This document shows, piece after piece, positions 1 through 64,000 of a DNA stretch of 64,000 bases. Origin of the DNA: Blasia pusilla. Lineage: Eukaryota. The number at the start of each line of letters is the position of its first letter. Position 1 is the stretch's first letter. The DNA is taken from the NCBI GenBank assembly GCA_050084515.1, contig CM114271.1:38936001-39000000 (forward strand), in the 5' to 3' direction. A program made the position numbers and the translations under genes. The notes beneath the pieces are model-generated. The model searched no databases. It saw nothing but the letters and a program-made list of their open reading frames with translations, and was not told where the DNA came from.

Positions 1-3000
1 GACAATCTAGATCCTTGTTTTAGCACTTCTCAGGAGTTTCCACAGCCTCTACAGACCAATTTTTCATCAAGCTTATAAAATAAGTGGTACGTAATGAAGC
101 TATAGACTAGAGAATTTCTGTCTGGCTTCAAATGCTTAATCCAATGTGGAGTTCAATTGGAACTGTTGTTTATGTAACAAAAGCCGTCATAATATTGTGA
201 GATCTATGCCTGTAGACTCGGGAGATTGTGACGAACTCGGGATGTCCTCTATGAATGCAGGTTTTCGTAATCAAGAAAGAATTTCTGAAGCAAGAGGTAG
301 ATCCATGCAGTGATCTTTGCCTATGAAGAAGAAAGCCTTGAGTGAACCCAGAATGCTCTTCTTAGTTTTAATATCCCCTTTGCAATCCTGAATCTTGGTG
401 ACTCCATTGACACACAGTACTTGTGAGAACCTTCTGCCCTCATTTCTGTGATGGATTGCAGGAGCTTTTGAGATGAGGTCATGGGCTTTGTAGACTGTGA
501 ACTTGGCACAACAAATTTACTAAGAGCAGTAAGTAAAGTGTGATGGAAGCAAGGACCCAGAATATGTGGTACTGTTGGGAGTTGTTGTTTGGAGTTGGGA
601 GTTAGTTTCATTGTTTTCTTGTATTGATGGTCATTGTAAATGTATCCTTGTCCTTGTCCTTTGTGATCTGCACTAGTCCTGTGGATTTGGGGGTTACGAT
701 TTCTTAGACCCAAACTCTTCCTTCTCCAGTATGGCACCTTGATTCAGACCCATTTGTCGTTTGTCGATGAAAGAGCCGCCAAGGTTCACTTGTACCACAC
801 TATGGTAAAACGACACACAAAGTAGCTACAGGACAGTTGCTCATATTCTTTAGGTTTGGGTTTAGGTTTTAGGGTAGCCATTTTAGTTGTGGAGTCAAGA
901 TGAATGACTACCAAATTCATGAATCACCTTTTTAGAGCACTTGTGCCATGTGAGTCACGAGTTATGATAGTCTTTGGCCCAGGCTGCTGTGTATAACTTC
1001 AGGTTTCGTGTCCATGTCTGCAGTCACTTCTTTTCGAGTAGACTTCTTCATGGGCTCACATTTGACTTCAGAATCTGGCAACCTATCTTGGAGGGAAACT
1101 GGATTGCAATGATCGCATGGAACCAACTCCAAAAGCCCAGGGTCAATCAAAATGTCGGGCACCAAAGCAAAAACAATAATTGTCATCTCTGGGCCCCTGA
1201 TAAACTATCTGTCAAGAAGCATCCGCACCAGCATCACAAATAGAAGATGGATGGCCCATCGTTATCCTTTTCTAGCCTTTGGAAGTGTTAGAGATAGCCT
1301 TTAATGAGTCATCTGCCTGCTATTGGCGCTAAGGGCCAAGTGTAATCTACCTCTGTTGAGAAGCATCGTCATCATAATTCAGTCAAAACAGCAGGTCCCA
1401 AAGGCACTAGGAGATGATGCCAACTTGCTCCAGCTCCTGTCATGATTAGTTGAAATCACCAGACACCTACGAAAAGTTGCGCTAAAAACAAGCATGAACG
1501 TAAGAATCCAGATCTTTACATTCATGCCTATTTTTAGATGATCTTCTGATCTGGATAAATTCTTTGTGAACCCCTACGACACGAGGCATAAAAACAGAGC
1601 TCATCATCCCTGTCCATTTTTTCGACATGATAAATAACATTTCATTTATGTCTTTAATCTCCAAATGCTTTAAACTTCGACACATGGGCATGGTTATTTG
1701 CAATGCATGATGTTGTAATAAAGGTTCAAGAAGATAAATTGTTTGAAAGGAAGACATCACATTATATTACCGCGAACTCTTCCCCTTTGTTAGAAAGTCT
1801 TCTTATACCTTGGGTCCTAGGGCTTCACAAAGAATTTATTAAGAACTGCATACTTTTCAATAGGTAAGGGGAGGAAAAGTAATGGGGAAGCTTTAGAAGG
1901 AATATACTCAAAATTGTTTAGTTTTCCATAGGAAAGTGAGTCGGAGGAGGAGTGTAGGCATAGGAACGAAATTTCAAAGGGTAGGACTTCCAAGGAAATT
2001 TATTAAAAAGGTGAAATTTTCAGTGGGGTAGAAGAAGGTAGGAGAGAAGGAACCAAGAGACCTTCCTCCGACCCACTCCATCCCTTCGAAAAGGGAAAGG
2101 ACACAACTTCTCAATCCCTCCCTAGAGAGATGGAAAGAAAATGAGAGAGTCCGCCTCTTTCCCAATCCATCTTCTTCTGAGGGAGGAAGAGGCGGACTCT
2201 CTCATCTTCTTGTGAGGGAGAGTCCATCCATCTTCTTATGCATCCCTCTAATTTGTTCTTTTGGAAAGGAAGGAAGAGTAGATGGAGGAAAAGAGCTTAT
2301 ATCCGTCCCTACTCTCTTGGAGAACGTGATGGAGTGAGCCCATCTTAGTGCCCCCATCTCTAGTTCCTTTGGAGAGACACGGACAGAAAATAGGAAAGGG
2401 GAGAGAGTTCATAAACCTATCTCCTTAGAGGGGAGGTATAAGTCTCGAGGGTTTCCTCTCTCTTTCTCTTAGTCACGCCTCCACAAGGGACAAAGGCCCC
2501 TCTTTGGAGAGTTGAGGAGGGCACGAAAGGTATTGTTGAAAGATGAATAAAGGGTGGGAGAGGGGAATACATTTTCAAAAGGGGGGCTTCATAGAGAATT
2601 TAATAAAAAAAATTAAATTCAACAGGGGATGGGTAGATGAGATAGATTGAAGGATATGGTAGAGGAGAAGGAACAAATCCACCTTCCTCGACCCTCTCTA
2701 TTCCTTACGAAATGAAGGGATGGAATTTTGCATCCCTCTTCCAAAGGATAAAGAATACATAAAGGTGAATTTTTCTCTTTATCCTTACCCTCTTCCCGAA
2801 ATAAGGGAGTCCATGATCACCCTTCCTACCTATTCCCAAGAGAAAGGAAGGAAGTTAATATCCATCCTCCCAACTTCGTCCTTACCCTCTCCAAATAGAG
2901 AGAAAAGATATAGAAGCGAGGGAGGGTAGGGATATACCCTCCAAAAAGGCAAGGTACGTAGAGGGTAGAGATTGAGTATGAGATGGATTGATAATAGGAG

Positions 3001-3279
3001 AAAGTGAAAATGGAGGGACCTTCTATATTTTGAAGCATAGGGGGGTTCCTAGTAATTCCTACCTTTTTTTAGAGGGACCAAGATGAATCATCCATCTCTA
3101 TCTCTAGAGGTCCAAAGAGGGTCCCTTTGGCTCAATGCATCAAGATTATAGTAAAAGAGTCCATTATTTGCAAAAGAACGAGAACACTTATTTAATGTTA
3201 TATTGGAAAGGAAAATTTGTGTACACATAGTAAAAAATAATTGAGTATAAAAAATTCATGATACATTTTGTTTAATCAT

Positions 3280-6200
3280 AATGGAAATTCAACCTCTATG
3301 AGATGACACTTGAAGTTAAATTCCTTCAAGTATGGAGAGGAACCCATGTCCATCATTTTCCCTGTGTAGTCCACCTTCCCCATCAGGACCAGCCAAGAAG
3401 ACTCTTCTATAATTTCAATCCTATGCATTAGATTCCCCCTCCAAGAATTGCACTTGGCCAAAATCCATATTTCACCTTCAATACCTTTTCTTGAACTAGG
3501 AGAATTCCATTCCCTAAGGTAGGGTTTTGTGATTTTGTGAATTTTTTATTACCATGGATAATAAAACCTAGGTTAAAGCAAGTTCCAACCTCCTCTCACT
3601 TAAGCAGAAGTGGCGTCATGCATGGAGGGTTACATTCATCCAAGATCTTGACCAACCATTGTTGTATGATCTCAACAAGCCCATACCATCATATAATCCA
3701 ACTCTAAAAGCCAATTTATTTCCACCCAAATTTTTTTATCTAAAGGGCCTCCAGATTCCTAGGCTGTTGCATCATCATTGGAAAAGTATCCCATTCCCAC
3801 AAGAAAACTAGACCAAACACATTTACAAAGTATGGTGATCATTCTAGGACCTTGGTGGACTTGAATGTACCTCAATATATTCCCCTTGACGTGCTACCAC
3901 CTTTGCATGAGAGGTATGTGCCTTTAGAGAAGAATAGACATGACACATATGGGGAACCACATACCCAAGCTCTGAAGGCAACAATATATTCCAACCCATC
4001 TCTCCACAATCAAAAGAAGTTCAAGGGAAAGGGGCCCTTTTTCCAAGAGAGATTGAAGTCCTACATATTTCAAATCCACATAAAAAAAAACTACTTATCC
4101 AAAATCCAATTGAGTTGATTGAGTCAAGTTTTTCAAGGAGAGATTGGTGGCAAAAAATGCGTGGGAATATAGTCCAAACTAAATCCAATTTTTCACAATA
4201 AATTTTTTATAAGAGCCACCAAGGAGAAGTGACGTTTAAGTATATCCATGTAATTGTCTTTGATGATGATGATCTACCCCTGACCTAGATGATAGGGATT
4301 TGATTCAATGTCTATATATCAAGGAGTTCAAGCATTTTTTGGGTTGAAGGGCTGATGGTCAAGGTAGCTCTTTTACACATAGGGAAGGATTTAGTGACAT
4401 TACGCACCATGTGCAAGATTGATCCTAAATATGGCAGCCTCTGCGTTTGTGAGATGCACTTTTCTCATGTCCACCAATCCTATCTTTTTGAAAAACCTTC
4501 CAATGATGATGAAGGATCCTTCCTTGGTAGCATATACCAATGAGATATGGAGGAGGATTGAGATGAAGAGTTTGGAATATAGCTCCATATTTCCATATGT
4601 ATGGGAATCCACAAGCTCTTATATGAAGAGATTCCATTGGAAAACTCCCCACAAACTATTTCAGATTTCTTACATCTCTTCCCCCATAAGTAGTGACAAG
4701 AAGATGATCGTCGGTTGATTTTCTTCACTTGGTGAATTTCTTTGAATTTTGCATGGATAAGACTAGCAATAAGAACAACAAGATAGTCAAGATAAAGCAT
4801 TTCCTTGAGATTTTGCCTCATGATTCAAGCATTCAATTCATCTACGCAATGATATGCCATTGTCTTACCTTGGATGAGATGAGAGTTCACACTAGGGATA
4901 CTCAATGTCCAATTTTTAAATATAACCAAGCCAAATCCATCAAGCATCAACTCAAGGTATTTGCTATTTTCGGAGCAAAGATAAAACACTTAGAGAAACC
5001 CTAAACAGAAAAGTCTGGATATGTCCTTGGACATGCCCTGCCCGCACCTGAGCCCCCACATAGACCCCGTCTGATAGAACCCTCACCCATTGCAAGGCCA
5101 GCGGCATGCCCATACCCCCATCCCACTCGGAGCACGCCCCTAGCCCGCCCGATGGGGCCCAAGCTCGCCCTACGGGCGTAACAGGCCTTGTTGTGGGCGT
5201 GCCATTGACCCCACAACGGATGCGGGCTATGTCAGCCCATGTCTATGAGGAAGGATCGGGCGCGGGCCGCAAGTATCCAAGCCCACACGGACTTTGTCCG
5301 TGTGCACTCTTGCAAGCATTGTCATGGTTGTGCTACAATTTGTGTTGAGACACATGAACCACCATGTCACAGAGGATAAAAAATTTGATAGTGTTAAAGG
5401 TTTCAAGGAATTTATGTCCTTGGAATTTTTTGAAGGGGATTTTGAAAAAAAGGGGTTGGATATCCAACAACCCTATTCTCCAAGCCAAGCCATGCTGCAA
5501 GAGTAAATGGGTATGGACCACCACATTACAACGTGCTTGTGGCCAAATGGACAATCATATGGTTGCTCTTTTCTCAACTTTTGCCATACCTATTATAATA
5601 AACATGTAAGTTAAGAGATGGGATCGAGCCTCTTTCCAACAAGCTTGACTTTGATTGAGTATCAAGAGTACATGTGGGGAATTGACATGTAGAATCAATT
5701 CACAATGTCTCGCTCAATTCATAAACTAACTCATAAGTGGTGGCGTCATCTATTTTGATTAAGGCCCCTACCAATAGGTAGTAATAATTTCTTTTCTTTC
5801 TCCTTACGCCACGTATACTTTTAGTGCAGTTTTGGGGGAGTGGATTCGGAGTGCAGAGGCAGGAGAATGAAATTTCTCCTGCAAATGATTTTCTATTATG
5901 GATTGGTTCTCCTTTAACCGTAGATGTGGATCTAATAAAAAGAAAATCACTACTGGTGTTAATCAACACGAGTCCTGGAACCGCAATTAAATCTGACTTC
6001 AAAGGATCGGCACCCTCCGCTGCTTCTTAACAAGACGTGATTGTGAGAAAGTTTTTCTCCCCTACTTTGAATCCAAAATCCGATGATTTCAAAGATCGAT
6101 GGATGATGGTAGAAAAAATTAAATATCATGAACTTTAATAAAGGGCTGATGGAGGTTAGACTGTCATCTGAATGAGGAGCAATAAAACGGCGCAAGTCTA

Positions 6201-7600
6201 AAATTGGTTTCTTTGCCGAAGGGACGCATTGTCAAGTGGAGTGGAGAGGTAGAGAACCCTCACCATTTCCCATTGAGACACATGCAACTCACTAGTTTAG
6301 GATAAGGAAGGGGAGAAGGAAATCAGGACGGACATAACTTTCAAAAAATTATAGGAGGGCTATCCCTGAACCCCGATTGGCTAGAACATTATAGTTGTCA
6401 GAAAATTGACCCTACTATAGTTGAGCCCCGAGTACAACACAAAACTTCATTTCCCATATTCTCGTATTGCCCTAATTTCTTGTCCTCCCCCAAGAATTTC
6501 TTCCTGTTGTCTTCCCTCCTTCTAAACCCTCTCCGTGATCCGAGATCCCAACCCTCGTCCCAAACCCATGGCTGCATACTGGTTTGGGATAGATAGTCTT
6601 TTGACTAACTCTTGGATTTTTTGGGTGTTGATGAGATCAAAGTTCATCATCAAAAGTGGCCTTAAACCTCTACTCATCCTCAGAGAAAAGTATCTTTCTC
6701 GAAAAAATTCAGGGCAATTAGACTTTTTAGAAAAATCCACCCTAATAATTCTTCCTAAATTTTCATTTCCCTTAAAATTTAAAAATGTGAAATTTTGACC
6801 AATATTAGGGTAAAGAAAGTGGTTGTCATTATGCACTTTTTTAGTCTATCAAACTTGAATACTATGCAATGATCCTCAATACCTACAATTGCATACCTCA
6901 ATTTCTCTATAAACCACTCTCATGTTTCTATGTTTTCAATGGGAGCAAGTGCATGTGCAAGGATGATGACTTTTCCTCTATCATCCAAATTTTTTGCCAA
7001 AATAATTGGGTAGGATACTTTTGATTTGTTGTATAACATGCGTCAAGGGATATAACCGCTGGAAGCAATCCAAAATCCCTTGACACACTAAGGAGTGCAC
7101 AAAAATCCTCTTCAAGATTGTGGTACCATCGTGAGAACTCCACTCAATAATGTACCCATGGTTGGAAGTTTTCATGGGCACCAATAACGTTGGTATCATA
7201 TGGAAAGATTCAACTTGGTTTCCTAGCATCCAATCACGATAGTGCTATCTGCATCTCCACATCAACTTATATTCCCCAATTTTTCTATCATATGAGTTTG
7301 AAATATGTCAATCATTTGTTGACATATTTCAACAATGTTGACCAATGGGAATGTTCCTTCTCTAAGCACGTCCCATCCAACTTCTTATCTAAGATGTAAG
7401 ATGTCTGAACGTGTGAATCTAGCATATGGAAAACTTGTTGCAAAGTATCTTTGAGGGCTTGTACTAGGGAAGTGGTGGTGTCCGACATGTGCATATGCTT
7501 GCCACGGAAATCTTGTGCTTGTGTAGTTGAAATAATTGGCTGCCCATGAGGGCATCTACCACAAAAAGATGTTAAGGAGCATTGATATTTCCCACATGCA
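3280..7600 (-). mobile_element. Degenerate L1-like LINE (ORF1/endonuclease/RT remnants), interrupted by a MITE at ~5.0-5.3 kb
   Basis: Minus-strand frames give RT motifs in the expected order: LLGGSYKK (~4226-4203), QLDF..VD (~4112-4075), AKVV..GEY then SPYF (~3838-3827), FSNDD (YADD-equivalent, ~3786-3772), GMGLVEI..QWLVK (~3690). ORF1-like fragments at 6522-7230 (LGRIIRVDF, VEFSRW). Many stops and frameshifts; boundaries approximate. Confidence 0.7.
5001..5312. mobile_element. hAT-type MITE fragment (CAAGGTTGCAC family), left end eroded
   Basis: GC-rich GGCCC/GGGC interior and GGACATG/GTCC subterminal motifs as in the other copies; ends GTCCGTGTGCACTCTTG, a variant of the family TIR. Confidence 0.65.
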
Positions 7601-8144
7601 CCACTAGCCAACTCTTATTGCCTTTCTCTCCCTACCATCGTCTGCCTCGCTGGTAGACGTCCTATAGCCAAGTGCTTTTCTTGATTGTTTCTTTCATTTC
7701 CAAGAGGGCAACCATACGCATTTTGATAATAAAATATGGTCCCTTCTAGAGATCCTCTCCTCTAGTGGTAGTGTTGCATTTCCCTTGACTACCTTGGGAA
7801 ATATCGGCAACCATTGAAATCGGTTAGCGCTTCAAAAAAAATTAAACAAAAATTTAAAAATAATCTCAAAGTTAAAAAGGTGCACAAGTAATATTTGCGT
7901 GATTTAATATGAAAATATCCTACAAAAATTTGATAATAAATTACTCCCCACCCCTCTCATAGGCTCATACATTGGTTTTCTTTTTTAAAATAAAATTACT
8001 TTGACATGTATCATAATATGTCTCAAAATTATTTTTATCATCCTAATTAGAGGTTGTATTAGGATTATTGAAATCATATTGAAACATGATATTATTAATA
8101 TTACATTAATCCAAATCATATAGAAATATGACATTACTAGTTAC

Positions 8145-8990
8145 GGCCCCTTCAGATAGTCGAGTTTGAGTGCAGAGGCTCCAGAATACAAGTTATTCTG
8201 CAGCCTCTCTACCCTTGATGTGGAGTTTTAGATGGTCAGATGCGTTTAGGATTCTAGTGCATTAATACGATTCTTCTTGGCTCTGGCGGAGCATTACTCT
8301 CTTCCCTCTGAACCCTCTGGCCGTATTAGTCTCTCCGGAGTGTGAGTGCACAATTCAAGTTATTATGTGAATTTGGAGACGGTGCTCTCCCTTCACGATT
8401 CTTCTTGGCCGTATTTCTTCTGTGTCCCTCTGCTGGAGCATTACTCTCTTCCCTCCGAACCCTCTTCCTCGGGCCGAATTATTGGGGGTGTCATAATACC
8501 TCCTATCCGGGATTTTAGTGTCCCCGAATCTCTCTATCCGGAGACTCGCCAGATCCCCAATGGGTAGCTCCCGAGCTACCCGTTTTGGTGCTCCCGGGAA
8601 GGATCATTCTGGCCCGTTTGCATTTCTTCTCGGGTATCCATTGGAATTAAGGCTAGCAGCTGACATACACGGGCCAACGCAAAACTCCCGCCCCCTCCTC
8701 TTCTGGGAGTAGCCCACTGGATTTCCGGGCCGGCCGCTCTAACCCGGACGATTCTGAATAGCCAGTAAATTGACACCCCCTGCTGTCTCCGAAGTCATTT
8801 TTCTCTTCCCTCCACACCCTCTTCCTCGAGCCGTATTATTATCTTCGGAGTCCGAGTGTAGAGTCAATTTAAGTAAAAAAATATTTCATTTTTTTCGTAT
8901 TTTTTCTCCGTGGGAGCATTACTCTCTTCCCTCCTCTTCCGCTGGTACTATTAGTCTCTCCGGAGTCCTTAAGCCAAACTCGAGGGCGCA
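8145..8990. repeat. Degenerate direct-repeat block with a nested short TIR element (~8482-8782)
   Basis: GGAGCATTACTCTCTTCCCTC occurs three times (~8288, ~8436, ~8913). GGGGGTGTCA (8484) and TGACACCCCC (8771) form an inverted pair. No TSD recovered. Confidence 0.5.
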
Positions 8991-11900
8991 TACTGGTTGG
9001 GACCTTGCAAGCAACCATGCCATACACAACCCTTAATTAATAACTTCACTTTGTCTACCAATTTAAGACCTTGCTAAGATTGACAAAAATATTTTTGAGC
9101 AAAATTTAATCAAATTGTGAATAGTTGAAAAATACATCTTCTAATTAATATATAAATTAAATCCCAACCGTACATTTCGCCGTTTTTTAATGATGATCCT
9201 CAACAAATATACATGATGGAAAGTCCATCCCAAAAACAAAGAATCAAGTGTCCACGGGTCACAACCGGCCTTGAAAACCGGCTCCATGGGGTCGTTACTT
9301 GTTCCCATTCCTCGCAGATAGCAAAATCAATACACATGCGACACGACATCCTCAAATGGCCAAGTGGATATTCATGCGAATTCCGTCTCTCACTTTTCGC
9401 GATTTCCACCGACGGGATTCGGGAAGCACCCTCTTCGAACTTACGGAGGAGTCGGTCACGTCACGCACTGGCCGTGAAAAGTAGCCAATGGGACGAGGAC
9501 CGGGGTACTTTCATAAATAAGAAGCCTTGTAAGCATGGTCTTATCCGAGAGGAGAGGCCCGGCGATCGGATGCCTTCATGTGATGGGTCTGAAACCGTCT
9601 GACATGGTCGAGCCACTGGACAGTCGTTGAAGGAGACTCACCCACCGCAATTTGCTGTGTCCGTATCGAAGTGGGCCCAGCCCATCATAACGGGGCCTGT
9701 ATCCCCTCATCATCACACCCCAAATCTTGTCACGTGTCAGGTATACCTTTTGCGGTCGTTTCTGCCGTAGTGGCGGTCTTTTCGCGGCAGTACTATACTA
9801 CTATTGCTACTTGTTCTATGTGGGCCCCATGGATGGAGCTCTATCCATCCAAGTTTTGGCGGCAGGTGACTCGTTATGGACGGGAGCGTCTTAGTTAGCT
9901 TTTGGCCGGTGATACACTCAAGTGCTAAAATGTTCAGGCGACAAATTTCCGCTCTCCGTGGAGCCGGAACGGAGGCAAGTAACGAATAAATTGAATCCTT
10001 ATCGCCGAAACGAAAGTATGAGATCGATGAGCTGGCGAGCGGCAATCAAACTTCCTCTTCTATTCTATTCTCGGCGAGCCTATTGGTCAAACATAGTCGC
10101 AATAGCTAGACACCTGTCACCTGTCCTTATGGCGCCAGCTGTCCCAGTCTCTCATGGTGAAGATATTTCCCAGCATTTGCGGTACGTCGATATTTGAGGG
10201 TGGCTTCTATTCCGGGGTCACATATATAATAGATATTTCGTTTGGGACGTCATGGTCCATCGTAGTTTTTAGCACAAATTTATATTATTATTGAAAAAAC
10301 AATTAATTTGTAAATATTTGTAAGAAAATTCCTTCTAAATTATGGGTTTAAACATTTTTTTTTAATTTATGTAAACATGATCTATCCCTCGCTCCCACAC
10401 GGGTTGCTACAATAAACTTACAGTAAGTGATTATCTTAATAAATTTCCGGCTTATTAATCTTCCTACAACTCTCCAAGAGTTTTTTTTTTTTTTTTTCTT
10501 ATTTTTAAATTAAAGATATAAATATAAATTTATTTTATGAAATTAAATTATTAAATTGAATTTTAATAATTTTATTAGTTGAAAGGACCATTGTTCTATT
10601 AAAGGTTGAAAGAACACTCTCTAATGATAATACAAAATCTGTATAAATATGTTTTGTTTATTGGGAGAAGCATCATCCTTAAAAAAATTCTAGTACATAA
10701 TTTAGATGAGATAAAAATTTATGCGAAAAGGAATTTTCAAATGTATAGATTCACATAGTATTAAGTTTGGCCTGTTAATATAAGGAGCAACAATGTTAAG
10801 AGTATAACAATGTTAATATAAGAGTAGACGACGTTGAGGCAAATTGGAAGGGAGGCATGTGCTCAAAAACTCTATTGGTTAGATACGACTTTTCATGACA
10901 CAATTATAACTTAGAAATGTGCATTCCTAAATACACTAAATATATAGGAAGTTTGATAAGAGGATCATTCAAACATTATAGAAATCTGAACGGAAGAGAA
11001 GTAGATAGGATTGGAATGCACGTGTATGTTTCATCAAGACATGACTTAAACAATAAGGTCATCCACATCTTTGTTTCTTCAAGTCAAAATAGTAGTATTC
11101 CTTGAGAAACCTATCCCATGAAACCTTTATGGACGGTTCTCAACTTCTCATATATTGTGTTAAGAAAATCTTTTATCATGTTTATGTTGTAGTCAACTTC
11201 TTATATTGATTCCATGATATCTTCTCCAAAATAAAGGAAAATCGGAAGGAAGACATGTATTCATGAACTTTGTTGAATAGATATAGCTAATCACTTCATT
11301 AGTATATATATATATATAGAGGAAGGTTGAAATTTAAGGGTCATCTTGTAATCCACCCATAAAACTTATGTACATTTGGGACTAAGCCAACATGACATCG
11401 TCCCTAAGAAACTAAGTCAAGAAGCGATATCAAATACAATATATGTCTATTATGCCACCCTCTTGAACATTCATCGTAGATAAGCTTCATGATTGCTCCC
11501 TCGTCAAACCCACATAACATGCATCTTAAGCCCACATGAAGTTAGGAACCACCCCCAGTATTGGATCCACACTCCCATTAATGTTTGGAAGATGATATGG
11601 CTTAAATTTATGCGTATGATACACATTGATCTTAGGAGGAGGAGGAGGATGATTTCCCATATGGGGCACAAACATCCACTACACTAACACCAGTGAGACT
11701 ATCTTAGATACATATGTTTGTGCTATTGTACGACAAGTGTATGTCCACTCGTTATGATATAGAGCATGGAGCATTACAAGGTCATCTAACTGATACGTTC
11801 TTTCCAAATTATAATATGTATAGGCGAGATGTGTTGGCACACCACATGATGGGGGAGTACTTGTCATTGTTCGCTCCATTGAACAAGGACATAGTCAAAG

Positions 11901-12973
11901 GTATTAAGGGCCCTTTACCACTCGCTTGGTTATACATCCAAATCTATCATGGGGTCATCACTTCTTCCATAAGGAGATTGGAAGAAGTGATGATCCCATG
12001 ATAGCATGAACGTATTTGTCCCCTTGTTGTTGTGGTGACTCAAGGAAATGGGAGAGTGATCAAATGACATGGAGATGGGGTTGAGTTGGACTCACATGAG
12101 AGGACCGACAAGCAACATGCTTGGATTCCAAGTCACATTTTTTGAGGCATTTCACACACCATCAATAGTGCCTAGATGATCGATTGTACTTATTAGTGGT
12201 ACAGACCATATGGATACATAAACATTGCGAGGAGTTGGAAAGATGACTTTCCATATTGGCTTAGGTGGAGCCAACGTCAAGTATATAATTGATAATGGTC
12301 ACTGAGGTATATTAGACTCCATTTTTTCTCGCCATGGACTTGGTAACAATGAGATTTTGACCAACTAGGATGTTTTGACTAGCTGACATAATGTGTGAGT
12401 GTGGAGAGGTATTGCCTTTTGTACAAAGATAGTTGGTGTGGATTTGGTGAGCCCAACCTTGAAGCATGCGCTTAGGATATCCCTTATTGATTTGTGATAG
12501 GTTGCACAGTTATGAGGTTGATAGATATGCTAGCTAGATCTAGGATAGAGCAAGCCACGGTGATGCCAAGGGTGGTCTTCCGCTTGGTTAGTTCAACAAA
12601 TACAATATACCATCCATATCATGTTCTACTTGATTCCGGAGCAGAGCCCTTGATGTTAGAGAAGAGATTGTGTTTGGCGTTTGGTCATTGAGGAAATATT
12701 GAGTTGTGTCCCTTCCAGATATAGACCTCAATTGGGGGCATTTCACCCATACAATTTATGAGTGAGCAGGAGTTAGTGCATAAATTCTAGCGAGAGCATG
12801 TATTAGATAGTGTGATTTTGCGCACACGTGCTCCTCCCAAAAATCAAAGATGAACATCATACTTCCCATCAACATCTTATATGACTCTGTTGGGTTCATA
12901 ACAAGGTTGCACACGGACAAAGTCTGTGTTTGTGGACATGTCCCTACAGGCCTGGATACTTGTAGCCCGCCTC

Positions 12974-13654
12974 CAAGGTTGCATATGGAAATATTCCATG
13001 TCCGTGGACTTATGTCCATCCTATGGAAGGACTGTTGGATTCTCAACATCCACTTCTATGAGCACCATTAATCTGATCGGCCCCCTTGTATGAGGAGAAG
13101 CCTAGATTGATGGTTCCGACTTAGACGTCAAAGGAGTCATAGCAATATGACGTAAGTGGTTTATGGAGTAGCGTTACTATGATTATTTGATTTTCTATTA
13201 ATAGACACGATGAAAAATAGGTTAAAAACCCTAGTTTCCCGAGTAGTAAAATAGTGGGGAGGCGCATGCTAGCGCATTCTCGTATGTCGAGTTATCTCCA
13301 TTCAGGTTCCATCGAAGCTCTTGTGAGCGCACGGATGGACTAGGCCACTTTGTATCTCTAAATTTTATAAATATTTCACTGATTTCGTCACTTTCTGTTT
13401 TCTCACAAGGACTTGTCCATATGGGTCCTACCTTTCCCTTCTTTCTCATTCCCCTTAATTGCCTTCGTGTTCCATACTCCCCTCATTTCTTCCTCCCTCC
13501 ACCTCTACTCCCTTCTCCCTCATTGCTCCTCTCATCCTTTCCTAGCCTTTCATCATCGACTAAAATTGTGGGTCCTACCTCTTGGAACCCATGTCCAAAC
13601 TTATCCGTCCATGTCCGTCCTAAGGAAGGACTTGTCCATTTTTGTGCAACCATG
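12974..13654. mobile_element. hAT-type MITE nested in the 12902-13918 MITE
   Basis: TIRs CAAGGTTGCA / TGCAACCATG; perfect 8-bp TSD CCCGCCTC (12966-12973 and 13655-13662); interior matches the reverse complement of 28307-28601. Confidence 0.92.
13033..13407. mobile_element. Solo LTR nested in the inner MITE
   Basis: TG...CA ends (TGTTGGA...TCTCACA); perfect 5-bp TSD AGGAC (13028-13032 and 13408-13412). Confidence 0.85.
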
Positions 13655-14368
13655 CCCGCCTCGCTTGTAACGTGAATATGGGCCCAAAAGCCCGCCCTAG
13701 GTCCCCATAGGGCACACTCAAGGCCCACGGTTGGGCCGGTAGCACGAGCCTTGAGACCTTATAGTGCTAGTCGCGTGCAAGCTAGTTAAGGGCTTATAGT
13801 TGGATCCCTTCCCTGCCAAGCCCGCACCCGTTTCCACTTCCCAAGCCCGCGTGGGCCACTGAGGTGCCAAAAAAACCCAAGAGGGGGACTTGGATATGTC
13901 CATTTCCGTGCAACCTTGGGTCATAATCACAATTGCCTATCGATCAAGGTGACAATCAAATGATGTTTGGGTGAGCTAGTTACACGTTCAAAAATTTAGG
14001 TGTAGTGATGGTCCTCAAGGGGATACCTTGACCACATTGGCAAGTAGTGTTAGCTCACCGAAATAATTTTTGGAGGGGAATATCCATATGAAGGACATCT
14101 TGGTAGAGGATAGTCCCACAATGAGACATGTTATGGTAGGTGTCTCTTCATACGGTTTCAATACCTCTTCACCATTATATATGGGGTACAAGTGTTGACT
14201 TGTAGAGGAGTGCAAATGAGCTCATGAGGCACGTGTGGAGCCAAGCCTTTCTTCTCAAGAAGGGAAAATCAAATAATAAATATATTCCTAGAGTAGAGAT
14301 GTTGGTATCCTTGAGTACCACACCTGTTGTTTCAACTTGTATGGTAGTGTCGAGACAAGGGTGAGACT

Positions 14369-15200
14369 CTAGTAGATCTCTTTGGAGGAATGAGCATAGA
14401 ATTACCTCTAGTTTTGTAGGCCAGTCTACAAAGAAATTGATATCTATATATCAAGAGAGGTGAGATTGCACTACAAGTCTCACTATGCCATGTGGTGAGG
14501 TTGGTCAAGAAATATTTTGATTTTTTATCAATAGTGACAATATGTGGGTACCATCATACATAACCTACTGATATTTCATTGTTTGGGGCGCAAAATTTGG
14601 ATAGTGTTAGCACCATTCATTGAAAAAAAAGTTTATTTCTACATGGCCATGTCAAGGTTATTGATTGGTTGGTTGTTGGCTTGGTTTGCGAGATAGAAGA
14701 TTAAGCATATTTTAGGAGATCCTACGGGTATCATGGTACTTGCAAGAGAGTTAGACATGTTCTCCAATATACATTCAAGAGAATGTGTCGTTGTTAGAAG
14801 ACACTCACGCACCAGTGATGACAACTGTGCATCACATAAAACTTCTACATTAAAGATACTGAAGCAAGCTTATAATGGAATTTAAGGAGAAGTGCACTTG
14901 ATAATGGATGTTATCTTGCATCTAGGGCCAAGATCTTAGGTGATATACTATTTTTTCCTAAGCCAAAAGGATGGAGCACTTGAGGGCACCATTATCTACT
15001 TTGGTGAGTTTTAAGACATTCCATGCCTTTCGTTCGGGAGGACCACGAATTATATGGGATAACCAAATACAAGGACTAGGGCCTATTGTTGACAAGCAAA
15101 AGCACGTGATGGGTTTTCCAATGGGTATGCAAGAGGCATCACGAAGACAAGTGTTGGGTCAAAAAATAGATTTGAACTATCTCATATGGATAGTGAGCTT
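14369..15200 (+). pseudogene. DNMT3-like C5-cytosine methyltransferase domain inside retrotransposon pol (copy A), frameshifted with stops
   Basis: Motif I LVDLFGGMS (starts 14369); motif IV WPCQG (14644-14658); motif VI ENV (14779-14787); motifs IX/X HVMGFP...SRRQVLGQ in ORF 14971-15246. Confidence 0.88.
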
Positions 15201-15459
15201 ACGTTTGGTTGAGCTATATCACATGCGAATGTCATCCATGGTTTAGCACATTGCCTAAGTGGATTGTTGAGGCATTGACTTGGGACAAGAAGATGAGAGA
15301 TAGGCATCCATGAACTTCCTAAGACCTGATTCAAAAAGAGATTGTGAAGGCACACACAGTGGTACATGTTTTTTTTTTTTTAGATGTGGGGCATGATATG
15401 GGAGATCCAAGCACGTTGTTTATATTGAGGTATATAGGATTCTTGAGTTCTAACTAAAA

Positions 15460-16600
15460 TTGTGTCGTGACCCTCATTACCAAATGAATGCTAAGCAAAA
15501 CATGAGAACTCTAGTGGGCTCACGTTAGGATGGTTTGTGCATTGGAGAGGTCTCTTGAAGGAGACACGAGGTGTGAGACACAAAAAAGGTTGAGCATTTC
15601 ATAAATTTATGGTTGCGACTAGGAAATCTGAATTAAACGTGAACTAAGACTTGACAGGAGTCGAGTCTAGGAAGAGTGGCTGCCAAAAAGGTGAGAATCG
15701 GATTTGGAACATGACTAGTGTTTGGGGTTTTGACTATATTTTGGACCATAACTTTGAGTCATGAGACGCGTTTGGGACAAGTAAGGTAGAGGTGGAAAGC
15801 TTATGCAAAGTCAGTTCCAATGTATCAAAGATCTCAACAAACGCACAAGCAGAGGTTGAGAAACTGCCCAAAAATAATTGTGTAGGGAGTTGGATTGAGG
15901 GCCAAAAAGAGAGACCCGAGAGTATTTTCCCAAAAGATAGGGGGAGGGCGGAGAACCCCGAAAGTACTAGTAAGGAGGAAGGTCTCAAAGAGTGCTTGGG
16001 ACTCGAACCCCACATTGGGGCGGCGCGGGGCGAACTAAGGGCACAAAATGGATCGGGAGTTTGTCCTTGGGATTCGGAACCAGAACCAAAAGTCCAATAC
16101 ATTGGATTTTTAAGTCACTTTTGGATTCCAACCCAAAAATTATTTAAGTGGATCTCAGTTAGGGGCTCATGAGAGTTCCATTGGACAGTTGGGGCCGCCA
16201 GACATGCAACCATCATTTTAGGTGCCTCGACTATCCAGAAAGTCTATCCCAAGTCTCGGAAGACTTGTTTGTGTGGGGAAGTGAGGAACTAGGAAGGTTG
16301 AGCTTGATGAAGTACTGAGTTGAGAATTGGATAAGTTGAAAGACTGATTGACCCAAACCGGACTAACGTGAGTATGTTTGGGTGTAGATTAGCAATGAAA
16401 GTATGTCCTACTGAACTTACATTTCTACAACACTAGAAATTGACGTACAAGAAGAGTAGGTGCACGAAAAACTGAATCTTCTTCCTTGAGTAAGGTCATA
16501 ATGGAGACTTGGAAGGTTGAGGTAGATCTCGAGTTAATAGGAGGAGACAGATGTCGAGTTCGATGATTCTTGAGAGGATATATGAGTTTTTTTTGTCTTC
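15460..16600. mobile_element. Probable nested LTR-derived insertion between the MTase and RT of copy A
   Basis: Starts with LTR-like TGTCGTGACCC; no pol motifs inside; 16295-16430 resembles 30245-30385. No TSD found. Confidence 0.4.
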
Positions 16601-18483
16601 AACATGAGGGATATGGGTACTTTGAAGGATCTTGGTATATATATAGATTTGGCTAGTGATACATCAATCTTCCGTTGATCCTACAAGTACTTTGATATGG
16701 AGAGAGCCTTGATTCAGGGTAGTAGTTAAGACTTTTGAGAGGCGAGATTGGTAGAATTATTGCATGGAGAGTATGAATATGCCACAATCATGCTAGTGAA
16801 TAAGGATATGTATGGTAATTGGACATATAAGTGACTATGTGGAGATTATCGTCCTATCAACCGCCAGACGAGCTCGATGAACCAATACGCCATGCCTACT
16901 CTTTAAGAGAATTCTTATGTGATTGGGCATGCAAAGATCTTCATTACTTTAGATCTTTGTGTTGGCTATCTTCAACTTCATAGCAAGGGTGAAGACATGG
17001 AGTGCAAGGAAAAGATAAAATTTGGGGGATAAATAGGTTTGGGAGAGATTCTTTGTAGTAGTGTCAATTCTTACCAATTGGGTTGAAAAACATCCCTACA
17101 TAGTTCCATGGGGTCATGGATAGGATTTGAAGTATGTGGTTTGAAGTATGTAAGAAGTTACATTGATGATATTATCAGCTTCAATCCATAATTGAGAAGC
17201 ATGAGCGACACTTGGAGGAGATGTTTTGCCAATTGCAATTACATGGACCTGAAACTTCATCCACGCAAAAGCAGATCCTTTCAAGATCAGATTGAATACA
17301 CCCTCAAATATGCTACGCCCTATAGATGTAAGTCGAGTGTGAGCATTTCTATGATTAATGAACTTCTATCTTCAATATGTTAAGGGTTTCAGTGTGATCG
17401 CAAAATCTTTGACCTTGTTTACTAGACTTGTTTAAATGTGGTATTACTGTATTGGGAAGATGATCATGAGCAAATTTTTTGGATTACAAGGATAGGTTGA
17501 CTTCCTCGCCTATTTTACGGAGATGTATGAAGGATCATCCATTCCAATTACATATGGATTGGGGTATGTTGGGTTTAGAAGTTGTGCTTATTGAAAGAGA
17601 CAACAAGTAAAAAGAATTCATTGTGCCTCATGCAATTCCATAGAAAAATATTGTAGCAGGAGAGTGTTACCTAGGAAATGTGCAAAGGGTTGGATGTGAC
17701 ACTTGGAAGTCATCTACTTCCAAATGACCATAATTCCAATAACTAATTCCCAAGAACCAACTTTACAGGTTTGTTAGCAAACATCCAGTGAGAATATCGG
17801 CCCACTATTTTATAGAGGATTTTTTACTCCGGATTGACATTCAATTTTCCATATAGGGGCTTCCCGTAGAAATACCCTAAGCCAAGTGCACAACATTCTT
17901 TTCCCATGATTAAAAAAAAAAAACAAGCATTATGGACGTGAAGACTCAAGAAATGCTCGCCCGCCCACCCACAACTTGCCAGGGCCGACTTTGGGAACAT
18001 CCCACGACACCAAGTCCCTCCCATGTGGGGAGTTGCTTCGCTCGCGCTCAATATAGTGACCGGCCCTTAACGGTGACAACAAGGAAGAGCGAGGACAGAT
18101 CTCTATAAACGACAAAAGACGTTAACCTCAGAGGCTCAGATAAAGGCGGTCTGGTCTTGGAGGTCGGTCAAAGGAAAGTAGGAAAGTACACAACAGTCGA
18201 AAAGATTTACTAGTGTTTACTTCCACTTGTGCGTACGTGTAATTGACTACCCTCCTGTCGTCGCCGCCGCTACTGCCCGAAAATGGCGCTTGTCCTCCGG
18301 CTTTGGAGGTTTGGGTGCTGTTTCCGGCTTTTGTGGGCCACCACCTCAGATGTCGGGAGGAGCTGCTGGTGGTGGCTGTGAAAGAAGGAGCTTACCATAC
18401 TTAGCTGGACTATTTATTAGGGCTGTACTGACTTGTATTCTCGTTTTAGCGAAGCTAAGCGAACGCGTTTTAGTCGTTTTCGT

Positions 18484-19200
18484 TGTCCAGTTGGGGGGTG
18501 AGAGGATAGCCACTCACGATGCAGTGCGGGATATCATGTTCAATATTGCTCGGGAGAGTGGCTTCCATGTGCAGAGAGAGAGGCACTACTCCATGCGGGA
18601 TTCCCTCATTCGTGCCGATCTCTACATGACACGTGAGGCTGAGGTGGTGGTGGCGGACGTGGTAGTCACAGATCCTACGTGGGAGGCAGTGCGAGCCCAA
18701 GTGGTGGCCCAAGGGTGAATGCTACAAGGAGCGGCGGCGGCGGCGGCGGCGAAGAAGACACATATCTCTGATCGACTACACGAGGACACATCTTCATCCC
18801 CCGGCCATAGAGATGTATGGGGCTATGGGGGGAGAGGTTCGACTTCGTTCTTTACGGATGCGCCCATCATCTCCACTCGAGAAATGGGTTGTCCTTAGCT
18901 CTGCGATTCAGTATTGTAGGCGTGGTCTCCATAGCGTTAGCGTGCCCAGGCTAATGGGATTTTTGCGGCGGGCTCGGTATGGGGAGACGCCGGCGCTAGA
19001 GGCCCACTTAGTAGTAGTCATAGCTCTCTTGTTGTTGCTGATATTGTCTCTGCTTTGTTGGTGAGTTTAAAGTCGTTAGGGGGAATGCCCCCTTCTTCCT
19101 TTTCTGGTCTTGTTGTGGCCTTCAGGTTTTGACTCTTTGAGTCCCCCTCTTTTGTACTTCCGATGGGTTTTCCATCACTCGTTTTTATCGAAGTGCATCT
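18484..19200 (+). mobile_element. 3' end of a CRE-clade non-LTR retrotransposon (RLE endonuclease domain plus 3' UTR), copy 1
   Basis: GGERIATHDAVRD...RE...RADL...DVVVTDP...EMYGAMG RLE signature; near-identical to 35450-36155. Confidence 0.82.
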
Positions 19201-20249
19201 TTTTGTTTTTCTAATCAATTTTGTTATTGGTCAGGTTTGCTATTCACGGTTGCACCCACTTCTGTTATCATTTTAGTGATCTTCCAACTTTGTTAGTAGC
19301 CGTTAGATGCATTCGATAATATCGAATGCATCTATTCACCATAAGATGGACGGAAATCATCATTGTGTAGAAAAAGGATTCTCTACATCCAATAATTTAT
19401 TTTTCTAAAATAATTTATTTTTCTCAATCAAAATTGAGAATTCCAAAAAACTTAATTAAAATAAATAAATGTAGACGATGGGGAAATTTAGGAAGGAGAT
19501 TTAAGAAAAATTTAAGGAGACAAGAAAAAATTTATTTAAAAAAATTATTCATGAAAAAGAATTAAATAAATAAATTTTTATAGTTATATTCCATTCTCTC
19601 CTATGCTTAATAAAGAATAATATTAAAAGAATTCAAGTGTGAAAGGCATTACACATGGCAAGCACAAATAACTTGTGAAGAAGGAGGCTAACACAAATAA
19701 TAATAAAAGTTAAGGTTATGTTGACTCTTGTTTTGGTTTATATGATTATTAATTGGTAATCCAATATTTTTGTGTAAAACCTATTTTTGAGGAAAGTAAA
19801 ATAAAGCAATTAAAAAGATAATTTTCTTCATAATTTTAGTGTGAATTCCATGAAATGATTTGGTTTTTCTCCAAACCAAGATGGTCCAATTTCTACTTCA
19901 AAAATAAATAAATAAATAAAATTTTATGTTTTATGTTACTAATATGAAATATACTCTATATTCTTAATAGAAGATGTGCTTTTTCAACAAATTTTAATTT
20001 TGGAATATCACTTCTTCAAAGAATTTACAAAAAAATATTTGGATGAGAAAAATATATTTATAGAATGAAATATTATGAGAATTAGTATATTCTATTAACA
20101 AAAGATGCCCCTTGATGAGGGTGATTTCATTGCATGACTCATAATTTATTATAAGATTTCCAAACATATCTATTTTATGAGCAAGTGCACAGCGTTTCAA
20201 ATATTATTGGAAATTTCTCATACACTATGCATTTACAATAATATCTTGA

Positions 20250-21900
20250 ATACTATCAAGAAGATTGTATGGGCCGCCTAGAAATAACTCAAACCATTTC
20301 CACAACTCTTAGTGTAGTAAAAAAAAAACCTTGACGTCTACTACTTGCATCAAGCTATGAAATTACAAGAAAATAGCCCGTCAATATCTTTAATTATCTC
20401 AAATATATAACAATGTGTATCGTATCACCCATTTGTGCCCATCACACTTGCTGAGAATAAATAATTTGTGGCATAGCTATAGCCACAAATTCTGTACATT
20501 ACATCTAGAAATTGTGGTAGGCCATAATAAACTCAACCTTTCATGCTCTCTTTCTTTTCCTTTAATCCTTCCCATCTAAATACCCCTAAATGCATATGTA
20601 TCCATCATGGCATGCAATGCCTCTCTCACCTGTAAGGCACCGTCCAACATGATAAAGTTTGTGGAAAAATATGTGTTAGCTAGAAGTAATAATCCTCTCT
20701 TAAATTATTTGGTTTCCATGATATTTTCCATCAACAAAGTTCTTGTCTTCACAAAAACTACCATCTTGTAAGCTTGTGAAAATATTCTCTCCATACAAGG
20801 TCAAGAGAATGTGATACATAGCATGTAAGAAAACTTTGCTTCAATTCGTTTCCATGTTTCTTGCTCATTGCTAGAGCTTTCCTTGACAAGTTGCAACACA
20901 TTCCTTTGCCTTATGTACATTATGGTCCTCTCTATGTGAGTTGCCAACCATTTAGCCATTTAGGATTCTCTCTTTGTGTCTACTAACACGATCATTATCT
21001 CGTCAGGTAGACGGAATATCATGGTGTTTTCTAAAGACTCGCTCCTCACATTGGTCCAACTATGATAATTGTGGCTCACAAGCAAAGATTGTTTAGTGTA
21101 TTATCAATTGTTTCCTTTAGATTGCCCTTTTATTTCGCTAATAGAGTGATGTGTAATGAATTGTAACTTAGACTTGAAGAACCCTTCACCTTTATTGTTG
21201 TCAATACCACTAGCTTGAGAGAATTCGGTTTTACTTTGTTGAATGGCATATCACATTCATATAAATATTTTCCCCACATGTCGTTTGCAACTTCTTTTCC
21301 TTGGAGATATAAAGAATCCCTCAAATTTTCTTGCTTCCTTCTTTTGTTGCTACTTGTAGGCGTTGGCCAAGTAACTACTTTGTATTCGTCGTGCATTTCA
21401 TATAGTGCTAGGTTTGGAACCATGTCTCTATCAAATACAAAATAAACACCATTACTTGTCACTTGTAAATTTGGCTAGAATGATGTTATCTCCTCCACTT
21501 CACTCGATTGCATCACTTCCCTATCACATCGTACTATCTTAGTAGCCGATAGGTAGAGATCTATTGCGGCGATGGCATAGAGAGCCAACAGATTGTCTTG
21601 AGTATAACTTCGTCTCGAGGTGTCGAAAAAGGTTGAGGAATCAGGATAGGTCCGTTGTGTCAGAAACGTCATTTCCGACGACATTCTTGTTTTGGTCTTT
21701 GTCAGCTGGGTGACTTGTTGAGCAGGTCACACACCCTTGGTAACCTGTGCATGCAAGTTACCAAGAGGATTGCTATTTTTAAGGGAAGAGCTTGTTGGCT
21801 CTTCCCACACCTATGGAAGAGAGGAAGATGGCTTTCCCAAGAAATCTTTCTCATGTTGGGCCATTGGAGCATCTCTCTTGCTCGTGTGCTAGGTAGAAAC
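20250..21900 (-). pseudogene. hAT-superfamily transposase remnant (DUF659-type)
   Basis: KYLYECDMPFN...SYNSLHITLLAK (ORF 21130-21462) resembles the FFYE.GIPFN...PSY..LR..LL block; downstream WTNV, NVLQLV, SCMYHIL and ATNY fragments follow in order. Heavily disrupted. Confidence 0.65.
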
Positions 21901-23214
21901 TAGGGTGTTGGCGTTTGGATTCCCTCATAGCGAAGGGTGGATGAGTGCCAATGTAGATTGAGGAGTAAGGTTTTAGGCCAGGTGTGCCATTTTTACTTTG
22001 ATTTTTGTTGTGGGGTCTCAATGTATATGTGTGAGTTTGTTTGGTTTATGGATGGATGAACTTGTGTATTGGGAAGATCGGTGTTGTGTGGTGTGTAGGT
22101 GTGACCAGTGATGCGGTTTTTGTAGCGATGTGTATGCGCACAACATCCCTCATTTGTCCATTTCCTACAAGTGTCTTATTTGAAGATATCATGTTGCATG
22201 CTAGGAGGGGCCTTCACACATAGCTTTTCATGATAAGTGTCCACATTTCCATCCCTTGTCTTTCATCTCTCATTTATAAAATACTCTAACATCCATGTAA
22301 AAACATGTTTGACAAAAAGTAATATGTGGGAAAAGAGGAAGTGGTTTAAGAATGTGACAGAAAAGAAAATGAGCAATTTTGTGTGAGAGAGGATGAAAAA
22401 ATGGGAAATCATATTTCTCCCTTTTTCCCCATCCACATCCATCTCCATTTACTATCATAATTCAAACAAAATTGACTAATAAGCACAAGGTAAATCTTAC
22501 ATTTGTTTCCTTAATCCTAATTTTCTTGACCCTTTCTTCAATAATCCTATCCCATTTTCAACTACCCTATCCTAACCTCTCCCTATATCTAGGGCGCTCC
22601 ACTGCCATTCACCCCCCCTTTCCCATATCCCATTTCCCCCATGGTATCACTCTCCTATGTCTTGCCCCCATCACCACTTCCCTCCTCCACCATCCTTGCT
22701 TCCTTGCTCCGCCTCCCTCATCTATGGGGAGATCTAGGGTCCTCTTCTCTTCTCCCTACCCTCACCTTACCTCCCTCCTCCCACTTTCACATGGTACATG
22801 GATGACTTGGGTTCCATTGATAATTGCGTACGGGTGCGGGATCCAATGTTTGTGCATGTCTGTTGTAAGGATTAATTTGTTCATTTTCATGCAACTTTGG
22901 ACTAATGATAGGAGAAGAATTTTGCTCTAGCAGCCAACCAAGGATAAATTTTGAAACTTGAACTGACATCTCAAATCAATGAGCATTTTTTGGTCTAGTA
23001 TCTAGGAAAAAACCAGTGTGCATCACAAACCATTGTGGACTTGTTGGTTTGCTTCCAAGAGAGATCCAAAGATCCACAAAATTAGATACTTCGAGTCTAA
23101 GATTGAAGGCAATATTCAATTCCAATGGTGAGTCACCAAGCAAGTGGACCAAGACTTTCCATTTAATTTTGCACAACACAATCGACACTCAACTCTTTTC
23201 TTTCTTTCTTGACC

Positions 23215-23218
<4 letters not shown>

Positions 23219-23282
<64 letters not shown>
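23219..23282. repeat. (TA)n microsatellite
   Basis: Direct read of the sequence. Confidence 0.97.
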
Positions 23283-23285
<3 letters not shown>

Positions 23286-25169
23286 GTTACAAAAGAGGAT
23301 TTGCCCTACAATCTCTCTTAGATGCTAATCACTTTATTCTACATGATGATAGTTGCCCACAAATCTATATTTTGACATGTAAAAATAGTTATTATTTAAT
23401 ATAAAAAACCTTTGAAAAAATCATAAGGGAATAGTGAAGTCTCTATTTTCTTTTCTGGATTAGAATTAGAATACATAATACATAGTTTCTAAAAGAAATT
23501 ATTAGATTATATATTTGATCTTGCTAAGAATGATAGTGAACGGGTCGCTATTTATTCTACCAATGCCTTACACATCACTTTTTTTATTTGTCCATAGCAC
23601 GAGGGACTTGACCCGTATCCCTCTCACACCTTTTATAAAAACTCTTCGATATTTATAATCTAACTATTTGGATGTCATTGTTGGCCCATAGATTTTATGT
23701 ATTTAAAACTAATAAATTTTAAAAAAATGTTATTTCAATACGAATACTTCCAAAATCCCTATTCAGAAAATAATTCACACCCCAGAGTCCCCACAGATAC
23801 GTACGAGACCTAATTTCAACTGGAGCACGTGTGTCCTGCCGGCCGGCTCAGTTTTCAAAAAGCCCGGCCGACAGTTTCTGAAAATCTTGGAAAGCAATGA
23901 CAAACTTGGCGGCCAGTTCCCGACGTCGGGAACAGGGATTCTTTTTCTAACTCGAGAACTGTCCTGTCGGGAAACCCGGTGACTATAAATTTATTTAGTA
24001 TAAAATAAAATAACTTCCCTGGCGCAGTGCGCTGATTGGATGGACTGGTGGATGTACATCTTGCCGACCTTCCAGATTGTCCTTTCGCAGTTAGGGTAGG
24101 GCAACAATATCTAATTCGTTTCCAAAATTCGATTGCCGTCAGGAATCAGGATGGACGTGCAGTTCACTGAGTTATTGAACTGTTATTCAACACGTCGACG
24201 GCACATGTACGTACCTTTCCGGTCACTCTTTCTTCGTTCGCGTGTGCCCTTCTGTCAACGAGATATTGGATTTTCACACCTTTGGGCTTTTCTGATGCAA
24301 CCAAGCACGAAAAATTAATCTGTATTCTAATCGGAAGATGATTTTTTAAGTTGCATTATACTTTTTTTATCTAAATTTTTTTGTTAATTTTAAGGAGTTA
24401 TATAAAAATTGGTAAGGAGAGTTAGGATTAAACATGAACGATTAATAAAGGTCCTTACTCATATGTTTAACAAGAGATCTAGCCCTCTGGAATTAATTTT
24501 GATTTACATGATAATTATTTCATCATGGTCACATTTTGTAACGGAGTGAGAAATTGGAGTTTTTCTAGGGTATTTGAAAAATAAATGCATGACATGATAA
24601 AAAAGAAGTCATTGGAAGTGCAAGGAGGGGCACTCGAGAATGGAAGAACGCTTAGGCCACACGGAGATTACTAAGAAAAATGAGGCACTCCTAAGGGATT
24701 TGGGGGCTCCTTTCTTGGATTCTCCACTATTTTTGGGAGGCCATGGTATGAACTTTCATCCAATTCCAGAAATGTTCTTACAACGTTTGGAATCTTCAAG
24801 TAAGTCTAAAATTGAGGTGCCAATGCTTTCATCACATAGTACTGAATAAAAGGGGATGGGGGTTAAAAGCAAGGGTTGTAAATGTACATGAATGTAACAA
24901 AAAATGTACATTAATTTAACATCATTTATGGACACAAATTACACAACATACACGAACGTAAGTGTGGTTGTCTTTGGATGGCTAAATCTTGTATCTCTAC
25001 ATCACTCATATGGGATTTAGACTTTCATGGCCAAGCCACTTAAGAGTCACGCAAGAGAGGTGACCAAATGTAAACTAAGTCCTCCAAAGGAGATGCAATA
25101 TGCTTTCCTACCAATCATACATCTATATGAATACATGCGAGAACAGGTGGAGGCAAGGATCGAACGGTT

Positions 25170-25542
25170 GTACTTGTACGGGCTATGAGCCCTTGCCGAG
25201 CCCGCATTAAGCCTGTCTGGCCAGTAGAGGGCCACCACAATGCCTCTAAAGCTCATGGTTGACCCATGTCGGAAACCTCTGAGGGCCAATGCATGCCACA
25301 CGAGTTGGATGGCAATCACTTCCGGGCTAAACAGGCTCAACGTGGATTACGCGCGGGCTCAATGCGGGCCTCCGCGAGCTCATAGTGGGCCTCCGCGGGA
25401 AATATAATGGGTGGCAAGAATGGGTGATGGGTTGTTGGACTAGAAGCGGAATAGTCGATTCAAGGTCTATGTTGCAGGACGAGGGAACTCGAGACCCCAT
25501 GGACATGTCCGCGGACACAAACCTTTTCTGTGTCCAACCTTG
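25170..25542. mobile_element. Truncated hAT-type MITE (same family)
   Basis: Ends GGACATGTCC...GTGTCCAACCTTG; GC-rich interior like the other copies; left TIR not found. Confidence 0.6.
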
Positions 25543-25759
25543 CTCATAGGCAAGGGTCAAGGGAAAAAGGGAATGAAAGACTAAGTGATGTTGAGGATCG
25601 AAGAGCTCACCAAGGCGGGAGAGAGAAAACCGATGCCAAATTTTTAGGACATTGAGACTAAGCTCACAAACAAGAAAGAGAGATTTGAGGGTAAATTGAG
25701 CACGACCAAATTTTCAGGACCGTCAAATATTAATGAGTTCTCGAATAGGCGAGATAGGA

Positions 25760-25871
<112 letters not shown>

Positions 25872-27162
25872 CTACAAATTTGTGGATCGTTCACCTAAGG
25901 TGGAAAAATTCTTGCAATTTCCATACGCACAACGGACGTATTAGTGAGAAGGATTGAGAGACTTTAAATATCATATAGTGGGATAGCACAAATATGAGCA
26001 AAGAAAAATATATGGAACGTTGGATATATGGAAACTTGATTCGAGTGGATTATAAGGGTTAGAGCATATGCATTGATAAATAAGGCTGCCATGTTGATTG
26101 ACATTGTGCTCTGAATTGATGGACTAATCCCGCCCTAAAATTGGGGTGTATCGTCTTCAAGTTGACCAAATTCATTATGTGGTTGCTCCTATAATGGATA
26201 TAATTGTTGAGAACATATAAGAGTGGAGAAGAAAAATTAAGATGTCATAGAATTTGTGATGCTAGCTAGGTTCACTAGGTCATGAATTGATGAATGACAC
26301 TATAGTAGGATTTGTAGTAATATAGAATCAAAGTGGCACTGCTTCTACTTCTTGGACTCCAAGAACCCACAATTGAGAAAGGTCAAGTTTGTGGAGGAAA
26401 TGAATTCCAATATTAAAGTATGCTTTGGAAAATGCGATTAAAACCTTCCAATCGAGCCTCCTTTCCTAATCAAATGATAATATTAAGTTATTTTTAACTC
26501 AATTTGAAATAGGCAATATGGCTTGTGGGACCAGTATCTTTCAAACGTGTTGTGGAAACTCTTGCATAACCATGTGGAGAAATTTTCACGTCACAAAGCA
26601 TGCAGTCTACCATCCTCTAACTTATCTTGGCTATACTTAGTAAAAGAAAGTATTGCTAATCTGAGCATTTTTACTACTTTGAATAGTTCATTAACATTCA
26701 ATGACAATAAACCAAGGTGGTGATTACTAGCGATACAAAGGACTTGAGGCTACTAGTTGGGGGAGATCATAAAGTTTTATGTGTATGGATATGAGACAAT
26801 ATGTTTTTGAGTTGATTTGCCATTGACTAGTTGATGCTATGCGCGAGACAACAAGTGCAGAGCTAAATGAGCTCCCATATCTAGTTTATGTACCCTCGGA
26901 TCAATCGACTGGAAAACGAGTGGGTGTGCAACTCTTAGAAGATATTCTCTATCTAGATTTAGTGTTTCATCAAGAGCAAAAAGGTGCCTAGATACGCTTT
27001 CTTGATTGAGCGCAGGAGAGTGTGTTGAATATCTTATGAGAAATTTGTATTGAAGATTAAGTTATAATCAAGCTCGTTGGACACCCGAACTGCTTTATTT
27101 GGTACTCACACAAAGTAGGAAAGCTTAATATTCGTTACTTAGTTAAGCACAAGTATCTTAAC

Positions 27163-27614
27163 CAAGGTTGCACACGCACAAAATCCGTGTCCGTGGACTT
27201 AAGTTCATCCTTAAGAGGGACATGTCCGTACGGGCTCTAGTATCCGCATCCTGCACCCAAGCCCATCCTTGAGCATGCATTGCATGTAATGTAAACGTGG
27301 GCTTGGCAACCCACACTCGTTTTGTAGCCCGCATTGGCCCGTAGGCTCATGCATGTAGGCCGGCCCGTAGCCAGGCCTACATTGTAGGTCTGAGCCTGCC
27401 CAGCCGCGGGCTAATATGGGCTTGGGAGAGCTCTATAGAGACTAGGCAAGGGCTCATAGCCAACACACCTGTTCGATCCTTGCCTTGCCAAGATCGCATT
27501 GTTTCTTGCTTCCCAAGCCCGTGCGGGCCACCTAGGTGCCAAAAAAACCAAGACCGGGAACCCTTTGGGCATGTCTGTCCCTTACACTAACTTTTTCATT
27601 TATGTGCAACCTTG
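27163..27614. mobile_element. hAT-type MITE, complete
   Basis: TIRs CAAGGTTGCAC / GTGCAACCTTG; perfect 8-bp TSD ATCTTAAC (27155-27162 and 27615-27622). Confidence 0.93.
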
Positions 27615-28306
27615 ATCTTAACTAGGGTTAGTTAGTTGCGTAAAGATAAGTTTCAGATATTGAAAAATGATTTAGATGTTAGAGATATCGATATGAGCTT
27701 GAGGGAAAGTATTGAAGATTGAGTTATAGTCAAACTCATTGAACATCTAGAGTGCTATATTTGATACTCATACGAAGTAGGAAAGATTAATCTTTGCTCG
27801 TTAGTTAAAAAAAATTATCTTTTGATTAGTTAGTTACACATGATTATCTTAACCAGGGTTAGTTAACCACAATTAGATTATGGTTAACATTAGAGTTATG
27901 ATTGCTTGTACATACCCTATATAATTGAGAAGGGAACCATCCTCCACTCATTCTCTCATTACAAAGTTTTGTTCTCCATGATGATATGTAAGTGTAAGAG
28001 TCGTATCCCATCAGTTATGCTCGCTTAGTAATTTTCTACAATTGGTTTATAAACTAACTCATGGCCTCTGTTTCCTTTGAGTTAGTGAATTTTGGTTAGA
28101 GCAAGTGTTGTGTGTTTCACAACGATTACAAGTGCCAAAATTTTGAATTATTTTGTTTAATCCGGATTCTCTAAATTCATCTAACGCAAGTGAAGCCCAC
28201 TAATTCTTTGCCATAATAAAGACACCCTAAGGACTGCTTTGTCTTGCTAGTCTTGTTCTCGGTCTTTTTTTTGCACGTGAAAGCTTTGCTTGGTTGGTCT
28301 TCTCAA

Positions 28307-28601
28307 CATGGTTGCACAAAAATAGACATGGATGGACAAGTGTGGATATGGTTTGCAAGAGGTGAGACCCACACTTATAGTTCATGATGGAAGGCAAGAC
28401 AAGGTCAAGTGGGGCAATAAGGTGGGATGGAGTGGAGGTGGAGGGACAAAAAAATGGGAATATCGAACACTAAGGTAAGTGGGGGGGATGAGAAAGAAGG
28501 GGAAGGTGGGGCCCATATGGATAAGTCCTTCCATAGGACATACGTAAGTCCACATACATGGACATATCCATGGACACCGAATTTCTTCATATGCAACCTT
28601 T
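28307..28601. mobile_element. hAT-type MITE, complete (short subfamily)
   Basis: Ends CATGGTTGCA / TGCAACCTTT; perfect 8-bp TSD CTTCTCAA (28299-28306 and 28602-28609). Confidence 0.9.
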
Positions 28602-29125
28602 CTTCTCAATTCTCTATTTTTAACAATGCCCTAGCAAAGCCAAATTTTGTCCTTGATTGGATGTCTGTGTGGCCCGCCGCCTCATGACTTCCACCCTACA
28701 AGATTCATACATCTTTTTGTACTTGTGCATGTCAAACCACTTATGCTCAAGTATAGTTGATAGATCTTCATGAGGATCTCATGTCCCAATTTTAATGAGA
28801 AATCATTGACATCTTGATTGATTGTGCATACAGTGGTCAAAATTGGCCTTCCAATCAAGTTGCATTGTCGATGAGTTAAGCACAGAAAAAGGGTCATATT
28901 ATAGTTATAGAGAGACTTATGTAGTCACTAATATTTTTGTGACCAGATTTCTACCTTCTTGGATAGTGCTAGAGATTTGGGCAGTGAATCTAGGATGACG
29001 AATATATTGGAACACTTCTAGATCTGATGTTTCTAGTTGAGAAATATCAGTTTAATTGTTGTTATAAATAATTTGCTTTATTTTAGAGGTCTTGAGGGTT
29101 GATTACATCAATGCACTAATAGCAC

Positions 29126-29940
29126 CAAGGTTGCACGAAAACAGACAAGTTCGTCCATGGGTTGGACATGCCCAACGAATCCCCTGCCTGCCCCTCGAGG
29201 AAGGCCGCCATATAGAAGTAGGCACATAATGACTTATGGATGGAGGTTTGATAGGTAGGGCAGGGGGTGACACGACTATGTTGTAGCTAGCGGGCGATCA
29301 TAGATTTTTACCAAGTAGGGATGAAGTTGAACAACTTAGTCGAGAAATAACGTGGTAGGGATATCCAATGTAGTAAGAAAACTACCATGATAGTGGGGCC
29401 AACAAAATAACCTCCTATGTGGTAGGAGACTAATTGGAGAGTAGGTCATGTGACTTGGTTTTGTGGCTTAACTCATGGTTTTCTATTGAGCCTATGAATT
29501 TTTCCATTGTAGTTGTTTTTTGATTTTGGTGAGATGCAATGGCCTATCAAGAGTTGTTAATTTAGTGTTGAATCTCTTAGTACATTGCAAACCTATGTTG
29601 AGAACTTGAGATGAGTAATCTCCATCGATGGTTCACGAAAAATAGAAATATGGTGATACAAGTGTCGATTCCAACGGGTAGTCCATATTTGTAGATGGGA
29701 GGAGGTAGATAGGTGGTGTGATTTCCAAGAGATTCAAGACCCAACGTAGTTCAACCCTTTCATGGCATGGCCAATGTCAAATCAACATTGCGGGCGGGAT
29801 GGCCAAGCTTGGATCTACGTTGCGGGCGGGGTAAGCTCAGATGCGGACCGCGTGTACTCAGGCCCCCATGGACATGTCCATGTCCGTCCTAGAGACGAAC
29901 ATAAGTCTGCGAACACGGACTTTGTTCATGTGCAACCTTG
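29126..29940. mobile_element. hAT-type MITE ends flanking unrelated sequence (rearranged or composite)
   Basis: CAAGGTTGCAC at 29126 and GTGCAACCTTG ending at 29940; the flanking 8-mers do not match. Confidence 0.6.
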
Positions 29941-32794
29941 TTCCTCCTTGGACTCGCGATCATGACTTGCTTCGTAGGTTCGTGCTAGTGTGGGTACTAT
30001 AGACTTAGCTATTCACGAGGCCAAGTGGGCCAATTATGGATACCAACCTTGGACCTTGACCCGTGACTCAAATATGGAGTCCCAATTAGAGATTCATTCG
30101 AGGTTCACTATGCACTTGTGACGACCACATGTGCTAGCACGGATTTATGTTCATAGACTATCAAAGAAGTATGTCATAAGTCTTGAAGGACTTGCTTCTA
30201 TTTGGGATTGAGGGGTTAGGTTAATATCTTGTTCATCTATATTGGTTGAGCTTGAAGGATGGCGTGAGACCAAGACTTGAGAGATGCAAGCTTGGTTGAC
30301 TCAAACCGTGGCTAATATGAATGTGTTTGGGTCAAGGTGAGATCAATCAGGAAAGTATGACCCGTTGAACGCAAGCTTCCACGAAACATAAGACTACTTC
30401 TTTGAACATAACGTTCAAAGAAGTAGGTCTACAATAATGGCAGTATCATGATGTAATCAAATTTTCATTCTAAAATATTAACAATTCGTTTGAAATTTAA
30501 TTTGAACTCATCCAATAATTCACATAATATTTAAAATTTAGGCAAATTAACTATAACATGTTATTTTATACTAGCACATAGATGCTTACACATGGAATTA
30601 TGTTCATGATTGTTTATGGACTAGTGACCAACAAGTTTTCCATCATGTTGGGAGCTCCGAGGTCTCGTATGGGTATCACATGGCCTCGAAATGGAAGACA
30701 ACCTTTGGTTAGGATATTATTGATGGGTGCGTTTCAAGACTATATTTCCCAGCGCTCTAGCAAAGGGATAAAATAGAGAGTAAATCGGATTCGTAATTGC
30801 GAAGGAAGATGAGTTTCGGAGAGATTTTCTTTTCTCTCTCGAGTTGGATGGAGATAATAATAGGTAGCCAAGGAGAGGATTCAGTTGACCTTCGACAGTT
30901 CGAGTAATCAAGTTCGGGTCAGAGTATACTGGAGTGTTACTTTCGGGGTCGGATATCGATACAATCCACAAGTCCACATGAGGAGGAAGGACAAACATCG
31001 ACTCAATCACCTCCCTACTGCAAACACACACCTCAATTTTGTGATGGACGAGTTTTGTGGCAAACATCACGAAATGAGGACTGCACAATTGCGGTGATTG
31101 AAGGTGGCATGAAATTTGATGAAAAACCAACTCAAATCTTCTTAGTGTAGCATTTGCACATCTTGGCAGATATTTTGGAGTTTTAAAGTTGGATTAGATC
31201 GCATTTAACACGACCCTTCCTTCCTTCAACTAGATTTAACGGGATTGAAGGGAGATGTGAACGAACCCGCATGTTTACTAGGGGGGCGATTGGGTCTGTC
31301 TAGGAGGAAGGGATAATTCGGTCTGATTCCGTACTTTCCGACGGAACTAGGATCGTGCATACAAGCGTTACCTCATGTTTCCATCATGATCACCGTGCTC
31401 CCTCGAATTCGGGTGCAGTTTAATGGTCCCCAAGAACCCTTTAATAGTAACGTGGGAAGGAGTAGTATTCGAGGAAGAGCATGATCTAGATTCTAGTTGC
31501 ACTGGAAGAACACATTGGAGGCACGACCGCTCGCCCGTTCACAACTTCACACTGGATGATTCGGATGTTGGAAACTTACCGATGTCGCGAATGTAATAAA
31601 CCACGATTCGAATAATCGAATTCCGATCAAGGGTTGAGACCTGAAATTGCGCGCCCGATTTTCGGGCTTACATATATCCCCGTGCGACCAAGGCATTACT
31701 GTACATGGCAGGCATTCGACGTGCTGAAGGTACAACAGTTCCTTCAGCACGTCGAAAAGCAGCGAGGACAGGGAAGTAAAGCTTGCGCACTGTTATGTAA
31801 CCGACTCACACGCATTGAAGGGAGATGTGAGCGAACCCGCATGTTACCAGAGTGGCTCATTCCACTCGAACTTTAAAGCTTGGCAGACCCTAGTCACGAC
31901 TAATCATCCTAGGTCTCCATGGAAGATTCTCGTTGATTCTCCCACTCCGGTTAGGGAGAATCTCCAAGATGGGATAGAATGAGGCAGGTGAACGCAATCT
32001 TCGGTGCCTGCGGAAGTTGCGGGCCTCACATGTTCGCACTCGAAGTCGAAAGATTCCTGGACGCTTTCGGTAAAATTATTCGTTGCTTTCTCTTCCTGAA
32101 GACTCGGTTCGCTCTTCTCGCTGGACTCCATCATGGAGCAACAATGAAAGATAATAGCAAGCCGCTGCATGGCTGTCTCCTGCATTGTACTCCTCGACAC
32201 TTGAACATAAAGATTGGGCAAAGCCCACGTGAAAGCGTGTGGGCCGGGGGGGAATTCCCATGTTCTCACAGCTAAAATAGACGCAAAAGCACCGGTCGTG
32301 ACTCAGCACTGCCGCCGATTCAGATCCAAGTTGCAGGTAATCGTGTAAATCCATCCACAGACGTACAAGTAGCTGTCCTATGAACGCGTGCCAAGCAAGC
32401 AAGGAATTGTGGACGAATCTGGTAATACTTCCTCTCGACTCCGAAGTCCAAAATGCAGATCCAGATAAGTACACATTAAAAACTTCATTCACGACTGACA
32501 GGAATCCATTAACAGAATCTCTTCGATGTACAACCCCGCCTCGGCTGTCCGACATTGAACGCCGTATGCAAGGAGATGGTATTTGTTTCACCCAACGTTT
32601 CGTTCACCCAAATCAGTTTCCACAAATACTACTCCCGATAGTCTGGAACTGCAGGAGATAATCCAAAAGCTAATTGACAAATATGTACACAACATTACTG
32701 CACAAACAAAATCGATCTACTCAGCCCGCGACAGGTCCACAGATTCGTGAAAGCGACCTACAATAAGACCGGCTCCGTCCATCCATCAACTCCT

Positions 32795-33982
32795 CTACAC
32801 CTCCACAGAACAAGAAGCCCGCACTAATCCGCTGAAGTCTGATTCCGAATTGACAACCTCCCACTTGCCAACCCCTTCGACATCCAATCGGCGCTTATGA
32901 ACAGCAGACTTGTTTCGGTCTCCGGAGTCCGGAATGGTCATCAAAACCAAGCTGTCGCAGATGGCAGTGGCACAAATGGCAGTTGCGCCATCGAGTGGTA
33001 TGGCATCAACGACTGTCCAGAGGTTCTTCTCGCTGTCGTAACGCATGAGATTATGTTTTTGAATCGCATACAGATTGCCCTCCCACAGCGTGAAAGGGCC
33101 GGGGCTCACCCTCTCCATCCACATATCCTCAAGCCTGCTCCAGCGTCCGCTCACGGGATCATAAATCTCTGCACTGGAAACAAACTGCCCTTGATTATTG
33201 TTAGAATAGCCACTGATCACCAGCACCTTCCCGTCCAGAGCCACCACTCCACATTCGTCCCGCTCCTCGCTCATGGGAGGCAGTTCCTCCCACCGATCCT
33301 CGTCCACGAAGTAGGCTTCGGCAGAAGCCAGTGCATTCTTATTGTCATCGTGCCCTCCCGCCACAAAAACATTGTTACCCATGATTCCACATCCGAAGAA
33401 TGACCTTGCACTCGACATGTCGGTCCCGCGCTTCCACGACTGCGTGGAGAAGTTGAACACGTAGACCGTTCTCAGGGCCTCGTATGTGCTAGGATGCCAG
33501 CCTCCGAGCAGTACGAGCTTCCCATTGAGACCGACGCAGCGACAGAACACAGGGAGACCCTCGGGGAAATCGGGAATGGGAGGCAACCTCGCCCAGCCTT
33601 TCTGCTTCCAATCGTAGATGGTCAACCCGAACACAGGAGCTGAGGCGTGCTTCCCACCAGCAGATGGATCATTGAAATCCGGTTCAGGGAGCGCTTGCAC
33701 AATGCACAAAAGGTTCTGCGTCGCACCCACTCGCCGCCGTTCCTCGTAGAAATTCTGGCTGGTGACAATGTTATCCCACTTGCGGCAAACGCCTTGTAGC
33801 TGAGTGAACACCGTGTGGGAAACGCGCAGCAAGCACTCGAGGGCGATCTCTTCCGGCAGACCGGGGATCAGGTCTTGGATCAGAGTTTCCTCGCCGAGGT
33901 CTATCTCGTCCAGCAGATCCGTCTCCTCAAGCGTGTCGTAGTCCTCGTCCATCTCCAAATCCCATATCATATTCATCGCCAT
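32795..33982 (-). CDS. F-box/kelch-repeat protein (KFB/KMD/SKIP20-like subfamily), single exon, 395 aa
   Basis: Intact ORF with F-box LIPGLPEEIALECLLRV and kelch repeats (LVLLGGW, ARSFFGCG...VFVAGGHD, ERDECG...VISGY...AEIYDP...W). High-GC coding composition. Confidence 0.96.
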   Translation of the reverse strand: MAMNMIWDLEMDEDYDTLEETDLLDEIDLGEETLIQDLIPGLPEEIALECLLRVSHTVFTQLQGVCRKWDNIVTSQNFYEERRRVGATQNLLCIVQALPEPDFNDPSAGGKHASAPVFGLTIYDWKQKGWARLPPIPDFPEGLPVFCRCVGLNGKLVLLGGWHPSTYEALRTVYVFNFSTQSWKRGTDMSSARSFFGCGIMGNNVFVAGGHDDNKNALASAEAYFVDEDRWEELPPMSEERDECGVVALDGKVLVISGYSNNNQGQFVSSAEIYDPVSGRWSRLEDMWMERVSPGPFTLWEGNLYAIQKHNLMRYDSEKNLWTVVDAIPLDGATAICATAICDSLVLMTIPDSGDRNKSAVHKRRLDVEGVGKWEVVNSESDFSGLVRASCSVEV

Positions 33983-34917
33983 CTTGAAAACTCGTACCCT
34001 CCACCCGAAAAGAAACTCGCAAGTTCCAACGGAACCAGAAAACTTCCGGACGTTTCAAGCGCTTCGTCTCCGACTTCACGGCCCCTCACGACCGATTTCG
34101 ATCAGTTAACTCCCCCAACTTTCAGGATCGCTCCACAGCAAAACTCGATCAAATTCACTCCCGCACTACCTGCAACCACCGCACCCGAATCACCCACAAT
34201 CCACCGTCTCTCTCGCGAACACGAACGGATCGACCACCACACCCGCGACTATATCCCCTCCTCGCTTTTTTTCTTTTCCTTCGCTCTGCACACCACACTT
34301 CCTTCTCCGGTATTCAAGATTCCAATTCGCGGAGTGCAGGCGAATGCGTGTGATGGCGCACGGTACTATAGTGCACAGAGCTCGCTTTGCAGCTTTCGGA
34401 CCAACTGGGGAGGGAACCAGGTCAACAAGAAGTTTCTAGTCCTGCCTTGCCTGGCAGCAGCCTGAGAGTTAGCGTGTGAAACAAGAGGCCGGATTCGCAC
34501 AGTCCAATAAGCTGGCGGGCGCAGATAGATTAATTACCGGCAGCTGCTGTGGGTTTTATGGTTTTATCCCCCTTTCCTGCCCCAGCGGTCAGGAAGAAAA
34601 CGATGAGATAAAATACAGTGGAATCTATCCACCTTGCTCGCCGGCGACCTCATCCGCCCCGACAGGTGTCGCTTATAACGGTGATAGATCCTCGTGCTGA
34701 CTAGGACGATTGGCCCCAGCACCACGCGTAATCCGGCTGTTGCAGGAGAGGCATCGACACGTTGAAGTATCAGCTCTGGAGCGAGCGAGTTGAAATAAAT
34801 AGATCAGGACGAACAGTGGCATTGGCAACTGCAGCGTAGGATGATAGGATCGATCTATCCCACTTCTTTACTTTCCGCCGATATCACTCGTAACGCGCCA
34901 GTCATCCTCTCGTCCTC

Positions 34918-36155
34918 TTGCGGGCCCGCCGCGTCCGGCCAGTCAGCCAGGTGAGGACGCCCGTGAGGCGCCGGTCGGACGTACGGCCGATGTCTAGGGT
35001 TTCGATCGTTACGAGAACGTCTGCGGGTGCCTCGGACTCCCTCGACGCTGAAGCACCAGATTATTATAGCGGTAACGGCAACTGCGCCATCCGTTTCCTT
35101 ACTAACATCCGCATTGTTACTCGGCTGCTCGGGAAAGCTCGAGTATCCTCTCTCCGTTATCTTTTCTCCGCTTTGCTTTCATCTCTTCTCATGCATTCCA
35201 ACGGTGATTTCAAGTTACTTCCGAGTTCCAACGGCTTCACTTTAATTTGCTTGCGTGCGTCACATGTATCGTATCCAGACGCCTTTGTTAATGATTCCGT
35301 TCCTCGCGCCTCGTTGGAAAACCTCGCTTCCACATCCACAGCGATGCGGTTCCGCTTGGGCTTCCCCCAACCATCGGTGGTTGGTTCGACACACTGCGAG
35401 TGTCGCCGGAGCCTGGATCCACTTGGTGTGCATTTGGCACGCTGTCGATTGGGGTGAGAGGATAGCCACTCACGATGCGGTCGCGGGATATCATGTTCGA
35501 GTATTGCTCGGGAGAGTGGCTTCCATGTGCGAGAGAGAGAGGCACTACTCCATGCGGGATTCCCTCATTCGTGCCCGATCTCTACATGACACGTGGGAGG
35601 TGGTTGTGGCGGACGTGGCGATCCTGAGATCCTACGCGGAGGCGTCACGAGCCCAAGTGGTGGCCCAAGGGCGAATACTACAAGGAGCGGCGGCGGCGGC
35701 GGCGGCGAAGAAGACACATATCTCTGATCGACTACACGAGGGACACATCTTCATCCCCCGGCCATAGAGATGTATGGGGCTATGGGGGAGAGGTTCGACT
35801 TCGTTCTTACGGATTTGCGCCCATCATCTCCACTCGAGAAATGGGTTGTCCTTAGCTCTGCGATTCAGTATTGTAGGCGGCGGGTCTCCATAGCGTTGCA
35901 GCGTGCCCAGGCTAATGGGATTTTTGCGGCGGGCTCGGTGGGAGACGCCGGCGCTAGAGGCCCACTTAGTAGTAGTCATAGCTCTCTTGTTGTTGCTGAT
36001 ATTGTCTCTGCTGTTGGTGAGTTTCGTCGTTAGGGGGAATGCCCCCTTCTTCCTTTTCTGGTCTTGTTGTGGCCTTCAAGTTTTGACTCTTTGAGTCCCC
36101 CTCTTTTGTACTTCCGATGGGTTTTCCATCACTCGTTTTTATCGAAGTGCATCTT
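34918..36155 (+). mobile_element. CRE-clade non-LTR retrotransposon 3' portion (CCHC knuckle plus RLE), copy 2
   Basis: MRFRLG...CEC...D.LG.H...C knuckle, then ERIATHDAV, and RRRVSIALQRAQANGI. Ends at the same point as copy 1 (ATCGAAGTGCATCT). Frameshifted; 5' boundary approximate. Confidence 0.82.
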
Positions 36156-37611
36156 CGCCTTCCACATCACTGCTTATCCGTCCTTCCATCACGCATGTGT
36201 ACTTGTGTCTTGTTCATACATACTTACTAAATACTTTCTAAGATAATTATTATTTTCGTTTCAAAATTTGATTTTTATTTTTATTTTCTTAGATCTCAAA
36301 GGAATAATAGCAATCTATTCTTCTGAATATCTTAATTAAAATAAAATCCCACTTTTCTCAATCGATAATTCCATTTTTTCATAAAAATTTAAACAAGGTG
36401 TTTTTTCTCTCTCACTCTTCCCACCAACATAAGATATAATAATTAAAGTATTCTTTAATTTTTAAACAATGAAATCATTTTTCCTTCCCAAAATACAAAA
36501 AATTTAAGGGATAAAATTATAAGCTTCTTACTAATTTTTTATTATATTAATTTTTTTCTTATTGTGCATAAAGGTTTTCAATTCAACATAGATATGTTTG
36601 ACAAATATATTGAGTTGATTTCAAATTTTTAAAACTTGTGTAAAATTTGATTGATAGGTTAAAAATTAAAATGAAATGTATGGAAAAAAAACTTCATTAG
36701 TAAGTTTAAAAGTATTATTAGTGTAAGCCTTTGGTTTAAATAACCTCCCCAAATGATAATTAGTTCTCAAAATTATTATCAAGTATCATTTTAAATGAAT
36801 TTGGAACCATCCTATAGGCTCATAATGTGAGCAACTCCATTAGTTGAGTATCGCACTCTCCAATAATAATATAGATTATTATCATCAATCGAAAATACAT
36901 AACGAGACAAAATATTTATATAGGCATTATTTTGAACTTTTATTTAGATTTTGTCTGTGAAATTAATTTTAAGGCTTTGCATATGAAAAATGCCCTTTTA
37001 TGCTAAGCACATGCATTCTAACTAATTTACGGGGTGAGGAGTGTAAATCTCTCCATCGAAGTGTGTTTTTTACAAATTAAATTAAAGATGACATGTTTTG
37101 AATAGATATATTGCTTTAGAGCGAAAAACCCAAAACTAATATAGAAGAATCATGCTATCAAAATTTTTGGTCATTGTTGCTTATATCATAAAAAAATGAT
37201 AAGCCCCTCCTTTGTCAACAAATTTGCGGTCTGAATAGGAAGTTTTTGTGGATGCAATAAAGTAGAAATATGTTGAGGAGCATGTACAATAGGTAGCTCT
37301 GTAGTAAAATGCTAAAATAATAGAGAATATTACAGGTTGGAGAACATGTGTAAAATAGGCCTAAGTGGTAAAATTAGAGGATAGTTACTCCATTGTATAA
37401 GTCAGGTATCAGTTTTGTTCCCCAGAGCATCAGATGTTTTAAATTATAAGTAATTCAAGCTAGATCTGAGGATATTCTTATTGCATATTGTCATTGGCAC
37501 ATTTTGAATGGTTAAACAGTGTAAAACATGAATATCATAATGTTTCTTTTGGATTATATTTGTGTATTATGACTATGTGGGAAGCCAATGCTTAGTTGGA
37601 TATATCAGATA

Positions 37612-38314
37612 TATTAACAATGTATAGATACAAAGTTGTACGTACGTTGAACACATGAATCAAATTTCAGTTGGATATGATATAGAATAATACAAGATGT
37701 AATGAAGCATATTGAAATGTAAATGAACCAAAGATTGGGTGCTGATCTCAATTATCTTAAAGCAACAATGACAAAGGGAGTGTACTTGATTTTGAGTGGT
37801 AATGCTACAAACTATATCAAAATATCCAAGAAGAATTTTGGAAGATATAGAAAATGCCACAAGAGTACAATTATAGCCATTGTGAGCAAGCAAACTTGAA
37901 AATGTGCAACTTTATGTGAAGTATGTAAAGATGGCTTTACATGAGCTTTAGAATATCAACAATGTATAGTTACAGAATTTGCATGTATGTTGAACATAAG
38001 AATGGAGTTTCAGTTGGATGTGATAGAGAACCATTTAAAGTATAATCAAGCAGACCAAAATGAAGATTGCAATGTAAATGAACCAAAGAGTTTAAAAATG
38101 GGTACGGATCTCAATCATCTTAAAGCAACAGTGACAAAGAGAATGTATTTGAGTCTAAGTGTTACTGTTACAGACTTTCTGAAAATATGCAAGAAGGAAT
38201 GTGGAAGAGATAGAAATTGCCACAAGAGTAGAATTATAGCCATTGTCATAGAAAGCAAACTTGAAAATGTGCAAGTCTATCTGAAGTATGTGAAGATAGC
38301 TTTATACGAGCTCT
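37612..38314. repeat. Two-copy tandem duplication (~340-360 bp unit)
   Basis: AACAATGTATAG...TTTCAGTTGGAT...AAACTTGAAAATGTGCAA...GAGCT read twice, starting ~37617 and ~37959. Confidence 0.85.
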
Positions 38315-38728
38315 GACTAATGACATACACATAGATGGTCCAGTGACCCAATAACAGAAGTGGATTGGGCATGAGTAATTGAGTCCTGGCCAAATTTGAG
38401 CCTGTCCAAAGCTTTAGACCAAAATGTGTGTTTTTGGAAAATAATATGAATATCTTGAATTTGAAGACACATGTATTTCATATGCAAAACTACAAATGCA
38501 CTATGGATCAAATTTTCAACATGTGCAATTTGAGCTTAGGATTATCTTGAACTAAATGTTCAATGTCTTTGGAGAACTCACTAAATTCATATTTTACATT
38601 TTCTCACGTATTCCTTCACATTCTCAAAAGCTAACAAGCTAGAAGCATGTCCGTCATAAGTTAAATCTAACTGGCGCATAAGATTGCGTATGCGCGTAGA
38701 TAATTGATACTCTCATAGCATTCTCTCA

Positions 38729-39429
38729 ACGTGTCTTATTCTCATAGTATGAGAGGATCTTCTTTGGACTCTAATGTCCCTATCTCATCTTCCCCAACCT
38801 CATCCTTATCTTACTTCCCCACGCTCATCTTTAATCTCTTTTTGGTTGCTTCTTTCCCACTTATGCACTACATGTCATAGACTCTAACTTAACTATGACA
38901 AAAAGAATGGCTACAAACCTCCCTCATTTAAGACACAACGTCCTCGTTGTGAGAACTTTCAAACTCTTGCACTATTAATGGTGCGCTGGCCAAATTGGCT
39001 GAGGGTTCCCATATGGCCTCAAATACTGGATATCCTTTCCATCGGAACAAGTATTCGACTCATTGGTGATGAGCTCCTTGAGTGCATTTTTCAAGATACA
39101 TTCCACTTTAAATTCTTCTTGATCTCCTACTATTTGAGGAGATCAAGAAGAAAATCTTTTCCTTAAATCTTGTAGGACATGGGATAAACGGTCGAAGAAG
39201 AGCGACGTGAAACACATGATGGATTTTGTCGTGCGCATACACGTTGCTACGTAACATACATTGTTGTCACTGAACATAACACAAACATGCACGATCCAAT
39301 GCTAACTCATGGCATCCAAATATTGAGACAATAAGTACCAAAATATCTCTAATCGCCCCAAATAAATCATGTGGGTCTCTCCATCACAAGATCTCATTAA
39401 ATATGCATAAATAAAAATAAATAAATATA

Positions 39430-39499
<70 letters not shown>

Positions 39500-40700
39500 G
39501 TCAAACCAAACCCACTCTCCTAATGAGAGGCTTGGATTATATACACTAGGCAAGGAGGATCGTAGCTCTTCCGCCTCATGCCAAGAGGTTCAACAAAAAT
39601 AGAATGAGCTCTCAACCTCTCTCTCTTGGAATTACATCCCTTCCTTCTCCCAAGCTCTCTCCATAGTAACCTATGCTCGCAGATCATCTCCTTGGCTCTT
39701 GATCTATTGTAGTGGATCAAGGGCCACTTTCAAAAGTGGAAAGCCAACTATACTCAATATGAAACTTACCCAAAATAGTAAGTGTTTATATATGGCTCCA
39801 AATGAGCCGAAACAAAAGGAAAATCTGCTCTCTCAGGTTACTTTTGCCTTCAACAGTTCATCCTTGATCTTTTGAGGCTGCTCTCTAGTATCTTCGAAGG
39901 CGCTCTACTAGATCTCGTTGATCTATCCTAACGAACGTGACAATTTTTATATGCATCGATAGGTCTAGCTTATACATCACGACACCCACTTGTTGAAAAA
40001 ATAGTGAAAATATTTGTTATCTAACCCCATAGGTGTGGGTCTATAGTGGTTGTTTATGGAAGCAACCACCTCTTCTCCTCCTTGTACACATTTGCCATAC
40101 GTTGGGCACATGCGATTGCTTCATTAACATCCTTCGAATTGTCTCGAATCACTTCTTCACGCACCTTCCTCTTCAAACCTCTCTTGAACACTTCAAGGGC
40201 TTTTGCCCCACTCATGTCATGGATCTATATCTGTAAGTCATGAAACTCTTTGATGTAGTCTTCCATAATATCTTTTTGCTCCAATCGCCATATTTTCATT
40301 CTAGAAGTGAAGACTGGGTCCACAACTTAGAAATTTTGCAATAGCCCTTACTTCATTCCGCTTCATGTGATTTTTTGACTTGTTTCAATCAAGAATCTCT
40401 CCCATGAGTCCCATTGTTGATACTATGTCAATGTTTGGTCAGTTAACCAAGATCTTATGAACATCCCTGCAATATGATCATCAATGTTGAAAAGGGATAA
40501 ATGGATATCCATACAAGTGATCCAACTCTCTAATATCCCTATGACTTCTTTTGTACGATTCTACCTTGCATGCCTTTGTCATTTTCAATATGAATGACGT
40601 TTGGGCATTCATCTTTATCACTCTCTATGCTACTTGGGCCTCCAATGCTCGTGCCCTTAAGGTTTCCTCACTCTACCCAAAAGTCACGAAATTCGTGGTT

Positions 40701-40731
<31 letters not shown>

Positions 40732-41811
40732 TATATTTCTCTTATATTTCTGAATGAAATAACTTCTTGCGCTAATGCTTGGACTTGGTTTTGACTTTGA
40801 TCAAATGCAACTCTCAACTCTCTCAATTCACGAAAATCATATCCCTCAAAGTTTCTTCCATGGTTACTCTGAATTTCCCCTGACCCACCCTTTACTACTA
40901 CTTTAACATAAGGTCAAGATATATGCTTGTCAATTTTGCATAATAGGGACTATAAAAGGGAATATTGACGCAATGACTTCATCATAATAATCTTGGCCAA
41001 AATTCCTCACCATAAACTCTCTATATGATATCTTAGGTCGACAAACCACATGGACTATACATTAAGTGTTTAAAAAATTATGGGGACTTATTCAAATCCA
41101 TTCCCCATATCTTGTTTAAAAATATTAAATAGTGCAATCCCACACATGATCATATGTAACAATAGGGGGGATCATCGGAAAGCGAGACTGCTTCACTTGT
41201 GTCATGAAAACGTCACCAAAGTGATATACGGGGTATCTTGTGAACCAGTGTCTATCTACATATAAGATTTTGATGGTGAATAGATTTAGAAACAAAAAAT
41301 TAGGAGTCACTCTCGCTCCCCCTCCATCCATTATCTCCAAAACAACCCTTCCCCCTTACTCTATTTGCACCTCAATAGCCACTACTAACCTCTAACAAAC
41401 CTTTCTAACCCTCAACAATGTATCATTACTTGGTCATCTTTCTAAGAGGGGTAATCCACTCTCGTTGGAAGAGCAACCTTGTTCTGATACCATTGTTGAG
41501 ACCATTGTAACTCTCCAGCTCGCGGAACTAGTCTAGAGTTGCCCCTCAAGGCCTTTCCTCTTTCTTTATATACTTAGAGATAGATACAATGAAGACAAAT
41601 TAGCTCTATCTATCCTTATGCCACGTGTCTTACTCTCATAGCATTAGAGAATCTTCTTTGCATTCTAATGTCCCTACCTCATCCTTATCTTACTTTTTAT
41701 CAACCTATGGTCCCACTCTCATCTTTGTTCGCTTTTTGGTTGCTTCTTTCCCACTTATGTACTACATGTTATAGACTTTAACTGAACTATCACCAACAAA
41801 GGATGGTTACA
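38729..41811 (-). mobile_element. Internally deleted chromovirus (Ty3/Gypsy): LTRs, PBS, gag, integrase C-terminus with chromodomain, PPT
   Basis: Homologous LTR segments 38729-38915 and ~41623-41811 (5' LTR TGTAAC...GTTACA 41506-41811); tRNA-Met PBS TGGTATCAGA (41483-41492, minus); gag EDYIKEF...VFKRGLK (~40140-40270); KIHHVFHVALLRP (~39190-39227); chromodomain VEYLFRWKGYPVFEAIWEPSANL (~38990-39060); PPT next to 38915. Confidence 0.85.
39432..39497. repeat. (CT)n microsatellite
   Basis: Direct read of the sequence. Confidence 0.95.
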
Positions 41812-42249
41812 CCTCTCAATCGAAACCCCGTTATGTCCCTAATACTATAATAGTTTTTCCTAGGCTATGCAGCCCTTAGTTTTCCCTAGTGTTATGCCGT
41901 TTCCATAGATACTCTAAATGGATCCATATGGATCCTCTTTAGTCCTAGACACAAGAGCCCCTCCCATATTTTCCTTCTGTACCCCTCCCTTCCTTCAACA
42001 TATTTTGGTGGTCATGCTAGCTAGCTGGTCAGAAAAACTCTAGGCACTTTCAAGCCTTTTATTCAAAAAAATTCAGATTTGAGAACTAGAACCAAATGGT
42101 TTCCAACTTTTTGGTTTCTTTGGTCAATTTCATTCTTCTCAAACAATCTTGACACTCCAAAATTCACTAGCCTAATCTAGAGGCCTCAACAAAGAACACC
42201 GCTTGTATCCTATCCATTGGATAGGAATTTTAAGGCCTCTGAATAGATT

Positions 42250-42530
42250 GTGGGTATGTTTCTTGCTTCAAAACATCTATGTATGGGGCCATGGTCAAGA
42301 TGTTTGATGCATTCCTTATTGAGTGTTCACATGTCCTTTGCTCAAGGAATGGGTTGTCTTTGGCTACTAGGTTGCTATATCCTCAACAAAGGGCAAGGTT
42401 GTCATTGTTTTAATCGGAGCATACCGAGGCGAATGGGCTATTGAGGCGAGGCTCCGATAGTGGGAGATGTTACTACTCGAGACCTTCTTCTTAGCATTCA
42501 TGTTTTGTTAGTTGCGATTGATATTTATTT
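42250..42530 (+). mobile_element. Old, diverged third copy of the CRE-clade 3' end
   Basis: ATGTATGGGGCCATGG, AATGGGTTGTCTTT, GGCGAATGGG and TGATATT align collinearly with 35769-36003. Confidence 0.6.
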
Positions 42531-42557
42531 CACAATCAGAAAAGTTCTACATTTTCT

Positions 42558-42717
42558 TGGGGTCATCCTTATCTTCCCCTATCAATTGTGCCATTTGAGT
42601 TCCTTGATTGACTTAGTATCCCTTCTTATATGTTTAAATTTTTTTGGGATTACCCTTTTCTTCTCCCACTACCAATTATGGCCTTGGAGTTCCTTGACTA
42701 ATATAGTACCCCTTCTT

Positions 42718-42748
<31 letters not shown>

Positions 42749-42835
42749 AGTATATACATTTTTTTTGGTTACCCTTTTCTTCTTCCCTTATCTTTTGTGG
42801 ACATCCTTGACAGACTTAATTCCCCTTCTTTTATT
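42558..42835. repeat. Three degenerate ~90-120 bp tandem units with an embedded (TA)n
   Basis: TTGG..TACCCTTTTC...TCCTTGA...CCCTTCTT repeated three times. Confidence 0.6.
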
Positions 42836-42842
42836 TTCCATA

Positions 42843-43283
42843 TCTATATTATTATTGGAGAGTTCCCTTCCATTTTGCAAATTGCTTTTTTTTTTTTCAT
42901 TTGGCATTTTTAGTCAATGGGATTGCTCCCCTACATAACCAATCAGATTGATCCCTTTCTGAACCAATAGGATTTCTCGAAATAGATTTAAAATGGCACT
43001 TGAGAATCGTGCGAATCAATTGTGGGAGTTAATATAAACCCGTGCATCACACGGGCTTACATCTATATTATTATTGGAGATTGCCCTTTCATTTCGCAAA
43101 TTGCTCTTTTTTTTACATTTGGCATTTTCAGTTAATGGGAATACTCCCCTTCCGGAACCAATGGGATTGTTCTCTTTTTGAACCAATAAGTTGTTTGAAA
43201 TCAATTTGAAATGGCATTTGAGAATCATGAGAATTAACTATGGGAGGTAATGTAAACCCATGCATCTCACGAGCTTACACTAC
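42843..43283 (+). mobile_element. Two head-to-tail non-autonomous mini-Helitrons (~220 bp each), with a third 5' end at 43315
   Basis: 5' A|TCTATATTATTATTGG at 42843, 43062 and 43315; 3' hairpin CCCGTG-CATCA-CACGGG (43039-43055) and a degenerate copy (~43257-43273) followed by CTAC|T (CTAG-like). Confidence 0.75.
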
Positions 43284-43569
43284 TTTTAATCATGCCTTTT
43301 GTTCTTCTCTTCCATCTATATTATTATTGGAAATCCTACATGCGTAACAAGATAAAATACTAACAAACTTCCAATTTGGTTCTTTAATTGATATTTGACA
43401 TTTTGGGATAGGAAGATGAATTTGAATAGAAGAAAGAAATCATTTCAACACCAATTTCGACAAATGTGATGTTTTAGAAAACCCGGTTTTGTTCTAATAT
43501 GATTATTAGCACAATAGGACATAGTGTAATGGGAGTACAACTTAGATTTTACCCTCTTTGTCAACCATG

Positions 43570-44420
43570 TTTATGGTTTAGGGTTTAGGGCCTAGGATTT
43601 AGGGTTTATAGCTTAGGGTTTAGGGTTTTTGGCTTACGTTGTAGGGTTTAGGGTTTTCGGCTTAGGGTTTAGGGTTTATTGCTTAGGTTCTAGGATTAAG
43701 GGTGTTTGGCTTAGGATTTATGGCTTTTTGCTTAGGGTTTAGAGTTTTTGGCCTAGGGGCTAGGGTTTAGGGTTTTTGGCCTAGTGTTTAGGGTTTATTG
43801 CTTAGGTTTGAGGGGTTAGGATTTTTGGCTTAGGGTTTTTGGCTAAGGGTCTAGGCTTTTTGTCTTAGGGGTTAGGATTTAGGGTTTTGGGTTTATTGCT
43901 CAGGTTCTAGGGTTTAGGGTATTTGGCTTAGGGTTTTGGGTTTTTTCGCTTAGGGCTTAGGGTTTTGGTTTACGGGTTAGGGTATAGGGTTGTTTGCCTA
44001 GGGTTTAGGTTTTTCCGCTTTAGGATTAGGGCTTAGATTTTTGTCTTAGGGATTAAGGTTTAGGGTTTTTTGCCTAGGGTTTAGGGTTCATTTCTTAGGA
44101 GTTAGGATTTTCGGAATTTTGGCGTAGGATGTAGGGTTTATTGATTAGATTCTAGGGTTTAGAGTTTTGGCTTAGGGTTTAAGGGTTTTTGTTGAGGGGT
44201 TAAGGTTTAGAGTTTTTGGCCTTGCGTTTAGAGTTTTTGGCTTAGGGGTTTATACCTTAAGGTTAGGGCTTTTGGCTTAGGGTTTGTGGTTTATTTTTTC
44301 TTGTCTAGGCTTCAAGAAAGGGTTGTAGAATTTTTTGGCTAGGGCTTAGTGTTTAGGTTGTAGGCTTTAGGCTTACTAATCCCTTAGGGCTTACGGTTTG
44401 AAGGATGTAGGGTTTAAGAT
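43570..44420 (+). repeat. Interstitial degenerate telomere-like (TTTAGGG/CTTAGGG) array
   Basis: Dozens of TTTAGGG, CTTAGGG and TTTTTGG variants over about 850 bp. Confidence 0.92.
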
Positions 44421-44755
44421 ATTAAATGATCCGTTCAAGTTTGTAAACTAATAGATTTTGGGAGTTACTATGATATAGAGTGTAGTCTTACTTAGGAAAA
44501 CCTGGTTTTTATCTAAAGTCCAAATGGATGAAATAAACTACATGGTGCAAGTTGGACCACGATACTAAATAAGAAAATTTAAAATGGGAAGAACATGGAA
44601 TCCGATTCCAATTGTGAAAGCTTCTACAAAATGATTTTATTCAATAATCTCAATAACATACCATATGTAGAAATGTAAAGAATCTTTATAAGATTTAATG
44701 TAAATAACATTACATTAAATTATAACACGCGCTTACAGTAATTGTGTTGTTGTTA

Positions 44756-47730
44756 CTAGTAGCCATCTCTATCTTCTAGTACTAGGTTAGTGCTAAAAGT
44801 TATTCTAGACTTTACAAAATTAGCCACGTCAATGGGGATACTCACTAGTCCACCCTCTATTGCATATGTAGAATTAGCGAAAGATGCTATAACCGAGTCA
44901 TGTGGACACAACATTGGTTTTTCACTATTATTCTTCTCCCATTTTTTTACATCCCAATTTTGATATCTCCTACTTGGGGTTATGTTCCCTCTTCCGAATG
45001 TATTCAATGGCCACCAATACTGAATTCTGAAATTTGTATCTTCATCAACTCCAATTAGAACTTGTCCCATCCATATGGGATATTTGTTTCTTTCTTGTTC
45101 TGGTCTAATTATGACAAAATCTCCAACATTGAAATCTACCAATGCAACTTCTGTTTCCTCCATTGATAACATATAAACTCTAGGCCTAAATCTAGTGGGC
45201 CCATAATAGTGATCTCGATTTGGAGGAATTCCACTTCTAAAGACAATAGGAACTTGAGTGTTATGTTTGGTTAGAGGCAAAAAATATTCCAATGTCTCAG
45301 AGAATGATGAAGCGATGTCATGGGCTATCAAACTGGTCCTATTCTTGGTAGAAGAATCTTCATTTGCTGTTGTTTTGTGATTTAAATCACAAGTTTTGAA
45401 CCTTGTCCTCACGATTTCCATGAGGAAACAATTGATCCAATTCCTCGATTGTCTTCCTCCATTGCCGTGCTAGTTATTGGAACTCCACCTTTGTGCCTCC
45501 GGAAGACTTGCTTCCCATCTTATCAAAGTACTTAATGTACTGAGATACACCTTTCTTCATCGGAAAATGCCTTCAAGGGTGTGGGCAGTAAGCGCTTTGG
45601 ATTCCCAATAGGGATAAGTGGATGTCCAGTAATTTCATGACGTAAACATACGTCATAACCACGCTTATTCGACAACCACTCTTTATCGGAACCATACATC
45701 TAATAATGCATAATGGGCATACCATCCAAAGATCTAGTAAATTGGAATCAACTTGGCTTTTGTGGTCCATACCATTGATTTTTTGTCTTAGGCCTGATGA
45801 AACTTTTCAAGTACTCCTTGAAGTCGGGAATATCCTGAACCACTTATGGTACTAGATTCAGTGAGATGGAGTTAAAAAACTGTGTCGTAAGATCTTTCAA
45901 GGTATATGCATTGTGTTGCCGCAAAGTTCTCGAGAACTTGCTAAACATAGCATCAACATCTTCGTAAGTGTGCTCGGGGATGAGAAAAGCCAAGTGAATC
46001 TCTTCGAATACCTCCCTGTGAAAAAGAAGGGCCAAATATGCCATGACGTAAATATTTTTGTTATCTTTTCCAGAGTTGTCCATTTGTAGATTCAGAATCT
46101 TAGGCAACTTCCTTGGTCCCTCTTCGGCAGACTCCGTGAGCCTATAGGCTGCACGGAGTAATCCATCAAGCTTTTCCCTCCATTTTAAGAATCGATTGAA
46201 AAGTGTAGTTAGGTCGGGCCCGTCCAAGAATTCATGTATTTCACAGCGGGGATTTTCCAAACTCCGCAATAACTTTGCCAATGATCCAATTAGATCCATG
46301 CTTGTAAACTCGTATGTCAAATTGAGCAATTGCACACAGTCCATGCCCATGAGTCAAGATACCTACAATAAGAAATAGAGTGAGTAAAAGTTAATTTAAC
46401 TTAATATTCAAGTACCTAAAGAAGGTACCGTTTCTCCAAATTGGGTAAGTGCAACAAGTACCACATGCTTCCGCAAGTTCCATTAGGCAAGAAATGTAAG
46501 AAATGTAATGCCCTATGAGAACTTCAATTCCGATTACTAGATCAGGCATAGACCGATCTCTTTCTCCTTAGGAAACAGTTTTGGGTATGGATTAAAAATG
46601 GGAACTTAAGTCTTATTATGTGAACAGGGTCAAGATAGCCCTACAAACCTGCTAACTGTCACCTGCATCCTAAACCATTTTCTAGTATAATGGAGTGTTA
46701 TTCTGCAATATTTACCTCTACAAGGAACTGGAAACGGTTGAGCCAGAGCCAAATCTTTGGTTTGTTGCCATGCTCTTGGCAAACCTATTTTGAAACTATC
46801 CATTTTGTCGTGGATTAGGGAAATATAAGACTCGAGATGGCGCACAGATTCAGCTCGCCAAGTGTAATATAAACTCCTTTGAGACCTTTGCAGGTCATCA
46901 TGTTCGACTGTTTGTTCCTTAACAACAACCTTCTCCTCGTTTATCGATGCAGTATTTCCCAGAGACTTCAGCATTGCACATGTCGCACAATAAGAAAAAT
47001 TATCACCTAATTTATGAATAGAAACATTGGAGAAATATTGCTTTGATAGTTGATTGTGAGACTCCCGCTAATCCCAATTTCCCTCCTTCCTTATTGACGA
47101 CTTATCGTATATACTTCTAGGAGAAAAATTGAGGCAACCAAATCAATTCCTCTCTTATCCCGTCTGACATTGTTCTTTCCTTGTGGGGCATCCGATCTCC
47201 AGTCTTCTCAATTATCAGCTTGACCGTTTCCATCGCTTGCGCCGTCCTCTGGTTATGCAATTTCTTCCCAAGTTCCCATGCCCCATCCGCATCTTGCCAT
47301 CTCTAATATTTTTTCCTTCGTCCTTGAAGCTGGTTTCTCCAAGACCATGGATCTGTGGCCAACATGGAAGGCACACCGTTCTACCTTCCAATTGCACAAC
47401 TCTTCATCCGTCAATGAAGTAAGATGAATGGAGCATGGCGTGGAGTGATTCCCTTCTTTCCTGAAAGGATTTGTTCCAATACTTCTCTCTGCTTGAACGA
47501 ACAACATCTCCCCGCGTATATTGGCAACACAATTGTCCGAAAAAATTTTTTGACGCCACTTGTGATATATCTTCCTCTGTTAGCTTTTTTTTCTTCGTTT
47601 TGGTAGCTCCTAGTAGACATCGCTTTTTACACCAATAAGTGTATGTGTAAGCTCTCTTCCTCTTGTCTGTTATTGCTTCAACGGCCCCTTGAGACACACT
47701 TGAACACTCCAAGTAGCATGTCCACAAGTC
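44756..47730 (-). pseudogene. Sola-like DDD transposase remnant, probably intron-containing
   Basis: FSYCATC (~46980-47000); YISLIHDKMD..K..LPR (46630-46974); LNLQMDNSGKDNKN...AFLIPEHTYEDVDAMFS (45844-46350); C-terminal FNVGDFVIIRP..PIWMGQV..QYWWP domain (44756-45421). The DN..NKN and GHTHEDID-like motifs fit Sola1-type transposases as I recall them. Confidence 0.7.
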
Positions 47731-47771
47731 TCGTCCATCTTTAACAATGCAGGATGCGGTAGGCCATATGA

Positions 47772-48521
47772 CTAAGTTCCTTTCAAGAACCTTGTGGCGT
47801 GTAAGACAGCTCGTGATGTTGGTAATGAATACGCCAACATGGTGATCCCCCAGTCTTTAAACACCAACTTTGGATTGACGTAGTGAACAATTCCCTCTTC
47901 GATATTTAGACATCCATCGTTCTCTGTAAGTTGCACTGGTAAAAGCATTGATTCCGTATGACCAATCATGGGAATTGCAACTTGTACGTCGGTGGAGGTA
48001 TTGCAGGCTGAGTGCTTCTTCTTCCTAATATCCATGGTATCATTGTATTTTTTTGTAATCAGATATATGGGATATTTTGCAAATATTCCCAACATATCTT
48101 GTGGCCCTCTTCCATCCAGGTGGGTAGCTGGTTGGTAGTATGACTCATCAACTATTACGCACATCCACGATTGCCGTTGGTTGTCAAAGAAGGACAAAGG
48201 TTGGATCTCATGTGAATCAAAGCTTTCGGCAACACGCTCTGAACCAATAAGAAGCTCTGATCCCGTTGAATCTTTTAAGAAAACTTTCTTTGAATATTGT
48301 GTGGGGCAATGAGGCTCTCCTTCCACATCCTTGCATCCAACACTTGTATTAGTTGTTGTAACTCCATTACGAGGCCATGTGATGAATGCTCCAATGAAAT
48401 CGGACAGAAGTGCTCCATTGTAAGTGCTTGTTGAACTTCCGAAGACTTCCTCCAGAGACATGTACAAGGACTCCTTACCAAGTGGTATCATGTGGACTAT
48501 TCTCTCGGAATTGGTGTCCAT
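47772..48521 (-). pseudogene. Transposon-associated ORF upstream of the Sola-like transposase; Tnp1/En-Spm-associated-like motif
   Basis: VHMIPLG...SLEEV...LSDFIGAFITWP motif, with a weaker second copy in the same ORF. Confidence 0.35.
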
Positions 48522-48689
48522 GATTCTAGCTCTTCCAACAGATATGGATGATCAATCTTATAGATATCCTACATCACCGATGCAAAATTCCATTGCATCA
48601 ATGTGAAATCTGCGCCATAACATCAAAGTGGCAATTAATTGTTAGCCATACACCGAATGGGAAGTGGGAAAAAATTATAATCATCTTAT

Positions 48690-49700
48690 TACACAGGGCG
48701 AATTGGACCTTAAGATCCATTCGAGAAGAGTGGCAACCTGTAGGGTGTGTCCGATTGGAACTCTGGTTCCAAATATGGAGATCTGCCATCCACATAATAA
48801 AGTCACCAGAAAGTTCAACACAACTTGCTTTGTGCCAAAATTCTCACACCTGGAGGTGATTGGGAAGTGTAGTTTCGAATGACTTTCCAACAGATGTTGA
48901 GATCCCATTCGAAAGAACATTGGGCGCCTCTACGCGAGACGAGAACGGACAACTAGCGATATTGGAAGATTCCGCTGGCAGGCACGCGGAGGGCCGAATG
49001 TCCTAGATTCGGATCTTAAGATTCAATCGGAGGGTCATTGGATTGTGGGTGAATTGGACCTTAAGATCCCATCGGGATGAGGAAGGGTAAGTCCGATTGG
49101 AACTCTGGTTTCGATTTCCGCGAGGAGCCATCCCCCTTATGAGGTCATCAAGAAGTTGAAAAAAACTCCTTTGCGCATTTATCGTGATTCTGTGAATCAT
49201 GGGTATCTGGTAAGAAGAAATATGGATTGTCCGTTGGCAGGCACACGGATTTCCAAATGACCATGAATCAGATCTTAAGATCCGATATAAGCGTCACAAG
49301 ACAAAGCGCGAATTGGATCTTAAGATCCCATCGGGAAGGATGGATCTTAAGGTCCACTTTTAAGCAGAGAAAAGTGTCAGCCTATAGCGTAGTTCTCTAA
49401 GAGGAACTATAAATCCAAATATTCCTAGTAAATAGAGGAGAGAGTTTTCGAGCCCGAAGGCCAATATTCTCTCACCTGGAGGTGATTGGGAACTATAGTT
49501 TTGAATGACCTTCCAACGGGCCGAATGTCCTTAATTCGGATCTTAAGATGCGATCGAAGGGTCACTGGGTGTGGATGAATTGGAAGTTAAGATCCAATCG
49601 GGATATGGAAGGGCAAGTCTGATTGGAAATTTGGTGATCTTCTAATGGATCTTAAAATCCCATTCGAAAGAACATCAGGGCGCCTTTCCTCGCAAGTGGG
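48690..49700. repeat. Cluster of dispersed direct repeats built on a GGATCTTAAGATCC-type palindrome
   Basis: AATTGGA(C/T)CTTAAGATCC at ~48701, ~49052 and ~49311, with further variants at ~49010, 49270, 49538, 49578 and 49647. CACCTGGAGGTGATTGGGAA at ~48847 and ~49473. Confidence 0.8.
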
Positions 49701-50267
49701 AGATGGACAAGTCGCTACCCGTATGGCAAACTCTCAGCTGACTTTCTAAGGTTGACATCACCTCGACACATTCGGATCTATAGTATCAATCGTAAAAATA
49801 CCCTTGGTATTTTTCCAGTAATATGATTACCTCTATAAATCTATTTCAAAAATAGTATTGGAAATCACAAATTATGGAGTTTGCGTCGCACTTACAGAAT
49901 TATTTGAAGGTGATTCGACTCTGTATCAGGGCGATCTGCTTATCGAGCGACAATGATGAAGCAAGATTTGAAGTGACAAATTGATTTGTTGGACTAGCGG
50001 AGGCCCTCGTTATTTTATCAATGTATGTGGGTAGAGATCTTAAGTGGAATGGATTATGAAAGGACAGATGGCCCTGAAGAGGAAAAAATAGAGGACTTAT
50101 GTGTAGAGTCCGTCTAGAGGTTCAATTCATAAGCTTATGATATGTGGAGGCCTGAAGTCTCTAGACTATGGCTACGATTGTGATCATATGGTATAGCGCC
50201 CTTATGGATTGAAGAGAACGGTTGGGGAGGGACAGAGGACGTTGGGAGGCTAGGCTCACGAGGTTGG

Positions 50268-50348
50268 GTTGGAATCCTATATAATCCTTTCTCACTCCAT
50301 TAGAAAACCATTCTAATGAAATTAGCGAGGATTATATAGGATTCCAAC
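50268..50348. repeat. 81-bp fold-back with perfect 21-bp arms
   Basis: GTTGGAATCCTATATAATCCT (50268-50288) and its exact reverse complement (50328-50348); inner stem CATTAGAA/TTCTAATG. Confidence 0.9.
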
Positions 50349-51109
50349 TGAAGTCAGTTTGAGGTTATCGATCCGTGCTCTTTCGTCAATCTCAGCCATT
50401 GGTTTTCATAACTGATTGAGGAGTGGCTTGGATGATTTTGACACATGCAATTTTGATCTAATGCGCGATATCTTCTCTTGACACGGATCCTGAATCTGTG
50501 ACATCCAAATTTGAATTTTGAAATGGATGCGAGTATTAGGTTAAGTAACGTTGGTGTGCTGACATGGATCTAATGTGGACCGCTAGTCGAACATCGAGTC
50601 TGTCATGAATGACAAGTATAAGTAGCAACATTTTCCCAAATCAATTTTTTGCTATCAATCTCTTTGCACTGGAGGTGCACAACGCTTGCTCTGCAAGTGA
50701 GGCAGAATGTGAGCGCCCAATTGTTGATCTTTTGTAGGTCGACGCGGAAATACAATCGTGAGGTTCTTTTTTCTTCTCCTTCCGAATGCAACACTTGTGT
50801 TGTTGTCGATCTGGTCTACGGTGGAGTTCAATAGGAGTTCATTATGATGTCAATTGCGGCAGGATAGAAAATGCCTCTTGGAGGGTTTCAGATACTATGA
50901 CTTCTGAGCCTAAAGGAAGATCACTTGTCAAGGTTTAGGGTAGAGAACGACATCTTTGCCAAGTTTTTTCCAATGTGTATTCGGCGCGCAATGCGCCAAA
51001 TGCCTTGGCATTGTATCTTGATATTCGTAAAGGGAATACAAGGATGTTCTAACATTCCTATTGCTCAAGTCATATAACTGATTTGAAAATCCAATGCGAA
51101 CTGTCGCAC

Positions 51110-51900
51110 ATGAGAATCCCATACAAGCCCCGGACCACCTTCTCTGTAGGCATGTGACGAGGGAAAACTCACAAATGTGGGTAGTGCCATCCTAGGCTGG
51201 CCCACACGGTTCACCATTGCCATGGGTGACCGATCAATAATCCTCACCACTTGAGAAAGTCACCCAGTATCCAAGATACTATCCACGGTAAGACAAGGAT
51301 CCCGCTGCACTGCATCATATGCTCGACGTAGAACCTCCCTAGGCAACAAGTTTGTCCACCACAAGCGTGGACGATGTGCACGCGAGCCAACTCATGGCAC
51401 GCATCCAACAACAGCTGGTCCAATCCAAGACCGCACCTCATGAACACTCGCCATCATCCGGGTCCGAGTGTCACCCAACAATGGAACATTCTCCAGAATG
51501 TAAGTTGGAGCACGTGCCTGATGAACTTGAAGATGTCGTAACACCCGTAACATCTCCCAAAACAATCGAGACCTAGGGTCGTGTAATCCCTCACCACGAC
51601 CTGCATGTGTATGACCCTGACATGGCCATCCATCAATCATCAAATCCACAGGATCAACCCTCTCAAGGTCCTACGCCCCCAACAATGCAATGTGTGACGG
51701 CAAAGCACGTTGGTACCCACGAATAGCTGATGGTGGCAACAACTCAGGATATCTCCGCATCAACTGACCAATATGTTGGGATGAGACTCTCTGGGCCGTC
51801 TCATCTTGCTCCACATACACGTATCTCCGACAGAATAATTTGCAGACCAAACCGGTGCTAATCCCACCAAAGAGATCTAACACGCAAATGCCCTCGGATC
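51110..51900 (-). pseudogene. DNMT3-like C5-cytosine methyltransferase domain (copy B), truncated before motifs IX-X
   Basis: Motif I VLDLFGGISTG (starts 51883); YVYVE; motif IV DLMIDGWPCQG (~51646-51614); SRLFWEMLRVL; motif VI ILENV (51499-51485); motif VIII GSRAHRPRLWWTNLLP (~51388-51341). Confidence 0.92.
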
Positions 51901-54900
51901 TTTGCCATACAATGGGTGTAGTATCCAAAGGGGATAACCTAACTAGACCAGAAGTAGGAGTCCGTCGTGGGGCCTCCTCTTTCTCGTGAGGTATAACAAC
52001 CTCACACCAAGCCTCCTGCACTAGGCGATCAGCCTCCTGCCGTAGTGCACCGCTTGAACTCCAAAGTGGCACATCTAACAATGAGGATGCCACGGCTGAA
52101 AAAATAGGGACCTCCTCTACCTCCTCATGCGCAGGAGAATCCATAGCAGAAACATTACCCTCCAAAAAGTCTCCTGGCCAAGTGACTACTCCACTAAAAC
52201 TAGCCACATATGCTAACACTGTTGGGGAAGACCCTCTTGGTCGAGCCCCATAAATAAATCTCACAAGAACTTGGCTCATACGTCCATCCCCAGACTGCCA
52301 ACCAGGTCTATAAGGTCTTTGTCTCATCCGAAGAATCCATCTGAAAACCCATCGGCTACAATCGCTGCTCCTCCAACTAGTACATCATACGACTCGGTGA
52401 TGTGACTACCGCATGAATACTCCCAACCGGGAGCTATGAGTCGCATGATTTGGTCTCAACTGTACAGAAAACTTCTCTCGTGTCATGAATTGAGACCTAT
52501 CATTGGCTCCTCCAAGTGATGTTTGAATCTGGAATGGGCAAGGCTCAAGCTCTGACCTCCGAATACCCAAACCAATACATGCCGCCTTTTCCAACATCAA
52601 AGGTTGGGCACCATAGTCTAACAAGACTCTATCTGGTCTATACACATCTGTAGGACTCACCAATCGGAAGATCCCACTCGGTTGTCCAACATACATACAC
52701 CAGTGTAAGCCTCTCACGATCAATGGTTGGCCGGGCTAGTAATGCATCCATCTTTTCTTGCCGCCAAGTAGCATTGGTACTCAATGCTACACTGACATAG
52801 AGGGTCGCTCCACCGCAACACCCTCATCCACCTCAACACGTGTAGGAGTAACACCCCACGTTCACACAACGTGGTCGCTAGCTGAAATCTGAGGAGCTAA
52901 GTCAACTCCTAAAGCCATCGCTCCGTGGCGAAAATAATGGGGATCCCAACACGAAGTTGCCATCCGCACTTGGATCTTTGCATCCGTGTCTACTACGCGC
53001 GCGATGTGGAGGGTTTCGGCTCAATAGGTGCGTATGAACCATGGATGGAGTCCTAAGCACCTCAGACAACAAGAATGACCGGGAAGCCTAGCCCGCCTCC
53101 CGGCCTCACCCCTATGTGGGTCCAACTCGATAGCACCACGTGGCTCGGCGCTCGAGTGGCTCCTCTAGAATAGGCGGTGATGCCTCAACTTTTGTCCGCA
53201 CTCGCCATATAAGAGAGATCATCCCTCCATAAGAGGTGGAAGTCCTGCTCCCGAACCTGATCTATCTTGGTTATTAGCCATAGTAGCCAACCTGCTCCAA
53301 TGCTCAAGGGACCATAGGCGACTCTGTCATAGTGGTAGGGGTAGTCACCGTAGGCTCTCCAACCACTGGTCCACCTCTACCACCCCTACCACCTCTACCA
53401 CCTTGGCCTCTCGGAGCTACTCCACCACGGCCGCGGCCTGATCTCAACTCTGGATGAAGATCAAAGCAACGCTCTCGAAGATGACCTGGTCTCCCGCAAT
53501 GATCACACTGAGTTGGGGCGGACTGAGGCCCATCCTCTTGGGGACAAAACTTCCTAACATGATCACCTTCACATGTCCAACATGACTGTCCTTGCTGCGG
53601 GGCAGCAAATGAAGGCAATGATCTATGCGTAAGTGTCCCTCTAGGACCTGACTGAGGTCGTGTGTACCCCCCACGACTCCCACTACTACTACCACCACCA
53701 CTACTATGAGACTTTGAGGTGGGCTGCTGAACACAAGAAGTAGTAGTTGTATCCCTACTGAATGCGGATATCACCACTCTCTCCTTCACCATGTTAAGCT
53801 CAATCTTCTCAGATAGAGCAAACACATGGGTCAATGTGGGTGAATCATCACTCATAAGAGTAGCATCACGTACCCTAGACCATACCAAAACTGGACCACC
53901 ATGGATGATAGACACATAGCCGGGATACCATTATTGTCTCCATGCCTCAATCTCAGCAACATGGTCCTTTCTAAACTCATGGTAATCATCCATGGGTGGT
54001 CCTTCCAAGTGCTGAAACAACCCCTTCAAAGCCAAGAAGGGTGTAAACAACGTGGCGTTCCTCAACATCTGCATATCACACCACGTATCAAACTCCTGCA
54101 TGAAGTCCTCCAACTCAATGGTGCCCACTGCACCCGAGTATCTTCGTGGGTCCTTCATGGCCCCATATCCACCGTCCATGTCCCAAATCAATGGAGCTGC
54201 AACACTCGATAACAACGTAGAAGACTCGGTGTTTGGAACACCCTCGTCCTCCTCTTCATCAACCATCGGAAGTGGAAAAGGTAGCCGATACCTAAATCCA
54301 CTCCCTGTGAAACCACCACTGTCCGCACCACGGTCCCCAACAGACCACCCGCGACTCGTGATGACCAACGCCGATGCCGCACCACCACCAAATAACCAAG
54401 TGACGTCGATGTCGCTATACTATTCTAGCTCTACTAGCTATGGGTGTAGGCAACCCAACTTGTCATCACCACAAGAAGCCTCCCACGGTCTACTGGTCAT
54501 CACTCTAGCCTCACTATCGGTAGCACACAGGAGTAACACTACTCTGGAAATCAGCGTCAACCCTAACAATGGGCGCGCAAGCAAGAAGCAACGATGGAGG
54601 GGATCCAAACACAGGAAGTCCAACGACAACCCTCCAATCGCAAATGGAAATCAAGGTAACACAATCCACCAAACGTGGTGCCCCCTGAATCCTCAAAACC
54701 CACCACACAATTCTAACGCAATAGCTACTCCGCCGCGGATCGATGACGTGCTAGTCGAACTTGTAGCACCTGAAAATATCACCTGCATGGAGAGGCTACA
54801 CCGTACTATGCGCTAGAGGTACATCAACCAAAAACCTGAGATGCATAAAGTGCTTAACACATCTCCGAACAACACCAAATGAGCTACAATAGTGTGTACA

Positions 54901-56117
54901 CTGGCATAGTTAAGAACTCAGCAGTTAAGTGTCCTCCAGGCAGAATAGCCCAAAGATGGGTGACCAGTTATGCAACACTCAAATCACAAATCGTGCAAAA
55001 ATTGCCTCGCGACCAAGCAAGCAATCAAGTTGCTTGCTTGCTTCTTGCTCCTTACTCCGCCTCTCACGCCCACTCGCCCCGAGCTACCACGAGTTGCCTC
55101 GAAGCCTCGAAACGCCGAGACATGCACCTATCGCCACGCTTCGCCATGCTTCACCATGCTTTGCTATGGAGAGAGGCCCAACCAGGGCGCCCCCAACGGG
55201 ATAGGCGTCTCCAACAATCAACGAGTCACCAACCAACCAGCCCCTCCGATCCGCTGTCCACAAAATTTCAATCAGCAATTACTTCACAAATCCGTGACCG
55301 AAATCAAATCTGTTTCAACCAAAATTCAATTGACCACCATAACTATCTCTCCACCAAAAATCAGCTACAACCGAGCTCTGTACTCTGAGCTAAAAATCAG
55401 ACAAACTTGTTGTCCATACACCTCAAGAATCGCAAATCCGCCACCCTTCCGCCAAGTTTCATGCACGCAGAAATCCGCAACGCTCCACACACTCAAGCAG
55501 ATAGCTTCACATGAGATCACAATACAAGTAGCAACAGGAACCTCTCACTCAATCTGGATGAACTTCAACAGAGCTTCCGCACTCCAAGCTCTCCACATCA
55601 GAAAACCGTCGAACACGAACCAGAATCTTCAATCCTTGATAACTTCCAACTCCCTTGACAAAATCCATCGATCTAAATCGCGTTGGAAAGCTCTCAGCAA
55701 GGTGCTTCTTTCCCAACCAACCACGCACCAGATTCACACCTCCAACATAGGCCATAAGCCACGAACATCCACGGTTGAGTACACAATCAGCCCTAACAAG
55801 ATCCTACTGATCTACAATCGAAGCTACCATCGATCTACTCCAATTCTTTGAGTGAAATCCGTGAAAGACCTTCTATCATAAAACACGTATAGAATCACAT
55901 ATAATCGAGCCAAATCCACTCCACGATGGGAGAATCTAGGTCGAAGCTTGCGGAAAACACCATTGCCAAGGGCTCTACTCACTACCAAGGCTAACTCCCA
56001 ACGTAACAGGCTCAACTCAAAGAATTGACTGTTCTTTGAGTGCATCTTATATCCTCCAACCTAAGAGCGGGCCCTACTAGGAAAGTCACCCCCAACTGAG
56101 TAACCCCAACCCTATGT
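51110..56117 (-). mobile_element. 3'-truncated Ty3/Gypsy retrotransposon: leader - gag - protease - C5 DNA methyltransferase (copy B)
   Basis: Gag (MKDPRRYSG...LEDFMQEFDTWC, 53931-54368); two CCHC-type knuckles CWTCEGDHVRKFC and CDHCGRPGHLRERC (53304-53915); protease VLLDYGAQPLML (52406-52723) collinear with copy A; MTase at 51110-51900. Right boundary approximate; no LTR ends identified. Confidence 0.85.
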
Positions 56118-59100
56118 ATGAAACCGCATCTCTACCAAGCCACTACGGTCCTACCTAAGGAATGGCCTCTACTAGCACACTATACTCTACGACATAATCC
56201 GTATGGTCATGAAAATTGCTATGAGAAGCTCATTTCGGATAAGGAATTCTCCGTCGATGATGCACAGATTCTCCTCGACATTCTGCTCGAGGAGAAGATG
56301 TATTTGAAGAAGGATCTCTCCTTTGGCACGCAAGCCAAGTTCGGTGTTCCTCTTGATGAATTTTGTAGAACTTTGCGAGATTTAATGCTATTGCAGAGGG
56401 CCAAATGCCCAATGACTGACTTTCTTGTATCTACCCACAAGGAAGTCATTAGTAGTTTTGATACAACCTCACCCGGATTTTTCGGGATTGTTGTAATATT
56501 TTGACGAGGAGTCTCGTCTCAATGCAAGCGAAAGATTACTAGTGTTCTTTGCAAAGATCGAAATACTCGGGAATCTTATAGTTGCATGCCAGAGAGCCTC
56601 CAATCTCTGGTTTAGAGTAATTCCTTGTACAGTGAGATTTCCAATGACGGATCCAAAGAGACAAAGGATTCGGAGTGGAGAATGTCTCATGGTTTTTATA
56701 GCGGTATTTGTCAATGGTTTTGATGAGTCCACTCTGGACGAACAACTCGTTACTGTAAACAGAGTACTTGGCGGAAAATTTCTTCCCATCTCCCTCAACG
56801 ACACAAGAGATATGATCAACGAGGAGTATAGATTCCTTCCGACCATCGGAGAGAACGAGTTTTGAATGGGTGAACTCGTGGAGATTTTCTTCGGCTTGTC
56901 AAAGGTTGGAGCGCGGAAGAATGTCATTGTGGTAAATCCAGGTTGCAGCGTACTGCGGATCTAGTGGTGAGTTTCTCTTTCGGAACCTAAGTTCCCATCA
57001 TGATTACATGCATTCAACTTAAGTTCTTATTCGAAGACATGTACTAACTCCCCTGAGCTGGTATCGTTACAGGTTTCGGGAATCAATTTCCAAGCATTCT
57101 GTTCGCAAGTGGATGGGGCAACATTATCGGAATTTTTCCTGAAATTTGATCAATTCTTCAAGATCGATGCAAACCGTAGTCTTCTAAGGACTACCCTTGT
57201 AGTCAAGTCCAATCCAGACCGGGAGGTGGCACCTTCTGAAGGCAGGCAAATGCCTGGAATTGCAAAGGGGCAAAGGACTCGGACATGGAAGTGGAGTGAG
57301 AAGATGATGACGAATCAAAATTAAGCTTCGGGGATTTGTGCCTTAAATCATGCTAGAAGTTTGTTTCTCTTCGCGTTGCTATTCGATTCAAGCAGGCCCA
57401 TTACTGATTTTGGTTGGTTTATGGCTCAGGACAATGGAGTCGCGGAGAGGGATGGGGGTGAGGGATCGGCTCCCCCAACTTTTGAAAGGGTGATATCGCC
57501 TGATATGTTGAACCCTCAAATTTTGATAGGGGAGATAGTGCTCTAGCTACTCCTGATTTGGCAAGATATTTCGCCAGAACTATCCCCACACAACTGGGAG
57601 AAAATATCATAAGTTCAATTTAAGAAGCTCGTTATGAAAAAACTTTATGCTTTTGAGTGGGACGATGACTCTAACATATGGAATTCTAATCTAAGTATCT
57701 ATTTGCGAAGGAGTCATCGTCAATTAGTGGAAAATCACTTGGACTATCGGCGCTCACTCCCGAGGGAGAGAAGGATGACGAAGTGCTGGAGAGCAGATCC
57801 AAGCAAAAACCATCGTCAAAGATACCAATTGCGGTGAGAAATTTACAAGATCCTCCTAATGCATGAAAATCCTTCCCACAATTAGTTTTAAATTAATAAT
57901 TTTTTTCTCATTACGTTGAGTGTCCATAGGGAGAAAATGAAAGGGAGGGACTGCGTGAGACGGGGAAGCAGATTTCGACGTCATCGGGCTTTCCTACTAC
58001 GGTGAGCAACCAAATTATTTTTTCCTATTCTGATTTCAGTTTCCCAGCTTCTTCTTGCACTGATGTAGAACTTAAGTTCTCATTATATGGAGCATTTGCC
58101 ACTACACAGGGAGAAGAGGAGAGAGAGGGACTGCTTGGGACGGAAAAGCAGACTCCACCATCATCAGAATCTTCTTTTGAGATAAGCAACCCAATTCATA
58201 TTTCATATTTTATTTTCAGTTTTCCTGCCTCCTCTTGCATTGATGTAGAACTTAAGTTCTCATTATGTCGAACATTTTTCCACTATACAGGGAGATGAGG
58301 AGAGCAAGGGAGTGGAAAAGCAGACTCCACATGGAGAAAAGGGGATTGAGGGACTCGAGGGTACGAAAAAGCTCACTGCAACATTACCGGCTTCTCCGAA
58401 TCAAATGAGCAACTAAAGTAGCGATTAACTCATCTAAAGTTTTCATTGTATTTAGGGTCTCCACACTTTGAATTCAGAAAAGAAGACCTTATATTGTGGT
58501 TTCATGCAGGAGTTACACGAGGGACCGTGTAGTAGGTCGAGGTCTGAGTGTTCAGAGGTTGGTGACTCGCAACTTAGAAAAGTTGTTAACACTATCCTCG
58601 GGATTGATTTAGCCACTGCACTCAAAATATCGGATTTTGATGACTCTAGACGCAATTTAACAATCAAATGTGTAAATACACACAAAAACAATACTTCTTA
58701 AGTTCCACCTCGAGCTCCAGTGTCTACAAAGCATGCGGCTTCGGCAAGAAGTACATTGCCTAAGAAAGTTGCTAGGCCACAATATGAAGGGAGAATGAAC
58801 ACTGACATATCCGGGACACGTAGAGTCATTGCGTCGAAGTCTTCTCTGGGAAATGTGGACCGAGAAGAACACACGAAACGGATCCCATGTAGAACAGTAT
58901 CAATGATAGTTGGAGACTCTAGCGGTTCGGACACTTCTCCGAAAATTATAGCCGTGAAACCTTCAAAGAACAATAAGCATAATAACCCATCCCCAACACA
59001 TGGAACATCTCTAGATAGTACTAGCCCAGGGACCAACATTGACCGGGGGACCTTGTCCATGGTAAGACTCAATCGCCATCTTTACTATCATAGGTTTCAC

Positions 59101-60290
59101 ACAGACTTTGATCATGCCGAAAGAGAGTTGAGATTACTACGAGACGGTCGTTCCATAAACTCGAGCATGGAGTATAGAACCTCTTTGGAAACCATTAGGG
59201 AAATGAGTGCGGAAATTAGATCTTTGGATTTTAGCACCTGGGGGAGCTTGAAGTGACAATCATTTTCATTCATATCTTAATCGGAACTTTAGTTCCCATT
59301 CATTCCCCTGTGACTACCTTCTTTCAATTGTATTATGAAGTGGAAGGGTTTTGCCCTTGCATCCCTTCTGCACACGAGAGATGCAGTAGTTAATGTAATG
59401 TTACCAGTACCAGAGTTGAGGACTTCTATTTTCATGTTGTGTTTCATTTTCTCCTACAACCTTGCATCGCCTTTGTATTTCTGTATGATTCTTTGGATTT
59501 TGATGAAAGAAATGTCTGATGCGAACTCGACCCAGATCTGGTAAAATCATGCTTCTTTTTACCGCACGAGATCCTACTTTTCTGCCCTGCTTATCGAAAC
59601 TTTGGGAACTTGAAAAGTATTAGCATCAGACCAGGGTGTGGAGATGTTCTCCACGCAGCCAGTGATTACTTTGCTTTGGGCTATGGATATGTAAGAATGA
59701 AGATAGTCTCGCCAAAATGGAGGCTGCAATTTTGGATCACTTACAAGAGAGGAATCTTCCCCCGGTTGGGTTCACTTTGGTTTGTGCAAATGACAGTCCG
59801 CATGGAGATCGAGCAACTCCATTCAAACTACTGAACTATTTTGATGAGGCAACAAGACGTTGGCTGGATTTGGACAGCCAGCAACTGATTTTTTTTTTGA
59901 CGTGGTCGGAAACGAGAACCACCACGATAGTGTACAAAATTTTATGAAGATGCCGAAATAGAAGGCATCATCGTAAAAAGATAGTTTTCTCATGACAGCG
60001 TTGACACATTATGTCAAATTGTTGTAGCTCAGCATATCCAACGACCACTTCCAAACTCCGTGGAAGTTCATCCGACATTGTGATTTGCCCTCCTATTATA
60101 GGAAGGTAATGTGAATTTCTACCCATTGTGAACCAGTCTTAACCAATCTTACACTTGTAAATTTGGGATTTTTTTCCTAATATTGAAGTGTTTCGCACAG
60201 CCTGGTGACTACCAACGCTACTATGAACCAAAGGAGCATGCTGCAAGTCAAAATGTTGGACACCGATCTTCAGGCATAAAGGTAAGCACT
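56118..60290 (+). pseudogene. Decayed multi-exon ORF fragments of unknown function, likely transposon accessory genes
   Basis: Run of plus-strand ORF pieces (56118-56865, 57109-57837, 58468-59256) with GT/AG-like junctions; no family recognised. Confidence 0.35.
57920..58410 (+). repeat. ~181-bp tandem triplication resembling exon-plus-intron units
   Basis: (C/T)AG|GGAGA...AAGCAGA...G(T/A)(G/T)AGCAAC...TGATGTAGAACTTAAGTTCTCATTAT; units start ~57927, 58108 and 58289. Confidence 0.75.
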
Positions 60291-60387
60291 GGCACTGTGA
60301 TAGTTCAGTGAATGAACATTTCTTGACGGAACTATGGTTCTAATTCCCTCTTTGAGAGGCTAATATCTTGTATTGGTTGGTGGATAG

Positions 60388-61098
60388 GTGAAATCCCTTA
60401 GGCCTCTTCTTATCCTCGAAATCGAAGGAATTATTTTCCGAATTATGGACATGGTTAGCAAACCGTATTCCCTCGGTCTTAGGGAAAAAAATGCCTTCAT
60501 GTCGGGAGATGGACGAGTTGTATTTTTCCTCCCCTACATCAGAATACTAACTAACATGATAGAGAGAGAATATGATTATGGATTTTGGACCACGATGAAT
60601 AGGGAAGATGCACTTGAAATGCTTGAGAGGCTAGCAGATTCCTCCTATTTGTCTGAATCTTTCGTCAAGAAGGCCAAATGTTTTTGGTCTGTGCGGGACT
60701 GCTCTGTTCGAAAGGGGACAAAGGGTCTCTCAAAGAATGTGAAAGATCTGCGGTTATTTTACGCTATTAGAGAGTTTAGAAACTTCTCCTGCCCAAAGAA
60801 TACAGTCCTGGTGGAAATTGGGATCAAGTCCCTCCTTTTGAATGATCCAAATAGCGTTATAGCCCTTCCAAAATTTAATATACTTCTAGGATCCTGAGAC
60901 AAAAAAAATCATTGCGAGGCCGGTACTATTCTCTCTTACCTTTTGATAATGAAAGAGAGTTTCGTGGATGGGATGAGTGTTAGTCATTTTATTAGTATTA
61001 GGCGGATAAGTTTTCCAAAGCCACATTCTAGTAGCGGTGATGGTAAACATCTTCTCCATGCAATCGAGGAAAAGCTAAAGGCATCGGTCTTATTCTAG
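60388..61098 (+). pseudogene. FCP1/NIF-like HAD phosphatase domain, catalytically degenerate
   Basis: LLILEIEGIIF (cf. LLVLDLNG.L), FFLPY, YGFWTT, FWSVRDC, KDLR, KNTVLVE, LLNDP in the order typical of NIF/FCP1-like domains; the catalytic Asp positions read Glu. Confidence 0.6.
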
Positions 61099-61113
61099 AA
61101 TATACCTGGACAA

Positions 61114-62158
61114 TTGACTCAGATAGTATGCAAGGAATTTCCAATACTGGAGATCACCGCACATGTCATCTTCGGCAGCATGGATCAAAATTCAGTGGAA
61201 GCTACGAGGCCAACATACAGTATCAATGCCTTCCTTACAACCAGGTGGTGTTTGGAGTATCCGACAAAGAAATATCTCCCGGCTAGAGTTCTTGATAACA
61301 TCGTGAAGTTGGGGGCTTGCTTGTATGCGAAGTGGTAGAATCAATCTGGTTTCAAGGACATCGTTGATAAAAGCGGCTTCTTAGACCTGGACTCTGTAGT
61401 AGGATGGAGTCAGAAGGGTGGACCGTCATTTGGTATCTACATCGACACCAACATGAGCATTGTGAGTTATGTCTCCCTCCCTTATATTTATGAAGTTTTC
61501 CCTTATGGTGCCATGCCCGATGAGAGCATGGACACAATGTGCAATGAAGTGGTGTAGTACAGAGGGAATCAAGAAGGTGTTTATCGTCACCCTGCATGAC
61601 CATCACTTTGTGCTAAGGGTTGCAGCCAAGTCAATCACCATTGTAGATACTCTAGGTTCCCGCCTGGACCGAGAATGTAAGAAGGCGTACCAAATCTTCT
61701 TTGACTCGAAGGCGTCTACTGTGGTGGATAACGTATTCAACTATTACATGGAAGGGAATGATCTCCAACAACCACCGGAACAGTGCTTGCTGGTGATTGG
61801 GCAAGAAGTTGCCCATTTTTTCCTTGACGAGTATGGCCTGCACGAGCTAAAGCATCATCTTTTTGGCTACTTCATCGCAAAGGCTAAGGACTGGGATGTG
61901 GACCTATGCAGTTTGGACGAGGAGTATCAGAAGAAGAATTACAAGAAGTTCCAAGCTATCTACCAGACTGTGAAGGAAGTTCTCCAAATTGATTTCACGA
62001 GGAATTTTTTGACTCCAAGGGAGGGAAGGTTTAGTTGGAGTAACTTCGCCGATGGACTCAATAAGTATATCCGTGAGGTTCAGGAGGAGATTAATGACCT
62101 TGCCACGGATGAGACACTCTTGCGATTGAGTAGGAAGAGACCTCATAGAGGATATTAG
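61114..62158 (+). pseudogene. Domain resembling the C-terminus of plant C2-NT-type domain proteins (possible cysteine-protease-like fold)
   Basis: VIFGSMDQNS...LDNIVKLG and VFIVTLHDHHFVL...IVDTLGSRL..ECKKAY.I.FD match the FASIDQRS...FDSLIREG and YIVSWNDHFFVL...IIDTLGERL.EGC..AYIL.FD pattern as I recall it. Interrupted by stops or frameshift. Confidence 0.6.
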
Positions 62159-62629
62159 GTAGCTGAAATGATACTCTATTTTGATGCCATTGGGTATATT
62201 TGTAAATAGAACGTGAAATATAGCATATTGAAGTGGATGGATTAAGGAAGTATGTTGCCCAGGTTTGAGCGCGTTGATGTCATAGATATAGCAACGGATG
62301 AGAATCTCCTCCCATTAGATTGTATTGTCACCAGTTGTAAATTCTTTGGTTCTAGATATTTGTAGTCATGTACAGCGGGAATTGTAACCTACTATAGAGA
62401 ATGGAAGTTAAGATTGCGAGAATTGTAATATATTGCAGAAAGTGGAAGCTTAAGATTATGAAGCCATGTGATATTTGGGGATTTTTTTAATCATCCCGAA
62501 TTGGAACTTGACTTCCAAATCTTATCTATTCATTGAGCATATTTATTGTCATCTAATGATCGTGCGATGGACTTGTTATGTGACATGTGTGTACAGTTTC
62601 TTATTGGAGAGCTAGCATCCTCAACGTTG

Positions 62630-64000
62630 CTATCCTCTGGATCAATTCGAAGTGTAGTTCCAATAAGCTTGCTCCTAAGATCCCTTCGTCTTGAAAAATT
62701 GTAGAATCGGAACTTTGGTTCTGATTGTACCCCAAAGTGCCTCGCCCGCTGAAAGTCATTTGGAGCCAAACTTGGACTCAGTTCAATTGGATCGTGAGAT
62801 CCAATTGCAGCCGCAGAACGCGCCCATAAAGGGAAATCCCTATCCTCGATTGGAACTGTAGTTCCAAACAGCCTGCTCCTTGCATCCCAATAGGTCGGCA
62901 ACAAGTGCAGAAGCAGAACCTTAGTTCTGATTGTGTCCCAAACTACCGCGCCCGCTAAAAGTCATTTGGAGCCAAACTTGGACTAGTCCAATTGGATCCT
63001 AAGATCCAATTCCAGCGGCAGAAGGCATCTGGTAAAGGAAAATCCCCATCCTCGATTGGAAATGTTGTTCCGAATCGTTTGCTCCTCACATTCCAATAGG
63101 TCGGCAACAAATGTAGAATCAAAACCTTAGTTGTGATTGTGTCCCAGACTGCCGCGCCCGCTGAAGGTCATTTGGAGCCAAACTAAGTCGCAGTCCAATT
63201 GGATCCTAAGATCCAATTTCGGCCGCGGAAGGCGTCTGGTAAAGGGAAATCCCCATCCTCGATTGGAAATGTAGTTTCGAATGGTCTGCTCCTCACATCC
63301 CAATAGGTTGACAACAAGTGTAGAATCAGAACCTTAGTTCTGATTATATCCTAGACTACCGCGCTCATTGAAGGTCATTTGGAGCCAAACTAAGCCGGAG
63401 TCCAATTGGATCCTAAGATCCAATTCTGGCCGCAGAAGGCGTCCGGTAAAGGAAAATCCCCATCCTCGATTGGAACTGTAGTTCCGAATCTACTTATCCT
63501 TGCAACCCAATGGGCCAACAACGAGTGTAGAATCAGAACCTTAGTTTTGATTGTGTCCCAGACTGCCGCGCCCGCTGAATGTCATTTGGAGCCAAACTAA
63601 GTCGCAGTCCAATTGGATCCTAAGATCCAATTCCGGCCGCAAAAGGCGTCCGGTAAAGGAAAATCCCTATCCTTGATTGGAACTCTAGTTCCGAATGGCC
63701 TGCTCCTTATCTCCCAATAGGTCGGTGGACATTGGCAAATCAGAATGTTAGTTCTGATTGTCTCTCAGACTGCCGCGCCTGCTGAAGGTTATTTGGAGCC
63801 AAACTTAGTCGGAGTCCAATTGGATCCTACGATCCAATTTCGGCCGCAAAAGGCGTTCGGTAAAGGAAAATCCCCATCCTCGATTGGAACAGTAGTTTCA
63901 AATTGCTTGCTCCTTGTATCCCAATAGATCGGCAACAAGTGTAGAATCAGAATCTTAGTTTCAATTGTGTCCAAGACTGCCGCGCCCGCTGAAGGTTATT
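62630..64000. repeat. 206-207 bp tandem repeat array (over 6 copies, runs off the window)
   Basis: (C/T)ATTTGGAGCC anchors at 62757, 62963, 63169, 63376, 63583 and 63790; each unit holds an AATTGGATCCTAAGATCCAATT-type palindrome. Confidence 0.95.

Follow-up and report, generated by a model that had tools for sequence, protein, structure and literature searches.

Introduction

The closest described system is KnitGypsy-Dnmt3 of Klebsormidium nitens, in which a Dnmt3-type DNA methyltransferase (DNMT) is located inside a Pol ORF of Gypsy domain composition (PMC5890265). The legends of that paper give its repeats as "the same as that of a DIRS retrotransposon", which is defined as A-coding-B-A-B, and the sections at hand report a Ka/Ks below 0.2, taken as a sign of purifying selection, and conserved key catalytic residues for the Klebsormidium DNMT. 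According to the same sections, SymbioDIRS-Dnmt3 methylated CG in yeast; the SymbioLINE DNMT failed to methylate DNA there, and RNA methylation was raised as a possibility (PMC5890265). In the EpiLTR and DAM-LTR elements, as far as the accessible part of their description goes, the DNMT is sister to DNMT4 and has been added to pol at its 3′ end, accompanied by a chromodomain and an adenine methyltransferase; that paper regards the streptophyte Gypsy-DNMT3 as acquired separately (10.64898/2026.05.21.726589).

Here, we report that the Gypsy-DNMT3 kind, described from a green alga, is also present in a land-plant genome, with liverwort and moss relatives. In the window, by which we mean the whole 64-kb stretch of Blasia pusilla DNA analysed, positions 12271–17634 are, in identity and architecture, very probably a dead Ty3/Gypsy-type remnant of this streptophyte kind, truncated at both ends.

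Results

Aligning intact polyproteins of one retrotransposon family from Marchantia and Sphagnum to the window with tblastn revealed that 12271–17634 on the plus strand (copy A) is collinear with them, in the order gag–PR linker, protease (PR), DNMT, reverse transcriptase (RT) and RNase H. The matches run through residues 513–1260 of P0001 and then residues 723–1029 of P0008, with grouped E values of 1e-12 to 3e-51; judged by this sequence similarity, chance is ruled out as their origin. An earlier, sequence-only reading had placed the copy at 12490–17660. The locus stands, but homology begins about 220 bases earlier, 12271 being its 5′ limit; gag is absent, as a search upstream at E 0.1 gave no gag match. 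A six-frame scan recovered all motifs quoted in that reading, in the frames and places given: VLLDSGAEPLMLEK (12623–12664), MGFP (15109–15120), SRRQVLGQ (15139–15162), CGDYRPIN (16838–16861) and YIDD (17159–17170), all on the plus strand.

Copy A is heavily decayed, with 29 in-frame stops and at least nine frame changes. Three of the stops lie in the gag–PR linker (12271–12411; P0001 residues 513–558) and three in the aspartic protease (12515–12901; residues 591–706, 40% identity), which has VLLDSGAEPLMLEK as its active-site context and gives a tblastx match to a second copy in the window, copy B (see below). The C-terminal part of the protease and the PR–DNMT linker are found at 13919–14350 (residues 813–873), where the frame translation agrees with the family stretch AYRPGW.SGDGR...LPVRF. 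The DNMT3-like C5 cytosine methyltransferase (14351–15243; residues 866–1210) is matched in four frame-shifted pieces with six stops in 234 aligned codons. Its motifs I, IV, VI, IX and X are recognisable, and DLFGG (~14375–14389), PCQ (~14647–14655) and ENV (14779–14787) are retained; the motif VIII region is mostly lost. The left part of the DNMT–RT linker (15244–15448; residues 1213–1260) ends in ...AHTVV..DVGH, and is followed by the remaining linker and RT at 16503–17299 (P0008 residues 723–914; eight stops read through with X) and by the RT end and first part of RNase H at 17316–17634 (P0008 residues 939–1029). The copy is truncated at 17634, and the remaining RNase H, the integrase and a terminal repeat are all missing; homology searches of the whole window brought up no integrase. 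The domain calls rest on similarity to family members because Pfam alone barely detects copy A: RVT_1 scored 20.1 bits (cut-off 29.6) and RT_RNaseH_2 24.3 bits (cut-off 29.8), the DNMT and protease pieces had no match, and no piece reached a cut-off.

Two insertions of no assigned strand interrupt the copy. The first, a 1017-bp non-coding DNA-transposon derivative at 12902–13918, sits exactly where it had been placed before and has perfect 11-nt inverted termini, CAAGGTTGCAC (12902–12912) and GTGCAACCTTG (13908–13918), inside a flanking direct repeat, GGTTCATAA / GGTCATAA. Its terminal motif also occurs in subterminal copies, related pieces are present at 28325–28530 and 27471–27559, and its CpG o/e is 0.63 versus 0.33–0.45 in the surrounding copy A. 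The second insertion, of about 1 kb and unclassified, does exist as proposed, but its borders, formerly set at about 15460–16600, are better drawn at ~15449–16484, still approximately, from a 7-bp direct repeat, CTTGAGT (15442–15448 and 16485–16491), and the resumption of the pol linker as ETWKVEVDLELIGG at ~16503. Its CpG o/e is 0.58, and a search for a terminal inverted repeat found none. Removal of 15449–16484 leaves just the expected ~65 nt of linker, and the joined sequence, ...AHTVV..DVGH + ETWKVEVDLELIGG, matches the continuous P0019, ...AHAVGGETWEPLIGPKLIGG.

Copy B lies on the minus strand at ~56040–51098. The stretch 51098–54179 comprises gag, protease, linker and a DNMT that breaks off shortly before motif IX (tblastn, P0001 residues 1–1148, 56–77% identity), and 55842–56040 (minus strand) is homologous to the moss 5′ terminal "A" repeat (blastn to moss loci L003, L040 and L017, 70–74% identity). 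The exact 5′ terminus was not found, and the terminal 17-mer is absent near this segment. The protease motif reads VLLDYGAQPLMLEK (52627–52586, minus strand), Pfam recognises the DNMT on the ORF at 51392–51670 (PF00145, E 3.3e-10), and the gag ORF, which has no Pfam match, shows a CX2CX4HX4C knuckle by eye. Homology stops at 51098/51099 after ...GPGLVWDSHVRQ, inside the DNMT, and only motifs I to VIII remain, so that motifs IX and X (MGFP, SRRQVLGQ) are kept in copy A and missing from copy B, as had been noticed. Copy B has neither RT nor integrase, and its DNA is 72–77% identical to moss loci.

Copies A and B have no DNA-level match at E 1e-10 and are collinear at the protein level in protease and DNMT, which bears out the view of copy A as a second, diverged plus-strand copy sharing the protease and methyltransferase motifs. 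Between their DNMTs, dN/dS is about 0.33 with a saturated dS (1.52). Copy A is indeed the older one: its end branch in the DNMT tree is 1.04 changes per column versus 0.2 for copy B, its CpG o/e is 0.33–0.45 versus 0.63, and it has more stops. Copy B, on the opposite strand, is a fragment from the same subfamily and the younger of the two. No repeat pair was found in the window for either copy.

Relatives are found in Marchantia, Calypogeia, Sphagnum and many metagenome contigs. In an uninterrupted relative, P0184 (2327 aa), CCHC, protease, DNMT, RT, RNase H and integrase lie in one ORF, and for both P0184 and P0189 Pfam gives the order zf-CCHC, Asp_protease, DNA_methylase, RVT_1, RNase H, Integrase_H2C2, rve. 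Both have the gag CCHC and the PR–RT–RNase H–integrase order of Ty3/Gypsy elements, with a Dnmt3-type DNMT in frame within Pol, and carry Integrase_H2C2 and rve instead of a DIRS-type tyrosine recombinase. In moss locus L017, gag to RNase H form a single frame between terminal repeats; integrase matches are found in L017, L003 and L040. The same domain order recurs across several sublineages whose DNMT domains are only 30–50% identical. The order PR–DNMT–RT–RNase H proposed from copy A is thus shared by P0184, P0189 and L017, and these one-ORF relatives, repeat-bounded moss copies and divergent sublineages support the claim that the family is long-lived and has the DNMT as an integral part of pol. 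The moss copies are mostly dead, with stops absent from only 2 of 40 stretches for the DNMT and 2 of 13 for the RT.

Among 297 proteins matched by the DNMT probe, the DNMT precedes the RT in 48, follows RNase H in 184 and stands alone in 65, with no conflicts. Those with the DNMT after RNase H belong to a sister group with the order RT–RH–DNMT–INT–PHD, of which one member is named, P0270 of Haematococcus lacustris, the others coming from metagenomes and transcriptomes. Its DNMT is homologous to that of the window's type over the whole length (35% over 324 aa), an identity matching that of RT–RNase H (36% over 518 aa). One branch splits the two layouts in each tree (SH-aLRT 97 for DNMT, 99 for RT–RNase H). 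A PHD match downstream of the integrase, as in the sister group, is also seen in L065, one sublineage of the window's type. The RT of copy A falls within a set of eight rows with DNMT before RT (SH-aLRT 99). In the family DNMT tree, copies A and B both join those from Marchantia, Calypogeia and Sphagnum in a clade of 11 rows (SH-aLRT 97), and copy A lies in the crown clade. Both trees are unrooted and were built from family members, without canonical DNMT3 sequences or non-DNMT Gypsy RTs, and because of the latter the placement of the RT inside a DNMT-bearing clade is relative to the sister architecture only. With linker continuity over the second insertion, this placement upholds the reading that copy A continues from DNMT into Gypsy RT and RNase H; on these sequence comparisons, RT and DNMT belong to the same element.

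Split repeats, rather than two identical flanking LTRs as in Ty3/Gypsy elements, are found in the moss relatives. The layout A-coding-B-A-B is seen in L017 and L040, B-A-B also in L031 and L043, and B-A in L003, which is cut by the contig end; A-coding-B is found in 8 of 13 moss loci with a plus-strand B. The termini are of the TG...CA type (TGTCATG...GCAC(A/G)ACA) and are flanked by 4-bp target duplications, with 4/4 positions agreeing in L040 and L038 and 3/4 in L017 and L014. A DIRS-like repeat layout is therefore combined with Gypsy domains.

By sequence and predicted fold, the family DNMT is DNMT3-like. A phmmer search of the PDB with P0001 gave 27 matches, the best 25 of which are DNMT3A/3B/3C (best E 1.7e-8). 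The AlphaFold model of an intact moss DNMT domain has a pLDDT of 92.1, and among the Foldseek matches listed for it the best are again DNMT3A/3B/3C (E 2.9e-19, TM 0.81). Motifs I (FxGxG), IV (PCQ), VI (ENV), VIII, IX and X follow in the order of the DNMT3 class, and 12 family members show little or no variation at the motif I Phe, PCQ, ENV and AHR.R..WTN. The sequences and the model suggest that the DNMT of live members is likely competent. For the DNMT, copy B against 40 moss copies gave a median dN of 0.184 and a median dS of 0.841 (finite in 36 of 40), a ratio of about 0.22. Among moss copies, median dN/dS was 0.55 for the DNMT (628 pairs), well above the <0.2 reported for Klebsormidium elements, 0.41 for the RT (64 pairs) and 0.71 for the protease (210 pairs).

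Three RNA-seq runs bearing the same species label yielded 1161, 853 and 1464 reads on 51021–54500, strongly one-stranded in the orientation expected of sense RNA. Nearly all are 80–99% alike to copy B, with only 9, 10 and 8 per run reaching at least 99%. Between 27 and 43 reads per run (27, 39, 43) extend past the truncation at 51099 into sequence unlike the window; a manual minus-strand reading of their consensus gives VEPNADERE, with which the family DNMT continues at this point. The family is thus alive in this species, paralogues of copy B being transcribed in sense; the reads speak to transcription, not to open frames. In one DNA run, 66,589 contig pieces fell on copy B at ≥80% likeness, a figure that is not a copy number; the family may be high-copy, as proposed.

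Discussion

The family encodes a single Gag-Pol polyprotein of gag (CCHC), protease, DNMT3-like methyltransferase, RT, RNase H and DDE integrase. Since the methyltransferase would be made as part of Gag-Pol, it may enter the particle with RT and integrase, where it could methylate the element's new cDNA, or else the fresh insertion; new copies would therefore arrive with the host 5mC mark. We put this role forward tentatively, as possible rather than probable. Copy A itself very probably decayed in place through stops, frameshifts and CpG loss before receiving its two ~1-kb insertions, and the window locus is uninformative on function because both copies lack an integrase and an open frame, and neither is complete at both ends. 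The suggestion that a position after the protease favours cleavage and packaging is weakened: packaging would follow simply from the Gag-Pol fusion, and the position of the DNMT in pol is not fixed, as the sister group has it between RNase H and integrase.

Could PR–DNMT and RT–RNase H be two adjacent elements with a border at 15.4–16.5 kb? The ~1.1-kb gap between the DNMT and RT of copy A, its lack of bounding terminal repeats and the lack of an RT in copy B would suit such a juxtaposition. However, the gap closes to a ~65-nt linker once 15449–16484 is removed, both halves match the family's continuous sequence, the RT groups with those of DNMT-before-RT elements, and the order is the same in intact relatives with a single ORF and in moss copies bounded by repeats. 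We regard a chimera as very improbable, and an RT from a separate adjacent element, the finding that would have undone the sequence-only reading, is largely refuted by the linker, the RT tree and the single-ORF relatives. Still harder to credit is an origin of the DNMT stretches as fragments of a host DNMT3 gene or pseudogene hit by retrotransposon pieces. Although the domain is DNMT3-like and some database relatives are named just "DNA (cytosine-5-)-methyltransferase", 232 of the 297 DNMT-probe proteins also match retroelement probes (65 match the DNMT alone), the Pfam results examined showed neither a PWWP nor an ADD domain, and the gag–PR–DNMT junction recurs in both copies, in many loci from metagenomes and in proteins of Marchantia, Calypogeia and Sphagnum.

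A different concern is the target. The family DNMT may be conserved and yet act on something other than the element's own DNA, be it RNA or host chromatin, or serve as a structural or DNA-binding module. The failure of the SymbioLINE DNMT to methylate DNA in yeast and the RNA methylation suggested for it, as given in the sections at hand, lend this some weight (PMC5890265). The catalytic Cys (PCQ), ENV and AdoMet motif I are nevertheless conserved in the family, the predicted fold matches DNA-bound DNMT3A/3B structures along its length, and the same sections credit SymbioDIRS-Dnmt3 with CG methylation in yeast (PMC5890265). We consider another target unlikely, though to be taken seriously beside methylation of the element's own cDNA or fresh insertion.

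Among known systems, the catalytic domain of host DNMT3A/3B is the best match of the family by sequence and fold, and the AHRxR.WWTN stretch around motif VIII is similar to AHRARYFWGN in DNMT3A; the identity is, however, ~21–24%, the Pfam results examined show no PWWP or ADD reader domain with the family domain, and a retroelement polyprotein surrounds it. EpiLTRs and DAM-LTRs, as described in the accessible part of their report, are likewise Ty3/Gypsy-like elements with DNA methyltransferase modules, but their DNMT, sister to DNMT4 and at the pol 3′ end, differs from the DNMT3-like domain between protease and RT (10.64898/2026.05.21.726589). SymbioDIRS-Dnmt3 of Symbiodinium shares a Dnmt3-type DNMT in pol, the A-coding-B-A-B layout and a variable pol domain order (PMC5890265); going by the sections at hand, it is a DIRS element with a tyrosine recombinase, in contrast to the DDE integrase, TG...CA termini and 4-bp target duplications of the present family.

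With KnitGypsy-Dnmt3 the comparison is by published description, as far as the sections at hand give it, rather than by sequence or domain order, and no protein named Klebsormidium is among the named protein matches to the family. The Ka/Ks values of the family lie above the <0.2 in that description, except for the cross-species comparison of copy B with moss (~0.22). The likeness is otherwise close: a DNMT in Pol, Gypsy domains, conserved catalytic residues, a streptophyte host and, in the moss relatives, exactly the A-coding-B-A-B layout. The F-box/Kelch gene of the window's organism likewise marks it as a streptophyte. The host of KnitGypsy-Dnmt3 is a charophyte, whereas the hosts here, Blasia pusilla, Marchantia, Calypogeia and Sphagnum, are land plants.

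Results

A decayed copy with the methyltransferase between protease and reverse transcriptase

A six-frame scan of the window located every motif quoted in the sequence-only reading at the position assigned to it. Copy A, the decayed Gypsy-DNMT3 remnant at 12271–17634 on the plus strand, contains no long open reading frame (ORF), and was recovered by tblastn as plus-strand pieces collinear with polyproteins of its family. Residues 513–558, 591–706, 813–873, 866–965, 969–1037, 1117–1210 and 1213–1260 of polyprotein P0001 match 12271–12411, 12515–12832, 14155–14331, 14318–14617, 14635–14841, 14983–15243 and 15236–15394, respectively; residues 723–914, 939–970 and 977–1029 of a second polyprotein, P0008, match 16592–17299, 17316–17411 and 17476–17634. 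The aligned pieces hold 29 in-frame stops and at least nine frame changes. In Pfam searches all read-through pieces stayed below the cut-offs (RVT_1 20.1 bits, RT_RNaseH_2 24.3 bits), with zero matches for the DNMT and protease (PR) pieces. Since tblastn found neither a gag match upstream of copy A nor an integrase match anywhere in the window, the copy is truncated at both ends. The locus is a dead fossil without a function of its own.

Both gaps in copy A are later insertions. Insertion 1 (12902–13918) has perfect 11-nt inverted termini, whose motif also occurs subterminally, is flanked by GGTTCATAA and GGTCATAA, and has relatives in the window at ~27.5 and ~28.4 kb; directly after it the polyprotein is picked up as ...AYRSR*QSNDVWVS*LHVQKF, compared with AYRPGW.SGDGR.S.LPVRF in the family. 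Around insertion 2 (~15449–16484), the linker of copy A stops at ...AHTVV..DVGH (~15394) and resumes with ETWKVEVDLELIGG (~16503); the Sphagnum protein P0019 runs uninterrupted over the same linker (...AHAVGGETWEPLIGPKLIGG). The 7-bp direct repeat CTTGAGT lies on both sides of 15449–16484, and without the insertion the linker measures ~65 nt, its counterpart in the moss locus L017 being ~70 nt. Insertion 2, an unclassified sequence, lacks terminal inverted repeats, and the window contains no relative of it. CpG observed/expected ratios are higher in both insertions (0.58–0.63) than in the coding parts of copy A (0.33–0.45), as expected if the insertions arrived after copy A.

Just 3' of copy A starts a pair of 707-bp direct repeats (18495–19201 and 35451–36155), 94% identical and 16.95 kb apart. 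They may be two repeat copies and not the LTRs of one element, because an intact 419-aa F-box/Kelch ORF (32798–34054, minus strand) lies between them. This ORF also marks the host as a streptophyte. A stretch of 31 aa at 29699–29791 (plus strand), interrupted by one stop, matches the family's conserved N-terminal gag motif with 48% identity and may represent a third tiny family fragment or a related element.

The methyltransferase as an integral pol domain

A first protein search returned 22 proteins, 15 from Marchantia polymorpha, two from Calypogeia fissa, two from Sphagnum and three unnamed, and a second added four further Marchantia entries; Klebsormidium-named proteins were absent from the results. 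A scan of metagenome contigs yielded at least 296 relatives among at least 599 candidate stretches, from which 80 loci were retained. One of these, L003, is 100% identical to Sphagnum fallax P0019 over 141 aa, and the contigs are therefore read as moss DNA. Eight loci caught by the pattern scan, L073–L080, proved to be intact bacterial or phage Dcm-like methylases from other metagenomes (24–25% identity) and were excluded from every family count. Copy B, the younger fragment of the same subfamily, shares 72–77% DNA identity with the moss loci over ~2.8 kb; copy A matches them at the DNA level in RT only (66–69%).

The sequence-only reading had proposed looking for the PR-DNMT-RT order in other plants. 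Several moss sublineages have a DNMT merely 30–50% identical to that of Marchantia, yet the gag-PR-DNMT-RT(-RH-INT) order recurs in all of them. In P0184 (2327 aa) and P0189 (2138 aa), metagenome proteins without interruptions, Pfam identifies in succession zf-CCHC, Asp_protease, DNA_methylase, RVT_1, RNase H, Integrase_H2C2 and rve. The moss copies are mostly dead: among stretches with at least 85% coverage by a single HSP, 2 of 40 for DNMT, 2 of 13 for RT and 3 of 24 for PR (the 24 include the window) are free of stops.

Three lines of evidence agree in placing the RT and the DNMT of copy A in one element, as the reading had held: the pol linker reads on from one side of insertion 2 to the other, the order is shared by relatives that are intact or bounded by repeats, and in an RT-RH tree the RT of copy A groups with DNMT-before-RT rows in a set of eight (SH-aLRT 99). 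This tree has 52 rows, all of DNMT-bearing layouts, 12 with DNMT before RT and 40 of the other layout (picked from 123), and the placement is relative to that other layout only.

Type of methyltransferase and constraint

The methyltransferase is DNMT3-like. A phmmer search of PDB sequences with P0001 gave 27 matches; the best 25 belong to DNMT3A/3B/3C (E down to 1.7e-8), and after them come M.HaeIII and an entry named only 'DNA methyltransferase'. The sole intact moss DNMT domain (L003:11105–12145) was modeled with AlphaFold from a 36-row alignment (pLDDT 92.1, pTM 0.91); DNMT3A/3B/3C catalytic domains are at the top among the PDB matches listed by Foldseek (E 2.9e-19, TM 0.81 on the target). 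Comparison of 12 family members shows little or no variation in the motif I Phe, PCQ, ENV and H..R..WTN.

By the Nei-Gojobori method, skipping stop codons, the moss copies have median dN/dS values of 0.55 for DNMT (628 pairs), 0.41 for RT (64 pairs) and 0.71 for PR (210 pairs), all inflated by neutral decay after insertion. Between copy B and 40 moss copies, DNMT has dN 0.184 and dS 0.841 (finite in 36), and between copy B and 23 moss copies, PR has dN 0.256 and dS 0.669. The direct comparison of copies A and B suggested by the earlier reading is of little weight because dS is saturated (DNMT dN 0.495, dS 1.52, 185 codons; PR NaN). The DNMT evolves in the manner of the other pol domains.

Copy B and transcribed paralogues

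In tblastn, residues 1–1148 of P0001 match 54179–51098 on the minus strand with 56–77% identity. The ORF at 51392–51670 carries a PF00145 match (E 3.3e-10), sequence homologous to the moss 5' repeat is present at ~55842–56040, and polyprotein homology stops at 51098, ahead of motifs IX/X. Aligned DNMT codons contain stops at 3 of 265 in copy B and 6 of 234 in copy A. In the DNMT tree both copies belong to one 11-row clade with Marchantia, Calypogeia and Sphagnum rows (SH-aLRT 97), with end branches of 1.04 for copy A and 0.2 for copy B; they are thus of the same subfamily, copy A being far more decayed.

Directly behind the truncation point of copy B is a run of ORFs (44759–48551, minus strand), one of which (45844–46353) matches DUF7869 with E 2.5e-31; they may be what is left of a different mobile element by which copy B was cut. 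Tandem arrays lie at 43551–44319 (14/21-nt spacing, 30 overlapping copies reported) and 62700–64000 (a 207-bp satellite of at least six units continuing beyond the window end). A 230-aa ORF at 61466–62155 (plus strand), possibly a host gene fragment, matches BTB_2 weakly (E 1.8e-4).

Expression was assessed from raw reads alone, using three RNA-seq runs with the same species label as the best-matching DNA run, mapped on 50900–54500 at 80% likeness or more. From ~6–12% of each run, 1161, 853 and 1464 reads mapped, of which 9, 10 and 8 were at least 99% alike. Depth is 15–90 over 51021–54500 and ~0 below 51021. First mates are ~10- to 100-fold commoner on the plus than on the minus strand, which in most stranded libraries means minus-strand RNA, sense for copy B. 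At 51099, 27, 39 and 43 reads run on into letters that differ from the window, and manual reading of the minus strand of their consensus gives VEPNADERE, the residues with which the family DNMT continues. Since the overhanging reads encode these residues and few reads are at least 99% alike, transcripts come from paralogues in which the DNMT C-terminus is retained, and hardly if at all from copy B.

Numerous indels between reads and window mark defects of copy B itself. Among the best-supported fixed differences listed for 50900–54500, window T with read C is the commonest, in roughly half of 40 rows, which fits C-to-T decay of copy B; overall change-type counts are roughly symmetrical. The DNA run placed 66,589 contig pieces on the copy B stretch, a figure that is no copy number and fits many copies.

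A second layout with the methyltransferase after RNase H

Searching 1.84 billion representative proteins with a moss DNMT gave 3063 matches at E≤1e-3, 754 at ≤1e-10 and 225 at ≤1e-30. We sorted 302 collected proteins by domain probes (blastp, E 1e-5), and 297 had a DNMT match. The domain follows gag/PR or precedes RT in 48 of the 297 (type 1), follows RT/RNase H in 184, mostly as RT-RH-DNMT-INT-PHD (type 2), and stands alone in 65, with no conflicting layouts; the type 1 to type 2 ratio is biased because one search started from a type 2 protein as query. Type 2 examples are P0031, P0044, P0056 and P0270, the last, from Haematococcus lacustris, being the sole organism-named one. In P0031, Pfam identifies RVT_1, RNase H, Integrase_H2C2, rve and PHD, and BLASTP places the DNMT at residues 768–1091. 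A PHD match also lies behind the integrase in L065, of a type 1 moss sublineage.

Types 1 and 2 share 35% identity over 324 aa in DNMT and 36% over 518 aa in RT-RH. A single branch parts the layouts in the DNMT tree (34 versus 45 rows, SH-aLRT 97; the 45 type 2 rows are a random draw from 182) and in the RT-RH tree (SH-aLRT 99). With one separating branch in each of these unrooted trees, the position of the DNMT changed once, and the DNMT travelled with its RT.

Discussion

Because gag and pol lie in one frame in L017 and P0184, the DNMT would be made within Gag-Pol, as part of which it would enter the particle alongside RT and integrase. Ty3 has a spacer, 'J', separating PR from RT, and its polyprotein is usually cleaved at the PR|RT and RNase H|IN borders; if the borders here are Ty3-like, an extra domain would be tolerated at both DNMT positions and could be released from them. 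For the enzyme, methylation of new cDNA or of a fresh insertion would be the most likely role, following the proposal of de Mendoza 2018 (PMC5890265), and the PHD finger of some members may act as a histone-tail reader at the target.

We tentatively consider, as a possibility that we would not favor, that the element of the window belongs to one ancient integrase-bearing Gypsy lineage found throughout green plants, which would replicate from DIRS-like split repeats and would have captured a DNMT3 once. Within pol the domain would have moved a single time, standing after PR in the bryophyte type; in the other branch, which has a chlorophyte among its members, it follows RNase H and a PHD finger stands behind the integrase. 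Land-plant members, including those of tractable models such as Marchantia, would still be transcribed, and bryophyte genomes could receive from them de novo methylation encoded by transposons. As paralogues are transcribed in the species of the window, bryophytes amenable to genetics could serve to test what the DNMT does.

Methylation is usually pictured as a host weapon against transposons, a picture that retrotransposons with their own cytosine methyltransferase oppose. To our knowledge, records of such elements have so far come from dinoflagellates and a single charophyte alga; the Gypsy-DNMT3 kind is now found in land plants, in the genome of the window, Marchantia, Calypogeia and Sphagnum. 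Passages of two texts already record the kind as 'streptophytes (Gypsy-DNMT3)' (PMC5890265; bioRxiv 10.64898/2026.05.21.726589), and a passage of a third places some DNMT3s inside retrotransposons 'in streptophytes' (PMC12344493). The element of the window is filed as a new land-plant member of this known kind. The full texts searched contain no description of DNMT-bearing Gypsy elements from bryophytes, some of which may be listed in the supplements of de Mendoza 2018 and PMC12344493; nor did the literature searched yield the RT-RH-DNMT-INT-PHD layout, two layouts of one DNMT, or a DDE integrase in an element with split repeats. The alternative DNMT positions and the split-repeat ends with a DDE integrase are relevant to repeat annotators and to surveys of the DNMT gene family; public databases list several of the polyproteins simply as 'DNA (cytosine-5)-methyltransferase'.

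Element ends and comparison with KnitGypsy-Dnmt3

Two moss loci display the complete split-repeat layout A-coding-B-A-B: L017 (A1 6926–7248, B1 15701–15815, A2 15820–16132, B2 16129–16243) and L040 (A1 1328–1664, B1 11785–11900, A2 11904–12240, B2 12238–12353). B-A-B is found at the 3' ends of L031 and L043, and B-A, interrupted by the contig end, in L003. Of 13 loci in which B lies on the plus strand, eight (L006, L013, L014, L016, L018, L024, L032 and L038) have a single B, which suggests either loss of A2-B by recombination between B1 and B2 or a second integrated form. The moss elements begin with TGTCATG and finish with GCAC(A/G)ACA, have a G-rich tract ahead of B1, and are flanked by 4-bp repeats matching at 4/4 positions in L040 and L038 and at 3/4 in L017 and L014. 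In the window, the terminal 17-mer of the moss elements has one 3-mismatch match, at 30117, a number equalled by 21 of 100 shuffles, and the terminal 24-mer has none.

KnitGypsy-Dnmt3, known here by its published description, combines Gypsy domains with a DIRS-like repeat layout, defined in the same passages as 'A-coding region-B-A-B' (de Mendoza 2018, PMC5890265). The moss relatives have this layout in common with it, and the shared arrangement is, indirectly, the strongest tie to the known Gypsy-DNMT3 family.

What the first reader, a model, noticed from the sequence alone, without database searches (positions are those of the whole stretch)
51110..54400. Ty3/Gypsy retrotransposon carrying its own DNMT3-like cytosine methyltransferase (copy B)
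Seen: gag with two zinc knuckles, then a retroviral-type protease, then a C5-MTase with motifs I (VLDLFGGISTG), IV (GWPCQ, catalytic Cys intact), VI (ENV) and VIII (AHRPRLWWTNLLP), all on one strand. Known: these motifs resemble DNMT3 (VLSLFDGIATG, GGSPC, FENV, AHRARYFWGNLP) in non-permuted order, unlike plant DRM. DNMT-encoding retrotransposons have been reported from dinoflagellates and a charophyte alga. Inference: this is such a family in what looks like a land-plant genome, potentially methylating its own cDNA or remodelling host methylation. I cannot confirm whether this is already described for this lineage.
Basis: partly seen in the sequence, partly recalled or inferred. Interest (0 to 1): 0.92.

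Follow-up and report, generated by a model that had tools for sequence, protein, structure and literature searches.

The report
Dead copy of DNMT3-carrying plant retrotransposon
This is a broken, half-deleted copy of a jumping gene whose family, found in mosses, liverworts and their algal relatives, encodes its own DNA-methylating enzyme; the family was known from one alga, and other copies of it are still transcribed in this plant.

Summary
On the minus strand, 54266->51098 encodes gag (two zinc knuckles), an aspartic protease and a non-permuted C5-MTase with motifs I, IV, VI and VIII exactly as quoted (PF00145, E 3.3e-10).

Copy B is dead:
- an internal gag deletion and a gag stop;
- at least one frameshift;
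- 10 in-frame stops in 683 PR-DNMT codons;
- protease DSG changed to DYG;
- truncation at 51098, which removes motifs IX-X, RT, RNase H, integrase and the 3' LTR.

A 5' LTR lies outside the reported span, at about 55853-56214.

The family is real. Relatives occur in Marchantia, Calypogeia, Sphagnum, Closterium and Klebsormidium nitens. The K. nitens protein is collinear from protease through DNMT (E 1e-54), so this is the published streptophyte Gypsy-DNMT3 lineage, now seen in land plants.

Intact relatives read LTR, gag-PR-DNMT, in-frame UAG (CARYYA context), RT-RH-INT-PHD, LTR. The DNMT is closest to DNMT3A/B (5e-18; next family 2.5e-8) and is under purifying selection (dN/dS 0.135).

In the source organism's runs the family is massively repeated. 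Strand-biased RNA reads come from paralogues that are intact where copy B is broken.

Verdict: new member of a known kind. Enzyme activity and its role are untested.

The parts
55853..56214 (-). 5' LTR of copy B, about 362 bp. Its 3' half is alignable to both LTRs of related LTR-bounded elements.
   Evidence: blastn of window 56040-55842 against the 5' and 3' LTRs of L029, L036 and L051 gives 72-75% identity. The LTR ends were placed by eye against the L051/L029 LTR alignment, which shows TG...CA termini and the window sequence. The start at 56214 is approximate.
56016..56040 (-). Conserved hairpin inside the LTR: 10-nt arms and a 5-nt loop.
   Evidence: Pattern scan. The same hairpin is present in many related loci.
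55843..55852 (-). 10-nt motif at the primer-binding-site position, directly after the LTR. It repeats the 5' arm of the LTR hairpin, so it is complementary to the 3' arm. No tRNA-iMet PBS is found here.
   Evidence: 13 loci plus copy B have both the hairpin and this motif, 141-165 nt (usually 154) downstream; no iMet-type PBS near the element.
54267..55842 (-). Long leader (5' UTR). It belongs to the repeat but is not alignable to the metagenome relatives.
   Evidence: In the laid part, 54422-55000, DNA-run depth is 2.4e4-7.7e4 and RNA reads are present. No locus gives a blastn hit in 55750-54500.
53304..54266 (-). gag, with two CCHC-type knuckles at 53582-53466. It is broken by one in-frame stop (53933-53931) and an internal deletion of about 220 bp at 53895-53861.
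   Evidence: translation. P0001 aa 1-95 and aa 208-365 match, and aa 96-207 are missing. L051 has 252 nt where the window has 34. RNA reads carry loose ends at 53895.
52406..53146 (-). Pre-protease region and retropepsin-type protease. The active site reads DYG (52618-52610) instead of DSG. There are 6 stops in this stretch (a seventh, at 52387, follows before the MTase domain), a 1-bp deletion at 52702, and a frameshift relative to gag upstream of 53146.
   Evidence: alignment and stop list; a G is inserted behind 52702 in 24/29, 17/20 and 22/26 RNA reads. Relatives hit Asp_protease_2. Copy B's own piece gave no Pfam hit.
51098..51949 (-). DNMT3-like C5-MTase domain with motifs I, IV, VI and VIII. 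It has 3 in-frame stops (51673, 51394, 51262) and a 4-aa deletion after motif I. It is truncated before motifs IX and X.
   Evidence: PF00145 E 3.3e-10. It covers 288 of 366 domain positions. Alignment. In RNA reads the 51262 stop reads CGA.
51098..51099 (-). Truncation point of copy B. Homology to all relatives ends here, and so does the repeat.
   Evidence: tblastn and blastn ends. DNA-run depth falls from more than 1e4 to 4-75. At 51099, 27/39/43 RNA reads run on into sequence that translates as the motif IX region.

Best explanation
Copy B is a decayed, 3'-truncated remnant: 5' LTR, leader, gag, protease, and DNMT motifs I-VIII. It belongs to a Ty3/gypsy-type LTR retrotransposon family in the same lineage as the Klebsormidium nitens Gypsy-DNMT3 elements.

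Anatomy, shown in intact relatives: ORF1 is gag-PR-DNMT3-like MTase. It ends at a conserved in-frame UAG in a CARYYA context. The same frame then continues into RT-RNase H-integrase-PHD.

Mechanism, inferred from that anatomy:
- The MTase is made with every Gag-PR molecule. RT and integrase arise only by occasional stop-codon readthrough.
- The MTase is therefore probably packaged in the particle and released by the protease.
- It then most likely methylates the element's own newly made cDNA or new insertion, as de Mendoza et al. proposed for DNMT-bearing elements. I put that specific role at about 35%.

Copy B itself is inert. It appears to have decayed mainly by C-to-T transitions typical of methylated plant repeats, and then lost its 3' two-thirds.

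The confidence given (0.8) is for the identity and anatomy, not for the mechanism.
For: Identity:
- PF00145 hit on copy B.
- 22 homologues at E<=1e-3: 15 Marchantia polymorpha, 2 Calypogeia, 2 Sphagnum, 3 unnamed.

DNMT3 affinity:
- A profile of 9 family members hits 29 DNMT3A/B/C sequences at 5e-18 to 3e-15. The next families are M.HaeIII 2.5e-8, tobacco DRM 2e-7 and DNMT2 1.6e-3. No DNMT1 or CMT appears at E<=1 (single-sequence version).
- The Atlas model has TM 0.75 to DNMT3A clusters.

Gypsy architecture:
- P0008 reads DNMT then RVT_1 then RT_RNaseH.
- L056 ORF1 is PR+DNMT; ORF2 is RVT_1, RT_RNaseH, Integrase_H2C2, rve and PHD.
- P0147 and P0123 carry the whole order in one ORF.

LTRs:
- 4 of 22 long loci (L011, L029, L036, L051) have 169-342 bp direct repeats of 86-94% identity flanking the DNMT at 7.1-8.7 kb spacing.
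- Their ends are TG...CA.
- Copy B's upstream region matches these LTRs.

Same lineage as K. nitens:
- GAQ93235.1 has CCHC, PR and DNMT in that order.
- It aligns with Marchantia P0001 from PR through DNMT: 29% identity over 569 aa, E 1e-54.
- It aligns with copy B at 35% over 279 aa, E 5e-37.
- It falls in the 67-tip streptophyte-type clade, support 0.88.

Readthrough junction:
- The stop sits at the same junction in 18 of 44 rows.
- All 6 in lineages b and c are UAG followed by a perfect CARYYA.
- The next in-frame ORF encodes RT in L001, L011, L031, L060, L056 and L057.
- CARYYA is the type I leaky-stop signal (PMC5382211, passages read).

Selection:
- dN/dS between L056 and L057 is 0.135 for DNMT, 0.16 for PR and 0.03 for RT, RH and INT.
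- The catalytic G..G, PC(Q), ENV and R columns are invariant across 9 sequences of 38% mean identity.

Family alive in the source organism:
- Summed DNA contig depth is 1.1e4-9.9e4 over 51041-55000, against 4-75 outside.
- 1063, 772 and 1303 RNA reads were laid, with the first mate on + about 20-50 times more often than on -.
- Only 10, 10 and 8 reads are >=99% alike, so they come from paralogues.
- Reads carry CGA where copy B has TGA (39/39, 44/44, 69/69), the 4 aa that copy B lacks after motif I, and the motif IX region beyond the truncation.

Decay:
- 30 of the 40 listed differences are window T/A against family C/G.
- CHG context is enriched: 13 of 30 against a 13% background.
Against: - Copy B has no RT, RNase H, integrase or 3' LTR in the window. 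Its classification therefore rests on relatives.
- Its gag and protease pieces get no Pfam hit.
- No tRNA-type PBS, PPT or target-site duplication was identified.
- No host DNMT3, DRM, MET1 or CMT sequences were available. The DNMT tree is midpoint-rooted, and 'DNMT3-like' rests on ranking against solved structures, not on phylogeny.
- Only one K. nitens protein was seen, and I cannot prove it is one of the published KnitGypsy-Dnmt3 copies.
- The 2018 paper describes DIRS-like repeats for those elements. Here the repeats are simple LTRs.
- dS is about 1.3, near saturation, and dN/dS comes from one pair in a sister lineage.
- Summed contig depth is not a copy number.
- RNA reads cannot be assigned to particular copies, and the sense-strand reading assumes a usual stranded library.
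- 602 further differences were not shown, so the transition count covers only the best-supported 40.
- Readthrough, packaging, enzyme activity and substrate are all untested.
Confidence: 0.8

Rival explanations
1. The MTase module of this family is not a DNA de novo methyltransferase acting on the element's own cDNA. It might be a pseudo-enzyme, an RNA m5C methyltransferase, or an enzyme acting in trans on host chromatin or on competing repeats, for example as self-limiting silencing.
For: - No activity data exist for any member.
- The 2018 paper reports that one Symbiodinium LINE-borne DNMT failed to methylate DNA in yeast, and it lists several alternative roles (PMC5890265, section 11).
- An earlier scan note describes a dead MTase fold in a diatom gypsy element (untested).
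- The target-recognition region between motifs VIII and IX is longer than in DNMT3A: about 90 residues against about 64 (alignment).
Against: - The catalytic motifs I, IV (PCQ), VI (ENV), VIII, IX and X are conserved across 9 divergent members.
- dN/dS is 0.135.
- The closest solved relatives are bona fide DNA enzymes, DNMT3A/B, rather than DNMT2.
Confidence: 0.2
2. Bryophyte elements captured a DNMT3 independently of the K. nitens elements. The similarity would then be convergence on the same host gene.
For: - DNMT capture by retroelements has happened repeatedly (PMC5890265; bioRxiv 10.64898/2026.05.21.726589, passages read).
- A second architecture, RT-RH-DNMT-INT-PHD, exists in chlorophyte and metagenome elements. 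The module has therefore moved at least once.
Against: - The K. nitens protein has the same CCHC-PR-DNMT order.
- It aligns in one collinear stretch through protease, linker and DNMT with the Marchantia protein, E 1e-54.
- Closterium proteins share the order.
- All fall in one DNMT clade of 67 tips, support 0.88.
Confidence: 0.08
3. The MTase is a host DNMT3 gene or pseudogene that merely lies next to unrelated gag/protease debris. Alternatively, copy B is a domesticated, functional host gene.
For: Copy B lacks RT, integrase and a second LTR, so linkage within this locus alone is weak evidence.
Against: - Protease and MTase lie in one frame with no break in homology to single-ORF relatives.
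- The whole span, from LTR to the truncation point, is repeated at more than 1e4 summed depth, while the flanks are at 4-75.
- There are 10 stops in 683 codons.
- LTR-bounded relatives carry the same arrangement.
Confidence: 0.02

Closest known systems
KnitGypsy-Dnmt3 of Klebsormidium nitens (de Mendoza et al. 2018, PMC5890265; sections 9 and 11 read, figures and supplements not seen)
   Same: - A DNMT3-like, non-permuted MTase sits inside the polyprotein of a Gypsy-type element.
- It is intronless and multi-copy.
- The DNMT is under purifying selection: Ka/Ks <0.2 in the paper, 0.135 here.
- A K. nitens protein (GAQ93235.1) shares the CCHC-PR-DNMT order and aligns collinearly.
   Different: - The host is a land plant (bryophyte) rather than a charophyte alga.
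- Relatives here have simple TG...CA LTR pairs. The paper describes a DIRS-like repeat arrangement.
- The UAG-CARYYA junction, the C-terminal PHD finger and the hairpin/PBS motif came up in none of the passages I read or term searches I ran in that paper; 'PHD' had 0 occurrences, the other two were not searched as terms.
- I could not verify that GAQ93235.1 is one of the published copies.
Host DNMT3 enzymes (animal DNMT3A/3B/3C; plant DNMT3 of mosses, PMC6453930 passages read) and plant DRM
   Same: - The catalytic domain is closest to DNMT3A/B/C among solved structures, 58-68 bits.
- Motif order I-X is not permuted, unlike DRM.
- Motif VIII (AHRxR..W) and motif X (RRQ.LG) resemble DNMT3 (alignment).
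   Different: - No PWWP or ADD domains.
- Motif IV is GWPCQ, where the DNMT3A chains in the alignment read GSPCN.
- The domain is embedded between a retroviral-type protease and RT.
- The target-recognition region is longer.
- Phylogenetic placement against host genes was not tested.
SymbioDIRS-Dnmt3 and SymbioLINE-Dnmt of Symbiodinium (PMC5890265), and EpiLTRs of Cymbomonas and Euglena (bioRxiv 10.64898/2026.05.21.726589, passages read)
   Same: Retroelements that carry a cytosine MTase.
   Different: - The backbones differ: DIRS with tyrosine recombinase, LINE, or chromovirus-like elements with an added adenine MTase.
- According to the preprint, the EpiLTR DNMT is sister to DNMT4, not DNMT3.
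Chlorophyte and metagenome Gypsy elements with RT-RH-DNMT-INT-PHD ('type 2' in this report; Haematococcus lacustris, Monoraphidium neglectum)
   Same: - Homologous DNMT domain, 35-42% identity, E 1e-40 to 1e-65.
- The same integrase-PHD tail.
   Different: - The DNMT sits between RNase H and integrase, not between protease and RT.
- It forms a separate DNMT clade: support 0.95 in the 60-tip tree, but only 0.24 in the 229-tip tree.

Membership tests
C5 cytosine DNA methyltransferase, DNMT3-like | PF00145 domain with motifs in the order I, IV, VI, VIII, IX, X (not permuted) | tested here: met
   Copy B: PF00145 at 40.3 bits against a cut-off of 22. Motifs I, IV, VI and VIII are in order. Motifs IX and X are lost in copy B but present in relatives.
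C5 cytosine DNA methyltransferase, DNMT3-like | Catalytic residues present: motif IV Pro-Cys, motif VI Glu-Asn-Val, motif I glycine-rich SAM loop | tested here: met
   GWPCQ, ENV and FGGISTG are present in copy B and invariant in alignment A1. The copy B reading frame is nevertheless broken by 10 stops.
C5 cytosine DNA methyltransferase, DNMT3-like | Closer to DNMT3 than to DNMT1/MET1, CMT, DRM, DNMT2 or bacterial enzymes | tested here: met
   Profile against the PDB: DNMT3A/B/C 5e-18 to 3e-15; HaeIII 2.5e-8; DRM 2e-7 and 3e-4; DNMT2 1.6e-3; no DNMT1 or CMT at E<=1. This is a ranking by sequence score only.
C5 cytosine DNA methyltransferase, DNMT3-like | Placement inside the DNMT3 clade in a phylogeny that includes host DNMT3, DRM, MET1 and CMT | not tested
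C5 cytosine DNA methyltransferase, DNMT3-like | Methyl transfer to DNA cytosine | not testable with these tools
   This needs an enzyme assay or heterologous expression followed by methylome sequencing.
Ty3/gypsy (Metaviridae-type) LTR retrotransposon | Two LTRs with TG...CA ends | tested here: inconclusive
   Copy B has only a 5' LTR, recognised by 72-75% identity to the LTRs of relatives. Relatives L011, L029, L036 and L051 have LTR pairs, and the two pairs aligned, L029 and L051, have TG...CA ends.
Ty3/gypsy (Metaviridae-type) LTR retrotransposon | Domain order gag(CCHC)-PR-RT-RNase H-integrase | tested here: inconclusive
   Copy B has gag, PR and the MTase only. No RT or integrase of copy B is in the window. 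Relatives show the full order with RT_RNaseH, Integrase_H2C2 and rve.
Ty3/gypsy (Metaviridae-type) LTR retrotransposon | tRNA primer-binding site, polypurine tract and target-site duplication | tested here: not met
   There is no iMet-type PBS next to the LTR. Instead, a motif complementary to an LTR hairpin arm sits at the PBS position. PPT and TSD cannot be tested because the 3' end is missing.
Streptophyte Gypsy-DNMT3 lineage (KnitGypsy-Dnmt3) | DNMT3-like domain within the polyprotein of a Gypsy-type element, homologous to and collinear with the K. nitens elements | tested here: met
   K. nitens GAQ93235.1 has CCHC 297-313, PR 598-691 and DNMT from 833. It aligns with Marchantia P0001 at E 1e-54 over 569 aa and with copy B at E 5e-37. 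All fall in the same DNMT clade.
Streptophyte Gypsy-DNMT3 lineage (KnitGypsy-Dnmt3) | Repeat arrangement like DIRS, as stated in the legend of Fig. 4c | tested here: not met
   The relatives examined have one simple direct LTR pair. The K. nitens DNA itself was not examined.

The most novel reading that the evidence does not exclude
An ancient Gypsy lineage is shared by Klebsormidium, Zygnematophyceae, liverworts and mosses, and is still transcribed in a living land plant.

- It makes a DNMT3-type enzyme at Gag stoichiometry, because the MTase lies upstream of a UAG-CARYYA leaky stop.
- It packages the enzyme.
- It writes 5mC on its own cDNA or new insertion.

That would be a transposon-authored epigenetic mark in land plants. 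It may be combined with Tf1-like self-priming and PHD-guided integration. It could be tested genetically in Marchantia, which carries many annotated copies.
Probability: 0.3. Interest if true: 0.8.

Novelty: new member of a known kind. Interest (0 to 1): 0.55.

Why it matters
What retrotransposon-encoded DNMTs actually do has been open since 2018, and the known hosts (Symbiodinium, Klebsormidium) are hard to manipulate.

This work shows that the same lineage lives in bryophytes. It includes many annotated 'hypothetical proteins' of the model liverwort Marchantia polymorpha, and it is abundant and transcribed in the window's organism. That moves the question into plants with methylomes, CRISPR and transformation.

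The ORF layout, with the MTase before a leaky stop and RT/integrase after it, predicts that the enzyme is made in large excess over RT. That prediction constrains the possible mechanisms.

I found no paper naming liverwort, moss or Closterium copies.

Tried and rejected
- Whole-genome copy count: no genome is held for this window.
- Second LTR or any internal repeat for copy B: none within the window.
- tRNA-iMet PBS: 2 window matches with up to 2 mismatches, neither near the element, and fewer than chance expects.
- Pfam on the ORFs flanking copy B (47772-48551, 54964-55851, 56100-56504, 56469-56960, 58702-59256): 0 families.
- RNA holders by index: no RNA holder listed. RNA evidence came only from laying the raw reads of X21-X23.
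- Direct LTRs in the intact loci L056 and L057: none found, probably because the contigs end inside the element.
- Host DNMT3 outgroup: not recovered by any of the three word-indexed searches, nor among the best 150 of 2363 HMMER hits. No rooted DNMT phylogeny was therefore possible.
- Literature on Marchantia gene ids Mp4g09160, Mp6g11220, Mp8g17980 and Mp8g15430: 0 papers.
- Earlier notes of this scan for this genome or this sequence: none.
- I considered a structure prediction and a homodimer prediction. I dropped both because they would not change the verdict.
Full report
**Observation**

- Stop-to-stop ORFs and direct translation show gag from an ATG at 54266 (or 54179, where Marchantia P0001 begins to align) down to about 53304.
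- Gag has two knuckles at 53582-53466. One has CX2CX3HX4C spacing and one is the canonical CX2CX4HX4C.
- A protease region follows at 52735-52406.
- The MTase motifs are motif I VLDLFGGISTG (51883-51851), motif IV GWPCQ (51631-51617), ENV (51493-51485) and AHRPRLWWTNLLP (51379-51341).

Pfam gave PF00145 at E 3.3e-10 (40.3 bits, cut-off 22) on the piece 51392-51670. The other 4 of the 5 pieces submitted gave nothing above threshold. tblastn of Marchantia protein P0001 aligns 713 columns at 56% identity in one frame, 53146->51098, plus two gag segments.

**State of copy B**

It is a wreck.
- The PR-DNMT frame has 10 stops in 683 codons.
- The protease active site reads DYG where relatives read DSG.
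- Four residues are missing after motif I.
- Gag has one stop and lacks the part matching P0001 residues 96-207. That is about 220 bp relative to L051.
- Gag and PR are in different frames.
- Homology to every relative stops at 51098-51113. Only 288 of 366 MTase domain positions remain, and motifs IX and X are gone.
- No RT, RNase H or integrase belonging to copy B is in the window. The only such matches are those of copy A at 16592-17634.
- No second LTR or other internal repeat exists.

A 5' LTR does exist outside the reported span. Window 56040-55842 matches both LTRs of L029, L036 and L051 at 72-75% identity. By comparison with their TG...CA ends, I place the LTR at about 56214-55853.

**The family**

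The MTase-bearing piece finds 22 proteins: 15 from Marchantia polymorpha, 2 from Calypogeia fissa, 2 from Sphagnum and 3 unnamed. Best identity is 62-66%.

A second search with the Marchantia MTase domain finds 61 proteins.

An exhaustive HMMER search with P0013 finds 2363 cluster representatives at E<=1e-3, 793 at <=1e-10 and 230 at <=1e-30. Names recovered for 20 of these include four Closterium strains and Klebsormidium nitens GAQ93235.1.

Two architectures exist.
- **Type 1:** gag(CCHC)-PR-DNMT-RT-RH-INT(-PHD). It is seen in Marchantia P0008, metagenome P0147 and P0123 in one ORF, Closterium P0275 and P0157, and K. nitens P0191.
- **Type 2:** RT-RH-DNMT-INT-PHD. It is seen in many metagenome proteins and in Haematococcus lacustris and Monoraphidium neglectum.

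**Full-length relatives**

Scanning metagenome contigs confirmed 85 of 279 candidate stretches, and 80 loci were kept.
- Copy B is 72-78% identical in DNA to many of them from gag to the truncation point.
- Of 22 long loci examined, L011, L029, L036 and L051 have 169-342 bp direct repeats of 86-94% identity flanking the MTase at 7.1-8.7 kb spacing. L003 has a weaker pair at 74.5%.
- Most of these copies are themselves degraded.
- L056 is essentially intact. ORF1 is 976-5085 (1369 aa, Asp_protease_2 plus PF00145). One in-frame TAG follows. ORF2 is 5086-8229 (1047 aa, RVT_1, RT_RNaseH, Integrase_H2C2, rve, PHD).
- L057 has the same layout.

**The junction stop**

In 18 of the 44 motif-X-containing rows, the first stop after motif X lies at the same junction.
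- 12 are in the lineage closest to copy B: TAG or TAA followed by CAACC[C/T].
- 3 are in lineage b and 3 in lineage c. All six of these are TAG followed by a perfect CARYYA.
- The remaining 26 rows: 23 family copies have earlier stops or frameshifts, and 3 (L071-L073) are distant weak hits outside the family.

The ORF that follows in the same frame encodes RT in L001, L011, L031, L060, L056 and L057. UAG-CARYYA is the type I readthrough signal of tobamoviruses (PMC5382211, passages read). Marchantia ORF1-type proteins of 1248-1333 aa also end shortly after the MTase. I infer programmed readthrough. It has not been shown.

**What kind of MTase**

Calypogeia P0011 hits DNMT3A at 8e-11, then DRM at 4e-7 and HaeIII/HhaI at about 1e-3.

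A profile of nine family members (A1) gives the following ranking:
- DNMT3A/B/C, 29 sequences, 5e-18 to 3e-15.
- HaeIII, 2.5e-8.
- Tobacco DRM, 2e-7.
- Arabidopsis DRM2, 3e-4.
- DNMT2, 1.6e-3.
- Neither DNMT1 nor CMT appears at E<=1.

The Atlas model of P0011 matches DNMT3A clusters at TM 0.75. The catalytic columns are invariant in A1. Between the two intact copies L056 and L057, dN/dS is 0.135 for the MTase, 0.16 for PR and about 0.03 for RT, RH and INT, with dS about 1.3.

**Relation to the known elements**

De Mendoza et al. 2018 (PMC5890265; sections 9 and 11 read) described KnitGypsy-Dnmt3 in K. nitens. That text has 0 mentions of Marchantia, liverwort or moss.
- K. nitens GAQ93235.1 (P0191) has CCHC, PR and DNMT in the type 1 order.
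- It aligns with Marchantia P0001 in one collinear block through protease, linker and MTase: 29% identity over 569 aa, E 1e-54.
- It aligns with copy B at E 5e-37.

Midpoint-rooted FastTree trees of the MTase domain give these groupings:
- Copy B groups with P0013 and two Sphagnum proteins (support 0.85).
- That group joins Marchantia (0.96).
- Copy A lies at the base of the bryophyte clade (0.998).
- The streptophyte-type clade of 67 tips includes Closterium and K. nitens (0.88).

Rows covering fewer than 260 domain positions were left out of the larger tree: 229 of 273 proteins were kept.

I conclude that this is the same lineage, not a new capture. One difference remains. The paper's figure legend describes DIRS-like repeats, whereas the relatives here have simple LTR pairs.

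**Activity in the source organism**

One DNA run and three RNA-seq runs carrying the same coded species label were laid on 50600-55000 at >=88% likeness.
- Summed DNA contig depth is 4-75 up to 51040, then 1.1e4-9.9e4 to the end of the stretch. 75,398 pieces were laid.
- The RNA runs gave 1063, 772 and 1303 reads, of which only 10, 10 and 8 were >=99% alike. The reads therefore come from paralogues.
- First mates lie on + far more often than on -, for example 50 against 0-2 per bin. In the usual stranded libraries that means RNA of the element's sense strand.
- At the TGA stop at 51262, all 39/39, 44/44 and 69/69 reads give CGA. At the TAG stop at 52738, all reads in every run give CAG.
- At 51829/51852 the reads run on into sequence encoding the four residues copy B lacks.
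- At 51099, 27, 39 and 43 reads run on into sequence that translates as the motif IX region.

So the organism transcribes family members that are intact where copy B is broken.

**Mode of decay**

Of the 40 best-supported differences listed (602 more were not shown), 30 have T or A in the window where the family has C or G. Their inferred contexts are 13 CHG, 11 CHH and 6 CG. The background of cytosines is 13% CHG, 72% CHH and 15% CG. This fits deamination of methylated cytosines in a silenced plant repeat. Neighbouring bases were taken from the decayed copy, so the contexts are approximate.

**Mechanism**

Shown:
- The domain order.
- The conserved in-frame stop in a CARYYA context.
- Conservation of the catalytic residues.
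- Purifying selection on the MTase.
- Transcription of the family.

Inferred:
- The MTase is translated with every Gag-PR.
- RT and integrase arise only by readthrough.
- The enzyme is packaged and released by the protease.
- It methylates the cDNA or the new insertion.

The last point follows the reasoning in section 11 of the 2018 paper. It competes with trans-action on host DNA, self-limitation and RNA methylation.

**Literature**

I found no paper naming liverwort, moss or Closterium DNMT-bearing elements. Passages of PMC12344493, PMC11982613, PMC6453930 and 10.1101/363937 were also checked.

Two texts speak of 'streptophytes' in general: PMC12344493 and bioRxiv 10.64898/2026.05.21.726589.

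**Verdict**

It is wrong to treat this copy as potentially active, and it overstates novelty. This is a new land-plant member of a known kind. Its practical value is that the lineage is present in a genetic model plant.

Noticed in passing
window 12271-17634 (+): A second, much more diverged and frameshifted DNMT-bearing element ('copy A'). It has protease (12271-12832), MTase pieces (14155-15243), and RT and RNase H (16592-17634), in the same order PR-DNMT-RT-RH. It has no DNA similarity to copy B. In the MTase tree it sits at the base of the bryophyte clade.
   Followed up: partly
L056 5083-5091; L057 4661-4669; L031, L055, L060, L061 and 12 lineage-a loci: A conserved in-frame stop lies between the MTase ORF and the RT ORF. 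It is UAG plus a perfect CARYYA in 6 of 6 loci from two lineages. This suggests tobamovirus-type stop-codon readthrough as the way pol is expressed.
   Followed up: partly
window 56040-56016 and 55852-55843 (-); 13 related loci: An LTR hairpin has a 5' arm that is repeated exactly at the position where a tRNA primer-binding site would be, 141-165 nt (usually 154) downstream. The 3' arm could therefore pair with it. Across loci the terminal pair is G-C, G-U or A-U. This resembles the self-priming of the fission-yeast Tf1 element, a comparison recalled from memory and not checked in the literature here.
   Followed up: partly
L056 ORF2 residues 990-1034; P0040, P0046, P0061, P0123: A PHD finger sits at the C-terminus of the integrase in both architectures, at the end of the integrase. 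Other gypsy elements, the chromoviruses, are described as using a chromodomain for targeting (10.64898/2026.05.21.726589). It may be a reader of histone marks that guides integration.
   Followed up: no
proteins P0040-P0130 (metagenomes); P0097 Haematococcus lacustris; P0098 Monoraphidium neglectum: A large set of Gypsy polyproteins carries a homologous DNMT between RNase H and integrase (RT-RH-DNMT-INT-PHD), including two named chlorophyte algae. I found no paper describing these.
   Followed up: partly
protein P0285 (metagenome, 2311 aa): A different retroelement-like protein with RVT_1, PHD, PCIF1_WW, PF00145 and RNase_H in that order. It belongs to the 90%-identity cluster of P0252, whose MTase falls in the streptophyte-type clade.
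   Followed up: no
window 18495-19201 and 35451-36155 (+): A direct repeat of about 719 bp at 94% identity with copies 17 kb apart. These may be LTRs or two solo LTRs of another element.
   Followed up: no
window 32795-34054 (-): An uninterrupted 419-aa ORF in a GC-rich island (0.52-0.55). By eye it looks like a plant F-box/Kelch-repeat protein and is probably a host gene. It was not checked with Pfam.
   Followed up: no
window 62642-64000 (+) and 43572-44399 (+): Tandem arrays. One has a period of about 205 bp, 77-83% identity between units, and runs off the window end. The other is weaker.
   Followed up: no
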